From: Patescibacteria group bacterium UBA6017
GTDB lineage: Bacteria; Patescibacteriota; Saccharimonadia; UBA4664
DNA length: 64,000 bases
Assembly: GCA_002429485.1 (NCBI GenBank)
Contig: DIZX01000015.1
Location: 256,197-320,196, forward strand
Direction of reading: 5' to 3'
The notes below the pieces were generated by a model. The model searched no databases and was not told the origin of the DNA. It saw only the letters and a list, made by a program, of their open reading frames with translations. How positions within the stretch are numbered: position 1 is the stretch's first letter; every line of letters begins with the position of its first letter. Shown here piece by piece: positions 1-64,000 of the stretch. The position numbers and the translations under genes were made by a program.

Positions 1-347
1 TGAGTCATATCGCGGAGTTTCCACGCGGAGAACTGACCGTATACGTTATTGACCTCGCCGATCAATTCTAGATCCTCCTGACTTATATCGACTGCCTCGT
101 CAGGAACCGGAAGCGGTTCGCTGCCTAGATCTCGGTAGCGATTATATAGTTCACGAACTACAGGGCCGTGTTCCCATGCAAGAATATCTTCGCTGAATAG
201 GGGCCGATCATGTACTGCTAGGGAGAAGCCCTGAGCATAGTAAACGAGTTTTTGTAGTTTCAAATTAGTCATATAGTCACCTAATTCGGGCTGACTCAAT
301 TTGAGAAAGGCATTGGCTACTGTTTGAGCTGTCATTGTAGTTTCCAT
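1..347 (-). CDS. Panacea/DUF4065-domain protein (SocA-like antitoxin domain), 5' part only. The gene runs off the left edge of the window.
   Basis: Minus-strand translation from ATG at 347..345 (alternative ATG 335..333) gives METTMTAQTVANAFLKLSQPELGDYMTNLKLQKLVYYAQGFSLAVHDRPLFSEDILAWEHGPVVRELY..., matching the DUF4065 pattern (VA-x-FL ... NLKLQKL-YYAQG ... AW-x-GPV). It is absent from the ORF track because no stop codon lies within the window. Confidence 0.7.
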   Translation of the reverse strand, partial: METTMTAQTVANAFLKLSQPELGDYMTNLKLQKLVYYAQGFSLAVHDRPLFSEDILAWEHGPVVRELYNRYRDLGSEPLPVPDEAVDISQEDLELIGEVNNVYGQFSAWKLRDMT

Positions 348-494
348 AGCGCTTGTGCTTCAAGCATAGCTTACTTTATTACGTCACGCCAATATCCTAC
401 AGAATGGAGGCCCATGCAAGCATGGGCGGTTACTCCAAACATAGTGGTGCTACGGATGGGTATTTTTGATAATATGCCAAACAAAAACCAAACA

Positions 495-1625
495 TTACCC
501 TTTAGGTTCTGTTACTTGCCCTTCGCCCGCCGCTTCATAGGCCTTGAGCGTCTGCTCGGCCATCCGCCGCCATGAAAACGCCTTCACGCGCTCCAGGCCC
601 GCCGCCCGCAACTTATCTGCCCGCGCCTTGTCCTCCAGCACCCGACCCAGCGCCGCCGCCTGATCGCCCGCATCCTTAGCATCAAAGTATTCCGCCGCCT
701 CGCCATACACTTCGGGCAGGCACGATGCCTTCGAGGCCACCACCGGCACCCCCTGCGCCATCGCTTCGAGCCCCTGCAATCCAAAGCCCTCCGACAGCGA
801 CGGGTTCACGTAGGCCGCCGCCCCGCGGTACAGCGAAATCATCTCGCCGTCGCTCACGTAGCCCACAAATTTCACCCTCTCGCTCAGCCCCAGCTGAGCC
901 GCCTCACGCTCCAATTCGGCGCTAAACGCATCGCGCTTGCCCGCCACCACCATCTTCACGTCCTCGTGCGCCTCGCCCAGCGCCACCATCGCCAGCAGCG
1001 TCGAGATCAAATTCTTATATGGGTACACATTGCCGATATAAAACACGTACCGCCCCAGCGCCCCAAATCGCTCAATCGGCGCCGGCTCGGCCACATTCGG
1101 ATCCACCGCAAGCAAAGTCGTGCGCACCTGTCCATTCTTCGCTCCGAATCGCTCTACCAGCTGATCGTGGACATAATCCGTATCCGCTAACAGCTGAGTC
1201 GCAAAGCGGGTATTATTCCAAAATACCAATCGAAACGGCAGTCGTTTCGCGCTGCGCAATAATTTCGCCAACCCTCGCCCGCGGCTAGTATCGTAATCTA
1301 CTAGCGTCAGGTCATGAATCGTCACCACCCGCCGCCCCTGGTAGAGCAGGGGAGTATTGGGTGCGGTAAAGTGCACCAGATCGACACCAAGCGCCCGCAG
1401 CTGCAAATAAAACGCCCACTGCTCACCCAGCGTATACGGATTTACACTCGCCTCCACCTTGGTGAAGTTTGGTGCGGTAGGCTCCCACAGGCCCCAATCC
1501 GCCTTGCGCATCAGCACCACGTAGGTATTCTCAGCATCAATTTGCTCCAGCTCATCCAGCAGCGCCTTGGTATAGCGCCCAATTCCGGTCCAGTACAGCA
1601 TGCGGGCGTCGATTGCGATCTTCAT
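495..1625 (-). CDS. Glycosyltransferase, family 4 (GT-B fold).
   Basis: ORF 495..1685. The likely true start is MKIAIDARM at 1625. The C-terminal motif SLSEGFGLQGLEAMAQGVPVVAS is typical of GT4/GT1 retaining transferases. Confidence 0.85.
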   Translation of the reverse strand: MKIAIDARMLYWTGIGRYTKALLDELEQIDAENTYVVLMRKADWGLWEPTAPNFTKVEASVNPYTLGEQWAFYLQLRALGVDLVHFTAPNTPLLYQGRRVVTIHDLTLVDYDTSRGRGLAKLLRSAKRLPFRLVFWNNTRFATQLLADTDYVHDQLVERFGAKNGQVRTTLLAVDPNVAEPAPIERFGALGRYVFYIGNVYPYKNLISTLLAMVALGEAHEDVKMVVAGKRDAFSAELEREAAQLGLSERVKFVGYVSDGEMISLYRGAAAYVNPSLSEGFGLQGLEAMAQGVPVVASKASCLPEVYGEAAEYFDAKDAGDQAAALGRVLEDKARADKLRAAGLERVKAFSWRRMAEQTLKAYEAAGEGQVTEPKG

Positions 1626-1678
1626 AAACGCATTATAACGGCAATATCTAACTTTTAGCTCACCAGAGCATGCATGCA

Positions 1679-1707
1679 TTGACACGCCTGCATGCCTACA
1701 CTACAAT
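1679..1707 (+). promoter_or_regulatory. Sigma70-type promoter TTGACA-N17-TACAAT, ending 6 nt before the vapB ATG. This predicts a leaderless transcript.
   Basis: TTGACA at 1679..1684, a 17-nt spacer, TACAAT at 1702..1707, and ATG at 1714 with no Shine-Dalgarno sequence. Confidence 0.55.
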
Positions 1708-1713
1708 GTATGC

Positions 1714-1977
1714 ATGAACATTAGCCAACAACTTACCATTCGCGGCGTCGATAAGACCACCAAGAAGAGCTTGGAGGCCCGTGCCCGTCAGCGCGGCCTC
1801 AGCCTCAATGCCTACAATCTTGAGCTACTACGTCGCGACGCGGGCACCAGTCCCGCCCGGCCCACCAATGGGCTCGAGCGCTTTGCCGGTCTTATGCCCT
1901 TCGACCCCATAGTTGAGGAGACGCTGGCCGATCAGCGCCGCCCCACTCCCGACAAATGGGACAATCATGGCCTATAG
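1714..1977 (+). CDS. vapB: Type II antitoxin (VapB-like, ribbon-helix-helix/AbrB-type).
   Basis: An 87-aa basic N-terminus (MNISQQLTIRGVDKTTKKSLEARARQRGLSLNAY) directly upstream of a PIN gene and overlapping it by 11 nt. Confidence 0.6.
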   Translation: MNISQQLTIRGVDKTTKKSLEARARQRGLSLNAYNLELLRRDAGTSPARPTNGLERFAGLMPFDPIVEETLADQRRPTPDKWDNHGL

Positions 1978-2368
1978 CCAATCATTCGCCATCGATACCA
2001 GCACCTTTTCACTCCTGTTGCGCGGTGATGACGACGTCAGAGACCTAGTTGGCACGGCCGAGCTCGTAGCTGTCCCGATTATTGTTGTAGCCGAGCTGCG
2101 CGCCGGCTTCCTGCATGGCCAAAAAACTGCACAGTATGGTCCCATCCTCGATGACTTTCTCTCTGATCCCCACACTATCGTTTTGCAGATCACGGACGAC
2201 ACCGTACCGGTCTACGCCGAGCTCTACGCCTACGCTCGCTCCAACGGTAAGCAATTCTCCAATAATGACCTCTGGATAGGGGCGCTCTGCATCCAGCACA
2301 GCTATCCGTTGCTTACGCACGACAAGGACTTTGATGCCCTGCCCCAGGTACGTCGCGTCCGGGGATAG
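1967..2368 (+). CDS. vapC: PIN-domain ribonuclease toxin (VapC-like).
   Basis: ORF 1913..2368. The likely start is MAYSQSFAIDTS at 1967. The acidic residues are spaced as in a PIN domain (IDTS...D...D), and the gene is translationally coupled to the upstream antitoxin. Confidence 0.7.
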   Translation: MAYSQSFAIDTSTFSLLLRGDDDVRDLVGTAELVAVPIIVVAELRAGFLHGQKTAQYGPILDDFLSDPHTIVLQITDDTVPVYAELYAYARSNGKQFSNNDLWIGALCIQHSYPLLTHDKDFDALPQVRRVRG

Positions 2369-2437
2369 CGGTCCTCCGTTTGACTTCAGATAGCAAAGAC
2401 GGCAAAATCGATAAGGTAAAGAGGTTGTGAATTACAC

Positions 2438-3451
2438 ATGGCAAACACGCAGAAACGCGCCCTCATCACGGGCATCACCGGTCAAGATGGAATGTATCTC
2501 GCTGAGTTACTCCACGAGAAAGATTATCAAGTTTATGGACTAATTCGGGGTCAGCACAACCCCAAGCGGCACATCCTTGAGCAGCACTTCCCTTGGGTTG
2601 AGCTTCTCGAAGGCGACCTGTCCGATATGGGTTCGCTCATCGCCGCTCTCGAAGTCTCTCAGCCCGACGAGGTCTACAACCTCGGGGCCATCAGCTTCGT
2701 CGCCCTATCATTCAAGCAACCTGAGCTCACCGGCAACATTACTGGTCTCGGAGCTCTGCGCCTGCTCGAGGCCATTCGCGTGGTCGATGGTGGTAAGGGC
2801 AAGATGCGCTATTACCAGGCTTCCACCAGCGAACTTTACGGCAAAGTTCGTGAAACTCCTCAAAATGAGCTCACCCCCTTCCACCCGCGCAGCCCCTACG
2901 GCGTCGCTAAGGGCTACGCTCACTTCATGACCGTCAACTACCGTGAGAGCTACGGCATCCACGCCTCTTGCGGCATTCTCTTCAACCACGAATCTCCCCG
3001 CCGTGGCTATGAATTTGTCACCCGCAAGGTCACTAGCTCTGTAGCTCGCATCAAGCTCGGCCTCCAAAAGGAGCTCGTACTCGGCAATATCGACTCCCAG
3101 CGCGATTGGGGCTTTGCCGGCGACTACGTCGAAGGTATGTGGCGCATGCTCCAGCAGGACGAGCCCGATGACTACGTGCTAGCTACCGGTGTCACTCACC
3201 CCATCAGCGAACTCCTCGACCTCTCCTTCGCCGAAGTCGGCATCACCGACTGGAAGCCCTACGTGAAGCAAGACCCGCGCTTTATGCGCCCGGCCGAAGT
3301 CGACCTGCTTCTGGGCGACCCGAGCAAAGCCAAAACCAAACTAGGCTGGGAGCCTAAAGTTAAGTTCCCCGAGCTAGTAAAGATGATGGTCGCAAACGAC
3401 CTCGAAATCGAAGGCAAAAAAGAGCTCGGCTCCGCAAACTCTGGCGCTTAG
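2438..3451 (+). CDS. gmd: GDP-mannose 4,6-dehydratase.
   Basis: [38 protein letters not shown]... has the Gmd N-terminus and a Y-x3-K SDR core. The length is 337 aa. Confidence 0.95.
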
Positions 3452-3456
3452 GCGAT

Positions 3457-5874
3457 ATGTCGGGCGTAGAGAATCACGAACCTGGTGGTGGCTCCGACGA
3501 CCACGGCCACTTCCCGAATGTCGACGACCTAACAAACCAGGAAATTGCAGAGATCCCGGAGACAGACCGGGCCGACATCCGTACCCCTGAATTTGATGCC
3601 GGTTCTGTTGTTATAACCGCTTTGTCTGACTCTCCCGAAGGGTTCGAAGTTGCGACACACCAAAGTATCGGCAGAACGTCATCCATCGATGGTCCGTTGG
3701 AGCTAAACCCCGACCAACGCGCCAGGTTGGCGGCTGCCTATCAAGGAATGCCGAAATATACGGCCTTGCAAAATTCAGAGCGTGCTCGCAGCGCTCTGAA
3801 TTCGGCTATTCAATCTGGTGCACCCGATGCAGAAATTGACCAACTTCAGTCGGACTTCGACCGCGCCACCTCGGATCGAAGATCAACTCCGGTTGAGGGC
3901 GAGATAAAGTTTAACGGCGGAGATAGCGTAGAAGATGCCAAGAGCGTCGTTCGTGGTTTTGAGGCTGCTCTAGATGCCCGAAGGGCTCTTGGTGGGCAAG
4001 AAGTAGCAGACGAACCCACTCCGGCTCAGCTAGAAACTGATCTCGAACAAGCGACTGCAAATCTCGAGGCTCTCCAATCCGCATATAAGCAACGCGGCAA
4101 AAAAATTGGTATCCGAAACATCTCAGTAACCGACAACACTATTACCGCCGACGTCCTGTCGGTTCCATTCCCGGTATACAGCGAGCTCTCTAAACCTGAG
4201 AATTCTCAAGATATTCTTGATTTGAGTCGGACGTTGGGTGCGGCCATGATCCTTCACACGGCTGATGATAGGTTTATTATTCAGCATCGGGCGGTCGCCA
4301 CGCAGCGACTTCATGAGCCAAGTATGACGCGCGGCAATGCTAGTTACACCGACATTCCGGGCGCGAGTGCAGCCGGTTGGGTTGATTCGACCATGGCTCA
4401 ATCCAATCGCGAACCGGGCACCCCCGACCCCATCGACACCACATCTATAAAGGGCTTAATTTACAAAGAGGCCGGCGAGGAGCTGGGGCTAAGTCCGGAG
4501 CAGCTTGAGCAAATACGAATAGTTGGGCTCGCCGAGGACAAAGTTAAGCCCCATGACGAGTTCCTGCTCATTGGTTTCTCAAACTTGACCGCCGAACGGG
4601 TACGGGAAGCTTCGAGAACCTCAACCCGAAATAAAAACCTTGGCGACGCCGATTTTGAAGAAAAGTTCTTCGATATTGAAGCCTCCCCCCGGGCTGTCGA
4701 AATATTGGCGGCTCAGGTGCAGTGCCCGCTACCCCCTACTCATGCGGCAGCGTTGGTTGCCGCCGGCTATTCTCTGGAAGTCCAAGAGCACGGGGTCGAG
4801 GCAGCTGAGGAGTGGAAACGGCGAGTTGAGGCTCAGATGCAGGCAAATTATCGTCTAATGGACGAAATGGTCTCTACGTACTACGCCAAACATCCGGAAA
4901 GCCACAATCAAGTTCCTGAGCGTTTCTGGGGCAAATCAGTGCCGAGCAGAAACGTCAACGGATACGACCCCTCTTATACACCGAACGAGCAGGGGCTACC
5001 GAGTCTCATTGATGAGATGGTACGCACGGGGTTAGTCCAGGAGCGTCGTCAGCTCGTAGATAGCGCACTCATCTTTGATGTTGACGGTGTATTAACAAGT
5101 CCTGAGACCAATGAAATGCCGCCTGCGCTAATCCTGGAGATTTCCGAAAAGCTACAGCAGGGGATACCGATTGGCTTAAATACCGGTCGCTCAACTGGGT
5201 GGGTCAAAGAGCACGTGATCGAACGGCTTCTAACCAATAACGAAGACCGGATGTTGCTTTCAAATCTCGTTGTAATCGGCGAAAAAGGTGGAACGTGGAC
5301 GCACTTTGACGACAAAGGGAATGAGAAAGATGGGAGTGTTAAGTCGATTTCCATGCCCGAAGAGCTAAAAGATCGGGTGAAGAGCCTCATCGAAGAAAAA
5401 TACTCGGATTGCATGTTCATAGATGAGACTAAGCAAACTATGTTGACCGTCGAGATGCGTCCAGGCTTCAACTTGGCCGAGTTCACCCGCCGCCAGGCTC
5501 AAATTGTTCCTGAGCTCGCTGCGATACTCTCTGACGCCGGTCAAACCGACACGTACAATGTGGACGCTACTACCATCGCCACAGATATAGAGAGTTCCCA
5601 TGTCTCAAAGGCCCTCGGCGCACAAAGGTTCTTGCAGTGGCTCGATGACCTAGAGGTTAACCCCGGTGAATTTGAGGCCGTTGGCGACAGTCTCTCCGAC
5701 CTCGCCATGGCCGACGAGTTAGATCGAAGAGGTAAAAAAGTTAAGTTTGTTTTTGTTGGCGATCCCACTAAATTCGAGGGAGTTAGCAGGCAATATGACA
5801 TCGAAACCCACCAAGGCTTCGACAGGGGAACTCTTGCATACCTGGATAGGTTAGACGGTCATTCTGCGAAATAA
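3457..5874 (+). CDS. 805-aa multidomain protein. The N-terminus is acidic with a coiled coil, the central segment is Nudix-like, and the C-terminus is a HAD-superfamily phosphatase domain.
   Basis: HAD motif I is IFDVDGVLT, motif II is LNTGRS, and motif IV is VGDSLSDLAMADE. The central KEAGEELGL resembles the Nudix REUxEExGU core, but the flanking Nudix positions are not conserved. The ORF begins 6 nt after the gmd stop. Confidence 0.5.
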   Translation: MSGVENHEPGGGSDDHGHFPNVDDLTNQEIAEIPETDRADIRTPEFDAGSVVITALSDSPEGFEVATHQSIGRTSSIDGPLELNPDQRARLAAAYQGMPKYTALQNSERARSALNSAIQSGAPDAEIDQLQSDFDRATSDRRSTPVEGEIKFNGGDSVEDAKSVVRGFEAALDARRALGGQEVADEPTPAQLETDLEQATANLEALQSAYKQRGKKIGIRNISVTDNTITADVLSVPFPVYSELSKPENSQDILDLSRTLGAAMILHTADDRFIIQHRAVATQRLHEPSMTRGNASYTDIPGASAAGWVDSTMAQSNREPGTPDPIDTTSIKGLIYKEAGEELGLSPEQLEQIRIVGLAEDKVKPHDEFLLIGFSNLTAERVREASRTSTRNKNLGDADFEEKFFDIEASPRAVEILAAQVQCPLPPTHAAALVAAGYSLEVQEHGVEAAEEWKRRVEAQMQANYRLMDEMVSTYYAKHPESHNQVPERFWGKSVPSRNVNGYDPSYTPNEQGLPSLIDEMVRTGLVQERRQLVDSALIFDVDGVLTSPETNEMPPALILEISEKLQQGIPIGLNTGRSTGWVKEHVIERLLTNNEDRMLLSNLVVIGEKGGTWTHFDDKGNEKDGSVKSISMPEELKDRVKSLIEEKYSDCMFIDETKQTMLTVEMRPGFNLAEFTRRQAQIVPELAAILSDAGQTDTYNVDATTIATDIESSHVSKALGAQRFLQWLDDLEVNPGEFEAVGDSLSDLAMADELDRRGKKVKFVFVGDPTKFEGVSRQYDIETHQGFDRGTLAYLDRLDGHSAK

Positions 5875-5920
5875 TGGTTTCATCCCGCACCCGATGAGTA
5901 AAGGTGCCTATTTTCGACCC

Positions 5921-5971
5921 AAAAAACTCCATAAAAAGGCAAAACACCCCGCCGACAAGTAGTCGGCGGGG
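5921..5971 (-). terminator. Intrinsic terminator for the minus-strand cupin/rmd-like operon.
   Basis: A hairpin CCCCGCCGAC-aagta-GTCGGCGGGG at 5947..5971 is followed on the minus strand by a U-rich tract (plus-strand A-tract 5921..5946). Confidence 0.5.
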
Positions 5972-6000
5972 CTGCGAGCGTGTTGCTCGCGGGGTTGGGC

Positions 6001-6402
6001 TCATACACGGACGAGTTTCCAGGTGTGGGTCCCCAGGTCCTCGTACGAGCAGCTCGTGGATGCCACGAGGGTGAACGGTCCATCCACCGGGGTGAACGTG
6101 TGTGCAACCCCTCGCGGGATCTGCACTGCGGCCGGTGCGACGAGTAGCGTCTGATTCACGAGGTGTGAGCCTTCCCAGACGTCCTGCGTGAACAGAATCG
6201 CCTCACCATCGACGAGCGTGAAGTGTTCGTCTCCGTCGTGGTAGTGGTTCCCCAGCGGGTCAGCGTTGGCGTTGGCCTTGATGACTGTCGTTCGCACGAC
6301 GCTTCCGTCTTCCGCCGTGATCGTGGATTCGTGAATCGATCGACGATCATCTTCGTGGACCAGGGGCATTTCGGCGTCCAGCACAACATAGAACATGTTC
6401 AT
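6001..6402 (-). CDS. Cupin-fold protein, probably a sugar-nucleotide 3,4-ketoisomerase or epimerase-like (FdtA/WxcM type).
   Basis: A 133-aa protein with the cupin metal motif HYHDGDEHFTLVDGEA...H, located between an SDR sugar reductase and gmd. Confidence 0.45.
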   Translation of the reverse strand: MNMFYVVLDAEMPLVHEDDRRSIHESTITAEDGSVVRTTVIKANANADPLGNHYHDGDEHFTLVDGEAILFTQDVWEGSHLVNQTLLVAPAAVQIPRGVAHTFTPVDGPFTLVASTSCSYEDLGTHTWKLVRV

Positions 6403-6500
6403 CTCATTTCACTTGTCGGCAAGGTTGCCGTACGGGTGTCGCTGATGACGCGTACTATTATACCCTATAATACTTATGTTTGTCAAGAGCCAGAACTGCT

Positions 6501-7430
6501 CTAGCCCTCAACCCTCGCCCGCCAATCCTCCAGCGCCTCGCCCAGCGTCTGTTCCAAGGCAATCCCAGGCTCCCAGCCCGTATCCGCCTTTAGCTTCCCG
6601 TAGTCGCCATAAATCTCCGGCGCATCCACCGGCCTTACCTTGGATTCATCCACCACCGGCTTCAAATCGGAGTTCTTGGCATGCGCCAACAGACCCGCTA
6701 GGATATCGTTTCCGCTCGCCGAGCGTCCCGAGCAAATGTTGTAGGTCTCCCCGTTCTTGCCCTTCTCCAGTAGCGCTATATAGGCTCGTACGATATCTCG
6801 CACGTCGGTGTAGTCCCGCCGAGCGGACAAATTACCCACCGCAATCGTCGTCGCTCCCGACTTTCCGGCCTCGGCCACCTGTTTTGCCAGGTCGGCCACT
6901 ATAAATCCTTCGTTCTGCCCCGGCCCAATGTGGTTAAACGGCCGGGCGATCACATACTCAAACCCCCGTACCCCGTAGTATCCGGCCAGCTCTTCCTGCA
7001 AGCGCTTGCTCACGGAATACGGCGACGCGCACTTCACCCGCGAAGTCTCGGTGAGCGGCAATGGGGAAGTGGGGTCATACAAACTGCCGCTGCTCACAAT
7101 TACAAACCGCGGCTTCGCCCCCTGCGCCACCGCTGCCTCAAATAAGTTCAATTCAATCCCGCCATTCACCTCGATGTAATGCATCGGCGCATCAAACGAC
7201 GGCCCCACCGCCGCCAACCCCGCCAAATGCACCACCCCGTCGATCTGAGTGAAGTCGAGCGTGTCCACCTGGGCCCGGTCTGTGAGATCGAGGCTGGCAA
7301 ACGTCAGCCCTTCGGGTAATTCGCTCTTCCCCTTGCTCCCCGTAGCCATCACTTGATGCCCAGCTTCCAGCAGAGCACTCAATAAATGCGGCCCCACAAA
7401 TCCATTCGCGCCCGTAACTAATACTTTCAT
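6501..7430 (-). CDS. NAD(P)-dependent epimerase/dehydratase family. It may be a GDP-4-keto-6-deoxy-D-mannose reductase (Rmd-like).
   Basis: MKVLVTGANGFVGPHLL has a Rossmann GxxGxxG, the catalytic YSVSK (Y-x3-K) is present, the length is 309 aa, and the gene sits in the same locus as gmd. Confidence 0.65.
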   Translation of the reverse strand: MKVLVTGANGFVGPHLLSALLEAGHQVMATGSKGKSELPEGLTFASLDLTDRAQVDTLDFTQIDGVVHLAGLAAVGPSFDAPMHYIEVNGGIELNLFEAAVAQGAKPRFVIVSSGSLYDPTSPLPLTETSRVKCASPYSVSKRLQEELAGYYGVRGFEYVIARPFNHIGPGQNEGFIVADLAKQVAEAGKSGATTIAVGNLSARRDYTDVRDIVRAYIALLEKGKNGETYNICSGRSASGNDILAGLLAHAKNSDLKPVVDESKVRPVDAPEIYGDYGKLKADTGWEPGIALEQTLGEALEDWRARVEG

Positions 7431-7558
7431 TCGTGCTCCAGATCCGTTTAGGTGTGATAAATCCTATGGTATGAGATATCATAAGAACAGTCTACCCGTG
7501 AGGTGGGCAAGAACCCAGCTCGTAACCAAGATAAATCCGTAAAGGTATACTTCCGCTT

Positions 7559-8362
7559 GTGAAACAATTCTTTAGCAATCTAGCCAATCGATATCGCTAC
7601 TCCCTGATCCTGCTTCGGCAGCTGGTTATTACCGACTTCAAGCTTCGGTACCAAGGCTCAGTACTTGGCTATGTTTGGTCGCTGCTCAAGCCCCTCGCCC
7701 TTTTTTCAATTTTGTACGTCGTCTTCGTCAGATTTCTAAGGTTTGGCGTCAAACCGGTGCCCTTGTTCCTAGGCATTGTGCTTTGGACCTATTTCGCCGA
7801 AGTCACTATGCAGGGTATCAACTCAATCGTGGGTCGCGGCGACCTTTTACGAAAGCTTAACTTTCCCCGCTACGTCATAGTTCTTTCTACCGCCTTTTCA
7901 GCATTGATCAACTTATTCCTCAATATGATTGTGGTAGGAGTCTTCATGGTCTTCACACATACTGCCCTTCGCACAGAAGCCCTTCTGCTGCCGATATTGA
8001 TAGTTGAACTCTTCGTTCTCGCAGTATCGCTGGCATTTTACCTGAGCGCGCTATTCGTTCGCTTCCGGGACCTCAGTCATATCTGGGAGTTAGTTTTGCA
8101 GGCAGCCTTCTATGCGACACCTATTATGTATAGCCTGAATTATGTTCCCGCCAAATATGCCAAATTCCTAATCCTTAACCCCTTGGCCCAAATCATCCAA
8201 GATTCCCGGTATGTCCTCCTCGATCCAAGCTCTCAGACCATTACTAGCTTCTACTCCAACCCCGCCATTCGATTGGTTCCGATTGGTCTTGTCGCAACAT
8301 TCGCTGTAATTTCAGTTATGTATTTCCGCCGTCGGTCACGCTTCTTTGCGGAGGAGGTTTAA
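7559..8362 (+). CDS. wzm: ABC-2 type polysaccharide exporter permease (Wzm/KpsM/TagG family).
   Basis: 267 aa and 6 predicted TM segments. The typical ABC-2 N-terminal amphipathic region is present, and the gene lies immediately upstream of the ATPase. Confidence 0.85.
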   Translation: MKQFFSNLANRYRYSLILLRQLVITDFKLRYQGSVLGYVWSLLKPLALFSILYVVFVRFLRFGVKPVPLFLGIVLWTYFAEVTMQGINSIVGRGDLLRKLNFPRYVIVLSTAFSALINLFLNMIVVGVFMVFTHTALRTEALLLPILIVELFVLAVSLAFYLSALFVRFRDLSHIWELVLQAAFYATPIMYSLNYVPAKYAKFLILNPLAQIIQDSRYVLLDPSSQTITSFYSNPAIRLVPIGLVATFAVISVMYFRRRSRFFAEEV

Positions 8363-8365
8363 GTT

Positions 8366-9562
8366 ATGGGCGCAAAAAGTAACGACATCGCAATTAGCGT
8401 AAATAATGTTTCAAAGAACTTCGTGCTGCCACACGAACGCATTGATACCATCAAAAGCACCTTCGTCCAGATGTTTGGCAGTAGCAACCGGGAGGTCGAG
8501 GTCCAGCACGCGCTTCGCAACATCAGCTTCGAAGTCAAAAAGGGGGAGTTCTTCGGTATCGTCGGGCGGAATGGCTCAGGTAAGAGTACTCTGCTCAAAA
8601 TATTGGCCGGGATATACCAACCATCCCACGGCAAAGTAGATGTGGTCGGAAAACTCGTACCCATCATTGAGCTGGGGGTCGGCTTTAATGGTGAACTTAC
8701 TGGTCGCGAGAATGTCTATCTCAACGGTGCTCTTTTAGGTTTTTCCCGAAAAGAGATGGAAGGCATGTATGCCGATATTGTCGAATTTGCCGAACTTGAA
8801 GAGTTTATGGATCAGAAATTGAAAAACTACTCCTCGGGCATGCAGGTCCGTTTGGCGTTTTCACTGGCTACTCGTGCCCAGGCCGACATTCTCCTCGTCG
8901 ACGAAGTCCTGGCTGTCGGCGATGCCGATTTCCAGCGTAAGTGCTTCGACTACTTTAAAAAGCTCAAAAAAGCTGGCAAGACGGTCGTATTCGTAACCCA
9001 CGATATGAGTGCAGTTCGCGAGTATTGCGGTCGGGCCATTTTGATCGATGACAGCCGTATTGAGGCCAGTGGAACTGCCGAAGAGATCGCCTCTGCCTAT
9101 ACCCGGCTGTTTACCCATAAAGTATCTGGAGTGAGTGGCTCTCAGTCGGATATGCGCTGGGGTGATGGCCAAATTAAGTACACCAAAGTGACTGCTTCAG
9201 TCGATGATGCCAGCAATCAGATCATTATAGATACCACCGTTAAAGCGATGGCCGATGTACACGAGCCGATTTTTGGATTTGCCATCAAGACTGGCGCCGG
9301 CGTAAATATCTTAGGGACTAACACCAAACTCAAGAAGATGTCTGCTAAGTCGATGCGAAAAGGCGAGACAGTTCGGCATATTTGGCGCTTAGATAATATC
9401 CTTGGGGATGGGACATTCTCGGTTTCCGCTGCAGTTGTTGCGGATGATAATGTGACAGTCCACGATTGGTGGGAAGATGCCAGTACGCTGACGATATTTA
9501 GGCCTGAGCACACCCCCTACGAAATCGAGCCCGACATATCCGTTGAGCGAAGTGATGGGTAG
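8366..9562 (+). CDS. wzt: ABC exporter ATP-binding protein Wzt with a C-terminal carbohydrate-binding extension.
   Basis: Walker A is GRNGSGKST, the signature is YSSGMQVRLAF, and Walker B is ILLVDE. About 150 aa beyond the nucleotide-binding domain is consistent with the Wzt C-terminal glycan-binding domain. Confidence 0.9.
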   Translation: MGAKSNDIAISVNNVSKNFVLPHERIDTIKSTFVQMFGSSNREVEVQHALRNISFEVKKGEFFGIVGRNGSGKSTLLKILAGIYQPSHGKVDVVGKLVPIIELGVGFNGELTGRENVYLNGALLGFSRKEMEGMYADIVEFAELEEFMDQKLKNYSSGMQVRLAFSLATRAQADILLVDEVLAVGDADFQRKCFDYFKKLKKAGKTVVFVTHDMSAVREYCGRAILIDDSRIEASGTAEEIASAYTRLFTHKVSGVSGSQSDMRWGDGQIKYTKVTASVDDASNQIIIDTTVKAMADVHEPIFGFAIKTGAGVNILGTNTKLKKMSAKSMRKGETVRHIWRLDNILGDGTFSVSAAVVADDNVTVHDWWEDASTLTIFRPEHTPYEIEPDISVERSDG

Positions 9563-10721
9563 TCGATCTAAGACGAGGCTATTCATAGACGCCGGGCCAA
9601 TATCTACCCCTCGCATGAGCGGGATTGGGCATGCAACCCTTGAGCTTATACGTACCCTAGGCTCAATGGAAATCTTCGTTCGGGATTATGAATTGGTTCT
9701 GGTTGGCAGTATTAGGGCGCGTGCCCAGCTCGAAAAGCTAAATCTTCCCAGCGTGAAATTCGCCCTGCTTCCTCTACCCACCAGGGTTTTTAACCGGGCC
9801 CCCGGAACATGGTTTGCACCTTTCCTAGATCTGTTTATCGGTCGGGGGATATATCTATTCACCAACTATCGCGCCTGGCCATTATTACGCTCGCCTTCCA
9901 TCACCTTTATCTATGATGTGAGCTATATAACACACCCAGAAACGGTTGGAATTCGAAATCAGCGTTTTTTAAGTAATTGGGTCCCCCGTTGGATCAAACG
10001 CAGCACAAAAATTGCCGCTATTTCAAGAAGTGCAGAGAAAGAGATCGAGCAATATCTTCGCGTTGAAAAAGACAAATTAGTTTATGTGCCGTGCGGTGTC
10101 GACACGATCCAGTTCTCCTCCCGCCCTCCTGCTGAGGTCAAGAGCCTGTCTGAGAAGTACTCTCTCTCCGAAAATTATATTTTATATCTTGGAAATATTG
10201 AGCCGCGGAAAAACCTGGCCCGTCTTGTCCGCGCTTATCGCCAGCTTCCCTCCGAGTTAAAACAGATGCATCCGCTTCTGCTCGTGGGCGGAGGTAGCTG
10301 GCAAAATTCGGAAATTGATGCCGAGATTGCAGCTGCTTTGCAGGCAGGGGAGCGCATTATTCGTCCCCAACAATACATTGAGGATGCGGATTTGCCCGCC
10401 CTGTACTCGGGGGCTGTAATGTTGGCGCATCCCGCTATCTATGAAGGCTTTGGTTTTACTCCGCTACAAGCAATGTCGTGCGGCACGCCGGTGATGGCCG
10501 GCGATAATTCTTCGATGCCAGAAGTTGCTGGAGGTGCCGCGCTCATGGTAGATGTTGCTTCAGAAAAGCAAATGACCCATACTATGCATACGATCCTTAC
10601 AGATAAGGCGGTTCGGGATCGCCTCAGATTGGCCGGTCCGAAACGCGCGCAACATTACACTTGGGCCGCTAGCGCGGAACGCCTGCTGAGCGCCATAAAC
10701 AGCATGAATTCAACCAAATGA
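9543..10721 (+). CDS. Glycosyltransferase, family 4.
   Basis: The EGFGFTPLQAMSCGTPVMAGDNSSMPEV motif is typical of GT4. The start may be at 9555. Confidence 0.85.
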   Translation: MSEVMGSRSKTRLFIDAGPISTPRMSGIGHATLELIRTLGSMEIFVRDYELVLVGSIRARAQLEKLNLPSVKFALLPLPTRVFNRAPGTWFAPFLDLFIGRGIYLFTNYRAWPLLRSPSITFIYDVSYITHPETVGIRNQRFLSNWVPRWIKRSTKIAAISRSAEKEIEQYLRVEKDKLVYVPCGVDTIQFSSRPPAEVKSLSEKYSLSENYILYLGNIEPRKNLARLVRAYRQLPSELKQMHPLLLVGGGSWQNSEIDAEIAAALQAGERIIRPQQYIEDADLPALYSGAVMLAHPAIYEGFGFTPLQAMSCGTPVMAGDNSSMPEVAGGAALMVDVASEKQMTHTMHTILTDKAVRDRLRLAGPKRAQHYTWAASAERLLSAINSMNSTK

Positions 10722-11767
10722 ACCAGCTCATTTCATACGCCCAAAATCGCGAAGATATCATTATTGACGCGTTTTTTGATTACAAAGACGATGGGTTCTA
10801 CCTGGATGTTGGGGCCAACTATCCAGTCGAAGCGTCGGTAACCAAACGTTTCTACCAGCGGGGGTGGCATGGTATAAATTTCGAACCGAATGTTAAGTTA
10901 CACGGCCTCCTAACTGCCGACAGACCTCGAGACACGAATCTGTGCCTAGGCATTGGGGCTGTCGATGCCGAAACTACCTTTCGGCAATACGACGCCGCAG
11001 ACGGGTTGTCTACTTTCTCTGAAACCGAAATGCAGACCTTGGACCCAAGCTATGTGGATCTAAAAAAGGATTATGTCGACATCAAGGTCCCGGTTCGCAC
11101 CCTGGCAAGTATAGCCAAGGAGTATTTGGAGGGGGTTCAGGTTGATTTCCTCAAGGTTGATGTTGAGGGTTTTGAGTATGATGTGCTCGCGGGCAACGAC
11201 TGGAATATCCTGAAACCTGAGGTCATATGTATCGAAGCCAACCACGTCGACCGGGACTGGCACCCAATCCTGTCTAGCCACGGCTACTCGCAATTTTTTA
11301 ACGATGGCCTCAACGAATATTATGCCCAAGAAGACTCTCCTCGCCTGAAGGCATTTAAATTCCCCGAAAAAGTCCTCATGAAAGGCAGCGTAGTTCCTTA
11401 TCAATCGCAAAGTGAGCGCAGTTGCGTGGATATTGAGCAACTCATTAGCGAAGAGGCCTCAGTGCTTGTTGAGCCACACGTGGGGCCCAAGAAACGGGCG
11501 ATTTTTCATGCCTATGCACTTCGAAGCGCGGTAGAGGATATATTCGTTGAATCAATTATGCTTTCTCGACGGGCAAAACTGCAGCAAAGTCTAGTGAAGG
11601 CAGTATCCTCATCCTCTACATTACGTCCTAACGCACTAGTAGAGAGACTGGTACCCGTGCCTCAACCCAACTCAACCCGAATTTTGATAAAAAGAGTAGT
11701 ACTAAGAGCTCTTTACCTATTCAATGAACTCACTATGGCGATTGTGGTATATGCAAAAAAAAGTTAA
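10718..11767 (+). CDS. FkbM-family SAM-dependent methyltransferase.
   Basis: YLDVGANYPVEASVTKRFYQRGWHGINFEP resembles the FkbM domain core (DVGAN...G). The gene overlaps the upstream GT by 4 nt. Confidence 0.65.
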   Translation: MNQLISYAQNREDIIIDAFFDYKDDGFYLDVGANYPVEASVTKRFYQRGWHGINFEPNVKLHGLLTADRPRDTNLCLGIGAVDAETTFRQYDAADGLSTFSETEMQTLDPSYVDLKKDYVDIKVPVRTLASIAKEYLEGVQVDFLKVDVEGFEYDVLAGNDWNILKPEVICIEANHVDRDWHPILSSHGYSQFFNDGLNEYYAQEDSPRLKAFKFPEKVLMKGSVVPYQSQSERSCVDIEQLISEEASVLVEPHVGPKKRAIFHAYALRSAVEDIFVESIMLSRRAKLQQSLVKAVSSSSTLRPNALVERLVPVPQPNSTRILIKRVVLRALYLFNELTMAIVVYAKKS

Positions 11768-13370
11768 CACCATTATTTTTGATCTCCGGCTGCTTCAGAC
11801 CGGCGCGTGGTATCGAGGCATGGGCCGCTACACCGCGGCACTACTTGGAGAACTTCCCGGGGTAATTCCAAAGGGGACTCGGTTAGTTGGGCTGTTTGGG
11901 ACTGATCTCCCCTATGCCAAGGAACGAGCCGATGAGGTGAGGAAGATATCTCCAGGGATCGAAACTGTTGTGCTCAAATTTAAAAAAGGCAGCAGCATAC
12001 CCGCAGAACGATATAATGCCGCAGCAACCTCTGCCTGGGTGAAGCAAAATGTCGTCGGCGAAGTTAATTTTATTGCAGCTTCTATTTTTAGTTTCGACTT
12101 TCAACCGTTCCTACTGCATGGAGCACGTAACTCTGTCATCTTCTACGACCTGATTCCTTACAAGAATTGGGATATCTTCGCTAATCATTTTCCACTCGAA
12201 GAGTATTTCAAGAGGTTCTCGTATATATATTCTGCCGACCATCTGTTCGCCATCTCAGGGGCGGTCCGTCAGGATTTAATCGGCCTGCTCGGGGTCAATA
12301 GCGGGCGCATTACCAACATTATGGGCGCGGCCATTCCCGCGGCATTACTCGATGATACCAATGAGCAGGATGACACAGCTCTGCTTGATCAGCTAGCAGG
12401 ACAGCGGTATGTTTTGTTGCCCGGGGGGGCCTCGCCTCACAAGAACATGTATCGTGCAGTTGCTGCTTTTGATATCTTCAATAAGAACTTTGGCGATACC
12501 TTTAAATTAGTTATTAGTTCAAACTACCCTGAACATATGCGACGGAATCTTCAAAATATTTCTCCAAATATTTTATTGAGCGGGGAGGTGTCCTCGGATA
12601 CTTTGGCCAAGATGTATGGCGACGCTGAGGCCGTTATGTTCCCTTCACTCGACGAGGGCCTCGGCCTACCAATCCTTGAGGCCGCTATGCATGGTAAGCC
12701 CGTTGTTTGCTCGGACATACCTGTCTTTAGGGAGTTTTCGGATGATTTTTACTTTTTTGACCCGAAGTCTCTGGACTCGATCGCAAGGGGGCTCCTCCAG
12801 GCCGTAGTTGACGCCAGTGCCGGTATAAACTACGCAGATAAATATAGAGGGATTAACGATAAGTTTTCTTGGCACCAGACCTCAAGGTCATTCGTCGAGG
12901 GGCTTACCGGTTTTCCCTCAAGAGAGCTATCCCGAGACCATCATGATATTCTTATCGAGTTCGACACCGAATATGGCGATATAAAGCAAATAGGGCAAGT
13001 CCTTGAGCAACATGAACTCGGTGCAGTCACACTCTGGGCTGATACTTATATTGAAAAAAATCGGCCACGGCATGAGTTGCCACTCGTCCAGCGTCATTTT
13101 TTGCGCTCTAACGACATTGTTAGCTATGTAGCGTCAAAAGGTTCTCCCGTCGAATCTCGTTCGGTTATCTTTACCGGTAAAAGCCTCTATACCGCATATT
13201 TTGCACTCAAATATGCAAGTAGCATTATTTGCTCGAAGTCGGATATGCGACATGCGATTAAGCGATTTTTAGGGTTCGCCGGAGCGCAACAAGCCTCGGA
13301 ACATGAGATTGATGCCTTAACCAAATTGGTGTCTCCAGAAATATCGAATGTAGGGACAAAAGGTGAGTAA
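11751..13370 (+). CDS. Glycosyltransferase family 4 with a ~150-aa C-terminal extension of unknown function.
   Basis: ORF 11724..13370. The likely start is MQKKVNTIIFDLRLL at 11751. The GT4 motif is SLDEGLGLPILEAAMHGKPVVCSDIPVFREF. Confidence 0.8.
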   Translation: MQKKVNTIIFDLRLLQTGAWYRGMGRYTAALLGELPGVIPKGTRLVGLFGTDLPYAKERADEVRKISPGIETVVLKFKKGSSIPAERYNAAATSAWVKQNVVGEVNFIAASIFSFDFQPFLLHGARNSVIFYDLIPYKNWDIFANHFPLEEYFKRFSYIYSADHLFAISGAVRQDLIGLLGVNSGRITNIMGAAIPAALLDDTNEQDDTALLDQLAGQRYVLLPGGASPHKNMYRAVAAFDIFNKNFGDTFKLVISSNYPEHMRRNLQNISPNILLSGEVSSDTLAKMYGDAEAVMFPSLDEGLGLPILEAAMHGKPVVCSDIPVFREFSDDFYFFDPKSLDSIARGLLQAVVDASAGINYADKYRGINDKFSWHQTSRSFVEGLTGFPSRELSRDHHDILIEFDTEYGDIKQIGQVLEQHELGAVTLWADTYIEKNRPRHELPLVQRHFLRSNDIVSYVASKGSPVESRSVIFTGKSLYTAYFALKYASSIICSKSDMRHAIKRFLGFAGAQQASEHEIDALTKLVSPEISNVGTKGE

Positions 13371-14670
13371 ATTAATAGTAGACATCACGCAGTTAGTGAA
13401 CTGGCAGGGTAAACTCACCGGCATACCCCGGGTGATGGACGAAATCGCCAGTAGGTATGCGGTATCTGAAAATGATCCCCACTTTGTCGCCTGGTCCGCC
13501 CCGCTTGGCGGCTTTGAGCCCGTTGATCTCAAGGTATCAATGGGCAGACGGCAAACAACTGTGATTCCTCAGGTAGCTTCGCCAGAGGTCGGGCATACAG
13601 ATAGTTACTCTCTCGTCCATCGAGCCCTGCGGAAGGGAAAGAGGCTAGCCGCGGGAGCTTCTCGCCGCGTCGGCATATATGAATACGCTAACCGGGTTGC
13701 TGGACCGTACCTTCGGCTCCAAAGCAGTTTTGAGACCCCGCGTTCACTCGTGACTCCCGCCCATGGTGATACCCTGTTGATTTTATGGGGGGAGTGGGCC
13801 GACGATACTTATATTCGCCGCATAGTTGAGCTAAAGGCCAATGGGGTCCTGCTAGCCCAGGTCTCCTACGATATGCTCCCTGCTGTTACCCCGCAGTATT
13901 CGGGTCATTCCACCGCACCATTCATCCGCTACAACCGAGAGATCCTCCCAATATGCGACCTCGTCTTGTCTATATCTGAGCATACCCGCCAGGACATAAA
14001 GGTCTGGCTTGGCGAGCAGGGTCTCAAAGTTCCGCGTATCGAAGTTATTCGGCTTGGTGATACGCTCACTAATAAACACGCCATCCAGCCCCAAGATCCC
14101 TCATTTGATAGCGCTGGGCTTATGGGCGGTGACTATATTCTTTGCGTCGGGACAATTGAGGCCCGAAAGAACCACGCTCTTCTCTACTACGTGTATAAGT
14201 TGGCCAAAGAACGCGGTATTAAGCTACCGAAATTGATAATTGTTGGCCGGCGCGGGTGGTTGACGGAAAACATCTTTGAGCTAATCACGACCGACCCCGA
14301 TACGGCCAACAAGATCATTCCTTTGCTGGAGACCAGCGACGACGAGCTTACTTGGCTATATCGTCATTGTAGTTTCACGGTGTACCCTAGTTTCTATGAA
14401 GGCTGGGGGCTGCCCATCGCAGAGAGCGTAGCGCATGGGGTGCCATGTATAAGCAGTAACACCAGCAGTATGCCTGAAATCGCCGGCTCGCTTATCGATT
14501 ATTTTAGCCCGGCTTCCACCGAAGAGTGCTTGGGCGCTATCATGGGGCTTACAGATCCATCTAAACTTGCGGACGCCAAGCGCCGCGTTCGGCAATATAA
14601 GATCACATTGTGGGACGAAACTTTTATCACAGTTGAGCGCTTAATAGGAGAGCTGAAAAATGCAAATTAA
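13363..14670 (+). CDS. Glycosyltransferase, family 4.
   Basis: YPSFYEGWGLPIAESVAHGVPCISSNTSSMPEIAG. It is a paralogue of 17039..18346. Confidence 0.85.
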   Translation: MSKLIVDITQLVNWQGKLTGIPRVMDEIASRYAVSENDPHFVAWSAPLGGFEPVDLKVSMGRRQTTVIPQVASPEVGHTDSYSLVHRALRKGKRLAAGASRRVGIYEYANRVAGPYLRLQSSFETPRSLVTPAHGDTLLILWGEWADDTYIRRIVELKANGVLLAQVSYDMLPAVTPQYSGHSTAPFIRYNREILPICDLVLSISEHTRQDIKVWLGEQGLKVPRIEVIRLGDTLTNKHAIQPQDPSFDSAGLMGGDYILCVGTIEARKNHALLYYVYKLAKERGIKLPKLIIVGRRGWLTENIFELITTDPDTANKIIPLLETSDDELTWLYRHCSFTVYPSFYEGWGLPIAESVAHGVPCISSNTSSMPEIAGSLIDYFSPASTEECLGAIMGLTDPSKLADAKRRVRQYKITLWDETFITVERLIGELKNAN

Positions 14671-15838
14671 GATTCTCAATATAACAACTCAGCATGAAGT
14701 CTGCGGCATTGCGAAGTATCAGGAACAATATATGGAAGCCCTGAATGATCACGAGGGTATTAAGTCGGACCTATTTCCGTATTCTCCGAATATAACAAAG
14801 CTCATGTCTCGGGCCCAGTTCTCTGCGGTTCTTGCGGAATTTGAACAGCAGCTCCAAGATTACGATATTCTGCATCTACAGCATGAGTTTGCTTTTTATC
14901 GTGGCAATCAGCTTGGTCAGTATTTTGATGTCGCCAAGAAGCTTGGCAAAAAAATAGTAGTTACAATTCACACCTCGCCCGAGATTGTCCATTTGCCCGC
15001 CGTTAGCCCTCGGGGTGTCCGTAGCGGCCTACTATTTCTGAAAAATATTAGCGCAGAGCGTCATTTTGATCAAAGTTTCATATCGCCTATGCATCAAGCA
15101 GATCGTATTCTCGTTCATAATCTTCGGACTCATCACGTTCTGCTTGACCTCAAGCTATCCGCCGACAAGGTGAAGCTTATTGAGCTCCCCGTACCAATGC
15201 TAGGTCAAATCTCGCCATCGGCCCGGCTACACAAAGCGCTATCGGTAAAGTCAGGCGATGTCCTAATTGGTATAGTTGGCTTTGTTGCGAAAGTTAAAGG
15301 GGTAGATCATGCAGTTCGTGCGCTGAGCTTTTTGCCGGATAACTATAAATTAGCGATTATTGGAGGGATCCATCCTCAGAGCGCCGATATGGGTTATCTC
15401 GACTACGTGTGCGATATAGTCGTGCAACATGGGCTTCAAGACAGAGTTTATATTACAGGGTTTGTGCCCGAAAACGATGAGCTCAATAGGTTGATTCGGG
15501 AGTGCGATATATGCGTGTACCCATACGAGCAGCATTATTATGCCGGAGTATCGTCTGCGGCACTTGCCGATGCTTTTGCGAACCATAAGCCGGTAATTGC
15601 TTATCCCACGGCCGCTTTCCAAGAGCTAAACACGCATAATGAGGCGATGATTCTCTGTAAATCGTTCAATTATTATGAATTAGCCCGTGAACTCAAGGGC
15701 ATCAATATTGAGGCCGCCCGGAAAGCTTCAACGCTTTTTGCGGTCGGACATTCGTATCCAAAGGTGGCGCCAAAGGTCATATCTGCTTATGAGAATCTAC
15801 TTTCCGGTGTACGGCAACAGACCGATGCAAAGGATTAG
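14660..15838 (+). CDS. Glycosyltransferase (GT-B, GT4-like).
   Basis: YPYEQHYYAGVSSAALADAFANHKPVIAYPT. The N-terminal half is a Rossmann-like domain. Confidence 0.7.
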   Translation: MQIKILNITTQHEVCGIAKYQEQYMEALNDHEGIKSDLFPYSPNITKLMSRAQFSAVLAEFEQQLQDYDILHLQHEFAFYRGNQLGQYFDVAKKLGKKIVVTIHTSPEIVHLPAVSPRGVRSGLLFLKNISAERHFDQSFISPMHQADRILVHNLRTHHVLLDLKLSADKVKLIELPVPMLGQISPSARLHKALSVKSGDVLIGIVGFVAKVKGVDHAVRALSFLPDNYKLAIIGGIHPQSADMGYLDYVCDIVVQHGLQDRVYITGFVPENDELNRLIRECDICVYPYEQHYYAGVSSAALADAFANHKPVIAYPTAAFQELNTHNEAMILCKSFNYYELARELKGINIEAARKASTLFAVGHSYPKVAPKVISAYENLLSGVRQQTDAKD

Positions 15839-17042
15839 TTCAAAGCGAGTCCTTATTCTAGGGACATACCCGATCGCTCAGCCGCAGCATGGGGGCCAGA
15901 AGCGGACCCGGGCTATCCTCGACTTTTACGCTGATATATTCGCCGAGGTCAAATATGTTGCGGTATTTTCGCCGAAAGATTATCCGGCTTCAGGTCGCGA
16001 TGACATCGCCTTTAACCCGCCGATCAATCAAGAACACCCCGAGGACAGCCTCGTTTCGGACTTGGCCCTCGGTCGAGCCATCGCCTCCGACCCAGGTGTT
16101 AAGGGAAAAATTGTTAAGTTACTCACTAGATATCGGCCGGACATTATTCAGGTCGAGCAGCCATATGTGTATTCGGGCCTCGCCGAAACACTTACTGAGC
16201 TAGGATTGAATCCAGCGATAATATACAGCTCCCAGAACGTTGAATCTCAGATGAAAGAGCAAATGCTAACCGCGGCCGGGTGCAATCGGGCGACGGTCAA
16301 TCGATATTGCACCCAGATTCAAGAACTCGAGCAAGGTTTAGTCAAATCGGCGGACTTGGTCATTGCCGTAAGCAAGGAGGATGCGGCGCAATTCACGAGC
16401 TATGGACCTCGTCGAATTGTGCTGGCCCCGAATGGCATCGCTCGCTCAGTAGTCTCTCCCTCCTCGCTCAAATACTGGGGACGACATTTGGCAAAGCGCC
16501 ATGTTGCTCATCTGGCGATCTTTGTTGGCAGCGCTCACCTTCCCAACTGGGAAGGCTTCCTTGAAATTATTGGCCCCAAGCTGGGTTTTCTGCCCTTTGG
16601 AACAGAAATTATGATTGTCGGCGGAGTCGGCGGGATGGTTAATAGCTACCGATTCAGCCCTTGGTTCTCGCGGGTTGGCTTCCTTCAGCGCGCTGAAGTC
16701 GTTGGGAGGGTAGATGAGACCAGTCTGGCTGCACTGCTTTCTCTCGCTAAAGTAATCATCCTGCCCATCACCACCGGCGGTGGGTCCAACCTCAAAACCG
16801 CGGAAGCAATACTCTCCGGCAAGAAGATCGTCGCCACGCCATTTGCCTTTCGAGGGCAAGAACAATTTCAGCACCTGCCCGGCGTCGATATCCAGAGTAC
16901 TCCGGAGGGTTTTCGTACGGCACTGGTTGCTGCCCTGGAGTCGTCTGAGCCCAAGCGAAGTCCTCAAGATAAGCAGACTGCCGGCCAGGTAGTCTGGAGT
17001 GAAACTCTTAGGCCGTTAACCATGGAAGTGAACAAACTATGA
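15825..17042 (+). CDS. Glycosyltransferase (GT-B fold).
   Basis: ORF 15687..17042. The likely start is MQRISSKRVLILGTY at 15825. The motif is ILPITTGGGSNLKTAEAILSGKKIVATPFAFRG. Confidence 0.7.
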   Translation: MQRISSKRVLILGTYPIAQPQHGGQKRTRAILDFYADIFAEVKYVAVFSPKDYPASGRDDIAFNPPINQEHPEDSLVSDLALGRAIASDPGVKGKIVKLLTRYRPDIIQVEQPYVYSGLAETLTELGLNPAIIYSSQNVESQMKEQMLTAAGCNRATVNRYCTQIQELEQGLVKSADLVIAVSKEDAAQFTSYGPRRIVLAPNGIARSVVSPSSLKYWGRHLAKRHVAHLAIFVGSAHLPNWEGFLEIIGPKLGFLPFGTEIMIVGGVGGMVNSYRFSPWFSRVGFLQRAEVVGRVDETSLAALLSLAKVIILPITTGGGSNLKTAEAILSGKKIVATPFAFRGQEQFQHLPGVDIQSTPEGFRTALVAALESSEPKRSPQDKQTAGQVVWSETLRPLTMEVNKL

Positions 17043-18346
17043 AGCGACCCCGCGTCTGGATTGATCTGAGCGATATCAGCACCTGGAAGGGTCATTACAC
17101 GGGCATTCAGCGCGTCGTAGTGAGTCTTAGCGGCCAATTTGCGGCCAGCGAGGAGGATGTGCGTTTCTTCGTTTACAACCAACGGCGCAACGAGTTCCTG
17201 CGCACTCAGCTATCTACTATTACACGCCCAGAAACCGACGACATGCCCGCCCCCGACCGGGCTAGCTCGCTAGGGGTCAGGCTAAAAGCTCTTATGCGCT
17301 GGACGTACGCCCATACTCCGACACGAATCCAGCGAGTTGTTCCGCCTGAACGCCGGAGGCAAATCCGAGCCGCTGGTGGCAAGATGATTAGCTCCCTACG
17401 GGCAAATGGGCGCTCCACAAGCCTTCCGACCGATGGGCCCGCCCAATTTGAGCGCGGAGACATTGTCCTCGTTCTCGGGGCAGCCTGGGAGCGGCCAGGC
17501 CTACTGCCCTCGCTAGCGAAACTCCGCCAAGACCATGGGATTAAACTGCATTGTTTAATTTACGATCTCATCCCCGTAATTCAGCCTCAATTTTTTGGTC
17601 CTGGGCTACCGGAGCGATATACCAAGTTCATGTTTGAGCTTGCGGCAAATTCCGACGGCATCATGGCCATCTCACAGTCCACCAGTCGCGATTTTGGGAC
17701 ATTTTGTACCTCTGTTGGGATAATAGCGCCGCCGGTTAGTGTCATACGGCTTGGCGATAATCCCGAGCTCCAGCCCGTGAAATCGGTACCAGTCGTAGGC
17801 ATCGAATCCGAAAGCTATATTCTTGCGGTTGGGTCTTTTGAAGCCAGGAAGAACTACGCCCTTCTGTACAGTGTCTGGAAGCAGGCCGCCCTCAACGGGC
17901 AAATCCTTCCTCGTTTGGTTATCGTTGGTTCTAAGGGCTGGGCAGCAGGGGATACGCTGGCAGCAATGCAGCTAGATCCGGACGTAGCAGAAGCTATCAC
18001 TGTTCTGGGAGGCATCAGTCGCGCTCGTCTGACCTGGCTGTATCAAAACGCGATGTTTACGATTTACCCTTCTACATACGAGGGCTGGGGGCTTCCGATA
18101 GCCGAGTCTCTTGCCTACGGTAAGCCATGTCTGGCCTCTAATACGTCGTCGATGCCGGAGGTCGGAGGGGATCTGGTGGATTACTTCAACCCCCTCGATC
18201 CGCAGGGTTGTCTCTTGGCTATCAAAGCCTATTTGGAGCCCGGCGCCTTAGCCGCTCATCACGAACGCATCCAGTCCGAATTCAAGACCACCTCTTGGGC
18301 CGCAACCCTCCAACAGGTTCAGCGCAATCTCGCGGGTGAAGAGTAA
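17039..18346 (+). CDS. Glycosyltransferase, family 4.
   Basis: YPSTYEGWGLPIAESLAYGKPCLASNTSSMPEVGG. The length and architecture match 13363..14670. Confidence 0.85.
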   Translation: MKRPRVWIDLSDISTWKGHYTGIQRVVVSLSGQFAASEEDVRFFVYNQRRNEFLRTQLSTITRPETDDMPAPDRASSLGVRLKALMRWTYAHTPTRIQRVVPPERRRQIRAAGGKMISSLRANGRSTSLPTDGPAQFERGDIVLVLGAAWERPGLLPSLAKLRQDHGIKLHCLIYDLIPVIQPQFFGPGLPERYTKFMFELAANSDGIMAISQSTSRDFGTFCTSVGIIAPPVSVIRLGDNPELQPVKSVPVVGIESESYILAVGSFEARKNYALLYSVWKQAALNGQILPRLVIVGSKGWAAGDTLAAMQLDPDVAEAITVLGGISRARLTWLYQNAMFTIYPSTYEGWGLPIAESLAYGKPCLASNTSSMPEVGGDLVDYFNPLDPQGCLLAIKAYLEPGALAAHHERIQSEFKTTSWAATLQQVQRNLAGEE

Positions 18347-18389
18347 CTCAGTCTGTGTTCCCGCAGCTCGATAGTAGCAAATAAAGATG

Positions 18390-20180
18390 TTACTGCAGGC
18401 TGAAAAGGGAAAATCGCATATCCTCATAAATCTTATGATGGACGGCCGCATCCACTTGGTTCGCAAGTTCCGGGTTGCTCGTAGACAGTTGCTTATCAAC
18501 TAGAATATAGCGTAGATTCAACGCTCTCATTTTAGCTACATCATCAGAGTGGAAGTCGGAAAAATCATTAATTTGAGAAAAATATTCAGGTGGGGTGTAG
18601 CCGCTGTAACCGTTAAAAATGTTCCGGTTATAGTAGCCCGACCACATCACCTCTTCGGCCCGGGCTACTGGAATCTGTGCGTTAGGGTAGTCGACGTCGG
18701 CCGAAATAATTACAATATTGTTCACTTCCGGGTGCGCCTTAATGTACTTGTAGACCGCCGGAATATTCAGATTGTAGTTGTATTCGTGGGTGCTCATGGC
18801 TACCTGGTGCTGTGGCAATAATTCAATCGCAACCAGCAAGCAAATGAGAGCGTATAGCCCTGTTCGAGCTTTGTTACCTATGTTCCATTGCTTAAGCACC
18901 CCAGGGAGAAAAGCTAACCCTATACATAGTGCTAATAGTACCAACCCGCTCGATCTTCCTACGGCGCGAATGAAGGACAGTTGAGGCAAGAATCTATCAA
19001 CGAGCAGGTAAGGCAACGGAATTGTGATCGGTATGCCGCCGCCTAATCCTGGATACATAAAGTTACCCCTGATCTTAAGCAGCGGGCCCAATGACACTAT
19101 AAACCCCGCCACGCCAATACCGAGGAATGTCATCGCCAACCCATACCTCCGCCAATTCGCCAGACTGCCACGCCGCCAGACGAATACCATCAATAATATT
19201 AGAGCAAAAACTAGATATAATGTTATGCCGTGGAATGACCGGCTATCGAGGTTATATGATTGCGCGTGAGGGTGGAAATGATAAAAAACTCCGCCCACAA
19301 TAGTAGATGGATCTGGTGTCAAATAATCCGCCAAACTCGAGGCATACTTCGTCTGATCCGCCACGCTGAAAGCCGCATGGTTGGCTTTAGAAAAACGTAC
19401 GTATTGAACCGCTAGTGGCATAGTCGTAGCAATAGCCAACGCAACTGCTGCTCCCAGCATAAGGATTTGTTTTGGTTTCGTAAGCCTAAACGCTATAAGT
19501 CCGAGTATTAGTACAGACATCGCCAATAACACGAACGCCATCTGGTACCAAGAGGCATAGAACTGAAGCACCAAAGATAGCCATAAAAAGACCAGCCACT
19601 TGATATTCTTTTTCTCTAGATACTTCAACACCATCAAGATTGCTAAAGGCAAGTAGAAAATACTAAGGCTCTGGAGGTGGGATACTGCCGCAATTTTAAA
19701 GGGGGCAAATTCAAACGCCAGGCCTGCTAACACGGAGACAACTTCATTCCCCCGGCTGATGTGCTTTACGAGCAGGTAGACGAACCAGCCGGATAGGAAA
19801 AAACTAATAACTGTCCAGATATTATAAGAAAACAGTGGGCTATTATTTATCCAGTATAAGGGCAGCGTGAGGAGGCCGGCTGAAAGCTGTGTTTCCGAAT
19901 ACAGCATAGTGTCTGGGTGGGGGTAGTATATATTTGAGTTAATGTATTGTGGGCAGCTTTGGGCCAGAATACAGTGCTGATCTCTCGCCAACGTCCAGGC
20001 ATTGAACATAGCATCGCCGCCCTCGCTATAAGAGGCTGCTCTGGTTATCATAGGCCAGAAAAATATTGCTGTGGCCGCCAATATTAGAAGTGTGCCTATC
20101 CAGTACCGGCGGATATATTTTCTGGGACTTGTTGCGTTCGCCCAAATCGTGGAGGCGACTTCGCTTAGCTTAGCCATCAT
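18390..20180 (-). CDS. Polytopic membrane glycosyltransferase-like protein (GT-C-like; polyprenyl-phosphate-sugar dependent). The family is uncertain.
   Basis: A 596-aa protein with more than 10 TM segments plus a C-terminal soluble domain. It is encoded directly downstream of a GtrB-like GT2 gene. Confidence 0.5.
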   Translation of the reverse strand: MMAKLSEVASTIWANATSPRKYIRRYWIGTLLILAATAIFFWPMITRAASYSEGGDAMFNAWTLARDQHCILAQSCPQYINSNIYYPHPDTMLYSETQLSAGLLTLPLYWINNSPLFSYNIWTVISFFLSGWFVYLLVKHISRGNEVVSVLAGLAFEFAPFKIAAVSHLQSLSIFYLPLAILMVLKYLEKKNIKWLVFLWLSLVLQFYASWYQMAFVLLAMSVLILGLIAFRLTKPKQILMLGAAVALAIATTMPLAVQYVRFSKANHAAFSVADQTKYASSLADYLTPDPSTIVGGVFYHFHPHAQSYNLDSRSFHGITLYLVFALILLMVFVWRRGSLANWRRYGLAMTFLGIGVAGFIVSLGPLLKIRGNFMYPGLGGGIPITIPLPYLLVDRFLPQLSFIRAVGRSSGLVLLALCIGLAFLPGVLKQWNIGNKARTGLYALICLLVAIELLPQHQVAMSTHEYNYNLNIPAVYKYIKAHPEVNNIVIISADVDYPNAQIPVARAEEVMWSGYYNRNIFNGYSGYTPPEYFSQINDFSDFHSDDVAKMRALNLRYILVDKQLSTSNPELANQVDAAVHHKIYEDMRFSLFSLQ

Positions 20181-20186
20181 TTAAGC

Positions 20187-20909
20187 CTAATACTTAGTGA
20201 GCAAGTTAAAACGAATAATTTCCCAAATAGCCTTAATGCCGTCACTTACACCGATCTTCTTGCCCTCTTCCTTGCTCCGGCCATAGTAGCTAATCCCTAT
20301 CTCGTAAACGGCCGCTTTGCTCTTGGCAATCCGAGCCGTGATCTCGGGCTCAAAACCGAATCGCTGCGCCTTAAGATCTTGTGCCAGTCGACGCGCCAAG
20401 TCGCCTCGCATCATTTTGTAGCAAGTCTCCATATCGGTGAGGTTGAGACCAGTCAGCGCATTCGAAAGAAAAGTCAGGAACTTATTTGCAACTTGGTTGC
20501 GGTAGTAAATAATCCTGTGTGGTTGTCCGCCAATAAACCTTGATCCGTAGACAACATCAGCTTGTCCGCGCTCGATCGGGTATAGGAGGCGTTTATATTC
20601 CTGGGGATCATACTCTAGGTCGGCATCTTGAACTACCACGACGTCGCCCGTAGTCTCGAGGATGCCACGCTTAAGAGCCGCCCCCTTACCCTGGTTGCGG
20701 TCTTGCAGTAGCACGCGGATAGTTTGGCTATTCGCAGCCAACTTCGACAGGATCCCTCTTGTGCCATCCGTGGAATAGTCGTCCACGATTACGATTTCTT
20801 TTTTGGTTGCCCCCAGGTCAACGGCAGCAACCTCTTTAAGAATCTTTTCGATCGTCGCCCGCTCATTGTAGCAAGGGATCACGATGGATAAGGTGTCGAT
20901 TTTTGCCAT
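20187..20909 (-). CDS. GT2 polyprenyl-phosphate glycosyltransferase (GtrB/DPM1/ArnC-like).
   Basis: [10 protein letters not shown]... and [15 protein letters not shown] (DxD region) match this family. The length is ~240 aa. Confidence 0.85.
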
Positions 20910-20932
20910 CATGCCTCAATGTCATTATACTG

Positions 20933-21397
20933 ATGGTTATGTTATCACAGTCGACGGTGGGTCGCACTCACTACATCTTGCGGCGACTTCTTAAGATCGA
21001 CTTCGTTCGCTTCAGCCTTGTTGGTGGTTGTGGGTTTGTCATAAATCTTTCCATACTTATGCTGCTATATAGGGGCGTTCACGTCTCAATTTTTCTGGCT
21101 CAATTGATCGGGTCCGAGATTGCACTATTTTTCAATTTCATCTTGCACCACAAATGGACTTATAAACACCGGAACATCGTTAGCTCGATACCGACCCTGC
21201 TGGTGCAATTTCACGCCAGCTCTTGGGCGGCTACGTTGGGCAGTGCCGCGTTGGTAGGCGCTCAAGTAAAGTACCTTCACCTAAATTACGTTGTAGCCCT
21301 GGTCGCCAGTTCCGCCGTTGTGCTGTTCTGGAACTACACTTGGGCAAGGTCGGTAATCTGGCGGCATCATCTCGATACCGACCGGGAACCGGCATGA
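20933..21397 (+). CDS. GtrA-family small membrane protein (putative flippase component).
   Basis: A ~150-aa protein with 4 TM segments. FVRFSLVGGCGFVINLSILMLLY is GtrA-like. The gene is divergent from the GT2 gene, and its stop overlaps the ugd start (ATGA). The start could instead be 20903 or 20939. Confidence 0.6.
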   Translation: MVMLSQSTVGRTHYILRRLLKIDFVRFSLVGGCGFVINLSILMLLYRGVHVSIFLAQLIGSEIALFFNFILHHKWTYKHRNIVSSIPTLLVQFHASSWAATLGSAALVGAQVKYLHLNYVVALVASSAVVLFWNYTWARSVIWRHHLDTDREPA

Positions 21398-22707
21398 AGA
21401 TAGTCGTTATTGGTACGGGTTATGTTGGCTTAGTCTCGGGTACCTGCTTCGCCGAAGAAGGGAATACCGTTATCTGTGTTGATATCGACGAAGATAAGGT
21501 TAGCCGGATGCAGAACGGCCAGATGCCTATATACGAACCGGGTCTCGAGGTTCTATTCCATCGAAATATCCAGGAGCAGCGGCTCAGTTTCACTACTAAC
21601 CTCAAGGCTGGTATCCAAGGTGCTGAAATTATTTTTCTTGCGCTTCCGACACCGCCCGGTTCGGATGGCTCGGCCGACCTGTCATACGTGCTTGGCATGG
21701 CCGAAGAGCTTGGCCCGATGCTGGAAGAGTATGTAGTGATAGTGGATAAAAGCACAGTACCGGTTGGCACTGCGGAAAAAGTTAGGGCCAAAATCGCTGC
21801 CAGCAGCAAAGTAGACTTTGACGTTGTTTCAAACCCTGAGTTCCTTAGAGAAGGCTTTGCCGTGGCCGACTTTATGCGGCCGGATCGTATTGTTGTTGGG
21901 AGCTCGTCGGAGCGAGCGGACAAACTTATGGAGCGGCTGTATCTCCCATTCGTCCGGACAGGCAACCCGATCCTATTTATGAGCGAACGCTCTGCCGAAA
22001 TGACTAAGTACGCCGCCAATGCAATTCTCGCTACGAGGTTAAGCTTCATGAACGAAATCGCCAACATGTGCGAATATGTTGGGGCAGACGTTGATTCCGT
22101 TCGGCTTGGGGTGGGCCATGACCCTCGTATAGGCAAACGTTTCCTCTTTCCAGGAATCGGCTACGGAGGCAGCTGTTTCCCCAAGGATGTCGCGGCGCTC
22201 AAATATATGGGAGGCCAGGAGGGTTACCATTTTCGTGTGCTTGAAGCTGTTGAGCAGGTTAATGAGTACCAAAAAACCCGGCTGTTTGAAAAGATTACTA
22301 GGCACTACAAAGGGGACCTCCGGGACCGGGTATTCGCGCTGTGGGGTCTCTCTTTCAAGCCCGACACGGACGATATTCGGGAGGCACCTTCTTTGGCTAT
22401 TATTGAGCAACTTACCTCGGCTGGTGCCAAGGTAGTCGGTTATGATCCGGTTGCAATCCCCAACGTCAAGAGACAACGGGGGGACAACCCGAATCTCAGT
22501 TTTTCCTCTAACCCCTACGATGCCCTAGGTGGGGCTGATGCCCTCCTTATTGCTACCGAATGGGGTGAATTTAAGACCCCCGACTTCAGGAAGATTAAAC
22601 AATATTTAAAAAAGCCAGTCATTTTTGATGGCCGCAATGTGTTTAGTCTCGACGAAATGAAAGAACAGGGGTTTAAGTACTATAGTATCGGTCGGCCGGT
22701 CGTTTAG
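21394..22707 (+). CDS. ugd: UDP-glucose 6-dehydrogenase.
   Basis: ORF 21223..22707. The true start is MKIVVIGTGYVGLVSGTCFAEEGN at 21394. The catalytic GGSCFPKD is present. Confidence 0.95.
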   Translation: MKIVVIGTGYVGLVSGTCFAEEGNTVICVDIDEDKVSRMQNGQMPIYEPGLEVLFHRNIQEQRLSFTTNLKAGIQGAEIIFLALPTPPGSDGSADLSYVLGMAEELGPMLEEYVVIVDKSTVPVGTAEKVRAKIAASSKVDFDVVSNPEFLREGFAVADFMRPDRIVVGSSSERADKLMERLYLPFVRTGNPILFMSERSAEMTKYAANAILATRLSFMNEIANMCEYVGADVDSVRLGVGHDPRIGKRFLFPGIGYGGSCFPKDVAALKYMGGQEGYHFRVLEAVEQVNEYQKTRLFEKITRHYKGDLRDRVFALWGLSFKPDTDDIREAPSLAIIEQLTSAGAKVVGYDPVAIPNVKRQRGDNPNLSFSSNPYDALGGADALLIATEWGEFKTPDFRKIKQYLKKPVIFDGRNVFSLDEMKEQGFKYYSIGRPVV

Positions 22708-22734
22708 GTGGTGCTAATTAAGAAGGAGCAAATT

Positions 22735-23694
22735 ATGGGCAAGCGAGTGATGGTTACGGGTGGTGCCGGGTTTGTTGGTTCGCATCTGTGTGAGCGCCTG
22801 CTGGTCGACGGGCATGAGGTACTCTGCGTCGACAACTTTTATACGGGGCGTCGCCAAAATATTTATGAGATGCTTGAACATCGGAATTTTGAATTATTAC
22901 GGCACGATATCACTGTGCCTCTCTCAGTAGAAGTGGATCAGATCTACAATCTGGCTTGCCCCGCCTCGCCAGTACACTATCAATTTGACCCTGTCCAGAC
23001 CACCAAGACCAGCGTCCTGGGTGCCATCAATATGCTTGGCTTAGCTAAGCGAGTAAAGGCCAGTGTACTCCAAGCATCTACCAGTGAAGTCTATGGAGAC
23101 CCGGACGTCCACCCACAACCCGAAAGTTATTGGGGTAATGTGAACCCCGTTGGTATTCGGTCATGCTATGACGAGGGTAAGCGTTGCGCCGAGACGCTTT
23201 TCTTTGATTATCACAGGCAGTCAAATGTAGATATTCGGGTCGTGAGAATATTCAACACGTATGGGCCCAAAATGCTTCCAAATGACGGTCGCGTAGTCTC
23301 AAACTTTATTGTCCAGGCATTAACAAATCAGGATATCACTATTTATGGTGACGGCTCACAAACAAGGAGCTTTCAGTATGTTGACGACCTAGTAGAGGGG
23401 ATGGTTAAAATGATGAATAACACTCGTCAGCTTATAGGCCCAGTAAATTTGGGCAATCCGAACGAGTTTACGATAAAAGAATTGGCCAATGCGATATTAA
23501 AGCAGATACCAGAGAGTACGAGTAAGATAATCTTCAAAGAACTACCCCAAGATGATCCTCGGCAACGTCAACCCAACATTGATCTAGCCCGTAAGGAGCT
23601 TGATTGGGAGCCAAATATCCAGTTGCAGGCAGGGCTCAGCCGCACTATCGATTATTTCCGGTTGGTAATGAAGGTCAAAAATTACACTAAGTAG
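22735..23694 (+). CDS. uxs: UDP-glucuronate decarboxylase (UDP-xylose synthase).
   Basis: [40 protein letters not shown]. An AAGGAG Shine-Dalgarno sequence lies upstream of the 22735 start. Confidence 0.9.
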
Positions 23695-23784
23695 TCGCGG
23701 GTTGGCATTGATATCTCCAGATGTAGCGTAGCCACAGTATCAACTTTAGTCATGCTAAAATGCTTATATTAGATAGGGGCCACA

Positions 23785-24315
23785 ATGCCGAGATTGCCAA
23801 AGAAGCGAATAATCCTCTCCTGCGCAGTATTGGCTGTTGTGGCCATTTGCATAGGCGCTTATGCGTACAATCTAGATAGGCGATTGGCCATCGTTCCGAC
23901 CAGCGCAACCCCATCGGCTAGCCAAACCCCCGGAGCAGACACCGCAACCCACGCTGGCCCGGGTTCCGACATCGCGGCGTCCCCCAAGGTCGAACCTACG
24001 CCCTCTACAGCCAAGGTGCAGCAACCTACCGGTCAACTCCTGAACACTCATTCCGTCAGCCTCAGCTCGGGGATAACCAGTATAGATTCTACCTGCAACT
24101 CAGTGTCTGGGGCCACCTGCGCCATCCGGGCCACTCGGGGCGCTGAGACCATCACGGTCGGTACGGCAACTACCTTGTCTGATGGCTCAAATGGTCTTGA
24201 AATAATCTGGGATGCCAAGAAACTCAGTAAAGGAACCTGGATTATCCGTGCGGTTGCTAGTAAAGGTTCTCAAGAGGCACAATCGGACCCTGACAGTCTG
24301 GTGGTTGTTGAATGA
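23785..24315 (+). CDS. Membrane-anchored Ser/Thr/Pro-rich protein of unknown function.
   Basis: An N-terminal TM segment (ILSCAVLAVVAICIGAYAY) is followed by a low-complexity linker and a small C-terminal domain. The stop overlaps the next gene (ATGA). Confidence 0.5.
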   Translation: MPRLPKKRIILSCAVLAVVAICIGAYAYNLDRRLAIVPTSATPSASQTPGADTATHAGPGSDIAASPKVEPTPSTAKVQQPTGQLLNTHSVSLSSGITSIDSTCNSVSGATCAIRATRGAETITVGTATTLSDGSNGLEIIWDAKKLSKGTWIIRAVASKGSQEAQSDPDSLVVVE

Positions 24316-27233
24316 CTAAATCGTTACGTGTTTCGGCCCTTGTGCTCTTAGTAGCTACGGTTTCAATTGCAGCTTTTATTGTCCCTGCACATGCCACCGA
24401 CTATAATAACTCCCGTCTCATGGACGACCAGATCTTCGATAACAACGCGAGCATGAATGAGTCTCAGATTCAATCCTTTTTGAGTGCTCGTGGGTCTTGT
24501 CTTGCAAGTTATAACGACGTGGACCCAACCTGGACCGGCTCAACTTGGACATACGGCGGAAGCGCCTCAGCCGCCCACACCATCTACAAGGTCTCTCAAC
24601 AATGGGGGCTGAATCCGCAGGTAATCATTGCGACACTCCAGAAAGAGCAGAGCCTGATAACTGGCGCGGGTTGTGTTGCTCCACAAATAATCTCTGCGAT
24701 GGGGTATGATTGCCCAGATTCAAATGGCCGGTATGACTATCCCGCTATCGGAGTTACCCAAACCTGTGTTTCCCATCAGAAGAATGCGGGCTTCGCCAGG
24801 CAAGTGCTTTGGGGTTCATGGCAATTAAAGTTCAATAAAGAGCGTGCCTATGGCAATACCAGCTGGGACGGCGATGGTAGCCTTATTTACGGTGGGTACA
24901 TGACAGCCGGAGTTCGCAAGCGGTGTGATACTTGCCAGTCATTCTCCTACGACGGCAATACATCTATCGACGGGCAGGCTCTCCATATCGACAACGGCAC
25001 GACCGCCTCGCTCTACTACTACACTCCTCACCTCGGACAGTCTTTCCCCGGGATATTCGAGGGTTGGTTTGGCTCAACTCTTGTTCCCACATATGCCTCT
25101 CAGTTCGCTGGTGTGTCGGCTTACCCTACAATCGTCCCAGGCACCTCTGTAACGGTCACATTGAGCTATCAAAATGTCGGGAACCTAGCTTGGTACGACG
25201 ACGTTAGTGCGCAATCCGCGGGCCAGTTGCCGACCCACCTCGCCACCAGTCACGCCTTAAATAGGACTAGCCCATTTGTCCTGGGTGGGGGCCAAAATCG
25301 CCCTGCCCTAACTTTTGCTGCCGTGTATATGAGTGATGGGACCACGCTAGCTTCAAACCAGCACGTAGCGCAATCGAGTCAGATTGTTAAATTCTCATTA
25401 GTTCTCGTGGCCGACCGGTCGTTGCCGGCAGGGCAATACCGGGAGTATTTCCAGCCGATCATCGAGGGGGGGAGCGTAATGAATGATCCCGGCACTTTCG
25501 TGGATGTAAATGTACCCGACCTTGACGCTTCGTCAGCGGCCGGTCAATCTGGCTATCCTACTTTAAAACCCGCACAGGGGGCTGCCGCCTTCTTAACCTA
25601 TCGCAACGCCGGCAACACTCGGTGGTGCGACGATATTGCTATGGCACAGGCTTCGTCTGGGTGTCATCGCGTTCATTTGGCAACGTCTCATGCCATCAAT
25701 CGTGCCAGCGCCATAGGCTCCGAATGGGGTCCAGGTAAAAACCGCCCCGCCCTAACCTTTGCCGCCGTTTATTTGGGGGATAATATCACTCCAGCGCCAG
25801 ACCAACATGTCGCTTTGCCTGGGCAGTTTATTAAATTCACCTTCAATTTCGTTGTGCCAGAAAACCAGGCGCCCTCAACCTCGCAAGAGTACTTCCAGCC
25901 AATAGTCGAGGGTGGAGCCACCATGAACGACCCTGGAACCTTTCTAAATGTCACAATATCATCAGCGTCAACTTCTGTAGCAGTTAGTGCCCCCGCTCAG
26001 CAATTTGTTGCGGGCGAGACCAAGACGCCCTCCCTCTCCTTCAGGAATACGGGCAACGTCGCCTGGTCGAATGCTAATACCAAACTTTTGGCAGTCAATG
26101 ACTCTAGCAAGGTTTTCAAAAACATCAGCTGGGCTAGCCCTACGATAGCCGCTAGCATGAACGAGTCAAGCGTGGCTCCGGGAGGCACCGCTACCTTCAG
26201 CCCCTCTCTGACTGCGCCAGTAGGAGCCGGGAGCTATACTCTTAATTTTGCCCCCGGTGAGCAGAATGTAGCGTACGACGGCCCCAAGGCCTCAATGGGT
26301 GCGACCGTCTCTGGTGCTATATACTCTTCACTTTATGCTGGCGAGTCAGGGTATCCTCAGATTCGCCAGGGCCAGTCTGCAACTGCCTGGATTCGTTATA
26401 AGAACACGGGCAATATTGCCTGGTACGACGATACCAATGCTTCCACTGGCCCCGCTGGCGTCAAGCCAAGTCACCTCGCAACGAGTCACGAACTCAATCG
26501 TAGTAGCGTCCTAGGTAACGTCTGGGGAGGAGATAATAACCGCCCCTCAGGCAGCCCTTCCGCTGTCTACGAAAGTGACGGGACTACTCTTGCGGCTAAC
26601 CAGCATCTCATTCAGCCTGGCCAAATTGCCCAATATCGTTTCATTTTGAGCGCTCCGTTCGGCCTTGCCACGGGCATAAGACGTGAATATTACCAGCCGA
26701 TCGTAGAGGGCGGAACCACCATGAACGACCCCGGGACTTTCCTAGACGTCGAAGTATTGCCTGGCACGTATTCTAGCCAGTACTACTCGCAGTCTGGCTA
26801 CCCCAGCATAGCTCGACCCGCGAGCGGGTCTGCAACAGCCGCCGCCTACATAAGCTACAAGAATACCGGTAACACTCCCTGGTATGACTCTTCCAGTGTG
26901 ACGCCCGGCAATTTGCCCACCAACTTAGCCACTAGCCACTCCGTCAACCGAGCCAGTGGTTTGGCTGACGTATCGCCCAGCGGCTGGTGTAATAGCAGCT
27001 CCCGCAATCGCGCCGCGTGCCAGTTCGCTGCCGTATACGAAAGCGATGGTATCACTCCTGCCGCCAGCCAGCATGTAGCCCAGCCCGGCCAAATCGTGAA
27101 ATTTGCTTTCAGCTTCTCTGCCACCCCCACCACTCCGCTAGGAACCACGCGCGAGTTCTTCCAGCCCATCATCGAGGGCGCCACTACTATGAATGACCCG
27201 TGGACCTCCCTCGAAGTTACTATCACGCCTTAG
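24312..27233 (+). CDS. Large secreted repeat protein (973 aa). A signal peptide and a ~260-aa N-terminal domain are followed by five tandem ~135-aa repeats.
   Basis: The signal peptide is MTKSLRVSALVLLVATVSIAAFIVPAHA. The repeats share a (S/A)GYP ... Y-N-GN-x-W-DD ... LATSH-x-NR-S ... NRPA ... FAAVY-SDG-T ... QPGQI ... REYFQPI-EGG-x-MNDPGTF core. The third repeat is divergent. Confidence 0.75.
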   Translation: MTKSLRVSALVLLVATVSIAAFIVPAHATDYNNSRLMDDQIFDNNASMNESQIQSFLSARGSCLASYNDVDPTWTGSTWTYGGSASAAHTIYKVSQQWGLNPQVIIATLQKEQSLITGAGCVAPQIISAMGYDCPDSNGRYDYPAIGVTQTCVSHQKNAGFARQVLWGSWQLKFNKERAYGNTSWDGDGSLIYGGYMTAGVRKRCDTCQSFSYDGNTSIDGQALHIDNGTTASLYYYTPHLGQSFPGIFEGWFGSTLVPTYASQFAGVSAYPTIVPGTSVTVTLSYQNVGNLAWYDDVSAQSAGQLPTHLATSHALNRTSPFVLGGGQNRPALTFAAVYMSDGTTLASNQHVAQSSQIVKFSLVLVADRSLPAGQYREYFQPIIEGGSVMNDPGTFVDVNVPDLDASSAAGQSGYPTLKPAQGAAAFLTYRNAGNTRWCDDIAMAQASSGCHRVHLATSHAINRASAIGSEWGPGKNRPALTFAAVYLGDNITPAPDQHVALPGQFIKFTFNFVVPENQAPSTSQEYFQPIVEGGATMNDPGTFLNVTISSASTSVAVSAPAQQFVAGETKTPSLSFRNTGNVAWSNANTKLLAVNDSSKVFKNISWASPTIAASMNESSVAPGGTATFSPSLTAPVGAGSYTLNFAPGEQNVAYDGPKASMGATVSGAIYSSLYAGESGYPQIRQGQSATAWIRYKNTGNIAWYDDTNASTGPAGVKPSHLATSHELNRSSVLGNVWGGDNNRPSGSPSAVYESDGTTLAANQHLIQPGQIAQYRFILSAPFGLATGIRREYYQPIVEGGTTMNDPGTFLDVEVLPGTYSSQYYSQSGYPSIARPASGSATAAAYISYKNTGNTPWYDSSSVTPGNLPTNLATSHSVNRASGLADVSPSGWCNSSSRNRAACQFAAVYESDGITPAASQHVAQPGQIVKFAFSFSATPTTPLGTTREFFQPIIEGATTMNDPWTSLEVTITP
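25101..27230 (+). repeat. Five tandem ~400-nt coding repeats inside gene 24312..27233.
   Basis: Approximate units are 25101..25511, 25542..25955, 25989..26306 (divergent), 26337..26753 and 26787..27230, with conserved W/Y/NDPGTF positions. These are protein-level repeats, not CRISPR. Confidence 0.7.
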
Positions 27234-27276
27234 CTTAGGGCGACTATATCCGCAGAAGGGCTTCGGCCGACTCTTG

Positions 27277-28563
27277 TCAGAGCATCCCCTCAAAACGAAC
27301 CTTGATAGCAGATCCAGTTTTGGCGTAGCCAGATAAAAGTTTTTTGATAAGTTTCAGTGGGGTAGCCATTGCTATTAAACCCGGCGCCTGTGCGCCCGTT
27401 AGAGCCCAGTTAGCCACCTGAGCCGAAATGCTTATTGCGGCACGGTCAACATAAATTTCAAAATAGTGAGCGCCAAGTAGGGTCAGGCTCAGGTATGCGA
27501 GTACTGTGATAGCGACACTAGGCGTGTATCCGAAGTGAGGGATAAGGGAAGAGAAGATATAGGTAGAAAGGCCCATAAGGGTAATTTGGTGTAGCAAATA
27601 TAGGCTGAATGATTTTTGCCCCAGATAAACCAACGGCCGCCAGCTAAGCCATTTTTGAACACGCGGTAGTCCAAGGATTGCAACCAGCACAAAAAATGCC
27701 GCAAGGTTATGCCAAAAAAACGTGTTCTCAACCACACTCCACCCTTGAACAAACAACAACTGGTATGTCGTCTGTGCCGGGTTTCCATATGTTGTGTAGC
27801 CTCCTAGGAGTATGCCGGTTGCCAGTAGCCCCCAACCACATCTTCGGATCTGACGAGCCAAGTCAGCACGCCGATCTGCTGTTGCCAGTAAATCGGCCAG
27901 CAGCATACCGACGACAAATCCCAGGTATTCCGTTCTCAGCACCGCAGCAACCAGTGCTAGGTAAATAACCCAGCGTAGCCTGTTCTGCCCAAATAGGGCG
28001 GTTATAGCAAATACCAGAAAAGAACCAAATAACTCTATTTGCATAGTCCAAAGAACGGGGTTGTATATTCCGGAGCCGGAAACGAATGTGCCGAAAAGCC
28101 CCTCGTAAATCGCCTTGCCTATTGAAGGCTCGAACTGAAAATAGTTTGCTGGGCTATGTGTAATGAGCTGGACCCCTGCCCAGTTTTGAAACAGACCAAG
28201 CTTCATTAGTAAGTATGCCAATATAACTGAAACTAGCACTGGTATTGCCAGACGAAGATACCTTTTGGACGCGGCTCGCTCTAGTGACTTCGGGTCACGC
28301 CGTTTAAAAAAAATCCGAGCAAGAACGTACCCGCTCAAGGTGAAGAATATTGCCACTGCGAAATTACCACTTACTAGTACGCCGAGCGGTGAGGTATAAA
28401 ATAAATGCGCGAATCGCGAGTGTGTCGCAATGGGCGGCCCGACAACCATTGCGGGGAAGTAAACCGACGCGGTGTGAAAAAGCACCACCATAAGAGCTGC
28501 TAGCCCCCGCAGACTCTCCAGATATAATAACTTCGCTTTTGGCTCACCGGTATCTTCCATCAT
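27277..28563 (-). CDS. Acyltransferase family 3 membrane protein (O-acyl/acetyltransferase).
   Basis: MMEDTGEPKAKLLYLESLRGLAALMVVLFHT followed by ~10 TM segments. Confidence 0.85.
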   Translation of the reverse strand: MMEDTGEPKAKLLYLESLRGLAALMVVLFHTASVYFPAMVVGPPIATHSRFAHLFYTSPLGVLVSGNFAVAIFFTLSGYVLARIFFKRRDPKSLERAASKRYLRLAIPVLVSVILAYLLMKLGLFQNWAGVQLITHSPANYFQFEPSIGKAIYEGLFGTFVSGSGIYNPVLWTMQIELFGSFLVFAITALFGQNRLRWVIYLALVAAVLRTEYLGFVVGMLLADLLATADRRADLARQIRRCGWGLLATGILLGGYTTYGNPAQTTYQLLFVQGWSVVENTFFWHNLAAFFVLVAILGLPRVQKWLSWRPLVYLGQKSFSLYLLHQITLMGLSTYIFSSLIPHFGYTPSVAITVLAYLSLTLLGAHYFEIYVDRAAISISAQVANWALTGAQAPGLIAMATPLKLIKKLLSGYAKTGSAIKVRFEGML

Positions 28564-28622
28564 AACTATTATAAGGCATAAGCTTTCAATCCTTTACACT
28601 TACGCTATGATTCGCATGGAGT

Positions 28623-29834
28623 TTATGGCGCGGGCGCGGGTTCGTAGGCTGAGCGGCTCGACACCCTACGGCGCGGTAGCCGAGCGCGCAAAAAAAGGCT
28701 AGCCGGTGCCTCAAACAGTCGAAAGCTCAGCCAGGCGATGATGAGTGTTGTGACGAAGGTTAGGAGTGTAAATACGGGCGCTGATCGTTGGCCTAGCAGC
28801 TTTAACAGTAAAAAAATCACTAGGGGATGAAGCAAATACATCCCATAGCATAGCGCCCCCGGCAGCGTGAGAAATTGAGGCATTCGATTTGCCCACGGAC
28901 GAGTCCTCGCCACGGTTAAAATTCCGGCTATCGCGAGGCTAAGAAGAGTTGGAGCATAAACACGAGTCAGCGGAAGCTGGGCCAAGCTCAAACCCCAAAA
29001 AACGCAAAACGCCAACACTGCGAACCCTAGAGCCATGCCCAGGGCAGTTTTCCTCCCGAGATTCCGAATCCTAGGATTCGTGCTCGCCAAGAACGCCATA
29101 ACCCCAAATGCTATGCTCTCAAAGCCACTCGGGGAGCCACTAAAACCGAGCCAAAAATTCGTCGGGGCCACGAGTGAAGTTGTTAGCCGGTACAAAATGC
29201 CGATTCCGACAACGAGAGCCATAACGCGCACCAGACGAGCCGCGGAACCCCCGAAGCGCCGCAATATAAATGGGTATAACAGGTAAAACTGTTCCTCAAT
29301 CGCCAACGACCAAAATATGTCCCACTGCAGGCCCCACCCGCTCGCAATGCTCTGGTACGCGATCCGGACCCAATTGAACGCAAATAATGGCAGAGAGACG
29401 AAAAACCAGCCACTGAATTGGGCTTGGGGGTCCCGCAGGACGAAGTCGCGCGCTATGCCTGGGTGAGTTAAGTGAGCGAGCACCGCTGCCGTTAGAACCA
29501 CCACCATCGCAAGTGGCAGTAAGCGAGCCACCCGGCGTCCATAGAAGTCTAGGCTTGAGACAGCTGACAAGTTAGGACTACGAATGGATATTGTCTTAGT
29601 AATAATGAAACCGGACACAACAAAAAATATTGTCACGCCGTAAGCGGAGTTTCCTTCGAGCCGCCCCTGTAGCCAGCCTGGCCAGCCAGCCATGGCGAAT
29701 GAAACAGTAGCGCTATGACCAAATACCACAATCGCAATACTTATAGAACGCAGCAGATCTACGACCGCAAAACGTGACGTCGGTTTGGGTAGCATTAAAG
29801 CTCTCGGCTCACCAGTCTCTTCCATCATAACCAT
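28623..29834 (-). CDS. Acyltransferase family 3 membrane protein, a tandem paralogue of 27277..28563.
   Basis: MVMMEETGEPRA...LLRSISIAIVVFGHS. The 5' flank is nearly identical to that of the downstream paralogue. Confidence 0.85.
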   Translation of the reverse strand: MVMMEETGEPRALMLPKPTSRFAVVDLLRSISIAIVVFGHSATVSFAMAGWPGWLQGRLEGNSAYGVTIFFVVSGFIITKTISIRSPNLSAVSSLDFYGRRVARLLPLAMVVVLTAAVLAHLTHPGIARDFVLRDPQAQFSGWFFVSLPLFAFNWVRIAYQSIASGWGLQWDIFWSLAIEEQFYLLYPFILRRFGGSAARLVRVMALVVGIGILYRLTTSLVAPTNFWLGFSGSPSGFESIAFGVMAFLASTNPRIRNLGRKTALGMALGFAVLAFCVFWGLSLAQLPLTRVYAPTLLSLAIAGILTVARTRPWANRMPQFLTLPGALCYGMYLLHPLVIFLLLKLLGQRSAPVFTLLTFVTTLIIAWLSFRLFEAPASLFLRARLPRRRVSSRSAYEPAPAP

Positions 29835-29906
29835 TATAAGGCACCCGCCTCGAAATTTGGTATAATCGCATCGAACTCGGCTCGTTTAATTGACGGGCGC
29901 CCAAGA

Positions 29907-30362
29907 GTGGGCTACTTGAGCAAATTAAGGAGACGTAAGGTTATGAGCGAAAATACACTGCCAGGGCCAGATCGTGACCAGCCAGAGGCCGGCTTCAGCA
30001 ATGCCGCCGAGGCCAGAGACTTGGCGAACGATCCCGAGGTTGAAGCAATTAGCCCCGAATTAGACCCAGAGGCCATCGGCCTGCGCCTCGAAAATGAAGA
30101 CGATCGCCGCAGCATATACACCATTGATGATGTCGACCTCTTTCTGGGTGAACAGTCACCCGTTCCGGGAGGCCTTAAGCGTAAGGTTCGGGAATTATTT
30201 GCCACCTATCCCGATGGTCTCAAGCAGTTTTTCGTTAAAAAGAATCAAGATGACGCCGTGCTGGCCAAGCATCATCATACCGAGGTAGAAACTGGAGGCT
30301 CGGGGGTCGAAACATTTCTATTTACCGACATCCCAGCGGGATCATCGGTTACTACCGAGTAA
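29907..30362 (+). CDS. Hypothetical acidic protein.
   Basis: A 151-aa ORF (possible start MSENTL at 29943) with no recognisable motif. Confidence 0.3.
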   Translation: MGYLSKLRRRKVMSENTLPGPDRDQPEAGFSNAAEARDLANDPEVEAISPELDPEAIGLRLENEDDRRSIYTIDDVDLFLGEQSPVPGGLKRKVRELFATYPDGLKQFFVKKNQDDAVLAKHHHTEVETGGSGVETFLFTDIPAGSSVTTE

Positions 30363-30683
30363 TACGATCTGGGCCGTGCACAGGGGCGCATTCAGTCAGA
30401 CGTTCCTATCGGAACCGAAATGCGCAACCTTCCCGAGACTTATCATGTCATTAATATCCACGGTCCGGCTAGCTTTGTGCAAATGCTGGAGAGCCCCGAT
30501 TTTCATTCTGAAGATCTCATTGCATATGATAGGGATAATTGGTCGAAGGAAGACGGACGCATGGTCGAGGGCACCCTACCTTGGCCTAAGGAAAAGCCCG
30601 ATTCGCCAGAGGCTGCTTAAACCGGTTGCTGAGGCAGCCCCTTTGGTGAAGCGCAACCGAGACAAATCTGATATACTTTCGCC

Positions 30684-31718
30684 ATGATTATTGTGATTAT
30701 CGCTGGCGGATCGGGAACTCGGCTCTGGCCCTTGTCTGTTGGTAACTACCCCAAACACCTACTAAAACTAACCGGTGAGCGCTCGGGAGTCCAAGAGGCC
30801 TATGATCGTGCCAAGCGCATTAGTGACGACATCTATGTGGTCACCGAAGCCAGCCACTCTGAGCATGTGAAAAAGCAATTGCCCGACCTGCCCGACCACG
30901 CTTTCATCGTGGAACCCGGCCGCCGCGGGACTGCTAGCTGTTTTATTGCCGCTCTCGACCGCGTAGCGCGTCATCACGACCTCGACGAGCCGATTGGCTT
31001 CCTGTGGGCCGATCACTTCATCCGCGACATTGACGGCTTCGTGCACGCCTTCAAGACCGCCGAAGCCCAATCCAAGCACCACGGCCGCCTCACCCTAGTC
31101 GGTATTGAGCCGACGCACCCGTCCACCCTATTTGGGTACATTGAAAAAGGCGCCATTATCGACAAAGCCGCCTTCGTGTCCGAAGTCGCCAGCTTCAAAG
31201 AAAAACCCGAGCTCGAGCAGGCACGGGAATTCTTTGCCAGCGGCAAATACCTCTGGAACAGCGGCTACAACGTTGGCTCCGTCAACGTCTTCTTGTCGGC
31301 CATGAAGAAGCACGCTCCCGAGCGCTACGCGGACTTCCAAAGTCTCCAAAAGGTCAAAACCCCCGCCGAATACGATGAAACCTACCTCGGCTTCGAAAAC
31401 GACGCCATCGACTACGCTCTCAGCGAAAAAGTCGACAACCTCATGGTGGTGCCCGCCACCTTCGATTGGCTAGATGTGGGCTCATTCAAGGAATTGTATG
31501 AAGCCAACAATAACGATGGTTCCGGCAACGTGATCACCGGCGACGGGGTAGTGGAGACCATCGAAGTCGAGAACTCCTACATCCGCAACGACGGCGACAA
31601 GCCGATCGCGGTCATTGGCCTCGACAACGTAGTGGTGGTCAACACCCCCAACGGCATCCTGGTCGCTCGCAAAGACCTCTCCCAGCGCGTCAAAGAGATC
31701 GTCAAGAAACTCGCTTAG
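30684..31718 (+). CDS. manC: Mannose-1-phosphate guanylyltransferase (nucleotidyltransferase domain only, no PMI cupin).
   Basis: MIIVIIAGGSGTRLWPLSVGNYPKHLLKL. A TATACT hexamer 6 nt before the ATG suggests a leaderless transcript. Confidence 0.9.
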   Translation: MIIVIIAGGSGTRLWPLSVGNYPKHLLKLTGERSGVQEAYDRAKRISDDIYVVTEASHSEHVKKQLPDLPDHAFIVEPGRRGTASCFIAALDRVARHHDLDEPIGFLWADHFIRDIDGFVHAFKTAEAQSKHHGRLTLVGIEPTHPSTLFGYIEKGAIIDKAAFVSEVASFKEKPELEQAREFFASGKYLWNSGYNVGSVNVFLSAMKKHAPERYADFQSLQKVKTPAEYDETYLGFENDAIDYALSEKVDNLMVVPATFDWLDVGSFKELYEANNNDGSGNVITGDGVVETIEVENSYIRNDGDKPIAVIGLDNVVVVNTPNGILVARKDLSQRVKEIVKKLA

Positions 31719-31757
31719 TAGACGACCACCGTCTGGTTGCTCACCCTAGGGACAACC
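31717..31757 (-). pseudogene. Relic 3'-terminal gene fragment homologous to the C-terminus of gene 33753..35597.
   Basis: Minus-strand reading gives ...LKAPIQVVPRVSNQTVVVY*, against ...MANMNVVPGVSNQTVVVY* at the real gene end. The nucleotide repeat is ~30 of 38 identical. Confidence 0.5.
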
Positions 31758-31775
31758 TGAATTGGCGCTTTCAAC

Positions 31776-31813
31776 AAAAGATAGGGGTGTTTTCGCAAAC
31801 ACCCCTATCTTTT
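31776..31813. terminator. Bidirectional intrinsic terminator hairpin.
   Basis: A perfect 17-bp stem AAAAGATAGGGGTGTTT / AAACACCCCTATCTTTT with loop tcgc. The A/U runs on both sides are part of the stem. Confidence 0.6.
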
Positions 31814-31949
31814 ACGATTCGAGCTCAGAATTAAGGTATTTGCTTCCTTATATTATATATCCTATATATCGGGCACATCTGGAATTCTTGTCAGTTTTCA
31901 GGTGTAAGCTATAGTTTAAGCACAAGCACTATAAATTTCTCGAGGATAC

Positions 31950-33731
31950 ATGGAATCAGAAGCACCAACCACCGATAATCAGGCTCAGCCCGTTCCCGAA
32001 GCGCCCGTCGCCGCTCCAGTCACCGCGCCCGTTGAACCTCCAGCCCAGCGACCGCACAACAAAAAGCCCCTTGTGATCACCCTTGGCGTATTGATCCTTG
32101 CCGGCATCGGCGGCGGACTCTATTGGCAATTTGGCCGCACCCAACCCGCTAAGGTTACTTCGATCCAGGCCAGCCCGTCCGTTACCCCCGTCCCGTCGTC
32201 CACTCCCGATTCTAAAGCCACTCTATTGCTCCAGCGTTTCACTAAGCCGACGACCGGCGAGACCTGGCTCCCGGCCCCCAAGAAGCTGGCCGCTCAAGGT
32301 TTCCTCAAAGACGGCGATACCGATGCCGAGTACTACCAGCTCGGTATGCGCGGCACTTCAACTATCATCTTGTCGGTCGTTTCGCAGGTTGGTGAATGGA
32401 ATATTCTCTACGAGAAGACCGCTGCTGGTAACGTCACGGTCATTGCTCATCCGGACGGCGAGGCGGTTTACAATGCCGACTCAGATACCCAGTACGCCAG
32501 CGCCGTATCGTCGAAAGTTAAGCTCGATACCGTCACGCACTATGATTCGCTCACCATGCCACTCGAGCTCCCACTCGCTAAGGGCTACGTCGTGAAGAAG
32601 CCGACTCATCCCGATTTCGGCAGCCTCATCCGCCCGGTAGTTGCCGGCCAGATCGTCCCCGTCGACACCGTCGTGGCCAAATACGGGGGGAGCACCCTGG
32701 TAAAAACCGAGACGACTTACGCGGACACCAAGCTAACTTCCATCGGCTACAACATGCTGACCGCGGCTCATATGCGCGTCGCCATGTCGTTCATGCCCCT
32801 GGAACTCAGCCTCACTGGCTATCAATGGCAAAGCGGTGCCACGCCCGTGGATACCATTTCGCCCATCAACCGCGGTTGCAGCCTCTCTACCATCTCCGCG
32901 AGCCGTTCCGACGTGCTGACCGCTGCCGACGTCCAGGTGATTGGTAAATCCCCGTCAGGCGTTACGGTCTACGAGCTCAAATCGCTCGATAACCCGCTCA
33001 TGACGAAAGCCTACCAGGAGTTTATCGACTTCTATAAGGGCACCGATGCCAACTCGACACCCTACTTCAATATCACCAAGGCCAAGTTTGCCACCGAGCA
33101 CGGCGTCATCGTTATCAAAGATAATTACGGCCAGTGGCTCGTCTACGCTCGCGATCAGCTCCGACCAATGGGTGGCTGCGCCAAGCCGGTCATTTACCTC
33201 TACCCGCAACAGGCCGAGCAAGTCTCGGTTCGGGTCGGTGCTAGGGTTAAAGTTTCTCTGCCCACCTATGATCCCTTCAAAGGCTGGAATGTCTGGGCGA
33301 CACCGAGCGGGTCCTTGAGCGTAGCAGGTGCTCCGTACGACTCACTCTTTTGGGAGGGTCCCGGCCTTGGCGCCTACCCGGGGATAACCTCCGGTACCGT
33401 GGTGGCCCGGAGTCGGGCCGCCGGTACTATCCGGCAGCAACTTGCCCAACAGGGCCTCGTGGGCCGCGAGATTGACGATTTTATGGCCTACTGGGAGCCC
33501 AAGCTGCCAAATAAACCGTATGTGAGGCTCACTTGGTTTAATACTGGGCAGATGAATGTTCTGGCCCCGTTGGCCATCTCGCCCAAGCCAACTACCGTCC
33601 TGCGCGTCTTCCTCGACTTCGACGGACTCGACTCGCCGATTAATCTTCCGGCCCAACACCTGACCTCGACCCCGCGCCAAGGCTTTACCGTTGTGGAATG
33701 GGGCGGTTTAGCCAACTTTCCTCTCAAATAG
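31950..33731 (+). CDS. Membrane-anchored extracytoplasmic protein of unknown function.
   Basis: A Pro/Ala-rich N-terminal tail is followed by one TM segment (LVITLGVLILAGIGGGLYWQF) and a ~520-aa external domain. Confidence 0.6.
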   Translation: MESEAPTTDNQAQPVPEAPVAAPVTAPVEPPAQRPHNKKPLVITLGVLILAGIGGGLYWQFGRTQPAKVTSIQASPSVTPVPSSTPDSKATLLLQRFTKPTTGETWLPAPKKLAAQGFLKDGDTDAEYYQLGMRGTSTIILSVVSQVGEWNILYEKTAAGNVTVIAHPDGEAVYNADSDTQYASAVSSKVKLDTVTHYDSLTMPLELPLAKGYVVKKPTHPDFGSLIRPVVAGQIVPVDTVVAKYGGSTLVKTETTYADTKLTSIGYNMLTAAHMRVAMSFMPLELSLTGYQWQSGATPVDTISPINRGCSLSTISASRSDVLTAADVQVIGKSPSGVTVYELKSLDNPLMTKAYQEFIDFYKGTDANSTPYFNITKAKFATEHGVIVIKDNYGQWLVYARDQLRPMGGCAKPVIYLYPQQAEQVSVRVGARVKVSLPTYDPFKGWNVWATPSGSLSVAGAPYDSLFWEGPGLGAYPGITSGTVVARSRAAGTIRQQLAQQGLVGREIDDFMAYWEPKLPNKPYVRLTWFNTGQMNVLAPLAISPKPTTVLRVFLDFDGLDSPINLPAQHLTSTPRQGFTVVEWGGLANFPLK

Positions 33732-33752
33732 CGCTAAGAAGTCCTATATCCG

Positions 33753-35597
33753 CTAGTACACGACCACCGTTTGATTGCTAACCCCGGGCACCACGTTCAT
33801 ATTTGCCATCAGCTGATCGGTCGTCCAATAAAACGGCTTGCCCGTCATCGATTCGATAATCCAAAAGCCCAGCGGATTATCGGCGCTGCCCACCACGCCA
33901 AACACCACCCGCGCGTGCGACGACAGCCACGTCTGCACAACCCCGCTCGAGGTATTCCACGCATCGGCTTTCGACGGCGTACTGTGGCCCCAGAACTCCA
34001 CCGGATTGCCCCCGTGCACTTGCGCGCTGATGTAGCTGGCCGGTACGTTAAAGCTCGCCGTGGCCTGGCGGCCGCGACTTTGGGCCTCCTTCGCGATTGG
34101 TCCGGCATGCACCCCGTAGCCCGTGTTGTTGGGGTAGCCGCCTAGATCGCCCACGTACGTCAGGTTCGGGTTGTCCCATAGGTTGTTGGCTTGGTCCCTG
34201 GGATGGGGATTGTACCCGATCGTCGACAGGAGGTCCTTGTCGTCGCCCACATTCACGCCCCGAAACGCCAGCAGCATCCGCAGGGACGCCAGCTCGCAGC
34301 TCATCCGGTACTGGGTCTTGTACATCGGCACCCCCAGCTTGATCGTCTCTGGCAGCGTCGCCAGTGAGCCACTCAGTACGGCGGTATTGGGTAGGCCCCA
34401 AGTGGGTACTACCCCCGGCGCCACCCGAATCGTGTAATTGCTTTGGTACGCCAGGGTTGGCGAGTAGATCATGGTGTTGCCGCTCCACGAGAACGCTCCC
34501 GCCGCTCCGGGATTGAGGCTAAACTTGGCCTGCGCCGAGGCGTGGTCCACGGCCTGGTCGAAGGCCACCTTTATCGGTGCATTCAAGCCCACATCGCCCC
34601 CGCCCGGGCTAAAGCTCGCTCCCACTGCCCCGTTGCTGGCGAACTGGTAGGGCACATCTGCCTCGAGCACCCCGCCCACCTTCGACTTCAAACCGGCTTT
34701 GACCACGTAATTGTAGGTCGTGCCCGGTTTGAGCGCCCCGTCCGTCGGCACGTAGCGGTAGGTGTGATCGTCGACCCAGCTGCCCTTGCCCGCCAGATCA
34801 AACTTGAAGCCCGTTGCGCTCGGCTCCATCGGCTGAGCGAAGACGATGTCCGCGGTCTGCCCGGGCGCAAAGAACCCGCCCGTACGCGCTGCGGCAATTG
34901 CCGGCTGCGCCACCACCGTAAAAACATTGTTGAATAAATTGCGTTTGAGCGGATCGGCCACCCGGGTGTCTTCCAGCGTAAAGGTGTACTTTTCCCCCTG
35001 CTTCAGTGGCATTTGCGGCTCCCACACGAAGGTTTTGTCATCGCTCGAGATCAGCTTCAGCGGCTCCGCGGGCGTTAACGTGGGTTTGAGTTGACGAACC
35101 CCCTGGTTGGCGTCTCGCAGCGTCACGCTCAGCCGGGGCTTCACGCCCACGTCTTTGGCGTCAGCTGCCGGCGAGGTCTTGGCCACCCCCGATGGCAACT
35201 GAACCGTAAACCCTGCCTGGATGTCGCCCAGCCTTTTGCCCGTGACTGCCCGTCTGATGCCCGTAATCTTTAGCGCGTACTTGCGCCCGGCTTCGAACCG
35301 TTTTGTAGGCGTAAAGGCCGCCGCGCTCACCCCGAACACCGTGTGCTCCTGTTTCCACGATCCGGCCACCTGGGGCTCGATCGTGGCCGTATAGCCGGCC
35401 GCCACGTCCTGGCCGAAATCTACCTTGAGCGGCCCGGCCACCAGTACGGCTTGCTGGCTGGCCAGTGCTACCTTGAGCGTTCCCTGTGTGCGCATCCAGC
35501 CAATCACCGCCACGGTTCCAACGAGCACCAGGCCTACGCCTATGCCCGCCGTTACCGGTCGTTTAGAGATTATCTGCATGCACCCTCGATGCTCCAA
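33753..35597 (-). CDS. Secreted/anchored protein with Ig-like segments and a C-terminal C39-like (papain-fold) peptidase-like domain.
   Basis: An N-terminal TM segment is present. The C-terminal motif QYRMSCELASLRMLLAFRG (Cys) ... HARVVFGVVG (His) resembles the peptidase_C39-like family. Confidence 0.55.
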   Translation of the reverse strand: MEHRGCMQIISKRPVTAGIGVGLVLVGTVAVIGWMRTQGTLKVALASQQAVLVAGPLKVDFGQDVAAGYTATIEPQVAGSWKQEHTVFGVSAAAFTPTKRFEAGRKYALKITGIRRAVTGKRLGDIQAGFTVQLPSGVAKTSPAADAKDVGVKPRLSVTLRDANQGVRQLKPTLTPAEPLKLISSDDKTFVWEPQMPLKQGEKYTFTLEDTRVADPLKRNLFNNVFTVVAQPAIAAARTGGFFAPGQTADIVFAQPMEPSATGFKFDLAGKGSWVDDHTYRYVPTDGALKPGTTYNYVVKAGLKSKVGGVLEADVPYQFASNGAVGASFSPGGGDVGLNAPIKVAFDQAVDHASAQAKFSLNPGAAGAFSWSGNTMIYSPTLAYQSNYTIRVAPGVVPTWGLPNTAVLSGSLATLPETIKLGVPMYKTQYRMSCELASLRMLLAFRGVNVGDDKDLLSTIGYNPHPRDQANNLWDNPNLTYVGDLGGYPNNTGYGVHAGPIAKEAQSRGRQATASFNVPASYISAQVHGGNPVEFWGHSTPSKADAWNTSSGVVQTWLSSHARVVFGVVGSADNPLGFWIIESMTGKPFYWTTDQLMANMNVVPGVSNQTVVVY

Positions 35598-36855
35598 TCA
35601 TAGCAGGTTCTCGATAGGGCTTGGGTTCCGCGACCGGCTTTGAGGCCGACTTTCGGGGTGACATGATTTTCCGCTGCACCCACCCGGCCAGCCGCATACT
35701 CGGCTCGTCGACGTGCCTCGTGTAGATATCAGCCGCAATTACCACGATTACCAGGTACGCCGCTCCCGTGACCCCCAGGCTAAAGGCGTAACCGTGGCTG
35801 ACGTTGAGCGCCGCAAACATGTACGAGCTGATCGTCCCCAGCACCAGCAGGTGCAGCAGGTACATCGAAAACGACACCCGGCCGAGGTAGCGCAGTGGCC
35901 GGCTGGCGAAGACCGTTTTAAGGGCGGGGGAGTACAGTACCGCACCCAGCAGCAACGCCGCCCCCACGATATGCGTCAGAATAAATACCACGTTCGGATC
36001 GGCACCCTGCCACCCCAGCGCGCTGTATATTGTGCTCGTGGCTCCCGGAATCGGCGCCGCTCCCAGTCCCAAGCCCGCCAGCGCCAACCCCGCCGTGATC
36101 GGCCACGCCAGCTCTTTTGGTGACCAGCTTCGCGAGGTGACGTCGCACAGGGCAATCCCAAGCACAAACGCCAGGTAGTACGAGTTCCAGCTCGCCACCA
36201 TGAGCACCAAATACACCAGCCACCGCAGCCGCAACTTGCCAAACAGCGCCAGGAAGGCAAATACCAGCATTGAGCCCAGAAACTCCACCTTCATCGTCCA
36301 CAGCGCGTTATTGAGCACCCCCGGCTCCGAATTGCCGACCAGTATTCCGTACGCCCCGTAATACACCGCCTCCCCCAAGCTCACTGTCCGCGGCCAGAAA
36401 TTCGCCAGCCATGACGACCCGCTGATCGCCGCCGCCGGGTCGCTGAAGTTCAGCCCGAACCGAATAATGGCCCACGCCAGCAGTACCGACCCCAGAATCG
36501 GCGGCATCAGCCGAAAGTAGCGCTTCACCGCCGCCTTGCGCACCGCCGCCGTGTTGCCGGTCTGAAAGAACGCGTAGCTCAGTACGTACCCGCTCAAAAT
36601 AAAGAAGATACACACCGCAAAGTTGCCCGCTACCAGTAGCTGAAGGGGAGTCGTGTAAATTGTTCGCTCAATCGCGAAGTGATTCGCCCCCGCCCCGCGC
36701 GTGGCAAACACCAAGAAAACATAAGCAAAATGATGAAACACCACAATTAGGGCAGCCAAGCCGCGTAGGCCGTTTAGGTATTCGAGCCTAATTTTTCCAA
36801 CCGCGATTAGGCTCGGCTCGCATCGCCTCGGTTTCATCTGGACGAGCATAGTCAT
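35563..36855 (-). CDS. Acyltransferase family 3 membrane protein (third paralogue).
   Basis: LEYLNGLRGLAALIVVFHHFAYVFL plus multiple TM segments. The start is uncertain: ORF track 36900, likely 36855 or 36837. It overlaps the 3' end of the upstream cupin gene. Confidence 0.8.
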   Translation of the reverse strand: MTMLVQMKPRRCEPSLIAVGKIRLEYLNGLRGLAALIVVFHHFAYVFLVFATRGAGANHFAIERTIYTTPLQLLVAGNFAVCIFFILSGYVLSYAFFQTGNTAAVRKAAVKRYFRLMPPILGSVLLAWAIIRFGLNFSDPAAAISGSSWLANFWPRTVSLGEAVYYGAYGILVGNSEPGVLNNALWTMKVEFLGSMLVFAFLALFGKLRLRWLVYLVLMVASWNSYYLAFVLGIALCDVTSRSWSPKELAWPITAGLALAGLGLGAAPIPGATSTIYSALGWQGADPNVVFILTHIVGAALLLGAVLYSPALKTVFASRPLRYLGRVSFSMYLLHLLVLGTISSYMFAALNVSHGYAFSLGVTGAAYLVIVVIAADIYTRHVDEPSMRLAGWVQRKIMSPRKSASKPVAEPKPYREPAMIGASRVHADNL

Positions 36856-37243
36856 CTTCAAGCCGCAGCGTGGTGCCCAGCTCGGGAGTGGAGGCCTCAA
36901 ATACGTCGCAGTCGCCCAGTCCGATCAATCGGTGGCGCTGCCCCAGTGCGGTGGTGTAGCCCACGCCCGGTTTGAGCTCAATCTGCTCCATTTCACCGGC
37001 CGCATTTTCGATCAGCACGCCCGCCTGCCCGCGCAGCACGCACCAAGTTTCGGTCTTCTGGTCGTGCGCCTGCAGGCTCAACCGTGCCCCGGAGTTAATG
37101 TGAATAATTTTAGCTGCATATGGCGCATCCGCAGCCGTCAGCAGAATCTCGTAGCCCCACGGCTTGTCGGTACGTTTGGCGGTTGCATCAGTCTTAAACC
37201 CGGACTTGTCGATCGAATTCAAAAAATCTTTGGCGTCAGCCAT
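36788..37243 (-). CDS. Cupin protein of the mannose-6-phosphate-isomerase type II / ManC C-terminal domain family.
   Basis: KPWGYEILL...KIIHINSGARLSLQAHDQKTETWCVLRGQAGV...GQRHRL is the PMI-type cupin signature. GGGAG lies 8 nt before the ATG at 37243. Confidence 0.7.
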   Translation of the reverse strand: MADAKDFLNSIDKSGFKTDATAKRTDKPWGYEILLTAADAPYAAKIIHINSGARLSLQAHDQKTETWCVLRGQAGVLIENAAGEMEQIELKPGVGYTTALGQRHRLIGLGDCDVFEASTPELGTTLRLEDDYARPDETEAMRAEPNRGWKN

Positions 37244-37305
37244 CTCATTACTCCCTTTTCTTGATTGTACACTCACCCCGCGGCTACGTCCGCCCCATCC
37301 CGCCG

Positions 37306-37707
37306 CTACGCCTCCGGAAGTGTTTTCGCATCCAGCACTAGGCGCTGGATATCCGTCGGCACGGTATTTTCGAATAAACCCAGCCCCTTCATGATCTCCA
37401 CGGCGTACCCCAAACGTTGGGCCTCCTCTTGCAGACGAATCTTTCCGTGCCCAGATATCCCATAATATTGGCGTTCTTTGCCCGATTTTCCGGCCGGTGC
37501 GCGCCTAATCATATCCACTAGGCCTTCTTCGCATAGGCGCTCGAGCAATGGGTATAGTTTGCCATCTTTTAGCAATACACTGCCCAATGAGGCGTTGGCG
37601 ACCGCCCCTTTTATGGCGTATCTGTGCAGCGGGCTACCCGCCAACACCAACAAAATATAAAATTCAGTGGCACTACTCGGCTTTGGGAGGTAGGAGTAAG
37701 GATACAT
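37306..37707 (-). CDS. PadR-family transcriptional regulator.
   Basis: A winged helix (HRYAIKGAV...GKLYPLLERLCEEGLV...RQYYGISGHG). A TAAAAT hexamer 8 nt before the ATG suggests a leaderless transcript. Confidence 0.75.
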   Translation of the reverse strand: MYPYSYLPKPSSATEFYILLVLAGSPLHRYAIKGAVANASLGSVLLKDGKLYPLLERLCEEGLVDMIRRAPAGKSGKERQYYGISGHGKIRLQEEAQRLGYAVEIMKGLGLFENTVPTDIQRLVLDAKTLPEA

Positions 37708-37878
37708 AGAGCGTTATTTTACTTAAAAATTTTATGCATACCAAATTTAAGTAAAATCCGGAGCAGGCATTACCAACGTATGGGCGGCGCCGGGAGTAGA
37801 GAAGTGTCCAATGTACAGCCCCCTTAAAAGATGCCTTAAACCCTTCCACCCGCATCAGTAGAGCGTATAATCAATGGC

Positions 37879-39705
<1,827 letters not shown>

Positions 39706-39735
39706 TTCGCCCTTGCCAGAGCGGATAAGCCGACC

Positions 39736-39765
39736 TTGACTATATCGCGCGAATCGGTCTAATAT
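39736..39765 (+). promoter_or_regulatory. Candidate promoter TTGACT-N18-TAATAT upstream of the small Cys-rich ORF.
   Basis: A hexamer match only. A TATCGCGC(G/A)A direct repeat at ~39742 and ~39772 overlaps or follows it. Confidence 0.3.
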
Positions 39766-39834
39766 ATCCCGTATCGCGCAACGGTTACGTCGTGCGTCGG
39801 ACGGGCTAAGGCCCACAACTTGAAGGGGAAGATC

Positions 39835-39942
39835 ATGATCGGACTGATCATGGAGTTCTTGGGCCGCTTCGGCTGCCGTTGCTACTGCGGGGGTTGCAAG
39901 GCCGACCGCCACTGCGGTGGCCCCATGTGCCATATCAGCTAG
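39835..39942 (+). CDS. Unannotated 35-aa cysteine-rich peptide (MIGLIMEFLGRFGCRCYCGGCKADRHCGGPMCHIS).
   Basis: An ATG preceded by AAGGGGAAG at 5-nt spacing. It has six Cys and two His, a TAG stop, and is followed by a hairpin. It is below the 60-aa cutoff of the ORF track. Confidence 0.4.
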   Translation: MIGLIMEFLGRFGCRCYCGGCKADRHCGGPMCHIS

Positions 39943-39966
39943 CGGCTCTGCCGCACCGCGCTACAG

Positions 39967-40010
39967 CTCCCGCCGGTGATTAACTTCACTGGCGGGAGCA
40001 TGCTATTTCC
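39967..40010 (+). terminator. Hairpin (12-bp stem, 8-nt loop) followed by a weak U-tract, downstream of the small ORF and glmS.
   Basis: CTCCCGCCGGTG-attaactt-CACTGGCGGGAG followed by catgctatttcc. Confidence 0.4.
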
Positions 40011-40183
40011 GGTGGATTGTCGAATATCTTTGTGATAGTCTGTACGTTATGAAGAGCATACGAATTCTCCTGGCAGCCTCAATTACCCAATCCGGGCTGG
40101 CGCTGCATACGTAGAAAATAGTTCACATCACCCTCGCAGCACAGCCCCGACCCCGGGGTCATTTTTATTAAGAAAGGAAGATT

Positions 40184-41482
40184 ATGCAGTTCTCGGACTT
40201 CGGCCAAAAATTTACCGCCCACTCAGGAATATTGGAGCTCATGGATGATCTGGGCCAAGCCTTGGCTACGGGCGATCAGGTGGCGATGTTTGGCGGCGGC
40301 AATCCGGCCGCCATTCCCGGCGTGCAGCGGACGATCGAAGACCACCTCACGACCCTTATGAAGCGCCCTGGCGGCGTCAATGGCTACCTGGGCAACTATG
40401 ATGTTCCCCGAGGCAACCCGGTCTTCATCGATACCGTCGTCGATTACCTCAACCGCACCATGGACTGGCAAATCACTCCGGCCCACATCGCCATTACACC
40501 TGGCAGCCAAACCGGCTTTTTCATGCTCTTTAATCTGTTGGCGGGGGACACCCAAGGCACCAAGCGCACTATCCTATTCCCGTTGGTCCCCGAGTACATT
40601 GGCTACGCCGATCAGGGCATTCAGGAGGGGATGTTTGAGGCCAACCGCCCCCGCATCGAAACCCGTGGCGAGCATACCTTCAAGTACGGCATCGACTTTG
40701 ATAACCTCAAGATCGAGCCCCATCACGCCGCCATCTGCATCTCCCGCCCCACCAACCCAAGCGGCAACGTGGTCACCGATGAAGAATTGGCGCGCCTCAG
40801 TGACCTCGCCAAGCAACACGACATCCCGTTAATTATCGATAATGCCTACGGCCTGCCTTTCCCCGGCGTCATAACCAATTCCGCCCACCTGCCAAAGTGG
40901 GACGAGCAGATGGTCTACTCCTTTAGCTTGTCGAAGGTCGGCTTGCCCAGCTCGCGTGTGGGTATCTTCGTGGCCAGGCCCGAGATCGCGGCCGCTATCA
41001 GCAAAGCCAACGCCATCCTCAGTCTCGCCAGCCCCACCCTGGGCCAGGCGCTCGGCACCTCATTGATTCAGGATGGCTCCTTGCAGCGCATTTGCCGCAA
41101 TCACATCCACCCGTACTACCGGGGCGCCGAACATTACGCCCAAACCGTGCTGGCCGAAAAATTGGCCGGCTTACCGTACCGCCTGCACGAGTATGAGGGC
41201 GCCTACTTCTTGTGGCTGTGGTTGCCGGAACTGCCGATCACCAGCAAGGAATTATATGGCCGGCTCAAAACCCGCGGGGTCATCGTGGTGCCGGGCGAGT
41301 ATTTCTTCCCCGGCCTAAACGATCCCAAGTGGGCCCATCAGCGCCAATGCCTCCGCCTCAACTTTGCCCGCCCAAAAGCCGAAGTCGACGCCGGCTTCAC
41401 CATCCTGGCCGAAGAAGTCCAGCGGGCCTATACGCAATCGTCAAAGTTATTAAATATTAATAAAAAAGCATTGATAAGTTAA
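40184..41482 (+). CDS. avtA: Valine--pyruvate aminotransferase-like class I/II PLP aminotransferase.
   Basis: MQFSDFGQKFTAHSGILELMDDLGQALATGDQVAMFGGGNPAAIPGV closely resembles the E. coli AvtA N-terminus. AAGGAAG lies before the ATG. Confidence 0.8.
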   Translation: MQFSDFGQKFTAHSGILELMDDLGQALATGDQVAMFGGGNPAAIPGVQRTIEDHLTTLMKRPGGVNGYLGNYDVPRGNPVFIDTVVDYLNRTMDWQITPAHIAITPGSQTGFFMLFNLLAGDTQGTKRTILFPLVPEYIGYADQGIQEGMFEANRPRIETRGEHTFKYGIDFDNLKIEPHHAAICISRPTNPSGNVVTDEELARLSDLAKQHDIPLIIDNAYGLPFPGVITNSAHLPKWDEQMVYSFSLSKVGLPSSRVGIFVARPEIAAAISKANAILSLASPTLGQALGTSLIQDGSLQRICRNHIHPYYRGAEHYAQTVLAEKLAGLPYRLHEYEGAYFLWLWLPELPITSKELYGRLKTRGVIVVPGEYFFPGLNDPKWAHQRQCLRLNFARPKAEVDAGFTILAEEVQRAYTQSSKLLNINKKALIS

Positions 41483-41522
41483 TAATAAGTTGATATACTG
41501 GAGACATAAATCGGAGCTCCCC

Positions 41523-41738
41523 ATGAGTGTCGTCAGTTTCTCGGTCGATAAACAAACCGAGATAGAAATCAACCAAATTGCGCTCGATGAACGCCGTTCC
41601 AAGAGTGATATTTTTCGCGATATGTACAAGTCTTACAAGTTCAACCGCACCCTATCCAAGGTCCAAAGCGTCGGCCGCGAGAGATTCTTGGCCTTGGGCA
41701 TCGAGTCAATCGATCAAGCCGAGGAATTCTTAGGCTGA
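41523..41738 (+). CDS. Putative ribbon-helix-helix antitoxin (CopG/Arc-like).
   Basis: ORF 41490..41738. The likely start is MSVVSFSVDKQTEIEINQIALDERRSKSDIF. It lies directly upstream of a PIN gene with an 8-nt gap. Confidence 0.5.
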   Translation: MSVVSFSVDKQTEIEINQIALDERRSKSDIFRDMYKSYKFNRTLSKVQSVGRERFLALGIESIDQAEEFLG

Positions 41739-41745
41739 GCCGGCT

Positions 41746-42192
41746 ATGAAACCCCTGAAGGTCGTATTTGATACCAATATCTATGTCATGGCCGCCGGCA
41801 TGCCCGGTGGTTACATTGAATATTGGATGGAACTGGTCCGACCACCCCAACTGAAATTCGAGCTGTATACCTCTCCCGCCATTTTGGCCGAGGTTCAAGA
41901 AAAATTAGAGCAAAAGCTGCAGTTTGAGCGGGCGCTGGCGGTGGACTATATTGAATCCCTTAAAACTATTGCCCGTGTGGTCAGTCCGACCATGGCATTA
42001 AACGCCGTCCCGGACGGCCCCGACGACAACCGTATCCTCGAGTGCTCACTTGAGGCTCGGGCCGACATTATTGTCTCGGCTGATAAGGATTTATTGCGCC
42101 TCAAAACCTTTGAGAGTGCGCAGATCACCCACCCGTCCAACCTTAAGTACATTTTCAAATATTTAGAGACCGAAACTAATCCCCAGACATGA
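41746..42192 (+). CDS. PIN-domain protein (putative toxin/RNase).
   Basis: KVVFDTNIYV is the PIN N-terminal acidic motif. The length is 148 aa. Confidence 0.7.
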   Translation: MKPLKVVFDTNIYVMAAGMPGGYIEYWMELVRPPQLKFELYTSPAILAEVQEKLEQKLQFERALAVDYIESLKTIARVVSPTMALNAVPDGPDDNRILECSLEARADIIVSADKDLLRLKTFESAQITHPSNLKYIFKYLETETNPQT

Positions 42193-42250
42193 CAAACCCC
42201 CGATAAAGGGCCTCGGGGGCTCGTCATCGGGGGTAGTGCGGCGGTATCGC

Positions 42251-42625
42251 CTAGTCGTCCAAGGACATCGCTCCGATAAACTGAACGGCGCTCCTGAACG
42301 CTCTCAGGGTCATCGTGACAGTTCCGTCATCACGTAGAGTGATGTCCTGGTAGGCATTTGGAATGCGCCTGTAGCAGGCGAGGAATTCCTCCGCCATCTT
42401 CTGGCTCACGTGTGGAGTGCGAGACCAGCGCATGCCGAAACCTTTGTGGTCGCCCTCGTGACCCAGCGGTTCTAGGCAGTAGGGTCCTCTAATGACTCCC
42501 GGGTGCCACATCCGCCAGCACTCATTCTTGCCGGCCCGGTCGTAGTCCTTCGAATGGGTTGTGTAGCGCTGCTCCCAATCCTCGTCGGTAACGCGCAAGG
42601 GTGCTTCTGGTGATGCAGTTGTCAT
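42251..42625 (-). CDS. Hypothetical protein (125 aa).
   Basis: ORF 42251..42793. The likely start is MTTASPEAPL at 42625, with GAGGGG 8 nt upstream and 17 nt after the stop of the upstream gene. No motif was recognised. Confidence 0.45.
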   Translation of the reverse strand: MTTASPEAPLRVTDEDWEQRYTTHSKDYDRAGKNECWRMWHPGVIRGPYCLEPLGHEGDHKGFGMRWSRTPHVSQKMAEEFLACYRRIPNAYQDITLRDDGTVTMTLRAFRSAVQFIGAMSLDD

Positions 42626-42642
42626 GGCGTGCCCCTCGTCTA

Positions 42643-43008
42643 TCAGTGAAGTTGAAGGTGTACGTTTCCTGTAGGGGCATCGGATGGAGCGACTTTGCTG
42701 AGAGCCAAGCGCACCAATCCAGCCTCGGCGGTTGATAGATGCCTTAGCCCGCGTCGCAGTTGGATGGAATCGATGATTGATCCATCCTGGCAATCAGTCC
42801 GGATATCCCAGTCCGAGTACTGGCTGATGGGTCTCCATTCCCTAGTCACGCGTTGGATCGCCCAACCGCCACTGTAGTGGAAAAGAACGCACGACTGGTT
42901 GTGTCGGCTTACTTCGATGCCTGTTACTGTCTTAACAGGTGTCTCAGTGAGCCTGTATCCATCAACCCGGTGGAGCTTTTCCAGCTCTGCTCGATGGTCG
43001 TTGGACAT
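42643..43008 (-). CDS. Hypothetical protein (121 aa).
   Basis: The ATG at 43008 has GGAG upstream. It forms a two-gene unit with 42251..42625. Confidence 0.45.
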   Translation of the reverse strand: MSNDHRAELEKLHRVDGYRLTETPVKTVTGIEVSRHNQSCVLFHYSGGWAIQRVTREWRPISQYSDWDIRTDCQDGSIIDSIQLRRGLRHLSTAEAGLVRLALSKVAPSDAPTGNVHLQLH

Positions 43009-43155
43009 AATAGGTACTCCATTCGGTCGGGGACGTGAGGAGCATCGACTATATCACTACAATACAAATAATTCTATTAGAAAAGGATATTCAGCTCATG
43101 ATTAGCGCGATCTATTCCGAGCTGGTCGGCCAAATTGTAGTTATATTGGTGGTAT

Positions 43156-44361
43156 CTAGGAGTAATCTTTTATCAGTCTCGCATAGTAATGCGCGCTCGG
43201 CCGAATCCGCCGGTTCATGGTTCTACGGTCCACCTCAATCAGCCCGAATTTTGGCCAGTAGCCCTCGTGCCATTCGAAGTTGTCGAGCAGACTCCAATAA
43301 AAATACCCGCGGCAATCTACACCTTCGCTCGTGGCTTTGGCGATGCTCTTGAGAGATTCCTCGATATACCAGCCCCGGTGTATGTCCGCCGCGTCAGCCA
43401 GGCCACTCTCTGTGATATACATCGGTTTGAGGTAGCGCGCGAGCCGGGCGAGTACTTCGTAGTGGCCCTCCGGGTGTAACTCCCAGCCCATGTCGCTTTT
43501 TTGCGCTAGCTTTCGGCGACCAAAACTGCGCTTGAGGTAAAACTGTACCCCCAGCCAATCAGAGTGCGGGGCCAACCGTTTCACGAAATAGTCGTTCGCC
43601 ACCTGCAACAATTGGTGCGTGGCTTCGAACAGTGTTTGGCTGGTACAAAAACCGACCTGAAACTCTGGATTCACCGTCTTGAGGGCTTCATAGGCCCGAA
43701 TATGAGCCTGCACCATACTGCGCCTCACCCGGGAATAACGGGTTGGACTATGCCGCTGCGGCGGCCAGATTCCTCGCACGTAGGCCATTGCCGAGGAGAC
43801 CTCGGGCTCATTGAGAGTCGTAAAGTGTGCTACATAAGGCTTCATAGCCGCGCCCATAGTGCGGGCATAATCCGCGAACCGCCGCACGACGGTCTCAGAC
43901 TCCCATCCACCCTGGGCCGCCGCCCACACCGGCAGCGTGAAGTGCCATAGCGTCACAAAGGGCTCCTGGCCATGATCCCGGCAGGCTTTGGCGACGTCGA
44001 CATAGTGGGCGATGGCCGCCTGGTCGTAAGTTCCTTCTTGGGGTTCAATCCGTGACCACTCCACCGAAAATCGGAAAGCCGTTAGACCCAGTGCTTGGGC
44101 CGTAGCCAGATCTTGAGCGTACCGAGTGTAATGCCCCGCCGCATCACCAGAGATATAGTTGGATTCAGATTTGGCCGCGGTTTTAATGTCGGGCCATACT
44201 GGTGACGGCCCTTGGCCATAACTTGTCCGATACGTGGCATTGGCCGCCAGTCCTGGGGCCGATTTCCGCTCCCACTCTGTCCAGTCATTGTGGTTGCCGC
44301 CCTCTACCTGGTGGGCCGCCGTCGCGCTTCCGAACAGAAAATTTGCGGGAAGCTTGTGCAT
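43156..44361 (-). CDS. GH1-family beta-glucosidase.
   Basis: FLFGSATAAHQVEGG, the acid/base TLNEP and the nucleophile YITESG motifs are present. Confidence 0.9.
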   Translation of the reverse strand: MHKLPANFLFGSATAAHQVEGGNHNDWTEWERKSAPGLAANATYRTSYGQGPSPVWPDIKTAAKSESNYISGDAAGHYTRYAQDLATAQALGLTAFRFSVEWSRIEPQEGTYDQAAIAHYVDVAKACRDHGQEPFVTLWHFTLPVWAAAQGGWESETVVRRFADYARTMGAAMKPYVAHFTTLNEPEVSSAMAYVRGIWPPQRHSPTRYSRVRRSMVQAHIRAYEALKTVNPEFQVGFCTSQTLFEATHQLLQVANDYFVKRLAPHSDWLGVQFYLKRSFGRRKLAQKSDMGWELHPEGHYEVLARLARYLKPMYITESGLADAADIHRGWYIEESLKSIAKATSEGVDCRGYFYWSLLDNFEWHEGYWPKFGLIEVDRRTMNRRIRPSAHYYARLIKDYS

Positions 44362-44369
44362 GGCCGGTG

Positions 44370-46178
44370 CTAATCCTCGCTCGCCGGCCGAATGTGCGTC
44401 ACATGCGCCGGGCTGAGGCGGAACAGCCCCTCGTCCAAACGAACCTGGTCGAAGTAGTGGGCCATAAAGCCGACCGATCGCGACAAAATAAATAGCGAGT
44501 TGAAGAATTCGGTGGCCGCCAGCGCTTCAAGTTGCTCGATCGAATAGCCTTCTTTTTCGGCCAACAAGTCCAGTAAGATGGCCGCCATGGCGCCATCCAC
44601 GTTCAGGATCAGATTACCCTTTTTGCGGGTAGTTTCGGCTTCCACACCCAGTGCAAATTTGGTGAACTTAGCCTGTTCCAGGCCGTCAACGAAGGTCAGT
44701 AATTTGGCCACGCGGGGGTCGGGGGAGTCGATACGGTATTTCTTGTGCCCTATGCCCAGAATGTAGCGCTTGTCGGCCGCGTAGGCCTCCACCAGCGCCG
44801 TGGGGGATACGCCAGTACTCACGCCTTCGAGCCAGGTCAGTGCGGCTTGGTTGACCGCTCCGCCGAAACGCGGGCCGATCGTGAGCAGTCCCGCCGCCAA
44901 AGAGCTCACCAGATCGCGCCCGGCCCTCGCCGTCACGATGGTATTGACCGCCCCCGACACGTACGGACCGTGATCGACTAGCAGTTTGAGTACATAATCC
45001 ACGAAGGCTTCGAGCTCGGCCGAGTGCACTTGCTTGCCCAAAAACATCGAGATTACAATTTTAGCGAAGGAATTATTGTCGGCCAAATCGAGTAGACTTT
45101 GATCCAGCACCTGGACCTCGCCGTCACCCATATCGTGCGAGATGGAGCTGGCTATTAGGCCGGCCTTGCGAGCCGACATGGCTTTGATCACCGGCGCCAG
45201 GTCGGCGGCCTCGACCGCTCCCGGCAATTCGGCCACGTACTGCGCAAACTCAGCAAAGGTGGTCGCACTCTTGGCGCCCGCCGCGCGCAAGGCGTCGCTC
45301 TTGGCCCGCGCCGATTCATCCACACTGGCTGCCATGGCCTTAGCATGGCCAAACTGCGGCGGCGTCTCAAACAGCTCGGCCACCGTGCCGGCGATGTAGG
45401 CCACCACCGGCTTGGTTACTGCGCCGCTGGAGATCATCTCCGCCAGCTCGTATTCATCGCGCCCGCCCAGCTCGCCGAAGTACACAATTGAAGTAGTTGC
45501 TGGGTCGGCCTCTGCCGCCGCAAACACCTCCTGCGGCGAGCTCATCGGAAACCGTTCGCCGCCCAACGCCAGCGAAAAGCTCAACGCGTGGCCGGTGGTG
45601 GCCACCAGCCGAATAATCTCACTCACCATGCCGCCGCTCGAGCTCACCACTGCTACCGAGCCGGACGTAAATAGCTTCGAATTCACCAGCTGTGGCGCCT
45701 GCACTCCGCCGATCGGACCGAGCTTCACCACGCCCGGTACTACTATGCCTACGCTGGCCCCGCCCGCTAGCCACACTCCTGCCGCGTTGGCCGTTTCGGC
45801 CAGCTCCAGCGCGTGCTTTTCGGGTAACCCTTCCGCGAACACCACCCCGCCCACCAGGGCTGGCAGTGCCTCGATGGCCTGCTTCGACGACGCCAATACT
45901 CGCCGCCCCGACGATAAGTTCAAAAATAAGTTCACCTGCTCGCTCAAGCTCGTTGGCAGCCGTCCCACGGCCGAATACACCGGTATCGTCACTTCATTTT
46001 CGCCAAAGAAGTAGCGCTCGCTTTTGCGCCCCGTAGCCACTATCGCCACTACCGACGGCGCGGTGCGACCCGCCAAAAAGTCGAAATCCAGTATCGATTG
46101 AATAATACCTTTGGAGCTTCCCAGAGCCACAATCTTGGGATCAAGCGCCCGCAGAGCTGAAATATTTAGTGTACTCAC
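44370..46178 (-). CDS. aclA: ATP-citrate lyase alpha subunit (CoA-binding/phosphohistidine domain plus citryl-CoA lyase domain).
   Basis: PPQFGHAKAM matches the ACLY catalytic His loop (QFGHAGA). GIGHKKYRIDSPDPRV matches the ACLY/citrate-synthase-like GIGHRVKSINNPDMRV. The length is 602 aa. Confidence 0.8.
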   Translation of the reverse strand: MSTLNISALRALDPKIVALGSSKGIIQSILDFDFLAGRTAPSVVAIVATGRKSERYFFGENEVTIPVYSAVGRLPTSLSEQVNLFLNLSSGRRVLASSKQAIEALPALVGGVVFAEGLPEKHALELAETANAAGVWLAGGASVGIVVPGVVKLGPIGGVQAPQLVNSKLFTSGSVAVVSSSGGMVSEIIRLVATTGHALSFSLALGGERFPMSSPQEVFAAAEADPATTSIVYFGELGGRDEYELAEMISSGAVTKPVVAYIAGTVAELFETPPQFGHAKAMAASVDESARAKSDALRAAGAKSATTFAEFAQYVAELPGAVEAADLAPVIKAMSARKAGLIASSISHDMGDGEVQVLDQSLLDLADNNSFAKIVISMFLGKQVHSAELEAFVDYVLKLLVDHGPYVSGAVNTIVTARAGRDLVSSLAAGLLTIGPRFGGAVNQAALTWLEGVSTGVSPTALVEAYAADKRYILGIGHKKYRIDSPDPRVAKLLTFVDGLEQAKFTKFALGVEAETTRKKGNLILNVDGAMAAILLDLLAEKEGYSIEQLEALAATEFFNSLFILSRSVGFMAHYFDQVRLDEGLFRLSPAHVTHIRPASED

Positions 46179-47365
46179 GCTGTTACCTCCAGCTCTTTTA
46201 TCGCCAACGGAATAATCGCCGCCAGCATCATTTCCGGCCCCGCTACCTCCCCCAGCAATCCTTCTCGCTCCAGGAAGCTGCGCATCATTGCCAGCCCCTC
46301 AACTTCGAACGGACCGCCCCGACGCACAAATACCTTGATACCTTGCTCGCGCATGGCCGCTTTGGCCTCGTCCAGCGCCGCAAGCACACCCTTGAACGTC
46401 GCCCGCACGTCGGTGAAGTTGGCTACTCCGCCGGCAATCACCAGCACCTTGCGCGGCGCCTTAGATTCGAGCATCAGCGAAATAATCTGCCGTGTGTAAA
46501 TTTGGGTTTCCTCGGCATTAGGGTTGCCGCTGTACTCACCGTAATTACCCAGTTCTTTGCCGCGCCCCTGATTAAACACCTCGTCCGCCAGCGCCACGCT
46601 CGCCCCGCCGCCGCTCAGTAGCAAGAAAATATTGCCCTGCGGGTTCAGTACCGCCAGCCGAAATGACGCCTGGCTTTGAGACGCCAGCTCTTCCACGGCC
46701 GCCGCCTGAGGCAGCGGAGCTGATGCCGTATAATCGCGAAAATCTTCCGGCGTCCAGCGTCCGTCCACAAAGAAGGCCGCCTCGGTATCTACCTCCACCG
46801 CCGCATCGAGTAGGCCCACTTTGCCGTCCATCACTACCAACGGGTTCACTTCCAAAAATGACCAGTAGTTATCATTAAAGGTCTTGGCGAGGAGCTGAAG
46901 TGTGTCCGTTGATACTCCCAGCGCCTCAGCCGCCCGTCCGGCTACCTCGGTCGTAAATACCGCCTGGCGAATTCCGTCCGCCGCATCTTCCACATTTACC
47001 CCGCCGGCCGCCGACCAGCTAATAATCGTGCCCGCCCGTTGGCGTTCGAACGCCAAATACCGTTCGGAATCTGCTGCGTGGTCCATCTGCGGCTCCACTA
47101 ACATAAATTCAAAACCCTTCGCCGCCAGCTCGGCGATATCGCCGCTCACTTCGGCTTTGGTGCGGCCCAGCTTCACCAGCCCCTTTTTGAAGCGCCCCTT
47201 CACTCCTTGATCCACTTTCACCACGTAGCTGCCGCCAGCCGCCAGCGAGTCCACCGTGGACTGCCAGTTGGCCTTCAGATCTATACTCACACCGCTATAA
47301 GCCGTGCCTAGTTCTTTAGCGAGGATTGTTTTGGCTCTGAATTCGGAAATTTTCTTGCGCGGCAT
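46175..47365 (-). CDS. aclB: ATP-citrate lyase beta subunit (ATP-grasp).
   Basis: ORF 46175..47449. The likely start is MPRKKISEFRAKTILAKEL at 47365, which parallels the ACLY N-terminus (KAISEQTGKELLYKF ... VVKPDQLIKRRGKLGL). A TATAAT lies ~26 nt upstream. Confidence 0.75.
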   Translation of the reverse strand: MPRKKISEFRAKTILAKELGTAYSGVSIDLKANWQSTVDSLAAGGSYVVKVDQGVKGRFKKGLVKLGRTKAEVSGDIAELAAKGFEFMLVEPQMDHAADSERYLAFERQRAGTIISWSAAGGVNVEDAADGIRQAVFTTEVAGRAAEALGVSTDTLQLLAKTFNDNYWSFLEVNPLVVMDGKVGLLDAAVEVDTEAAFFVDGRWTPEDFRDYTASAPLPQAAAVEELASQSQASFRLAVLNPQGNIFLLLSGGGASVALADEVFNQGRGKELGNYGEYSGNPNAEETQIYTRQIISLMLESKAPRKVLVIAGGVANFTDVRATFKGVLAALDEAKAAMREQGIKVFVRRGGPFEVEGLAMMRSFLEREGLLGEVAGPEMMLAAIIPLAIKELEVTA

Positions 47366-47433
47366 GGATTCTTCTCTACTTACGACAGGTATTATACCGT
47401 GATGGGTACTTAAATGTGCCATAATACTTACAT

Positions 47434-49227
47434 ATGGTGAAACCTTCAAGCGACTTCCTCGAAGACGAGGACACTGGGCAATCCGAACTCAGCTCGCAGT
47501 GGCAGCGTGCTCCGCTGTGGCTTCGTGGGGTCGGCTTAATCTTTGTTGGCGGGTTCTTGTTGGTGGGTAGCTTTGAGCTGGTCTACGCCGGTAAGATCTA
47601 TCCGGGCATTTCCGCCGATGGCGTTTCGCTGGCTGGTGCCACCCGGGCTTCCGCTGCCAAACAGCTCAATTCCAAAATTGATACCTTTTCCGGCGGCGTT
47701 GTCACCATCTCGAATGGCGACACCAATCTCCGCATCCCCGTGGCCGGTCTCGACGTGTCCTATGACACCAACAAAGCCGTCGATCTGGCCTACCAATACG
47801 GGCGCGAGGGGAGTTGGACCAACCGGCTTCATCAGCAATTACGCGCCCTTCTGGGCCGGGCAACCAACTTTTCGGCCTACGGCTATTCCGATACCCGTTT
47901 GGCCCCCTACGTGGTTCAGCTTGGCGATGATTTATCCACGCCGGTAGCCGACGCCAGCCTAAACTTTGACTCCGACAAGCCCCAGGTCACCCCGGCGCAG
48001 TCCGGCACCCGCCTCGATTATGGCCGCCTCACTCAGCTCGTTGGCGACCGGCTGTCCCAAACCTCTATCGACCCGATCCCCGCGCCCGTCTACCAGCTCT
48101 CGCCGGTCCTCGGCACCGATGCTCTCACGGCCGTCACCAACCAACTCGGCAGCTACCTGGCCGGTCCCATCACCCTCAGCTACAGCGGCACCGAAACCAC
48201 CATCGATCAGAAGACTATCATTTCGTGGATCCAGGTCGGCGCCCGCCCCACGAAGTTATTCCTTAACTCTCACGACCTAGCCGATTTATACCCGCCGCCG
48301 GCCGCGGCCAATCTGGGCTTGAGCAAGCCCGCCGTCGCCAAGTACGTTACCGATCTGGCGGCTCAGCTCGACCAAACGCCCCAAAACTCCGGCTTGGCCA
48401 TGAAGGACGGCGTGCTGGCTATCGTGCAGGCCAGCCGCACCGGCATCAAGCTCGATCAAGCCGACACTACCAGTGCCATCATCGGCAGCCTGGGTCGCAC
48501 CTCCGGCGACCGCCTCATCACTCTCAAGCTCGAGACCACCCAAGCCGCCGTCAACGAGTCTAATCTCGACTCGCTCGGCATCAAGGAGCAAATCTCGGAG
48601 GGCGAAACCTACTTCCCCGGCTCACCCAGCACCCGCCTCACCAACGTCCGCGCCGGCGCCAAGCGCTTCAATGGCGTCTTGCTGGCTCCCGGCGAAACCT
48701 TTTCCTTCGGCAAGCTCCTCGGCGCCGTCGACGCTTCCACCGGTTACGTCCCCGAACTCGTCATCCTCGGTGACCATGAGGAAAAGCAGTATGGCGGGGG
48801 ACTCTGCCAGGTATCGTCCACCGCTTTCCGCGCTGCTTTGGCTGCGGGCCTGCCCATTACCGAGCGCGTCAATCACGCTTTCGCCATTAGTTATTACACC
48901 TGGCCCTACACCGTCCCCGGTATGGACGCCACGATTTATTACCCCGCCGTTGATCTCAAATTCACCAACGATACCGGCAGTTACATCCTTATGCAGACCA
49001 TTATGAATGGTGTCGATCTCAAGTTTGACTTCTTTGGTACCAAAACTAAGACCGGCGTCATTCGCGGCCCCAACTTCGTCACTGGTACGAACGACGCCAC
49101 CCAACCTTCGCACACCGTCTTCTACCGTGACGTGCTCGACCTCGCAGGCAACGTCACCAAGACCGACACCTTCAATACCTACTACAAGTCGAGCAAGGAC
49201 TTCCCGGTTACCAAACAGTTCAACTAA
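47434..49227 (+). CDS. VanW-domain protein with an N-terminal membrane anchor.
   Basis: GGGLCQVSSTAFRAALAAGLPITERVNHAF...YPAVDLKF is VanW-like. A TM segment is present near the N-terminus. Confidence 0.8.
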   Translation: MVKPSSDFLEDEDTGQSELSSQWQRAPLWLRGVGLIFVGGFLLVGSFELVYAGKIYPGISADGVSLAGATRASAAKQLNSKIDTFSGGVVTISNGDTNLRIPVAGLDVSYDTNKAVDLAYQYGREGSWTNRLHQQLRALLGRATNFSAYGYSDTRLAPYVVQLGDDLSTPVADASLNFDSDKPQVTPAQSGTRLDYGRLTQLVGDRLSQTSIDPIPAPVYQLSPVLGTDALTAVTNQLGSYLAGPITLSYSGTETTIDQKTIISWIQVGARPTKLFLNSHDLADLYPPPAAANLGLSKPAVAKYVTDLAAQLDQTPQNSGLAMKDGVLAIVQASRTGIKLDQADTTSAIIGSLGRTSGDRLITLKLETTQAAVNESNLDSLGIKEQISEGETYFPGSPSTRLTNVRAGAKRFNGVLLAPGETFSFGKLLGAVDASTGYVPELVILGDHEEKQYGGGLCQVSSTAFRAALAAGLPITERVNHAFAISYYTWPYTVPGMDATIYYPAVDLKFTNDTGSYILMQTIMNGVDLKFDFFGTKTKTGVIRGPNFVTGTNDATQPSHTVFYRDVLDLAGNVTKTDTFNTYYKSSKDFPVTKQFN

Positions 49228-49245
49228 ATCCCTCTAGCAAAACGC

Positions 49246-49274
49246 TTGACACTACGGCTTTTGTTCGGTAAACT
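49246..49274 (+). promoter_or_regulatory. Candidate lexA promoter TTGACA-N17-TAAACT, with a GTTCGGTAAAC element overlapping the -10 as a possible operator.
   Basis: Hexamer matches only. The operator assignment is speculative. Confidence 0.3.
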
Positions 49275-49304
49275 TTAATCAAGTTAAGCCTGGGAGGGTA
49301 ACCG

Positions 49305-49923
49305 ATGGCAGAGCCACTAACAAAGCGTCAAAAAGAAGTTCTCGACTTCGTGTCCCAATTCATCGAGCTGCACGGCTACGCGCCCAGCTATCGTGAAATT
49401 GCGACTTATTTCAAATACGGCTCCGTTGCGACCGTGGCTGAGCACATTGAGTCGCTCGTCGGCAAGGGCATGCTCAGCAAAAGCGACAATGAGGCCCGCT
49501 CCATCCAGCTAGTCAAAACCGATGTTGATGCTACTCCCAGCATCTCCCTGCCAATTCTTGGCCTCGTGGCTGCCGGCCAACCCATTGAAACCCTCGGCAT
49601 GCATCCCGAAACCCTCGAAGTTCCGCCTTTCATGGTCGGCCGCAAGAACTCCTACGTCCTCCAGGTCAAAGGCGACTCCATGATCGACGAAGGCATTCAC
49701 ACCGGCGACTACGTAGTCGTTACCGAGAAGCCCGTCCCCTCAAAACGGCGAGATGGTCATTGCCCTCATCAACGGTGGCGAGGCCACCCTCAAGCGGTAC
49801 TACAAAGAGAAGACGCACATCCGCCTCCAGCCCTCCAATGCCGCCATGGACCCCATAATCATCGAGCCCGGAACGCCCATCGAAATTCAGGGCGTTGTCA
49901 TCGGTCTCATCCGTAAGTACTAG
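49305..49923 (+). CDS. lexA: LexA repressor, interrupted by an apparent +1 frameshift in a C4 run at 49736..49739.
   Basis: The N-terminal wHTH and the Ser motif GDSM are in frame 0 (ORF 49305..49916). The Lys motif and canonical C-terminus NGEMVIALINGGEATLKRYYKEKTHIRLQPSNAAMDPIIIEPGTPIEIQGVVIGLIRKY* are in the +1 frame ending at 49923. Deleting one C restores a 205-aa LexA. Confidence 0.85.
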
Positions 49924-50342
49924 GGGCACGGCGATGAACCAGACTTCACACAACACCTTTGAGTGTCATATGTATGTCTCGCCCCGCGGGAGTATGAATT
50001 TTATGCTCCCAGCCGAATCCGGTCCCGAGCGCATCGCCCGTCTCGAGCCGCTTGCCCACGACAAATTGATTGATCCCAGCTTCCGCCGCCTCTTGGCCGC
50101 TTTTGAGTCGGTCTCAAATCCGCGCTATCCCCAGTCGCTCCAAACTGTGCAGGTCTAAACAGCGACAACATTAGCAGGGGATATGCGCCCGCGCGGCACG
50201 TCACTAGGCTTACTGAAGCATTGTTGTCGCCGCGAATGTAACAAATTATTATCGTAGTGAGCGCCTGACAAGACAGAGCGCGCGCATAATCAACGGGTCG
50301 AGTTCGCGAACAAGATAATAATTAGTTACGAAGCGGCCAATT

Positions 50343-51401
50343 TTAGTCGGCAAACACCAAGTCGGCCAACTCTCGCCGAAACGCATTAATCCCGTCACGA
50401 CTGGACGGCCTGGTTGGGTATGTTGCGTTCGACAGGTGGACTAGTGCAGCTTCCTTCTCGGGGTCGATCATCATTACACAGCCGGTAAATCCGGTTTTTC
50501 CAAAGGTTTGCTCGCCGGCTTGTGTGCCTCGCAGCCGCTCCGGCAATAGCTCCCAACCCAACCCGGTCCGCTCGGGCAGCCCTTGCAGCTGATTGGTGTG
50601 CATCAACTCGACCATGTTTGCGGCAAATATTTTCGTTCCACTGAGTGACCCCTCCCCGAGCAGCATTTGGCAGTATTTCAGCAGGTCGTCCGCGGTCGAA
50701 AACAACCCCGCAGCCCCGCTGCGCCCGCCAGAAGCAGTAATCGCCCAAGACGACTCGTCGTGCACGCGTCCCTTTATCTCGCCGTCTGGGCCGATTTCAG
50801 TTGGGGCAATCGAGTCTTTATAGGTACCGAGCGGCGTGAACGTCGAGCGCTTCATGCCCAAAGGGCCGAATAGCTCGGTCTGAGCGACCTCGTCAAGACT
50901 CCGTCCGTAGACGCGTTCGATTATGGGGCCCATTAATATGGCCGGACCATTTGTGTACCAGTAGCTATCCCCCGGAGGGCCAACCAGTGGGGCGCGCATG
51001 AGTTGCTGGACCACTCGACCAGGGTCTACTCGGGCCAACGCTGCGACCCCGCCGTCCAAATCAAACGTCACCGTGTACGTGAGCAAGTGCCTGATTAATA
51101 TTCTCTCTCGGTAGGCATTCTTCAGCCCAGGGATATAGTCGATTACCCTGTCGTTGAGCCTTATCCTGCCCTCATCAACCAGTTTGAGAATTAACGATCC
51201 GGTCGGGACCGATTTCGTGATCGAGGCGACATCATAAAGCGTTTCTAAGCCAACTTTTGGAGCATCTTCGCCGTATGTTAATCGGCCATAGTCTACCCGG
51301 GTGATTCGGCCTCGACGGGCGACAGCAATGCTACATCCCGGGAATAACCGATCTCGAACCGCCTGCTCGCACAGACTTCTAATCTGCTCATCCAGTACCA
51401 T
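50343..51401 (-). CDS. Beta-lactamase-family serine hydrolase (class C / PBP4-like fold).
   Basis: SxxK is present as ASITKS. The likely start is MVLDEQIRS at 51401. Confidence 0.75.
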   Translation of the reverse strand: MVLDEQIRSLCEQAVRDRLFPGCSIAVARRGRITRVDYGRLTYGEDAPKVGLETLYDVASITKSVPTGSLILKLVDEGRIRLNDRVIDYIPGLKNAYRERILIRHLLTYTVTFDLDGGVAALARVDPGRVVQQLMRAPLVGPPGDSYWYTNGPAILMGPIIERVYGRSLDEVAQTELFGPLGMKRSTFTPLGTYKDSIAPTEIGPDGEIKGRVHDESSWAITASGGRSGAAGLFSTADDLLKYCQMLLGEGSLSGTKIFAANMVELMHTNQLQGLPERTGLGWELLPERLRGTQAGEQTFGKTGFTGCVMMIDPEKEAALVHLSNATYPTRPSSRDGINAFRRELADLVFAD

Positions 51402-51907
51402 TATTTTGCGCTTGAGTGCTCTTCTCCGTGATGCTGCCCGGTTACACGCCACGGCTTTTCGATGTCTTCAAATGGCTTCATGGCTTCCTCGCGCAGAATA
51501 CCGCCTACTACCTCGGGTCGGTAGTCCCAATCCTCGGCCAGTTGGGCGATGCGGATTTTGCGTCGTCGAAACAGGTGCGGCAGATCATCACGGTAGATCC
51601 CAAACACTACTCGCGGGATATTTGACTGAAAAATAGCCGCCGAACACATCGGGCACGGCTCGGCTGACGAATATATAATACAATCGCTCAAATCGCGCTT
51701 GGCCAGTTTCCATGAGGCTTCGCTCAGCGCCATCATCTCGGCGTGTGCCGTCACATCGGCCTTGCGGTGCTCGCCGTTCTCGGCCGCCACGATTACCTTG
51801 CCGTTTTGGGTTATCACGGCCCCAAAAGGAAATTCACCGCGCTCTTTTGATGCCCAAGCCAGGTCGAGCGTTAATTTCATATGATCTTCATTGATCCAAT
51901 TGTTCAT
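51401..51907 (-). CDS. CMP/dCMP-type zinc deaminase (tRNA adenosine or guanine deaminase-like).
   Basis: HAEMMAL ... PCPMC are the zinc ligands. The stop overlaps the start of the downstream hydrolase by 1 nt. Confidence 0.8.
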   Translation of the reverse strand: MNNWINEDHMKLTLDLAWASKERGEFPFGAVITQNGKVIVAAENGEHRKADVTAHAEMMALSEASWKLAKRDLSDCIIYSSAEPCPMCSAAIFQSNIPRVVFGIYRDDLPHLFRRRKIRIAQLAEDWDYRPEVVGGILREEAMKPFEDIEKPWRVTGQHHGEEHSSAK

Positions 51908-51950
51908 GACGGAACTTTACAGGTTTGAAGCTGCATGTGCAACGGCCTCA

Positions 51951-52898
51951 TCATGGCTCACGGATAGTCGGCGTCTCTAGCTCTACCTGGATGTGGCTCA
52001 CGATTGGGGCCCGCCGCTTCACTCGCGATTTGATTTTATCAATCAACTTCTCAATTTCCCGGGTTTCCAACCCGCCCTTCATATGCACTTCCAGGTTTAC
52101 CAGTAAGCGCTCCGAACCCAGATACATTGTTCGTAGGTCCAGAACCTCTTGCACCTCGTCAACTTCCAGCACGGCTTTTCTAATCAGGCTTTCGATATCA
52201 TTGGTTGCACTGCGCCCAACCAATAAATCCTTTACCCCGTTAATGAGCATCACCGACAGTACCGCCGTAGCTACACCAATAACCACCGCCCCGACCCCGT
52301 CAAATCTGGCGTTGCCGGTAATCTGGTACAGCCCGATTGCCGCCAATCCAATCAATGCCGATAGTGATCCCAGCATATCCAGCACCAAGGTAGCTTTTGT
52401 CTCAACCATACTCGAGTGCCGGAATCGCTGCCACATGTTTGGCCCCACATGCACTCCCCGCATACGCCGTAAACTCAGGCTCAGAGCATATCCGTTTGTC
52501 GATAATCCCAGCAGTAGAGCGATGTATGTCAGCCAAGAGTTATGAATCGGCGCAGGGTGTAGTATCCGCTCTACCCCAAGCAGAACCGATAAGGTCGCCG
52601 TGAGCATAAACATCGCCACCCCAGCCATCAGCACCCAGAAAAACAGCTCCCGTCCGTGCCCAAACCGGTACTTTCGATTGGCCCGGCGCCCAGAGCGGTG
52701 GATCCCCACCCATAACAAAGACGACGTTAGTAGGTCGGCCCCACCCTGGAGAGCCTCTGCCAGCATCACCACACTGCCAGTGAAGATGGCCACAGTCAGG
52801 TTAAATACTAAGTCGATGAGGTCAACTGCAAAGGAGGTTATTATTACCCGTTGAGCCGAAATCTGTGCCTTTGCTATGGTGTTGCCCTTATTATTCAT
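51951..52898 (-). CDS. Cation diffusion facilitator family transporter.
   Basis: 6 TM segments with a CDF signature around TM2 (SLLWVGIHRSGRRANRKYRFGHGR), plus a C-terminal cytoplasmic domain. Confidence 0.85.
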   Translation of the reverse strand: MNNKGNTIAKAQISAQRVIITSFAVDLIDLVFNLTVAIFTGSVVMLAEALQGGADLLTSSLLWVGIHRSGRRANRKYRFGHGRELFFWVLMAGVAMFMLTATLSVLLGVERILHPAPIHNSWLTYIALLLGLSTNGYALSLSLRRMRGVHVGPNMWQRFRHSSMVETKATLVLDMLGSLSALIGLAAIGLYQITGNARFDGVGAVVIGVATAVLSVMLINGVKDLLVGRSATNDIESLIRKAVLEVDEVQEVLDLRTMYLGSERLLVNLEVHMKGGLETREIEKLIDKIKSRVKRRAPIVSHIQVELETPTIREP

Positions 52899-52960
52899 AG
52901 AGTATAACTCGTCTGGACAACAAAATTAACTACTTTCTCTTATTCCTGTAGTCCGTATAA

Positions 52961-53827
52961 TTGAACCCAGTGAGTCCAGATATTGCCCTCGAATATATTA
53001 ATGCCTCCAAATCAACCACCTATTCGGTCGCTGATCAGTTTCATGGTGGAGAAAACCAGGGAGCATACCGGTTGGTATCTGGAGACGGAACTGGTGCCGT
53101 ACTCAAGCTGAGTTCTAATCCTATGTGGCGCTCACAAATTGAGCGTGCTAAGGCCGCAACCGATCACTTGCGGCCGCTCGGCTATCCTGTTCCGAAATAT
53201 CTGTATATCGATTCTACCGACCAGGGTACGTTTTGGCTCGAGGATCAGTTGCCTGGCGATGCAATAGTGTCTCCGACACCCGCTCAAATCACGGAGCTTC
53301 TTAACCTCGTCGAGTTGCAGAAAGGTCAGGCTATAAGTGAGGTTCAAGGTCAGGATTGGTCGTGGTACGTTGCTGGAGTTGTTTTCCGCGGCGACGGGGG
53401 ACTCGTGCGCGTATTAATGCAATTCTCTGTCGAAACCTCCGCCCTCGCTGCCCAGATCGAAGGCCTTGTACTTGGGCTCGATAGCAAAGTATTGAGCAAA
53501 AGCGACCTGGTCCACGGCGACCTAGGCATCTCGCAGGTTTTGGCCCAAGGCGACAAAATTTCCGCTGTTCTTGATTGGGATCAGGTTGGATACGGTGATC
53601 GCGCGATGGACCTCGTCGGGCTCTGGTACTCGCTCATGGACCTCCCGGCTGCCCGGGATCAGGTATATGCCAAGCTCCTCCAGATAACCGACCACGAATC
53701 ACTCAAAATTTTTGCCGCCAACAAGATGCTGGCCATGGTTGCTTGGAGTATTAATAAACCGGGCGGCGAGGTGGCCACCGCGGTTCAGCAGGCCAAGTCC
53801 GCGCTGCAGATCCTCAGTACGCTGTAA
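52961..53827 (+). CDS. Phosphotransferase enzyme family protein (APH/choline-kinase-like).
   Basis: Brenner-like LVHGDLGISQVL and DWD motifs are present. Confidence 0.55.
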   Translation: MNPVSPDIALEYINASKSTTYSVADQFHGGENQGAYRLVSGDGTGAVLKLSSNPMWRSQIERAKAATDHLRPLGYPVPKYLYIDSTDQGTFWLEDQLPGDAIVSPTPAQITELLNLVELQKGQAISEVQGQDWSWYVAGVVFRGDGGLVRVLMQFSVETSALAAQIEGLVLGLDSKVLSKSDLVHGDLGISQVLAQGDKISAVLDWDQVGYGDRAMDLVGLWYSLMDLPAARDQVYAKLLQITDHESLKIFAANKMLAMVAWSINKPGGEVATAVQQAKSALQILSTL

Positions 53828-53848
53828 TGGCCCGCCTATACAAACTTA

Positions 53849-54133
53849 TTAAAACAGGCGGTCCTGCCTCGGTACGCTGGGCAGCAGCTCTATTGCCGCC
53901 AAAACCACCGCTGTCTCAGCCTTAATCTCAAGGGTCTTGTGGCGGGAGGTCCAACCCTTAACAACCGTCACCCGGCTCTTAGCTAACCCCAACCATTCAG
54001 CCACCATCTCAATCAGCCGCTCGTTGGCCGCGCCCTGCACCGGGGGAGCCTTAACCACCACAACCAGCTTCTCGCCATCCCATCCTAATGATTCCCGCTT
54101 GCGGCCTGGGTTAACTAATGCGTGTACTTGCAT
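53849..54133 (-). CDS. DUF167 (YggU) family protein.
   Basis: A 94-aa protein. PGRKRESLGWDGEKLVVVVKAPPVQGAANERL...KSRVTVVKGWTSRHKTLEI matches the YggU pattern. Confidence 0.7.
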   Translation of the reverse strand: MQVHALVNPGRKRESLGWDGEKLVVVVKAPPVQGAANERLIEMVAEWLGLAKSRVTVVKGWTSRHKTLEIKAETAVVLAAIELLPSVPRQDRLF

Positions 54134-54226
54134 GATTTCATTCTAATACTCAGCTCGACCAAGTTATTTCGTCTTCATTATGAGCCCCGATTTCCGAACT
54201 TCAAGGTAGGCGTTCATAATACCAAT

Positions 54227-54475
54227 ATGAAGCAATACATATTTCGAGATAAAGATGGGAAAGTAGCCTTAATCGCGTGGCCCAACTGGGCCCTGATCGG
54301 CTGGGGGAGCTTTTCGCTACTAGGTCGCTTTACTCAATGGAAGCAGCTCGCCTGGATCGGTACCGCTTTTCTGCTCGTATGGGCTTTGTTGGAAATTTTT
54401 CTGGGCGTAAATTATTTTAGGCGGGCGCTTGGTCTGGCCGTTTTAGTGCTCACGCTAGGAAAACTTCTCGCTTAA
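54227..54475 (+). CDS. Small membrane protein, hypothetical.
   Basis: ORF 54122..54475. The likely start is MKQYIF at 54227 with CATAAT 8 nt upstream. It has 2 TM segments. Confidence 0.35.
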   Translation: MKQYIFRDKDGKVALIAWPNWALIGWGSFSLLGRFTQWKQLAWIGTAFLLVWALLEIFLGVNYFRRALGLAVLVLTLGKLLA

Positions 54476-54518
54476 GAATATTATGTAGGGGCAATCTACC
54501 CACAGGTAGGAGTCTAAT

Positions 54519-55397
54519 ATGCTAGCAATCAAAATTTCCAATGTCAGTAAGCGCTACGGCCACAGTGCAGCCCTGTCTGGGGTGTCGCTAGAGGTAGAAG
54601 CTGGCGAAATTTACGGCTTCCTGGGACCTAATGGTGCGGGCAAAACCACCACCATCCGCTGCCTGATGGATTTTATCCGCCCAAACGAAGGCTCTATATC
54701 GATTTTTGGCCTCGATGCTCGGGGTGACAGCGTCGAGGTTAAGCGCCAGGTGGGATTCCTTTCGGCCGACAATCAACTTTATTCCAAATGGAACGCCCGG
54801 CAGCATATTGACCTCATCGCCGGGGTCCGCGGCGGCACCGATAACAGCGCTGCCCTGATCAAGCGACTCGGCCTCGACCCGGAGGTTCCGGTCCATCATC
54901 TATCTTCCGGTAACCAACAAAAACTCGGTTTAATCCTTGCGCTCATGACCAACCCAAAGCTGGTGATTCTCGACGAGCCTACCAAAGGTCTCGATCCGCT
55001 GCTCCAGCATGAGATTTACTCGATCCTAAAAGAGTACGTTGCCGGTGGCGGCACGGTCTTCTTGTCGTCCCACAACTTGGCCGAAGTCGAGCACCTCTGC
55101 TCCAACGTGGGCGTTATCAAGCAAGGCAAGATAGTAGCCAGCAAAAGTATGAACGAAATTGTGGCCATGAACTTGCATATCGTCACGGTAACTTTCCCCG
55201 CTGGGTCAACGGCGCCCGTCCTCGATGTCCCCGGAGCCGAAATCATCACCGCCACCGATGGCCATATGGTTCTCAAAATCCGTGGCGATCTCAACCCGCT
55301 GATCGCGAAGCTAGCCAGCTTCCAGCTCACCGATATTGAAATCAAGCACGCCCCGCTCGAAGAAATCTTTATGGAATATTACCGAGACAAACCATGA
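54519..55397 (+). CDS. ABC transporter ATP-binding protein (ABC-2 exporter type).
   Basis: Walker A is GPNGAGKTT, the signature is LSSGNQQKLGL, and Walker B is LVILDEPT. Confidence 0.9.
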   Translation: MLAIKISNVSKRYGHSAALSGVSLEVEAGEIYGFLGPNGAGKTTTIRCLMDFIRPNEGSISIFGLDARGDSVEVKRQVGFLSADNQLYSKWNARQHIDLIAGVRGGTDNSAALIKRLGLDPEVPVHHLSSGNQQKLGLILALMTNPKLVILDEPTKGLDPLLQHEIYSILKEYVAGGGTVFLSSHNLAEVEHLCSNVGVIKQGKIVASKSMNEIVAMNLHIVTVTFPAGSTAPVLDVPGAEIITATDGHMVLKIRGDLNPLIAKLASFQLTDIEIKHAPLEEIFMEYYRDKP

Positions 55398-56194
55398 TTC
55401 CCATCATCAAAAAAGAATTTAGCGCCAAATGGATATCGCTTACGGTATATTGCCTGGTTATTATTGGTCTCAGCTGGTTGTACGTCGGCCTCTTTCCCTC
55501 CATTCAGGCTCAGGCCGCCAGCCTCACCAAAATCATCGATCAGCTGGGGGCGGGGATTAAGGCCCTTGGCGTTACTCAAATAGGCTTCGATACGCTCGAT
55601 AAGTACTTGTCGATTGAGGTTTATGGCATCACCTGGCCGCTGCTGGTCATAACTTTTGTCACGTCCCGGGCCGGGCACGCCTTAGCTGGTGAAACCGAAA
55701 CCGGCACCATGGGCACGATTTTGTCGCTTCCGGTATCTCGCGCCAATATCTACCTGGCAAAATACTTTGCAGGGTTGGTGGGGTTAGTTGTTTTTGTGGC
55801 GGTAAGTATTTTTTCTGCCCCAATCTTCGCCACAATCTACAATGTTGAGTTCGCCTGGAGCAATTTTGTTAGCCTGTCGGTGCTATGCCTGTTGTTTAGC
55901 TGGGCGCTGTATAGCCTGGGTATGATGCTCTCGGCCATTTTCAACGAGAAAGGCCGCGTCAATTTAGCCATCGGCGGCATCTTACTGCTCATGTACGTGG
56001 CTAATGTCATTGCCGGCCTCAGCGACAAATTCGACTGGCTCCGGTTCGGCTCACTCTTTCACTACTTCAACGCTTCGGCCGTGCTTATTTCTAATGACGT
56101 CAGCCTTACTTCCTATGGCGTCTTTACCTGCATCATCTTAGTCTCAACTGTCGCCGGCATGATCTGGTTCGCCCGCAAGGACGTTATCGTCTGA
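55394..56194 (+). CDS. ABC-2 family transporter permease.
   Basis: 6 TM segments. The gene overlaps the ATPase gene by 4 nt. Confidence 0.7.
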   Translation: MIPIIKKEFSAKWISLTVYCLVIIGLSWLYVGLFPSIQAQAASLTKIIDQLGAGIKALGVTQIGFDTLDKYLSIEVYGITWPLLVITFVTSRAGHALAGETETGTMGTILSLPVSRANIYLAKYFAGLVGLVVFVAVSIFSAPIFATIYNVEFAWSNFVSLSVLCLLFSWALYSLGMMLSAIFNEKGRVNLAIGGILLLMYVANVIAGLSDKFDWLRFGSLFHYFNASAVLISNDVSLTSYGVFTCIILVSTVAGMIWFARKDVIV

Positions 56195-56960
56195 TATCTT
56201 TTCTTAGCCACGGAATAAACATGCTCGTTCGGCGCTCATACTCAGCAAAATCTGGGTTATTCATCATTTTCTTTTCCAGCAGCGAAACCCCCGACACTTT
56301 CAGGATTAGCCAGGTAATGGTTAGCGGGCCAATAATTGAGAGCATTCCGTTTGGCGCCGACAGCGCCATCAGCCAGATACCCCACCACATAGTCACTTCG
56401 CCAAAATAGTTCGGATGTCGGGTGTAGCCCCAAAGACCAGACTGGATCAACTTACCCTTATTCGTCGGGTCAGTTTTGAACCGTGCCAGCTGGGCGTCTC
56501 CTACGGCTTCAAACGTAAAGCCAACCAGCCACACTATAATCCCGATAACATCGAACCAGCCAAGCTGAGGGCCCTGCGCGACATTGATCATCATTACCGG
56601 CAAGGCAACCAAAAAGATCAGTAACCCTTGGAACAGAAACACTTGTGCGTACGACCGCAAATAAAACCATTTGCCCCAATCCTTGCGCCACTGCTGGTAA
56701 CGGGAGTCTTCCGGCTTGCCTTGGTGCCTCCGGTGGATATGCCACGCCAGGCGCAGCCCCCAAATACTCACTAAGATTCCTACCAGCAGTCCCCGGCCGC
56801 TCAACCCGGCACCAATCACCAATGACCACCAGGCCAATACAACAAACCCGAGCCCCCAGGCCTCATCCGCCACATCATTTCGTTTCCTTACCAAGGAGAT
56901 ACCAAACCACACGCTCATGTACCCGACTAGAACAATGGCCAGGACGAGGAAATAATTCAC
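56184..56960 (-). CDS. DUF1295/ICMT-like membrane protein (steroid-5alpha-reductase/methyltransferase superfamily).
   Basis: The YTRHPNYFGE motif plus multiple TM segments. Confidence 0.6.
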   Translation of the reverse strand: MNYFLVLAIVLVGYMSVWFGISLVRKRNDVADEAWGLGFVVLAWWSLVIGAGLSGRGLLVGILVSIWGLRLAWHIHRRHQGKPEDSRYQQWRKDWGKWFYLRSYAQVFLFQGLLIFLVALPVMMINVAQGPQLGWFDVIGIIVWLVGFTFEAVGDAQLARFKTDPTNKGKLIQSGLWGYTRHPNYFGEVTMWWGIWLMALSAPNGMLSIIGPLTITWLILKVSGVSLLEKKMMNNPDFAEYERRTSMFIPWLRKDIRR

Positions 56961-57355
56961 AGCCCTAGTTTGACGGCAATAAAGTACGTCGCCGTCGAGA
57001 CCGCTGCCGCCAACATTACTCCCCAGGCCATATCAACAACCGTTAGTAGCACCGGCCAGTTCTTGAGCGTAGCCAGATTGGTTAGATCATAGGTCGCATA
57101 TGTGATCAGTCCGAACGCGGCCCCGTACCACAGCGCGTGCGTCCATGAGCCAGCCTTAATGGCGGGCAAGATAACGAATAACACCATCCCAGCAAGAAAC
57201 AGCAGGTAGAACACCACTGCCGCCGTTCGGTTGATATCGCTTTTAATCAACATGCCAATTTGGCTGGCGTAAAAATTCTTGGCTACCACCCCGATCCAGA
57301 GCATATCGAGGGCAAAGAATACCGGCAGCGCAATAAGGTAGAGTTTCCAAAACAT
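56957..57355 (-). CDS. Small membrane protein, DUF2177-like.
   Basis: MFWKLYLIALPVFFALDMLWIGVVAKNFY... has 4 TM segments. Confidence 0.45.
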   Translation of the reverse strand: MFWKLYLIALPVFFALDMLWIGVVAKNFYASQIGMLIKSDINRTAAVVFYLLFLAGMVLFVILPAIKAGSWTHALWYGAAFGLITYATYDLTNLATLKNWPVLLTVVDMAWGVMLAAAVSTATYFIAVKLGL

Positions 57356-57359
57356 ATTA

Positions 57360-57755
57360 TTAGTTCCTGTAGGTTATGGTTAATTGTAGTGCGGTTGCAA
57401 ATAGGCCCCAGAGTAAGTAGGGGATATTGGCGTAAGTTACCCAGGGCAGATGCGGCCACACCTCCACCAGAGCCCAGATGAGCGTGCCGACCACCAGCAG
57501 AATATCGACCGCCGCCAAGGCATTGTTATTAAGCCCAAACTGAATTGGCGTAAAGGCCAAGTTAAACACCAGGTTCAAAGCAAACGGCAAGGCTACTATC
57601 GCCGGTATCTGGCCTGTGCTCGCCTTGTAAAATACCGTCCCGAAAGTATAGGCAATAATCACGTACAGCACCGTCCACACTGGGCCAAACAGCCAGCTTG
57701 GCGGCGCCCATGATGGTTGGATCAGTTCGGCGTACTTTTGCGGTGTATCCATCAC
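57360..57755 (-). CDS. tspO: TspO/MBR family tryptophan-rich protein.
   Basis: PSWAPPSWLFGPVWTVLYVIIAY plus 5 TM segments and Trp-rich loops. Confidence 0.8.
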   Translation of the reverse strand: MMDTPQKYAELIQPSWAPPSWLFGPVWTVLYVIIAYTFGTVFYKASTGQIPAIVALPFALNLVFNLAFTPIQFGLNNNALAAVDILLVVGTLIWALVEVWPHLPWVTYANIPYLLWGLFATALQLTITYRN

Positions 57756-57760
57756 TCCTC

Positions 57761-58534
57761 CTAATTAAGTAGCGCCCCGCCATCCACCACAATCTGGCTG
57801 CCGGTCATATACGATGCCAAGTCGGAGGCCAGAAATAGAGCTACTGTGCCTATTTCATCAGCTTCGCCCATTCGGCGCATTGGTATTTTTGCCAAAAAGG
57901 CTTCAACGAGCTTAGCAGGGTCAATCCCGGCTAGCGGCTGCTGATTCTGTTGCACCGCTGCCACCCCCGGAGTGGTGATCCCCCCTGGGGCAATCGCATT
58001 CACCCAGATTCCGTACGGTGCCAGTTCCAGCGCGGAGTTCTTTGTGAACCCCCACACTCCGTGCTTGGAGGCGTCGTAGTGCGCCAATCCCACCATCGAA
58101 GGGTGCAGCGCATCTATCGAGGTCACGTTGATAATCTTGCCGCCCTTGCCCGCTGTCTTCATCAGCTCCGAGGCATATTTGGTGGTCAAGAAAACGCTCC
58201 GCAGGTTCACGTGCATCACCTTCTCAAAATCTTCAGCGCTCATTTGGGCGATCGGCTCACTTGGGTAGATCCCGGCATTATTTACCAGAATATCCACGGA
58301 ACCATACAATTTCGAGCAACTACTCAGCATGCGCTTAACATCGCCCTCACTCGATACATCGATCTCGATAGCCTCCGCCGACCAGCCCTTATCCTTTAAT
58401 TCACCCACGGCGCTTTCCGCGGCCGGCATGTCAGTATCGGCAATCAGCACCTTCGCGCCCGCCTCCGCCAAGCGGTAGCTTATGCCGTACCCAATGCCCT
58501 TGGCGGGTTTATTTTGAGGCTGGGTTGATTTCAA
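57761..58534 (-). CDS. SDR-family oxidoreductase.
   Basis: The glycine-rich N-terminus, NNAG, and the YDASKHGVWGFTK catalytic Y-x3-K are present. Confidence 0.9.
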   Translation of the reverse strand: MKSTQPQNKPAKGIGYGISYRLAEAGAKVLIADTDMPAAESAVGELKDKGWSAEAIEIDVSSEGDVKRMLSSCSKLYGSVDILVNNAGIYPSEPIAQMSAEDFEKVMHVNLRSVFLTTKYASELMKTAGKGGKIINVTSIDALHPSMVGLAHYDASKHGVWGFTKNSALELAPYGIWVNAIAPGGITTPGVAAVQQNQQPLAGIDPAKLVEAFLAKIPMRRMGEADEIGTVALFLASDLASYMTGSQIVVDGGALLN

Positions 58535-58907
58535 ACTCTGCCATTAGCGAAAACAGTATCAAGGTATGAATGCCCAGCCCGGCCACTAGATTGGCCATCA
58601 CTATCCCAAAACTTCCCTGGAACTTCAGTACTCCCAATAAATATCCGAAGAACACGATGGCTAGAATACGTGTCCCGAAGCCAACTTTATTTGATGTCAG
58701 GCGCGCCCAAGGTAGCTTAGCGAAGTAGGTATATAAAAATACCAGGTGCAGCGCGAGCAGGGCCGTGACGTAGAGACCCGCCGGCACGTATAGCTTGTAA
58801 TAAACCAGAGGAACCAAGATGAGCGTGGCGACGAAAACCGTCACCAACTTCTTCAAAAATAAGCTATTGTCCAGCAACCGAATCGATAATTTGTCAGTAA
58901 TATTCAC
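58509..58907 (-). CDS. Hypothetical membrane protein.
   Basis: 132 aa with 4 TM segments and no motif. Confidence 0.4.
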   Translation of the reverse strand: MNITDKLSIRLLDNSLFLKKLVTVFVATLILVPLVYYKLYVPAGLYVTALLALHLVFLYTYFAKLPWARLTSNKVGFGTRILAIVFFGYLLGVLKFQGSFGIVMANLVAGLGIHTLILFSLMAEFEINPASK

Positions 58908-58957
58908 ACCTCAATTATAGCAACACGCCCCTTTAATACTATCCGAAGCCAGATTGC

Positions 58958-58985
58958 TTGACATTATAAGCATAAAGACTATAAT
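58958..58985 (+). promoter_or_regulatory. Consensus sigma70 promoter TTGACA-N16-TATAAT.
   Basis: TTGACA at 58958..58963 and TATAAT at 58980..58985, in an AT-rich flank. An AAGGAG Shine-Dalgarno sequence lies 6 nt before the ATG at 59047. Confidence 0.65.
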
Positions 58986-59046
58986 AGTATATTCGCTAGG
59001 CATTATCCCTGCAGCACCCGGCACGACCTCGACGAAGGAGCTTCAC

Positions 59047-59622
59047 ATGTTCAACCAGACATCCGGCCTCACTTTGGCCGTGTCAACGACTGACTTCAGC
59101 CGGAACTACCCCCACCTCACCGCAGCCCAGCAGGCCGACCCCGAAGCCCTCCGCCCTCTCCTGCGGCTTCCCCGAACCCCGGACCCCGTCGATCCCGACA
59201 ACTTTGCCGAGATGATGGTTCTTCGGGCATCGAGGATCTCCAGGACACTCTGGTCCGCGTTCCGGGGCGACACCGGTCTTGGCTCCGACAACTTCCAGGA
59301 GTGGGAGAGCCTCTCTCTCCCCGACCTGCTGAAGCGCCGCGTCTTCGACGATCAGCGTCTCGAGGACCCCGACGTGATGAAGTCGCTTCTCGCGACTATC
59401 GAGCAAGGGCTGGAGTACCTCGGAACACCTTCCGAGCCGTTCTTCACCCACTGGCACGGAGACTCCGACATGTTCCTCATGCCGATCCGCAACGTCTCCT
59501 CGGGCCAGATCCGTGGCCTGACCCTCGTCCTGGGCTCCAACCCCGAGTTCGACCTCCGCGAGGAGGGCGACGAGGAGGACGCCACCGTCCGAAGCATGTT
59601 GGCCCAACTCAAGGCCGCCTGA
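59047..59622 (+). CDS. Hypothetical protein (191 aa) in a high-GC ORF.
   Basis: ORF 58954..59622. The likely start is MFNQTSGLTLAVS at 59047. G/C at codon position 3 is visibly higher than in neighbouring genes. The antisense ORF 59083..59625 is judged an artefact. Confidence 0.5.
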   Translation: MFNQTSGLTLAVSTTDFSRNYPHLTAAQQADPEALRPLLRLPRTPDPVDPDNFAEMMVLRASRISRTLWSAFRGDTGLGSDNFQEWESLSLPDLLKRRVFDDQRLEDPDVMKSLLATIEQGLEYLGTPSEPFFTHWHGDSDMFLMPIRNVSSGQIRGLTLVLGSNPEFDLREEGDEEDATVRSMLAQLKAA

Positions 59623-59658
59623 CACGATCAGGCCGCCTCAAGCGCCGACTACGCCTTG

Positions 59659-59713
59659 CTGGCAGACCTTCCCCCTTTCGGGGAGAGGGTCTGCCAGCTC
59701 TTTTTATTTTCGA
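59659..59713. terminator. Strong intrinsic terminator between convergent genes.
   Basis: The stem CTGGCAGACC ... GGTCTGCCAG encloses an inner CCCC-tttc-GGGG hairpin and is followed by CTCTTTTTATTTT. Confidence 0.75.
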
Positions 59714-60760
59714 TCAATTATGCCGAAATGGATGCCCGGGCTTATCATTTAGCAACTGGCCAAGAATCTTGGTAATACGCTCATTCGAATCTTCTAGCCT
59801 CAGTTGGTGCTCAGTACCCTCATTCAGCTCCAGCAAGATTTTATCCCGCGCCAGCCTTAGCTCTTCCGCCTTTCGCACTAGTCCCTGCTCATAGAATTCT
59901 CGCTGCAGCACCGCCACGGCCAGGAATATGCCGCTCATGGACAAAATAGCCATGTTCAACAGGGTCACGAACTGTTGCTGTGAAGTTCCGAATCCTGCAA
60001 ATGGCCCGCTGGCGCCCGCCACGCCCGACACCGTGACAACCGAAGCAATCATACTCACCGCCGTCACGCCCAACTGTTTGAACCTAAAGGCCGCCCATAT
60101 AATCAACGGGAAGATCAGATACTCCAGATCGTTACCCTGAGGTTTGAATTGCCAAAACAAAAAGACCACGCCAATTGCTAGTGTACTGAAAAGCAGGGCC
60201 GCAAATTCCTTCCACTGCTTCCGGTCTAACTGCCGCCAAGCATCGTGCCAGACAAACAAGAATGGTGCGAACATCAATACCCCCGCCGTGTCTCCGACCC
60301 ACCAGAGGAGCCATGACGTCCAGAAGGCGCTCCATGGTAACGCGCCGCCGACAATCAGGCTGGTAGTGCCGATTGTTGCCCCCAGCATAGTGCTGAAAAT
60401 GGCTGCACCGACAATCAAGCCAACCACGCTGCCAACATTAGTCAGCGCCGGCCTGAAATGTACTAATCGCCTCAGTATTATGGCACCAAATGCCGCTTCA
60501 ATCGTGCTTCCTATGGCTATTCCTAGCGAGATCCCAGCCGGCTCGTTCGACAACAGGTTCGCCAGCAAAGCTCCAAAGAATACACCGGGCCACACCTTGG
60601 GGCCGTATAAAAATAGTGCCACCAGCGCTAGCGCGGTGGGAGCCCCGACCGTAATAATATTGTGAACAGTCAACGCCAACGACAAGCCGATCATCACGGT
60701 TACAACATAAAGCCCAGTCAGTATCAGCACCGTAAGTAGATATCGTGGCTTTATCTTCAT
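59714..60760 (-). CDS. Polytopic membrane protein with a C-terminal coiled coil (MASE1-like sensor domain, no output domain).
   Basis: ~8 TM segments and a Trp-rich TM region (WTSWLLWWVGD). The C-terminus reads EELRLARDKILLELNEGTEHQLRLE. Confidence 0.4.
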   Translation of the reverse strand: MKIKPRYLLTVLILTGLYVVTVMIGLSLALTVHNIITVGAPTALALVALFLYGPKVWPGVFFGALLANLLSNEPAGISLGIAIGSTIEAAFGAIILRRLVHFRPALTNVGSVVGLIVGAAIFSTMLGATIGTTSLIVGGALPWSAFWTSWLLWWVGDTAGVLMFAPFLFVWHDAWRQLDRKQWKEFAALLFSTLAIGVVFLFWQFKPQGNDLEYLIFPLIIWAAFRFKQLGVTAVSMIASVVTVSGVAGASGPFAGFGTSQQQFVTLLNMAILSMSGIFLAVAVLQREFYEQGLVRKAEELRLARDKILLELNEGTEHQLRLEDSNERITKILGQLLNDKPGHPFRHN

Positions 60761-60825
60761 AGGTCAACAGTAGCACTTCGTATGCCGCCATACAAAGCCG
60801 TTTCTGAGGGGCGGGGGATTCGGGT

Positions 60826-61794
60826 TTAACTATCCGCGTGGCTTGATGAGAAATGCTTGTATATGTCCGCTATCCAGTTTGAATGCAGGGCCCGGGCATC
60901 GGTCACCCACCCCATACTTGGCACCTTAGTGGGGTCATCCGATAGATAGTAGTGCTCCGGAAGCTTATGCCCGCTCGCAAGGTCGCGCCTGTATTCGGCG
61001 TCCAGATCATATTTGTCATATTCGGGGTGTCCTTGTATGAAATAATCATGTCCGCCGGCATCATTCTTGTCTTCCGCGAGCAGCCAGCCAATTTTGTCGT
61101 TTGATGCCAAAACCGATATATTAGCCGCCAACAACGCCTCGGTCGGTACATCGCCCCACCTCGAGTGAGGAGCAACTATGTCATCATTCATATTCAACAC
61201 CATACTGCTCGAGGTGCCATTGGGTACTTTGTGCGCAAAAACCCCAAATATCTTCTCTTCCACCGCAGATCGCTCTAGTCCATATATCGTGTGCAGGGCG
61301 AAGTGGCTCGCCAAACAGGAATATATTGTTGAATAGATATTACTGCGTGCATATCTTATTACTCCCTCTAGCTGCTTGGCGTATCGTATCTGAGAGAAGT
61401 CTAAAAGTTTGTGACCCTTAGCGTTATCCGTCTGATTTAGCTCAAGATTATCACCCGTAATAATTAGCCCGTCTAGACCGATCTCAGCTGCCTGAGAAAA
61501 CGCTTCATAGCGAGATAACTGTTTGGCTCTGCTCCCGCCGTTTCGTTCGCGGTCATCATCATCAAATTTCAATAATATCGGCTCGATCTGCAGCAGGGTA
61601 TGGCTGATATATTTCAGCCATTGTTCCTCGGTTTGCTTCATCACTGCCGCCGGCATTAAATTCAGTAGGCCAATCCGCGCCGGCCGAATGTCTTGCCTGT
61701 TCGCAGCTGCTTCGGAAATCACTGAAGCTCCCTTTTGGCGAAGGTTAAAGAATAGCGGGTCTTGCTTCAATCGATCGGGGATTATGATAGACAT
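60826..61794 (-). CDS. metA: Homoserine O-acyltransferase (MetA/HTS family).
   Basis: IRPARIGLLNLMP, GLIITGDNLE, APHSRWGDVP and GHPEYD parallel the E. coli MetA motifs. Confidence 0.85.
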   Translation of the reverse strand: MSIIIPDRLKQDPLFFNLRQKGASVISEAAANRQDIRPARIGLLNLMPAAVMKQTEEQWLKYISHTLLQIEPILLKFDDDDRERNGGSRAKQLSRYEAFSQAAEIGLDGLIITGDNLELNQTDNAKGHKLLDFSQIRYAKQLEGVIRYARSNIYSTIYSCLASHFALHTIYGLERSAVEEKIFGVFAHKVPNGTSSSMVLNMNDDIVAPHSRWGDVPTEALLAANISVLASNDKIGWLLAEDKNDAGGHDYFIQGHPEYDKYDLDAEYRRDLASGHKLPEHYYLSDDPTKVPSMGWVTDARALHSNWIADIYKHFSSSHADS

Positions 61795-61806
61795 GGATTT
61801 AGCTTA

Positions 61807-62274
61807 TCAGAGAGCCCCATCAATAAGTTGCAGCTTGATTGCGTCAATTAATCCCGGCTCGATATCTCGTACAGCCGTTTTATCGTAGTGATGGGCAAAA
61901 TTCGGGTCCTCAAACACCACACCGTTCACTACCGGTGCCGTTTGGTAACGAGGCCAAATGTGCAGGTGAAGGTGAGGGTCAGGGGAGTCACTTTTGTAGG
62001 CATTATTCATCAGTGCGGTCCAGTTGAAGCAGGTTGCATCAAATACTTTCGTCGCTGTTTCCTCAAACCGCCTGACTACTTCCCCGAGCTCAGCCCACTC
62101 ATCCGGCGTAAGTGAGCTCAAGTGCCCAGCATGGCGCTTCAAATTGACGTACGATCGTCCCAGATACGCTTGGTTTGGAGCCAGATCAACCTTCCAATAC
62201 TTAGTCTCAAACAGGGTGAGATTATCTTGTGCTAAGGCAGAGCAGCTATTGCAGGTCGAGGGCGTGTTATTCAT
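61807..62274 (-). CDS. HIT-family nucleotide hydrolase/transferase.
   Basis: The histidine triad HLHLHIWPR is present. Confidence 0.8.
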   Translation of the reverse strand: MNNTPSTCNSCSALAQDNLTLFETKYWKVDLAPNQAYLGRSYVNLKRHAGHLSSLTPDEWAELGEVVRRFEETATKVFDATCFNWTALMNNAYKSDSPDPHLHLHIWPRYQTAPVVNGVVFEDPNFAHHYDKTAVRDIEPGLIDAIKLQLIDGAL

Positions 62275-62292
62275 GATTCTTAGCCTTACCGG

Positions 62293-62895
62293 TTATCGCT
62301 TTACCTTATGCCGTTTGCTCGCCAGCCAGTCCGGTACTTCGGAGAATCTAACCTCTTCCCAGCCGTCGATTTCTTCTTCAGTAACATCGTAAACTGCCTG
62401 ATAGGCTGGCTCTACGCTCCCGTGAAGGGCCTTTCTTTCATCTAGCCCGAGCTTTTTCGCCGCCTCGTAAAGCGATTTACTATCTTTAGCCTCAAGCTCA
62501 ACGAAGCTAGGTATCCACGGCCAAGAGTCGAGCTCGATTTCAACCGCCCCAAGCTTCCAGCTTTCCCTTTTAGTCTCTTGGAGTGATTTCGACTCGAGAC
62601 CAATCGCGTACAAAAAGGCGCACGTCGCATCGAAATCTGTCACAGTTACCGTTACTTCTTGCGTTCCGTGGAGGGTCCGATCGTTTACCTGCTTGTAGCT
62701 GAGCGTTATTCTCTCGCCTTCATCCCGAACCCTCACCCAGCCGCCAACTTCGCCGAGGCGTTTATCGGGATAATCAAACACCCGACGCACCATTTTTCGT
62801 TCAGGTGCAACCAATTCTGCCCCGGCACTCTTGAGGATATCTCGAAAGGCCACGTGATCGATATTCAGCCACTTAGCTTCTATTTCAGTTTCCAT
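62293..62895 (-). CDS. CYTH-domain protein (triphosphate tunnel metalloenzyme / class IV adenylate cyclase-like).
   Basis: The N-terminal EIEAKW (ExExK) motif is present. The length is 200 aa. Confidence 0.7.
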   Translation of the reverse strand: METEIEAKWLNIDHVAFRDILKSAGAELVAPERKMVRRVFDYPDKRLGEVGGWVRVRDEGERITLSYKQVNDRTLHGTQEVTVTVTDFDATCAFLYAIGLESKSLQETKRESWKLGAVEIELDSWPWIPSFVELEAKDSKSLYEAAKKLGLDERKALHGSVEPAYQAVYDVTEEEIDGWEEVRFSEVPDWLASKRHKVKR

Positions 62896-63189
62896 ATCCA
62901 GTAATATAACAAAAAAGAGGCCCGATAAGGCCTCTTTTTGCTTTATGTCCTTCGGTATGGGGTTGCCGAGTTCACCGCAACCGCTAAAGAACTTACTCGA
63001 TACCTATAGTCACATCATCAACGGGGGCATGGTTATCGGCCATATTCTCCTGTTGGTCATTGCCCGCCGTCTCTGCAGAGTAGGGGGGGTGAACCCACGC
63101 TCCTCGTACCCTGCAACGGGGGCAAAATGTCTTCTATGAATAAGGGGCTCTTCGTGTCCTCCTCATTCCCCGGGCGGAAACTATCCATA

Positions 63190-63549
63190 TTAGTCGTCGG
63201 AGCCGTCGTGGCCCGAGTTGTGACCGCTGTCATTTGACCGAACTTCGGTCGCATCATCGTCAGAGGCCTTAGCCCCATCGTTAATGCGATCTTCTGTTGC
63301 GTTTGTCGGTGTAGCCGCGGGGCTTGCCGTAGCGGTCTCATCTGCTTCTTCGGTCTGGTTCTCATTGGCATCATGGCTGACTGCCTGGTCCTGCGCGTGG
63401 TTGTCCTCGGCGCGAGCCTGGACGCTATGGTCGGCTTGATGGACATCAGCTGCGGCCTTGGTAGCATTTTCAATGCCTGGGTGGGCGAGAGCTACCAGGG
63501 GAAAAGCCAGCGTGGCTGTTGCGATTAACGTAGCGACATATTTCTTCAT
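63190..63549 (-). CDS. Secreted acidic low-complexity protein.
   Basis: The signal peptide MKKYVATLIATATLAFPLVALA is followed by a D/E/T/A-rich region. Confidence 0.5.
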   Translation of the reverse strand: MKKYVATLIATATLAFPLVALAHPGIENATKAAADVHQADHSVQARAEDNHAQDQAVSHDANENQTEEADETATASPAATPTNATEDRINDGAKASDDDATEVRSNDSGHNSGHDGSDD

Positions 63550-63629
63550 ATGAATGGACTCCTTCGTTGTTTACTTCACACAAGATGAAACGGGCGAATT
63601 CGCCATTCGTTACATATTCCAGGCTCAGG

Positions 63630-63881
63630 CTACTTATCTTCGGGGAGTGCAGCAAAGTCCTTCTTGGTCTGAATATACCAGCCCATTCCCGCTATGGGAT
63701 TCTTCCATCGACCCTGCATCAACTTCAAGGCGCTTTGGTGCGAGTCGTCATCTCCTGCGACCATCTCCTTCAAATGAGCATCTTGCGCTTTTATCACTTC
63801 GTCAGCCGTTTTGCCGTGGAATGGGTGATCACACGGGCCGCCCATTTGTTTGCATGTCATTGTCTTCATAGTACTTCTCAC
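63630..63881 (-). CDS. DUF1059-like small protein.
   Basis: MKTMTCKQMGGPCDHPFHGKTADEVIKAQDAHLKEM resembles DUF1059 proteins. Confidence 0.5.
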   Translation of the reverse strand: MRSTMKTMTCKQMGGPCDHPFHGKTADEVIKAQDAHLKEMVAGDDDSHQSALKLMQGRWKNPIAGMGWYIQTKKDFAALPEDK

Positions 63882-64000
63882 TTTCCTTCGCAGTATAACG
63901 CAACAGTACTCATAGTATTAAAGCCTCGATCTGAGGCGTTTGCTCGGAAAATCCATTACACTTATTTCATGAAAGCTAGCAAAAAATTGCACTACCATGC

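Follow-up and report, generated by a model that had tools for sequence, protein, structure and literature searches.

An ATP-citrate lyase gene pair in a Saccharimonadia bacterium may supply acetyl-CoA for the cell envelope rather than serve CO2 fixation

What does an ATP-citrate lyase (ACL) do in a tiny, host-dependent Candidatus Saccharimonadia bacterium (CPR/Patescibacteria), a member of a group that is reported to have no citric-acid cycle? ACL is the KEGG marker of the reductive TCA (rTCA; Arnon-Buchanan) cycle, and the supplement of PMC12577380 lists aclAB of Saccharimonadia under this very cycle. When the literature was searched for ACL in Saccharibacteria, Patescibacteria, CPR, DPANN and Microgenomates, a single passing mention and no functional analysis were found. 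We addressed the question in a stretch of 64 kb (hereafter the window) from one such organism, whose genome probably measures about 1 Mb. The original prediction had recognized a two-subunit aclB-aclA enzyme with ACLY-type catalytic motifs and had asked whether it supports rTCA carbon fixation or the supply of acetyl-CoA. The gene pair and the elements next to it are:

46175..47365, minus strand: aclB, ATP-citrate lyase beta subunit, 396 aa, with an ATP-grasp domain and a citrate-binding domain
44370..46178, minus strand: aclA, ATP-citrate lyase alpha subunit, 602 aa, with a CoA-binding/phosphohistidine part and a citryl-CoA-lyase (citrate-synthase-like) module in one chain
46175..46190, minus strand: aclB/aclA junction, read from the sequence as GGAGG (46190-46186) followed by GTGA, in which the aclA start overlaps the TGA stop of aclB
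47421..47449, minus strand: promoter-like TTGAAG-17-TATTAT, 5' of aclB in the 68-nt divergent spacer shared with a VanW-like gene

Translation of aclB starts at an ATG (MPRKK...) and that of aclA at a GTG. The longest aclB reading frame reaches a TTG at 47449, but the ATG was taken as start because the close homologues comprise 396 aa. The two genes overlap by 4 nt, and the junction sequence, GGAGGtaacagcGTGA, places a Shine-Dalgarno-like GGAGG 7 nt upstream of the aclA GTG, an arrangement that is typical of translational coupling. The TTGAAG/TATTAT site is a consensus match only, as 3 sites were obtained in the scan versus 2.1 expected by chance. The terminator and promoter scan yielded nothing above shuffled expectation, and Rfam and tRNA scans of the 64-kb window returned no matches. 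A protein identical to AclA (P0001) is present in NCBI assembly GCA_002413465.1.

Domain searches assigned both ORFs to the subunits of an ACL. In Pfam, AclB matched the ACL-type ATP-grasp domain PF24948 (91.4 bits; cut-off 83) and Citrate_bind PF16114 (181.6 bits, E 1.4e-53; cut-off 26.8), and AclA, a single 602-aa ORF, gave Ligase_CoA and Succ_CoA_lig matches within residues 173-315 and a Citrate_synt match spanning residues 330-587. Among solved structures, both subunits scored highest with ACLY-A/B of Methanosaeta/Methanothrix concilii (PDB 6hxi, 6znw), which has the same two-gene architecture and shares all catalytic residues. AclA aligned with 6hxi_B in one piece covering residues 13-601 (328.7 bits, E 6e-97; ~33% identity over trimmed columns), and AclB reached 188.6 bits with 6hxi_A (E 2e-54), the match beginning at residue 85 and the N-terminal ATP-grasp part being more diverged. 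Human ACLY (PDB 6poe, 6hxh, 3mwd and others) came out almost equal to the archaeal enzyme, with 322.7 bits for AclA and 183 bits for AclB against its N-terminal part, in line with the earlier view that the beta subunit parallels the N-terminal ATP-grasp region of ACLY. However, human ACLY is a single chain of 1101 aa that includes a regulatory linker, whereas the window encodes two overlapping genes and no linker. The two-subunit AclBA of Chlorobium limicola (PDB 6hxj; Chlorobiaceae cluster P0192), which has the domains and catalytic residues in common, lies clearly further away (216.8 bits for AclA and 126.4 bits for AclB; 31% identity). Among non-ACL structures, AclA obtained at most 76 bits with succinyl-CoA synthetase (SCS) alpha subunits, 74 bits with citryl-CoA lyase (CCL), 57 bits with citryl-CoA synthetase (CCS) and 39 bits with citrate synthase. 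Judged by these scores, AclA is closer to experimentally characterised ACLs than to any of the latter.

SCS and malate-CoA ligase were also considered as identities and rejected. Their NCBIfam models scored far under the cut-offs, with 105.8 bits for AclA against sucD (cut-off 336), and 58.9 and 29.4 bits for AclB against sucC (375.55) and the malate-CoA ligase beta subunit (604), and SCS alpha stays at 76 bits or less versus 329 bits for ACL. The NCBIfam CCL models likewise gave 50-76 bits versus cut-offs of 193-409. Hydrogenobacter CCS/CCL (PDB 6hxq, 6hxp) and SCS consist of homologous modules and use the same phosphohistidine chemistry, but in CCS/CCL the lyase is a protein of its own, distinct from the small subunit of the synthetase. 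In the window, the SCS-alpha-like part and the citryl-CoA-lyase part are fused in one polypeptide, as in true ACL, and the earlier suggestion of a citryl-CoA synthetase/lyase-type enzyme is therefore unsupported. Taken together, ORF positions, architecture, structure matches and residues all agree, and the comparisons confirm, at the level of sequence, a heteromeric ATP-citrate lyase (EC 2.3.3.8) with full ACL architecture that is apparently intact. Such an ORF pair is far beyond chance, and the enzyme is an additional member of an already known family.

The residues expected to carry catalysis and citrate binding were located by alignment to human ACLY:

45336..45356, minus strand: phosphohistidine loop QFGHAKA, AclA 275-281, in which H278 corresponds to human H760
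44709..44756, minus strand: GIGHKKYRIDSPDPRV, AclA 475-490, citryl-CoA lyase active site, with H478 (human H975) and R489 (human R986)
44592..44612, minus strand: LILNVDG, AclA 523-529, containing the lyase module's catalytic Asp, D528 (human D1026)
46412..46420, minus strand: citrate-binding loop N316-F317-T318 of AclB, human N346-F347-T348, conserved in 45/45 sequences

Both motifs quoted in the original prediction, QFGHAKA and the active-site motif at 475-490, are found in the translation at these positions, and neither the catalytic His nor the citrate-binding residues are missing. In the lyase module, H403, H478, D528, R489, R567 and R587 are the equivalents of human H900, H975, D1026, R986, R1065 and R1085, and E116 is that of human E599. 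H278, E116, H478, R489, D528, R567 and R587 were each present in 125/125 AclA sequences of the CPR clade, and position 403 is occupied by His in 117 and by Asn in 8 of them. The D528-equivalent position is exactly where the solved 6znw_B carries an Asp to Ala exchange relative to 6hxi_B. As to AclB, we compared the residues that we take, from the human ACLY crystallography literature, to form the ATP-grasp and citrate sites. ATP-grasp residues K50, K56, R58, E101, N174 and D187 correspond to human K58, K64, R66, E118, N203 and D216, and the citrate site (G252-254, G280, N316-F317-T318, R348-R349) corresponds to human G281-283, G309, N346-T348 and R378-379, with human G309, N346, T348 and R379 common to both enzymes. 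All of them are identical in the window protein, and at each position at most one of the 45 CPR AclB sequences deviates.

Two positions set the CPR clade apart from the M. concilii and human enzymes. V411 stands where M. concilii and human ACL have a His (human H908), and K280 (121/125 sequences) turns the GHAGA of M. concilii into GHAKA. Among 79 motif-carrying sequences of a representative library, 21 have GHAKA and 56 have GHAGA; human, Chlorobiaceae and DPANN sequences in the AclA alignment have Gly at this position. K280 is, as far as these alignments tell, a marker of the CPR clade replacing an otherwise universal Gly, and the Lys could tune the enzyme for one-way citrate cleavage.

In a neighbor-joining tree of AclA (Kimura distances, 100 bootstraps, SCS and CCS/CCL outgroups left out), the query fell inside the CPR clade with 86% bootstrap. 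Chlorobiaceae (P0192) and Nitrospinae (P0197) AclA paired at 99% apart from this clade, i.e. the query does not group with Chlorobiaceae AclA; nodes deeper than the CPR clade received 29-57% and are unresolved. Identity of the query to the Chlorobiaceae sequence is 31%, versus 33-38% to archaeal and fused 1100-aa (ACLY-length) sequences. The named close relatives of the pair are Candidatus Saccharimonadia/Saccharimonadales, the clade also occurs in contigs labelled Levyibacteriota, Woesebacteria and Roizmanbacteria, and most of 51 loci from GTDB species genomes are labelled CPR. This ACL clade is thus found almost only in contigs with a CPR/Patescibacteria label.

Which pathway could the enzyme serve in such a host? 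A soil Saccharibacteria genome encodes neither pyruvate dehydrogenase nor pyruvate:ferredoxin oxidoreductase (PFOR), acetyl-CoA metabolism is apparently missing in this and six other complete genomes, and phosphoketolase and acetate kinase are present in published Saccharibacteria genomes (PMC6031116). Acetyl-phosphate could thus be another source of acetyl-CoA, if a phosphotransacetylase exists. For Saccharimonadia, absence of the TCA cycle and interconvertible pyruvate, lactate, acetate and malate have been described (PMC9530719). None of the ~60 ORFs scanned in the 64-kb window encodes 2-oxoglutarate:ferredoxin oxidoreductase (OGOR), PFOR, aconitase, isocitrate dehydrogenase, fumarate reductase or citrate synthase, and the neighbour families annotated in related loci include no rTCA partner gene.

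What the related loci do have next to ACL are genes of hexosamine and peptidoglycan-precursor synthesis. In 16 of 48 loci, which are not phylogenetically independent and which, having been retrieved with peptide patterns from the query, are biased towards relatives, the next gene after aclA, in the same orientation, is glmM (with a GNAT acetyltransferase gene), murB or glmS. Eight loci have glmM (gaps of -88 to +30 nt) with the GNAT gene next, six have murB (-16 to +106 nt) and two have glmS (0-2 nt). Within 10 kb of aclA, glmS, glmM, GNAT or murB genes were present in 32 of the 48 loci (glmS in 13), and the linkage takes at least six different arrangements over deep CPR subclades. A second GNAT family lies 3' of aclA in locus L015. 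The products of glmS, glmM and murB themselves use no acetyl-CoA, and glmU, whose acetyltransferase performs the acetyl-CoA-consuming step, was not found adjoining ACL. We also asked whether the GNAT encoded after glmM is a glucosamine-phosphate N-acetyltransferase; a single sequence and an 11-sequence profile matched only generic SpeG/RimI-type GNATs in the PDB, and the protein stayed under the cut-off in NCBIfam. No citrate transporter was identified, the sole hint being an MFS gene 3' of aclA in locus L009.

The surroundings in the window itself are heterotrophic-looking, as had been noted, with a GH1 gene beside aclA and a large surface-glycan cluster. Two genes are of particular concern:

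43156..44361, minus strand: GH1 beta-glucosidase-like gene, 8 nt past the aclA stop (Pfam PF00232, 244 bits)
37879..39705, plus strand: glmS, 4.7 kb from aclA and outside its operon (NCBIfam TIGR01135, 767 bits; cut-off 418)

Here the immediate operon partner is thus a GH1 hydrolase and not a hexosamine gene. It scores 249.7 bits with NCBIfam BGL, under the cut-off of 478.5, and is a probable third gene of the operon in this lineage only. Among the fetched loci, GH1 follows aclA solely in the window, in L001 (the same organism in another assembly) and in L003, and GH1 was therefore rejected as a general functional partner of ACL. GlmS is the first enzyme of UDP-GlcNAc synthesis; the window additionally encodes three Acyl_transf_3 O-acyltransferases and a MetA homologue.

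We consider it probable, with some reserve, that the pair forms a catalytically competent ACL cleaving scavenged citrate to provide acetyl-CoA for the envelope, and not for CO2 fixation. As deduced from homology and the conserved residues, ATP would be bound by the ATP-grasp domain and citrate by the citrate-binding domain of AclB. AclA would become phosphorylated at H278 and pass the phosphate to citrate, and the resulting citryl-phosphate would be attacked by CoA, aided by E116. Citryl-CoA would then be split into acetyl-CoA and oxaloacetate by the C-terminal citrate-synthase-like module (H403, H478, D528, R489, R567, R587). The enzyme presumably acts as a lyase, cleaving citrate that the cell acquires from its host or environment, and may be the acetyl-CoA source of a bacterium that, going by published Saccharibacteria genomes, has no pyruvate dehydrogenase, PFOR or TCA cycle. 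Acetyl-CoA would feed the N-acetylation step of UDP-GlcNAc and UDP-MurNAc synthesis as well as GNAT and membrane O-acetyltransferases, possibly also MetA. Oxaloacetate would arise on the side and could be turned into malate, pyruvate or aspartate. Such a role would resemble that of the cytosolic ACLY of eukaryotes, the human enzyme making biosynthetic acetyl-CoA from imported citrate by the same chemistry, and would differ from that of ACL in rTCA autotrophs.

Alternatively, oxaloacetate might be the main product of a citrate catabolism or anaplerosis, going to aspartate, malate or PEP or serving as NADH sink via malate dehydrogenase, with acetyl-CoA converted to acetate under ATP recovery. 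Both ACL products would be useful in this case, and genes linking pyruvate, lactate, acetate and malate are reported for Saccharimonadia (PMC9530719). A class I/II aminotransferase gene is located 2.9 kb from aclA, but its product scores as AvtA-type valine-pyruvate transaminase (546 bits; cut-off 467) and not as aspartate transaminase, and we rejected it as a link from oxaloacetate to aspartate. Moreover, the citrate lyase normally employed by fermenters is CitDEF, which needs no ATP, the one ATP spent by ACL and the one regained from acetyl-CoA leave no net energy, and no oxaloacetate-using gene is conserved beside ACL in the related loci. We regard this alternative as unlikely.

A still less probable alternative is that the enzyme works in the opposite direction, forming citrate from acetyl-CoA and oxaloacetate with the gain of one ATP. 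The ACL reaction is near equilibrium and reverse running has been reported; according to Moeller et al. (1987), the ACL of Desulfobacter postgatei reportedly operates in this way in an oxidative cycle. Substrate-level phosphorylation would also help an energy-starved symbiont. However, the cell would have to obtain acetyl-CoA and put citrate to use, whereas published Saccharibacteria genomes are without acetyl-CoA-forming enzymes and downstream TCA steps, and linkage to biosynthetic envelope genes suits an enzyme that delivers acetyl-CoA better than one that consumes it.

It is very improbable that the contig is mis-binned and not of CPR origin, or that the substrate is other than citrate. Some related loci are labelled 'Gammaproteobacteria', 'Pseudomonadales' or 'Dormiibacterota', and the Gly-to-Lys exchange beside the phosphohistidine is unique to the clade. 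However, the loci with such unexpected labels are syntenic with those of Levyibacteriota, Woesebacteria or Saccharimonadales, dozens of independent CPR-labelled MAGs carry the pair, some on contigs of 0.3-0.94 Mb, and the citrate-contacting residues known from human ACLY are all conserved. Least probable of all, and hardly credible, is that ACL performs the citrate-cleaving step of an autotrophic Arnon-Buchanan cycle as its marker status and the automated-pipeline filing imply, since no partner enzyme is encoded among the scanned window ORFs, published Saccharibacteria and Patescibacteria genomes have no TCA cycle, whereas Chlorobium AclBA works in a complete reductive one, the enzyme falls outside the Chlorobiaceae/Nitrospinae-type clade, and its relatives' neighbours are cell-envelope and not TCA genes. 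On the question posed at the outset, the evidence thus leans towards acetyl-CoA supply, because the host is a CPR bacterium, the ~60 window ORFs scanned include no rTCA partner and relatives link ACL to hexosamine and peptidoglycan-precursor genes.

Saccharibacteria build peptidoglycan and heavily decorated envelopes that need acetyl groups, yet genome papers state no recognisable route to acetyl-CoA (PMC6031116). A conserved, apparently functional ACL linked to glmS, glmM, murB and acetyltransferases offers a testable answer, namely citrate from the host or the environment. Automated pipelines count CPR ACL genes as evidence of rTCA carbon fixation, and for CPR MAGs this is almost certainly a misreading. 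The findings also add a large bacterial clade to ACL phylogenies that stands no nearer to the classical bacterial rTCA type than to the ACLs of archaea and eukaryotes, and this clade bears on the debate over the origin of eukaryotic ACLY (PMC11976288). More tentatively, and with less than even confidence, we propose that ACL may be the main or only acetyl-CoA source in many environmental CPR and, by analogy, in ACL-bearing DPANN archaea, in which case citrate that leaks out of the host or is taken from it would be a metabolic currency of episymbiosis, cleaved in the symbiont to acetylate peptidoglycan and glycan precursors. Citrate-fed acetylation would explain the repeated aclBA-glmM-GNAT, aclBA-murB and aclBA-glmS operons. 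If true, prokaryotes would have a parallel to the shuttle that carries citrate from mitochondrion to cytosol in eukaryotes.

The genes of the ATP-citrate lyase (ACL) are located on the minus strand of the window, with aclB, encoding the small beta subunit, preceding aclA, encoding the large alpha subunit:

46175..47449, minus strand: aclB open reading frame (likely start ATG at 47365; 396 aa, beginning with MPRKK)
44370..46178, minus strand: aclA open reading frame (602 aa, GTG start)

The ATG at 47365, already proposed as aclB start in the original prediction, is favoured because close AclB homologues in other assemblies likewise comprise 396 aa. The aclA start overlaps the aclB stop (junction sequence: GGAGGtaacagcGTGA) and is preceded by a Shine-Dalgarno-like GGAGG 7 nt upstream, an arrangement typical of translational coupling. 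A 68-nt spacer 5' of aclB is shared with a divergent VanW-like gene and contains one sigma-70-like match (TTGAAG-17-TATTAT), which is no better than chance. At the other end, a GH1 glycosidase gene begins 8 nt past the aclA stop. Two overlapping minus-strand ORFs without family match (42251-43008) lie between the GH1 gene and one of two genes for PIN-domain (toxin-like) proteins, which are found at 41746-42192 and 1913-2368, both on the plus strand.

In Pfam searches, AclB matched both the ATP-grasp domain of the ACL type (PF24948, 91 bits) and the citrate-binding domain of ACL (PF16114, 182 bits), whereas AclA combined CoA-ligase domains with a more C-terminal citrate-synthase-like domain. 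NCBIfam models for succinyl-CoA synthetase (SCS), malate-CoA ligase, citryl-CoA lyase and citrate synthase all scored far under their cut-offs. When compared with solved structures, AclA aligned end-to-end with Methanosaeta concilii ACLY-B (328.7 bits) and human ACLY (322.7 bits), more poorly with Chlorobium limicola AclA (216.8 bits), and weakly with the SCS alpha subunit (at most 76 bits), citryl-CoA lyase (74 bits) and the small subunit of citryl-CoA synthetase (57 bits). AclB matched the solved ACLs in the same order (188.6, 183 and 126.4 bits). Residues were mapped through computed alignments to human ACLY and then followed across the Patescibacteria (CPR) clade, using 125 AclA and 45 AclB sequences; the functional labels of the human residues follow the ACLY structural literature.

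Residues of AclA and AclB, their counterparts in human ACLY and their conservation in the CPR clade
AclA H278; human H760 (phosphohistidine); 125 of 125
AclA E116, H478, R489, D528, R567, R587; human E599, H975, R986, D1026, R1065, R1085; each 125 of 125
AclA H403; human H900; 117 His, 8 Asn
AclB K50, K56, R58, E101, N174, D187; human ATP-grasp K58, K64, R66, E118, N203, D216; at least 44 of 45
AclB G252-254, G280, N316-F317-T318, R348-R349; human citrate site G281-283, G309, N346-T348, R378-379; at least 44 of 45

At the position of AclA D528, the solved entries 6hxi_B and 6znw_B differ, the latter carrying a mutation to Ala. The AclA translation contains both motifs quoted in the original prediction: residues 275-281 read QFGHAKA and residues 475-490 read GIGHKKYRIDSPDPRV. 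Thus, domains, matches to solved structures and catalytic residues confirm that aclB-aclA was correctly recognized as an ATP-citrate lyase, and the accompanying interpretation as a two-subunit enzyme with ACLY-type motifs, which had asked whether its role is reductive TCA (rTCA) carbon fixation or acetyl-CoA supply, is likewise supported. Judged from its sequence, the pair encodes a genuine, apparently functional heteromeric enzyme, which in itself is orthodox.

The sole consistent departure is AclA K280 (window 45339-45341; likewise in homologues P0001-P0127), a Lys replacing an otherwise universal Gly two residues past the phosphohistidine. Whereas SCS, human ACLY and the ACLs of Chlorobiaceae and DPANN carry GHAGA, with Gly at this position in the human, Chlorobiaceae and DPANN sequences of the same alignment, AclA of the CPR clade carries GHAKA. 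Lys occupies the position in 121 of the 125 CPR-clade sequences, and GHAKA is present in 117 of 120 close homologues among the matches listed. In the representative library, 56 sequences possess GHAGA versus 21 with GHAKA.

An exhaustive representative search yielded 139 clusters at 50% identity with E < 1e-30. In a neighbour-joining tree of 52 full-length alpha sequences, built without an SCS or citryl-CoA synthetase/citryl-CoA lyase outgroup, the window AclA falls inside a CPR clade (86% bootstrap) that takes in one Dojkabacteria sequence. Chlorobiaceae and Nitrospinae pair separately with 99% support. Lineages nearby include that of M. concilii, a DPANN archaeal sequence and fused sequences as long as eukaryotic ACLY (~1000-1160 aa); nodes deeper than the CPR clade have only 29-57% support. 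Over trimmed columns, identity with the window AclA amounts to 31% for the Chlorobiaceae sequence, 33% for M. concilii and 36-38% for the best of the fused sequences. Another AclA lineage, which is divergent (cluster P0147, also P0133 and P0139; 34-37% identity to the query) is placed weakly (57%) beside the main CPR clade, and at least one of its members, P0271 (MBP6005557.1) of the P0147 cluster, is labelled 'Candidatus Saccharibacteria bacterium'.

The identical AclA protein is encoded in another assembly of the same organism (GCA_002413465.1) and on a 490,927-nt contig; that record shares 99.98% identity with the window across 14.7 kb. The lexA gene of the window (49305-49916, plus strand) is frameshifted relative to GCA_002413465.1 by an indel at ~49742-49745 (AAAA in the window, AAA in that assembly), the remainder of the overlap being 99.98% identical. 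The shift removes the C-terminal half of the S24 peptidase domain from the product, which ends in an Arg/His/Pro-rich out-of-frame tail, and reflects an assembly error in the homopolymer or else a genuine pseudogene. The named close relatives belong to Candidatus Saccharimonadia or Saccharimonadales. When one genome per GTDB species was scanned, 51 loci were retrieved, and contigs of 0.3-0.94 Mb carry some of them. The majority bear the label Saccharimonadia/Saccharibacteria, and further loci are assigned to Levyibacteriota, Woesebacteria, Roizmanbacteria or 'Patescibacteria group'. About a dozen loci with CPR-type aclBA bear non-CPR labels, i.e. 'Gammaproteobacteria'/'Pseudomonadales' (L012-L016, L019, L020, L022, L023, L049, L051, L052) or 'Dormiibacterota' (L038). 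Several of these match loci of Levyibacteriota, Woesebacteria or Saccharimonadales in gene order (aclA-murB or SOD/two-component system/aclBA-glmM-GNAT, for example), so that the submitted labels are probably wrong. In every locus with upstream sequence present, aclB lies directly 5' of aclA. In a 'Patescibacteria group' locus (L040, 9974-11851), an intact aclB is followed by an aclA broken into two ORFs (327 and 285 aa), which represents a frameshift, a pseudogene or a sequencing error.

ORFs were called in all loci and clustered, and recurrent neighbours were annotated. The following arrangements recur 3' of aclA:

aclA, glmM, 205-aa GNAT: same strand, 8 loci, gap to aclA -88 to +30 nt
aclA, murB: same strand, 6 loci, gap to aclA -16 to +106 nt
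aclA, glmS: same strand, 2 loci, gap to aclA 0-2 nt

The glmM neighbour scored 463 bits with TIGR01455 (cut-off 447.55) and the murB neighbour 193 bits with TIGR00179 (cut-off 144.5). In further loci, glmM-GNAT is located directly 5' of aclB (L009) or divergent from aclBA (L031), the GNAT gene is convergent with aclA (L046), a second GNAT family follows directly 3' of aclA (L015), or murB and glmS lie a few genes upstream (L023, L024); in several loci including the window (4.7 kb), glmS is two to seven genes off. At least one of glmS, glmM, GNAT and murB is found within 10 kb of aclA in 32 of 48 loci, which are related and thus non-independent, were retrieved by query-derived peptide patterns and were counted without a matched control gene. 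In a tree of the loci's own AclA, the arrangements are spread over different deep subclades, indicating that the association was kept or re-formed through several rearrangements. Downstream of aclBA, the conserved 205-aa GNAT always follows glmM (L028, L029, L032, L033, L036, L038, L039, L043; at ~13.0-13.7 kb in the 21-kb loci). Sequence and profile searches returned only generic SpeG/RimI-like matches for this protein, which could be a stand-alone glucosamine-phosphate N-acetyltransferase.

A Pfam run on ~60 ORFs of the window gave no match to 2-oxoglutarate or pyruvate:ferredoxin oxidoreductase, fumarate reductase, aconitase, isocitrate dehydrogenase or citrate synthase, and a function of ACL as part of an rTCA cycle is very unlikely. 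The window contains a cell-surface glycan locus of ~30 kb (495-31718) and further envelope genes (33753-36900), together large relative to a genome size of probably ~1 Mb. They encode about eight GT4 and one GT2 glycosyltransferases, GDP-mannose 4,6-dehydratase and two more epimerase/dehydratases, UDP-glucose dehydrogenase, a ManC-like nucleotidyltransferase, a Wzm/Wzt ABC exporter with Wzt_C domain, an FkbM methyltransferase, three Acyl_transf_3 membrane O-acyltransferases, a 973-aa Ig-domain protein and a 614-aa Big_5/C39-like peptidase protein. Also present are glmS, an AvtA-type transaminase, LexA, a beta-lactamase-fold protein and a CDF transporter. A MetA-type homoserine O-acyltransferase homologue (60826-61794, minus strand) scored below cut-off with both the acetyl-type model (209 bits) and the succinyl-type model (199 bits); it is a further potential consumer of acyl-CoA in a lineage usually regarded as incapable of amino acid synthesis.

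By homology, ATP is bound in the ATP-grasp domain of AclB and H278 of AclA is phosphorylated, citryl-phosphate and then citryl-CoA form at the AclB/AclA interface, and the C-terminal module of AclA splits citryl-CoA into acetyl-CoA and oxaloacetate. We propose that the enzyme works in this cleavage direction on externally acquired citrate, supplying acetyl-CoA to an organism without another obvious source. The acetyl-CoA would mainly be consumed by acetylation during the synthesis of UDP-GlcNAc and UDP-MurNAc, along with other envelope acetylations. Such a role would resemble the use of ACLY in eukaryotes, in contrast to its use in the rTCA cycle. Weak points of the acetyl-CoA-supply reading are that glmS, glmM and murB act on either side of the acetyl-CoA-consuming step and do not carry it out, and that within the 64-kb window, to which this view is limited, the gene next to ACL in the operon encodes a GH1 hydrolase. 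A further one is that a citrate transporter was not identified among the scanned window ORFs and annotated locus neighbours. The only transporter seen directly linked to ACL, encoded by an MFS_3/MFS_1 gene in L009 (6139-7353, plus strand) that is co-directional with aclA and lies 57 nt 3' of it, is a candidate importer of citrate.

Supplying oxaloacetate or catabolizing citrate, considered as the chief function of ACL, is plausible as a co-benefit. ATP-yielding citrate synthesis by ACL running in reverse, as reportedly occurs in Desulfobacter postgatei, is unlikely in the absence of a source of acetyl-CoA or of a downstream cycle. A soil Saccharibacteria genome is devoid of PDH and PFOR, with a fumarate reductase subunit as sole TCA gene, and according to its authors acetyl-CoA metabolism is apparently missing there and in six other complete Saccharibacteria genomes (PMC6031116). 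Activated-sludge Saccharimonadia likewise lack the TCA cycle, with pyruvate, lactate, acetate and malate being interconvertible (PMC9530719).

Existing automatic annotations call these genes 'ATP citrate (pro-S)-lyase' (JGI) or 'citrate/2-methylcitrate synthase' (NCBI). A single sentence in a 2025 paper states that aclAB is enriched in Saccharimonadia MAGs, its supplementary table listing 3 of 11 MAGs of one group and filing the genes under 'Arnon-Buchanan cycle' (PMC12577380), and ACL of DPANN and Asgard archaea has been discussed with regard to the origin of eukaryotic ACLY (PMC11976288). Our literature search found no published analysis of the CPR ACL clade, its GHAKA signature, operon links or role. 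The physiological reading, acetyl-CoA supply from citrate, is new but unproven; the host, the conserved coupling to hexosamine/peptidoglycan-precursor genes and the acetyl-CoA gap of Saccharibacteria together make it a specific, experimentally testable hypothesis.

Follow-up and report, generated by a model that had tools for sequence, protein, structure and literature searches.

The LexA repressor is represented by the NCBIfam equivalog TIGR00498, by the Pfam domains PF01726 and PF00717, and by known structures such as those of the Thermotoga maritima (3K2Z) and E. coli (1JHH) proteins. In several bacteria the loss of LexA has deleterious or lethal effects, except where division inhibitors have been lost as well. 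Two further described systems bear on a gene of which the second part lies in the +1 frame, namely programmed +1 ribosomal frameshifting of the prfB/RF2 type and the frameshift artefacts of MAGs. Productive transcriptional slippage, by which a broken frame might also be expressed, needs a run of about 8-9 or more identical bases, and phase-variable homopolymer tracts typically have a length of at least 7.

Here we describe a lexA gene at positions 49305-49923 of a 64-kb stretch of DNA (the window, meaning the whole of the 64,000 nucleotides analysed) that is divided between two reading frames by a single extra A. The names attached to the homologues point to a member of the Saccharibacteria/Saccharimonadia as the organism. 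The uninterrupted lexA reading frame was not encountered in the window, where it breaks at 49742-49745, and was found intact in all the other assemblies. The split is ordinary and most likely reflects either a mistake in the assembly or a private mutation of very recent date. The coordinates of the annotated features are collected in Table 1.

The two parts of the lexA gene

Translation of the open reading frames placed lexA in two frames. The product of frame 0 has 203 residues and follows native LexA through Ser146, after which 57 nonsense residues were found. This part of the gene contains the winged-helix domain for DNA binding, the Ala90-Gly91 pair at which cleavage occurs (49572-49577) and the codon of the nucleophile Ser125 (49677-49679), and the Pfam domain LexA_DNA_bind (PF01726) was detected at residues 3-65 with E = 3.5e-17. 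After a TAG at 49714-49716, the +1 frame opens at 49717 and encodes ...NGEMVIALINGGEATLKRYYKEK...IRKY. It contains the codon of the general base Lys163 (49792-49794) and the TAG stop of the gene (49921-49923).

Peptidase_S24 (PF00717) is distributed over both frames as the sequence is written, with profile positions 1-61 of 116 in frame 0 and 68-116 in the +1 frame. Removal of one A restores the domain to positions 1-116 of 116 (E = 1.4e-29). A codon-usage score trained on the long ORFs of the window switches frame at about 49745, and a tblastn search of the window with the intact protein returned two pieces in differing frames, 49305-49745 and 49732-49920. The initial annotation had described a lexA split by a single-base frameshift, in which frame 0 supplies the DNA-binding domain and the Ser nucleophile (GDSM) and runs on as nonsense to 49916, while the +1 frame supplies the LexA C-terminus with the catalytic Lys and ends at 49923. 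This description agrees with the two frames, the Pfam halves, the codon-usage switch and the tblastn pieces. The same tblastn search found no second lexA copy in the 64-kb window.

When one base is deleted, the gene encodes 205 aa and its product matches the whole of TIGR00498 with 188.4 bits, against a curated whole-protein cut-off of 110.95 bits for this equivalog. The repaired protein aligns over residues 3-204 with LexA chains in the PDB, 3K2Z and 1JHH among them, and carries Ala90-Gly91, Ser125 (GDSM) and Lys163 (LKRYY), the codon of the last occurring only in the +1 frame.

Table 1. Features of the lexA locus and coverage of the window by other assemblies.
Feature	Positions	Strand	Remarks
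Promoter-like site TTGACA, 17-nt spacer, TAAACT	49246..49274	+	Consensus scan, 10/12 matches (sigma-70-like)
Conserved promoter-spacer block ACTWCGGYTTYTGTTCGRTA, 20-nt	49252..49272	+	Nearly invariant in 8 Saccharimonadia loci, flanks diverge
Ribosome-binding site GGGAGGG	49292..49298	+	6 nt before ATG; conserved in 8-locus alignment
Frame-0 ORF, ATG 49305 to TAA stop 49914-49916	49305..49916	+	203 aa
lexA 5' part, frame 0, native residues 1-146	49305..49742	+	PF01726 and first half of PF00717
CCCC run, native, not the lesion	49736..49739	+	Unchanged in L004, L005, L007-L011, L022, L023
A4 run with one extra A, actual frameshift site	49742..49745	+	Every other assembly has A3
Out-of-frame tail of the 203-aa product, 57 residues (KRRDGHCPHQ...) and TAA stop	49743..49916	+	
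lexA 3' part, +1 frame, residues 147-205	49744..49923	+	PF00717 profile positions 68-116
Small ORF, 74 aa	49934..50158	+	Gene call in L005, L008, L009, L011
Assemblies with AAA and intact 205-aa lexA			JGI 3300012001, JGI 3300013758, Logan SRR1586317, Logan SRR1586304
Assemblies with AAA and intact 205-aa lexA			ENA ERZ27248656 (490,927-bp contig), ERZ27248653, ERZ27248637
Match to L012	1-19562		Exact
Coverage by L018, L019, L020	17587-37901		
Match to L020	20441-33320		Identical
Match to L019			One substitution
Match to L018	22819-37901		Identical; five substitutions and small rearrangements in remaining part
Match to L004	37434-59228		
Match to L022 and L023	49713-64000		

Position of the extra base

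The lesion is an extra A in the A run that spans the codons of Ser146 and Asn147, with TCA AAC becoming TCA AAA C, so that the window has TCAAAAC where TCAAAC is found elsewhere. Over a longer stretch the window reads GTCCCCTCAAAACGG, and both L004 (JGI 3300012001, 21.8 kb) and L005 (Logan SRR1586317, 10.5 kb) read GTCCCCTCAAACGG. Each of these two contigs differs from the window by no mismatch and by exactly one gap, which lies in the A run. The same gap is the sole one over 20.6 kb in L007 and L008 and over 14.3 kb in L022 and L023, where the DNA is otherwise identical. Since the nearby CCCC run is kept in all the contigs of the same population and only the A run differs, the extra base is an A at 49742-49745.

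The protein sequences agree with this position. Among the 120 closest homologues, three did not match the pattern used for the search; P-S-N-G-[ED] was found at the junction in 116 of the 117 that did, and the remaining one has H-S-N-G-E. Deleting an A gives Ser146-Asn147, whereas deleting a C would give Gln146, which occurs in none of the homologues. The initial annotation had located the lesion in the CCCC run, 3-6 nt away from its true site, and had suggested that removal of one C would give a normal 205-aa LexA; the one-base removal holds (188 bits with TIGR00498), with the correction that the base to be removed is an A. Its proposed read test, three versus four C, was likewise aimed at the wrong run, as the public contigs all keep CCCC and differ in the A run. 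A general lesson is that the site of a frameshift repair is best set by near-identical sequences and not by the nearest homopolymer.

Comparison with other assemblies

Contigs for comparison were found through residue-for-residue matches to the VanW-like protein encoded at 47434-49227 and then to three further proteins of the window, and were aligned to the window by blastn. The intact LexA (P0121, which equals the window minus one A) is present in NCBI, JGI, Logan and ENA, where it was found on nine contigs from seven assemblies (Table 1); as these assemblies may share read sets, they amount to fewer than seven independent witnesses. No mismatches were observed in the DNA flanking lexA over 10-22 kb, and none near lexA in any of the seven. 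The 203-aa product, on the other hand, forms a singleton cluster among about 15 billion proteins, found in NCBI only, where it lies on a single 390,653-bp contig, and the frameshift therefore belongs to the deposited MAG record.

The entire 64-kb window is covered by other assemblies at 100% or near-100% identity, and the A in lexA is the only position at which the window departs from every assembly that covers it. Each of the substitutions observed is confined to a single other assembly, with the remaining ones agreeing with the window. Microdiversity between samples was seen in L010, with four substitutions and a 2-nt indel, and in L024, with six substitutions; the intact lexA allele is also carried by the slightly divergent L010. 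Both halves of lexA in the window share 100% identity with the intact alleles, and no second lesion was found.

All of the top 120 homologues are full length, with 205-210 aa encoded in single ORFs. Three assemblies of a relative (L001-L003; Logan SRR23617253, ENA ERZ28573577 and NCBI GCA_043740495.1) have DNA that is about 85% identical over the region and a LexA protein that is about 99% identical, and this disparity indicates strong purifying selection on the LexA family. The contigs of these three assemblies all break off within the VanW-like gene at one shared position, 1634 bp upstream of lexA, which points to a repeat or to a junction that varies between strains.

Possible assembly errors in the window and in related assemblies

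The runs of at least five identical bases in the window comprise 90 of A, 63 of C, 40 of G and 53 of T, and those of 5-8 bases are the same in the other assemblies. The sequencing platform is therefore not one that commonly makes homopolymer errors. Candidates for other frameshifts were taken from codon-usage frame scoring and from overlaps of open frames, and were judged by the public gene calls on identical DNA. Those at 20840/21184 and 36788/37306 and the three in-frame ORFs at 60826-63003 proved to be normal separate genes or intergenic DNA. With no other frameshift and with concordant homopolymer runs, the assembly of the window is not generally noisy.

Private insertions were nonetheless found in the same sample series. 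The contig L021 (JGI 3300012008 Ga0120174_1003420) has three private 1-nt insertions within 6.2 kb, at window positions 26013, 26154 and 31633, which disrupt a gene of 973 aa and change one for an NTP-transferase; both of these genes are intact in the window and in L018, L019 and L020. From these insertions a base rate of assembly indels in the series can be taken. Another MAG of the same population, NCBI GCA_002413465.1 (DHWZ01000029.1; L013 and L018), has an N-filled gap and a local rearrangement around window 22.0-22.8 kb. Compared with the other assemblies, its ABC2_membrane gene is split from 267 aa into 156 + 88 and its glycosyltransferase gene from 392 aa into 97 + 281, and its UDP-glucose dehydrogenase is shortened from 437 aa to 104.

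Origin of the frameshift

From an insertion that is private to one assembly, in a gene without other decay, we infer an artefact rather than a real allele, and we regard a consensus or assembly error in one MAG as the probable source of the extra A. This reading is further favoured because private 1-nt insertions demonstrably occur in the sample series, as in L021, and because, with no private substitution in 64 kb, an indel made by the assembly is a priori far commoner than a real one. The extra A would then most likely have arisen in sequencing, assembly or polishing and the cells would be without it, so that the population sampled in several related metagenomes would have an ordinary single-copy lexA of 205 codons, presumably autoregulated. 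What counts against an error is that a sporadic one at a mere A3 run is unusual, the more so in an assembly that is otherwise clean. De Bruijn graph assemblers normally require several variant-carrying reads behind a path, and the extra A may thus exist in some reads, as a real allele. Read literally, the window would encode a 203-aa protein with its DNA-binding domain, its cleavage site and its Ser125 intact but lacking Lys163 together with the C-terminal strands of the S24 dimerisation/protease domain, which would make it a non-functional repressor. From established LexA biochemistry such a truncation is expected to lose repression and to derepress the SOS regulon. A genuine and very recent lexA null allele, in which the inserted A is the major or the assembler-captured allele in the sample of the MAG, is an unlikely explanation that nevertheless has several observations on its side: besides the support by reads that graph assemblers need and the site being only an A3 run, the variant sits in a deposited NCBI assembly, there is no other private difference in 64 kb that would mark this assembly as noisy, and the population shows microdiversity between samples (L010, L024). 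Cells with this allele would make a LexA without Lys163 and without the dimerising C-terminal strands, and their SOS regulon would be constitutively derepressed. Against this stand the intact allele in every other assembly of the population, including L010, the lack of linked substitutions in 64 kb and of secondary decay, the strong conservation of LexA in the clade (120/120 top homologues full length) and the absence of a compensating second lexA copy in the window; the cost that loss of LexA has in several bacteria also counts against it. It is doubtful that a lexA-null lineage of an environmental Saccharibacterium recently arose and reached the majority in one sample. If it did, a constitutively derepressed SOS response would be tolerated or selected in a reduced-genome episymbiont, and such a natural loss of lexA function in a Saccharibacterium would offer a modest but usable handle on SOS in CPR bacteria. 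A decaying pseudogene, with several lesions or relaxed constraint, does not fit, as the lesion is single and the rest of lexA is 100% identical to the intact alleles.

The initial annotation had left a choice between an error, a pseudogene and a slippery site; the first two remain, with the error favoured, and the slippery site falls away as no relative carries it. That full-length LexA is produced through a programmed +1 ribosomal frameshift or through slippage of transcription at CCCC/AAAA is extremely improbable, even though two short homopolymers lie at the junction and, with the +1 frame open from 49717, a shift anywhere in 49717-49745 would give the full-length protein. No relative, whether near or far, has the frameshift, and A3 is found throughout the other contigs of the same population. 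The required shift would have to take place at UCA-AAA-CGG, where the A-site codon CGG is a common one (14 per 1000 codons, 27% of Arg), tRNA-Lys is unable to re-pair from AAA onto AAC, and neither an in-frame stop, a rare or hungry codon or a long run at the site nor a Shine-Dalgarno-like stimulator upstream of it was found. The A4 and C4 runs are also far too short for productive transcriptional slippage. Programmed frameshifting is thus rejected, on the grounds of absent conservation and of the sequence context. A phase-variable homopolymer was rejected as well; the tract has three or four A, below the typical length, and differs in only one of eight assemblies (the window and seven others).

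With an artefact as the preferred reading, the biological weight of the broken gene is small and its main value lies in curation. The 1-nt insertion at 49742-49745 of the deposited MAG makes a normal lexA look like a pseudogene, and annotation pipelines would drop lexA or call the chimeric 203-aa product.

Regions upstream and downstream of lexA

The -35 hexamer of the promoter-like site and the spacer behind it are conserved upstream of lexA in eight Saccharimonadia loci. Judging from this conservation, the block at 49252-49272 may be a LexA operator peculiar to the clade, with the form TWCGG-N6-TTCGG or CTWC-N7-GTTC. A search upstream of lexA for the canonical Gram-positive SOS box, GAAC-N4-GTTC, gave no site with at most one mismatch, and the two motifs guessed from the conserved block showed no enrichment elsewhere in the window.

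The small ORF downstream starts 11 nt past the lexA stop, and a small ORF after lexA is also present in the more distant L106 and L107. The 74-aa ORF, for which no NCBIfam family match was obtained, is probably co-transcribed with lexA and could encode an SOS-linked small protein.

Other features of the window

A pair of genes at 44370-46178 and 46175-47365, both on the reverse strand, has an architecture resembling that of ATP-citrate lyase. ATP-grasp, Citrate_synth_N and Citrate_bind domains were found in the 396-aa protein of the pair, and CoA-ligase, Succ_CoA_lig and citryl-CoA-lyase/citrate-synthase domains in the 602-aa protein. All the NCBIfam matches of the pair lie well under the cut-offs of the succinyl-CoA-ligase and citrate-synthase models. 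Such a pair is unexpected in a reduced Saccharibacteria genome.

A large cluster for cell-envelope polysaccharide occupies approximately 500-24300 of the window. It comprises about ten Glycos_transf_1/4 genes and a Wzm/Wzt-type ABC exporter (7559-9562), together with epimerases, a UDP-glucose dehydrogenase, a methyltransferase and two Acyl_transf_3 genes, and toxin-antitoxin-like genes of the FitA/PIN and SocA_Panacea types are also contained in it. No tRNA genes and no Rfam families above the gathering threshold were found in window 1-64000.

Comparison with known systems

The repaired protein matches LexA as it is known from TIGR00498, from PF01726 with PF00717 and from the Thermotoga maritima and E. 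coli structures. The locus differs from this known system in two respects, in that one extra A breaks the frame after codon 146, and in that the region upstream has another conserved block in the promoter spacer in place of a GAAC-N4-GTTC box. Its resemblance to programmed +1 frameshifting of the prfB/RF2 type is limited to the +1 shift that is needed and to the open overlap between the frames, whereas the conservation, the stop or hungry codon, the internal Shine-Dalgarno sequence and the possibility of re-pairing are missing here. When compared with the frameshift artefacts of MAGs, the locus is distinguished by the shortness of the run (A3 to A4) and by an assembly that is clean elsewhere, but it shares with them a private single-base insertion in DNA that is otherwise identical, in a gene that shows no further decay.

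What the first reader, a model, noticed from the sequence alone, without database searches (positions are those of the whole stretch)
58958..59713. A high-GC ORF sits in an idealised expression cassette (consensus promoter, AAGGAG Shine-Dalgarno, strong terminator).
An exact TTGACA-N16-TATAAT in an AT-rich flank, an AAGGAG 6 nt before the ATG, and a 191-aa ORF whose third-position GC is visibly higher than its neighbours. It is followed by a compound GC-rich hairpin plus a T-tract terminator. The protein (MFNQTSGLTLAVSTTDFSRNYPHL...) has no recognisable motif. The compositional contrast and the idealised signals suggest a horizontally acquired, highly expressed gene. The antisense ORF 59083..59625 is an artefact.
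Basis: seen in the sequence. Interest (0 to 1): 0.55.

Follow-up and report, generated by a model that had tools for sequence, protein, structure and literature searches.

The report
Fast-evolving orphan gene, self-contained cassette
A small gene of unknown function in an uncultured Saccharimonadia (TM7-type) bacterium carries its own near-perfect on and off switches, which relatives have kept while the protein changed almost beyond recognition; it is a real but fairly ordinary orphan gene, not a recent foreign import.

Summary
There is an exact TTGACA-N16-TATAAT promoter (58958-58985), an AAGGAG 6 nt before the ATG, a 191-codon ORF (59047-59622; GC 0.64, GC3 0.84, the highest in the window), and a strong hairpin plus T-run terminator (59658-59710).

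The protein has no detectable homologue among about 15 billion proteins and matches no family, and its predicted structure is unusable.

The closest available relative, a Candidatus Saccharimonadia MAG (L006), has a cassette at the same site. It shares the promoter position, the Shine-Dalgarno context and the terminator hairpin, and its ORF is also exactly 191 codons and also the GC-richest gene locally. The two proteins are only about 25% identical, against 75-95% for nine neighbouring genes (dN 0.95 against 0.03-0.18). Their collinear similarity still exceeds chance (z 5.1; 0 of 5000 shuffles). A third lineage (L024) bridges the two N-termini.

This is therefore a vertically retained, autonomously transcribed orphan gene that evolves very fast but is kept open. 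It is not a recent horizontal acquisition: no donor, mobility marks, or phage or plasmid match was found. High expression is inferred, not shown. Function is unknown; a rapidly changing interaction is my best guess. Interest is modest.

The parts
58958..58985 (+). Sigma-70-type promoter: TTGACA (58958-58963), 16-nt spacer, TATAAT (58980-58985). The predicted transcription start is near 58992.
   Evidence: It is a 12/12 match, with 0.012 expected per window. The position and 16-nt spacer are kept in four lineages: window TTGACA/TATAAT, L006 TTGATT/TATACT, L013 TTGACT/TATAAT, L024 TTGATT/TATAAT. The start site is inferred, not mapped.
58986..59046 (+). Leader of about 55 nt with the Shine-Dalgarno AAGGAG at 59035-59040, 6 nt before the ATG.
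   Evidence: The blocks ATTCG, ACGRCCT and GAYGAAGGAGCTT are conserved in the window, L006 and L024. Promoter-to-ATG identity with L006 is 85% over aligned bases. No conserved RNA structure was found (-3 kcal/mol, no covariation) and there is no Rfam match.
59047..59622 (+). Protein-coding gene of 191 aa (21.5 kDa, pI 4.6, no Cys). It has no signal peptide or transmembrane segment on inspection and is predicted mostly helical. It is an orphan, fast-evolving gene.
   Evidence: GC1/2/3 of 0.64/0.44/0.84 is the coding pattern. It is the only frame open in both orthologues. Gene callers predict 191 aa in both genomes (P0001, P0027). Homologue searches found only the query itself. The positional orthologue in L006 is about 25% identical. 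Its global alignment score is 11, against -62 +/- 14 for shuffles (z 5.1, 0 of 5000) and at most -14 for 75 unrelated real segments. dN is 0.95 against 0.03-0.18 for neighbours.
59623..59657 (+). GC-rich 3' untranslated stretch with a small weak hairpin. It is longer than in L006.
   Evidence: Shown by the fold of 59620-59720 and by the alignment with L006, which has insertions here.
59658..59710 (+). Intrinsic terminator: an 18-nt-arm GC-rich hairpin (59658-59675 and 59681-59698), then TTTTTATTTT (59701-59710). It ends 4 nt before the stop codon of the convergent MASE1 gene at 59714.
   Evidence: Supported. The hairpin arms GCTGGCAGACCT / GGGTCTGCCAGC are identical in L006, where the loop region is shorter. 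There is no T-run on the minus-strand side, so it is a one-way terminator for the plus-strand gene.

Best explanation
Window 58958-59710 is a self-contained, monocistronic transcription unit made of a promoter, a leader with a strong Shine-Dalgarno, a 191-codon gene and an intrinsic terminator. The host is an uncultured Candidatus Saccharimonadia (CPR/TM7-type) bacterium.

The unit is inherited vertically within a small clade. Its regulatory shell is under purifying selection. The protein evolves roughly 5-30 times faster at nonsynonymous sites than its neighbours, close to the neutral rate, yet it is kept open and at the same length. That pattern means the translated product is selected while most of its sequence is free or driven to change.

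The orphan status results from divergence beyond what sequence searches can detect, not from recent import.

Mechanistic guess (inference, about 30% likely): a soluble, largely helical cytoplasmic protein, made at a high level from its own promoter, whose binding partner changes quickly. The partner could be part of a host-epibiont or phage-bacterium conflict interface, or the protein could be a lineage-specific regulator.

The elevated GC3 is shared by both orthologues, so it is actively maintained. The likeliest cause is selection for C/G-ending codons in a strongly expressed gene; GC-biased repair or recombination is an alternative.
For: Shown:
- The signals are exact and statistically unusual.
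- The closest relative L006 (HTS 78% identical) carries, between the same neighbours and divergent from the same 132-aa membrane gene, an ORF of exactly 191 codons with the same promoter position, the same GAAGGAGCTT-N3-ATG context and the same terminator arms.
- blastn aligns only the two flanks. The alignable DNA stops within a few bases of the start and stop codons.
- Protein identity is about 25%, against 75-95% for nine neighbouring genes.
- dN is 0.95 against 0.03-0.18. dS is about 1.3, similar to most neighbours (0.5-3.6, one not computable), so the apparent dN/dS is about 0.7.
- Homology is still demonstrable. The global score is z 5.1, reached by 0 of 5000 shuffles and by none of 75 unrelated real segments, and reversed sequences score -51.
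- A constant +6 residue offset links the motifs F..NY and D.RL.D......LL......LE..G.
- Helices predicted for L006 from its sequence alone coincide with those of the window protein after the +6 shift.
- The L024 fragment MFNTKSAHRKLARARFPLG shares MFN with the window protein and NT..K...FPL with L006.
- Only the sense frame is open in both orthologues.
- Both orthologues are the GC-richest and GC3-richest genes of their neighbourhoods.
- Five contigs from five samples carry the ORF with a single SNP (L24F), so the gene is stable within the population.

Inferred:
- At a silent-site divergence of at least about 1.3 substitutions per site, a non-selected 573-nt ORF should have collected many stop codons and frameshifts.
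- My composition-based estimate of the chance that a random sequence of this composition stays open for 191 codons is about 0.006 per lineage (own arithmetic, not a tool result).
Against: - No expression data exist, so 'highly expressed' rests on consensus signals alone.
- Only two full-length members and one 19-codon fragment are known. Rates come from one saturated pairwise comparison on an uncertain alignment, so positive selection cannot be separated from relaxed constraint.
- Local alignment alone is not convincing: BLASTP E = 9, local z 2.5, and the tblastn hit at the ORF is not the best hit in the window.
- The codon log-odds of the ORF against the genome model are low (0.06-0.10 against about 0.25 for controls), and the model cannot separate sense from antisense.
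- Both AlphaFold models have low confidence (pLDDT 38.6 and 36.7). This is compatible with a poorly folded or young protein.
- There is no neighbouring toxin, defence or secretion gene to support the conflict-interface guess.
Confidence: 0.62

Rival explanations
1. Recent horizontal acquisition of a highly expressed foreign gene. A high-GC donor gene would have been inserted with its own promoter and terminator.
For: It has the highest GC and GC3 in the window. Its expression signals are self-contained. Its Shine-Dalgarno is atypically strong for a genome in which many genes look leaderless or lack one. Its codon log-odds against the genome model are low. This architecture matches the moron description (PMC3594210).
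Against: The same cassette sits at the same site, with conserved flanks, in L006, L024 and, for the promoter, L013. The GC enrichment is shared by the orthologue. No donor homologue exists among about 15 billion proteins. There is no phage, plasmid or IMG/VR match. There are no repeats, tRNA genes or integrase. An ancient transfer into the common ancestor cannot be excluded.
Confidence: 0.1
2. A fixed expression slot with swapped content. The conserved promoter and terminator would act as recombination anchors, and unrelated ORFs would be exchanged between them in different lineages.
For: DNA similarity collapses almost exactly at the start and stop codons. Two metagenome contigs break at or just inside the cassette: L013 at the -10 box and L024 78 nt into the ORF. 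That is what strain-variable regions do to assemblies. The pI flips from 4.6 to 8.4 between the orthologues.
Against: The collinear similarity is far above chance and above unrelated real proteins. Both ORFs have the identical length of 191 codons. The motif offset is consistent (+6) and the predicted helices match. L024's N-terminus is intermediate between the other two. There is no variation among five population contigs.
Confidence: 0.1
3. The protein sequence is not the functional part. What would be selected is transcription or translation through the region, or the GC-rich RNA itself, and the ORF would be a proto-gene with almost no sequence constraint.
For: The apparent dN/dS is about 0.7. 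The structure predictions have very low confidence. There are no homologues. The flanks are better conserved than the body.
Against: The ORF is kept open at identical length in two lineages despite saturated silent divergence. The Shine-Dalgarno and start context are conserved. The GC1 > GC2 < GC3 periodicity appears in both. Residual protein-level similarity exists. No Rfam match or conserved RNA structure was found.
Confidence: 0.13
4. The real gene is the antisense ORF 59083-59625 on the minus strand (180 aa), as one automated annotation called it.
For: In contig L005 the gene caller chose the antisense ORF. The codon log-odds of the antisense frame are as high as those of the sense frame.
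Against: The antisense frame is open for only 101 codons in L006. It has no promoter or Shine-Dalgarno and would start inside the terminator. The same log-odds ambiguity appears for the bona fide GlmS gene. The conserved Shine-Dalgarno plus ATG serve the sense ORF.
Confidence: 0.02

Closest known systems
Taxonomically restricted (orphan) genes explained by rapid divergence, or 'homology detection failure' (Weisman, Murray and Eddy 2020, PMC7660931)
   Same: There is no detectable homologue by sequence search. Even so, a positional orthologue is identifiable through conserved synteny and flanks, with residual collinear similarity. The evolutionary rate is far above that of the neighbours.
   Different: Here the whole regulatory shell is conserved while the coding body is nearly saturated. 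Both orthologues keep exactly 191 codons and an elevated GC3. The family has only two full members, so the rate-based test of that paper cannot be applied formally.
Phage 'morons': independent transcription units with their own promoter and terminator and a deviant GC content (Cumby, Davidson and Maxwell 2012, PMC3594210)
   Same: A single gene is bracketed by its own sigma-70 promoter and intrinsic terminator. [quoted passage not shown]
   Different: It is not in a phage or prophage: the neighbours are cellular genes and there is no PHROG, INPHARED or IMG/VR match. It is retained at the same chromosomal site in related lineages rather than being an obvious addition. Its composition is not explained by recent transfer.
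Rapidly evolving conflict-interface proteins, such as immunity, antitoxin or anti-defence proteins and secreted effectors (general knowledge, not tested as a family)
   Same: It is a small soluble protein with extreme sequence turnover but a preserved reading frame, and it has strong autonomous expression.
   Different: There is no partner toxin, defence gene or secretion signal nearby. No PADLOC hit was found, and positive selection has not been demonstrated.

Membership tests
Phage moron | Own promoter and own terminator forming an independent transcription unit | tested here: met
   The promoter is a 12/12 match and the hairpin plus T-run terminator has z -5.9. Both are conserved in relatives.
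Phage moron | [quoted passage not shown] | tested here: met
   GC is 0.64 and GC3 0.84, against 0.46-0.55 and 0.53-0.66 for the flanking genes.
Phage moron | Located inside a phage or prophage genome | tested here: not met
   The neighbours are SDR, TspO, DUF2177, DUF1295, an ABC transporter, MASE1, HTS, HIT and CYTH genes. There is no PHROG hit and no match in phage records or IMG/VR.
Phage moron | Appears as extra DNA compared with otherwise collinear relatives | tested here: inconclusive
   It is present in the window, L006 and L024, and the promoter is present in L013. Relatives lacking it (L023, L015, L018, L014, L020, L022, L025) are not collinear on that side of the membrane gene.
Recently acquired genomic islet (horizontal transfer) | Absent from the same site in related genomes | tested here: not met
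   An orthologous cassette sits at the same site in L006, and partly in L024 and L013.
Recently acquired genomic islet (horizontal transfer) | Homologues in a plausible donor lineage | tested here: not met
   Searches found only the query and its orthologue: 5.8 billion clusters and 1.84 billion representatives with full phmmer. tblastn against phages and plasmids gave nothing.
Recently acquired genomic islet (horizontal transfer) | Mobility marks: integrase or transposase, flanking direct repeats, adjacent tRNA | tested here: not met
   There are no meaningful flanking repeats, no tRNA in the window and no mobility domains among the neighbours.
Recently acquired genomic islet (horizontal transfer) | Atypical base composition and codon usage | tested here: met
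   GC3 z is 2.7, the highest of 47 ORFs. However, the orthologue shares the trait, and a 19-kb block in the window reaches 0.80.
Fast-evolving taxonomically restricted gene (homology detection failure) | No sequence-detectable homologue outside a narrow clade | tested here: met
Fast-evolving taxonomically restricted gene (homology detection failure) | Positional orthologue defined by conserved synteny and flanks | tested here: met
Fast-evolving taxonomically restricted gene (homology detection failure) | Residual similarity above chance between the positional orthologues | tested here: met
   The global score is 11 against -62 +/- 14, reached by 0 of 5000 shuffles. The best of 75 unrelated real segments scores -14.
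Fast-evolving taxonomically restricted gene (homology detection failure) | Evolutionary rate much higher than that of the neighbouring genes | tested here: met
   dN is 0.95 against 0.03-0.18, and amino-acid identity is 25% against 75-95%. This is a single saturated pair, so it is approximate.
Targeted hypermutation locus (for example a DGR target) | Sequence variability within a population, plus a nearby template repeat and reverse transcriptase | tested here: not met
   Five contigs from five samples differ by one SNP in the ORF. No template-like repeat lies within 1.8 kb, and there is no reverse transcriptase among the neighbours.

The most novel reading that the evidence does not exclude
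The cassette could be a conserved 'expression slot' for a protein locked in an arms race specific to the epibiotic lifestyle of Saccharimonadia, for example a factor delivered to or sensed by the host bacterium or targeted by phage. Diversifying selection would then have erased the sequence while the length, termini (MxN... / ...LK(K)AA) and regulatory shell stayed fixed. The persistently high GC3 would mark an unusual process confined to this transcription unit, either expression-linked codon selection or GC-biased repair.
Probability: 0.12. Interest if true: 0.65.

Novelty: new member of a known kind. Interest (0 to 1): 0.33.

Why it matters
The case is a clean, small example of how an apparent ORFan with 'foreign' composition can be an old resident gene. 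Its orthologue was found only through conserved flanks and synteny, not through any protein search.

For CPR/Saccharimonadia biology it flags a strongly signalled, lineage-specific protein retained in a reduced genome. That makes it a reasonable candidate for a lifestyle-specific function.

It also documents canonical consensus sigma-70 promoters, at least one strong Shine-Dalgarno and probable widespread leaderless genes in this lineage. These observations are useful for annotation and for building expression tools.

It does not by itself reveal a new mechanism.

Tried and rejected
- Genome scan with the adjacent MASE1 protein found no confirmed locus. The HTS neighbour then gave L006.
- Two metagenome-collection scans found nothing: one used the membrane-protein alignment, the other the conserved promoter-to-SD DNA pattern. 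That collection evidently lacks the JGI contigs that carry the gene. More loci came from exact-protein look-ups instead.
- A profile search with both orthologues found no further members.
- Pfam, NCBIfam, PHROGs, PADLOC and a PDB sequence profile gave nothing below E = 0.1.
- AlphaFold2 gave pLDDT 38.6 with the 2-sequence alignment and 36.7 for the orthologue alone. I therefore ran no fold search, since matches to such models are meaningless.
- Rfam at gathering and at E-value thresholds returned only a spurious EBER2 hit on the terminator hairpin.
- RNAalifold on the leader found no conserved structure.
- I asked whether the two perfect-promoter cassettes in the window share a leader. Only the promoter hexamers align.
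- I asked whether L006's protein matches another reading frame of the window ORF, which would indicate compensated frameshifts. It does not.
- A codon log-odds model trained on the window cannot separate sense from antisense in high-GC3 genes. The GlmS control fails in the same way, so I did not use it as evidence.
- A functional link to the divergent 132-aa membrane gene was rejected. That gene occurs in seven other lineages with unrelated upstream neighbours.
- A literature search for Saccharibacteria transcriptome data on hypothetical genes returned nothing relevant.
Full report
**Observation**

The -35 TTGACA lies at 58958-58963, followed by a 16-nt spacer and the -10 TATAAT at 58980-58985, a 12/12 match. 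AAGGAG lies at 59035-59040, 6 nt before the ATG at 59047. The ORF ends with TGA at 59620-59622 and encodes 191 aa. The terminator has 18-nt arms at 59658-59675 and 59681-59698, followed by TTTTTATTTT. The 101-nt 3' region folds at -45.6 kcal/mol, with z -5.9 and 0 of 200 shuffles folding as well.

An exact consensus promoter is expected 0.012 times in the window by composition. The ORF has GC 0.641 and GC1/2/3 of 0.64/0.44/0.84. The 46 other ORFs have mean GC3 0.61 +/- 0.085 and a maximum of 0.80, so z is 2.7 and the ORF is the highest in the window. AAGGAG is the only full 6-mer Shine-Dalgarno among 48 ORF starts inspected.

Two caveats apply. A second perfect promoter exists at 6486-6457 on the minus strand. 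The window is also compositionally heterogeneous, with GC3 of 0.65-0.80 across 30.6-49.2 kb.

**Which frame is the gene**

The sense frame shows the GC3 > GC1 > GC2 pattern of a high-GC coding region. The antisense ORF 59083-59625 is its mirror-image shadow: its codon position 1 coincides with sense position 3. In the relative L006 only the sense frame is fully open, and the antisense frame is open for just 101 codons. The TTG at 58954 that JGI used to call a 222-aa product lies inside the -35 box and is not credible.

**Orphan status**

- No Pfam or NCBIfam hit appears even at E <= 10.
- PHROGs and PADLOC give nothing for the window protein. The orthologue has only marginal PHROG and Pfam matches at E 0.1-0.2.
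- A PDB profile search gives nothing better than E = 0.1.
- The word-indexed search of 5.8 billion clusters returns only the protein itself.
- A full phmmer search of 1.84 billion representatives of about 15 billion proteins also returns only the protein itself.
- Five metagenome contigs from five samples carry it. They are 99.6-100% identical to the window, with one SNP in the ORF: 59116 C>T, giving L24F.

**Organism and comparative context**

A genome scan with the neighbouring homoserine O-succinyltransferase (HTS) found a 'Candidatus Saccharimonadia bacterium' MAG as the closest relative (L006, JBBRSS010000011.1, 78% identity). The next hits are about 50-55% identical and come from other phyla.

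L006 is collinear with the window over this run of genes: CYTH, HTS, [cassette], 132-aa membrane protein, SDR, TspO, DUF2177, DUF1295, ABC-2 permease, ABC ATPase. It lacks the MASE1 and HIT genes.

At the cassette position L006 has an ORF on the same relative strand, and several features match the window:
- 'agcataaagactata' spans the spacer and the -10 box.
- 'gaaggagctt-N3-ATG' is conserved at the start.
- The terminator arms 'gctggcagacct ... gggtctgccagc' are identical and are followed by a T-run.
- From the Shine-Dalgarno-proximal ATG the ORF is again exactly 191 codons. The public gene call (P0027) is also 191 aa.

blastn aligns only the two flanks (window 58969-59049 and 59630-59709) plus one 21-nt collinear seed. 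Promoter-to-ATG identity is 85% and the terminator region is 89% identical over aligned bases.

Two further lineages have membrane proteins 87% identical to the window's. L024 has the same promoter (TTGATT-N16-TATAAT), leader and Shine-Dalgarno, then the first 19 codons MFNTKSAHRKLARARFPLG before the contig ends. L013 ends exactly at its -10 box, with TTGACT-N16-TATAAT.

More distant carriers of the membrane gene have unrelated upstream neighbours. These include an HExxH-motif protein, a 109-aa protein, FMN_red plus a probable tRNA gene (read from the sequence, not scanned), a repeat protein and others. The cassette is therefore confined to a small clade and is not functionally tied to the membrane gene.

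**Are the two ORFs homologous?**

BLASTP sees nothing (E = 9). The global BLOSUM62 alignment, however, scores 11, far above every control:

| Comparison | Score |
|---|---|
| Window ORF against L006 ORF | 11 |
| 5000 shuffles | -62 +/- 14 (z 5.1; none reaches 11) |
| 75 unrelated real 191-aa segments from the window | at most -14 |
| Reversed sequences | -51 |

Other evidence agrees:
- The alignment is collinear, with a constant +6 offset joining F..NY near the N-terminus to D.RL.D......LL......LE..G in the middle. Both proteins end in LK(K)AA.
- Helices predicted for L006 from its sequence alone are at 86-94, 97-100 and 102-118. After the +6 shift these coincide with window helices at 91-100, 103-106 and 108-124. 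The only region with pLDDT above 50 is the same in both.
- L024's N-terminus shares MFN with the window protein and NT..K...FPL with L006.

I conclude, at about 85% confidence, that these are orthologues diverged in place and not swapped unrelated genes.

**Rate**

| Measure | ORF | Nine neighbouring genes |
|---|---|---|
| Amino-acid identity, window against L006 | 25% | 75-95% |
| dN | 0.95 | 0.03-0.18 |
| dS | about 1.3 | 0.5-3.6 (one not computable) |

The apparent dN/dS is about 0.7 for the ORF and roughly 0.05-0.12 for the neighbours. The numbers are rough because this is a single pair, silent sites are saturated and the alignment is uncertain. The contrast is nonetheless large.

The reading frame has survived with identical length, the start context is conserved, and only this frame is open in both lineages. 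By my own arithmetic from base composition, a random sequence of this composition stays open for 191 codons with probability about 0.006. Selection therefore maintains a translated product while tolerating or driving almost any sequence change. Within the sampled population the gene is invariant apart from one SNP, so there is no ongoing hypermutation.

**Composition**

The L006 orthologue is also the GC-richest gene of its neighbourhood: 0.61 GC and 0.72 GC3, against 0.45-0.55 and 0.51-0.67. A recent import cannot explain a contrast shared by two lineages whose protein sequences have since diverged to 25%. Something maintains it.

In the window ORF, C is preferred over T at third positions (0.86) as strongly as in the GlmS gene, and G over A at 0.78, close to the window maximum. 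That pattern is compatible with selection for C/G-ending codons in well-expressed genes, but no ribosomal-protein genes lie in the window to test this. GC-biased repair or recombination is an alternative. This point is unresolved.

**Against mobility or foreign origin**

- There is no tblastn match in 50,697 phage records or 72,556 plasmids.
- Neither the profile nor the DNA pattern matches anything in IMG/VR.
- There are no flanking direct repeats, no tRNA genes and no mobility genes among the neighbours.
- The promoter and terminator modules are unique within the window and the fetched loci.

**Function**

Nothing in the sequence, structure prediction or gene context assigns a function.
- The window protein is acidic (pI 4.6, no Cys), whereas its orthologue is basic (pI 8.4).
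- Neither has a signal peptide or hydrophobic segment on inspection.
- Both have Pro-rich, probably disordered N-terminal thirds and helical remainders.

My committed but weak inference (about 0.3) is that this is a soluble, abundantly made protein whose partner changes quickly. It could sit at a host-epibiont or phage conflict interface, or act as a lineage-specific regulator. The conserved C-terminal LK(K)AA might be a recognition or degradation tag. That idea rests on a recalled resemblance to ssrA-like 'LAA' tails and has not been tested.

**Comparison with known kinds**

In architecture the cassette is moron-like: own promoter, own terminator and deviant GC (PMC3594210). It fails the defining requirement of lying in a phage. 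In evolution it fits the class of lineage-specific genes produced by rapid divergence and homology-detection failure (PMC7660931), here exposed by conserved flanks. It is a new, uncharacterised protein family with two full members and one fragment, within a known kind of phenomenon.

**Verdict**

Novelty: new member of a known kind. Interest: about 0.33.

Noticed in passing
window 5935-6486, minus strand: A second 'idealised' cassette lies here. It has a perfect TTGACA-N18-TATAAT (6486-6457), a 133-aa ORF at 6001-6402 (GC 0.59, GC3 0.73; weak sub-threshold Cupin_2 and Polysacc_synt_C hits), then a GC hairpin plus T-run (about 5985-5935). That makes two perfect 12/12 promoters in 64 kb where 0.012 are expected. 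Its leader is unrelated to that of ORF191.
   Followed up: partly
window 1679-2368, plus strand: An 11/12 promoter (TTGACA-N17-TACAAT) ends about 6 nt before an ATG that opens a short VapB-like ORF (MNISQQLTIRGVDKTTKKSLEARARQRG...). A PIN-domain (VapC-like) ORF follows at 1913-2368. This is probably a leaderless toxin-antitoxin pair.
   Followed up: partly
window 58908-58919, minus strand; also upstream of ORF starts at 27277-28563, 37879, 47434, 62293-62895 and others: Many genes have a TATAAT-like box 4-8 nt before the start codon and no Shine-Dalgarno. For the 132-aa membrane gene this TATAAT-N6-start arrangement is conserved in L006. Leaderless mRNAs therefore seem common in this Saccharimonadia genome, which makes the full AAGGAG of ORF191 stand out. 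The scan used mechanical ORF starts.
   Followed up: partly
window 44370-47449, minus strand: Two adjacent genes carry ATP-citrate-lyase-type domains: Citrate_bind plus an ATP-grasp domain, and Ligase_CoA plus Citrate_synt. From my own knowledge this is unexpected for a reduced CPR genome. They lie in the higher-GC3 block at 30.6-49.2 kb.
   Followed up: no
window 7500-30000 against 30600-49300: There is marked compositional heterogeneity. GC3 is 0.46-0.60 in the first block and 0.65-0.80 in the second. GC skew is negative nearly throughout the profiled 54-64 kb stretch, and across the window plus-strand genes are C3-rich while minus-strand genes are G3-rich.
   Followed up: no
window 57205-57221 (DUF2177 gene): Six clustered substitutions within 17 nt are shared by contigs L002 and L003, in sequence that is otherwise about 100% identical. 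This looks like a short recombination tract or a multi-nucleotide event.
   Followed up: no
L013:1-20 and L024:1-80: Two independent metagenome contigs end at the -10 box of the cassette promoter or 57 nt into the ORF. Assemblies seem to break where the variable ORF begins, which hints at strain-level heterogeneity in those samples.
   Followed up: no
L014:1241-2008: A related Saccharimonadia contig encodes a heliorhodopsin next to DUF2177 and DUF1295 genes. These are the same families that flank the membrane gene in the window, alongside TspO and SDR, which may point to a light- or pigment-related gene neighbourhood.
   Followed up: no
L005:1974-2516, and JGI product P0002: Public gene calls for this locus disagree. 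They give 191 aa (sense), 222 aa (sense, from a TTG inside the -35 box), 136 aa (in the frameshift-ridden contig L003) and 180 aa (antisense).
   Followed up: yes
window 59714-60760, minus strand: A MASE1 membrane sensor domain protein has only a short coiled C-terminal tail and no recognisable output domain. It is absent from the collinear relative L006, as is the HIT gene at 61807-62274.
   Followed up: no
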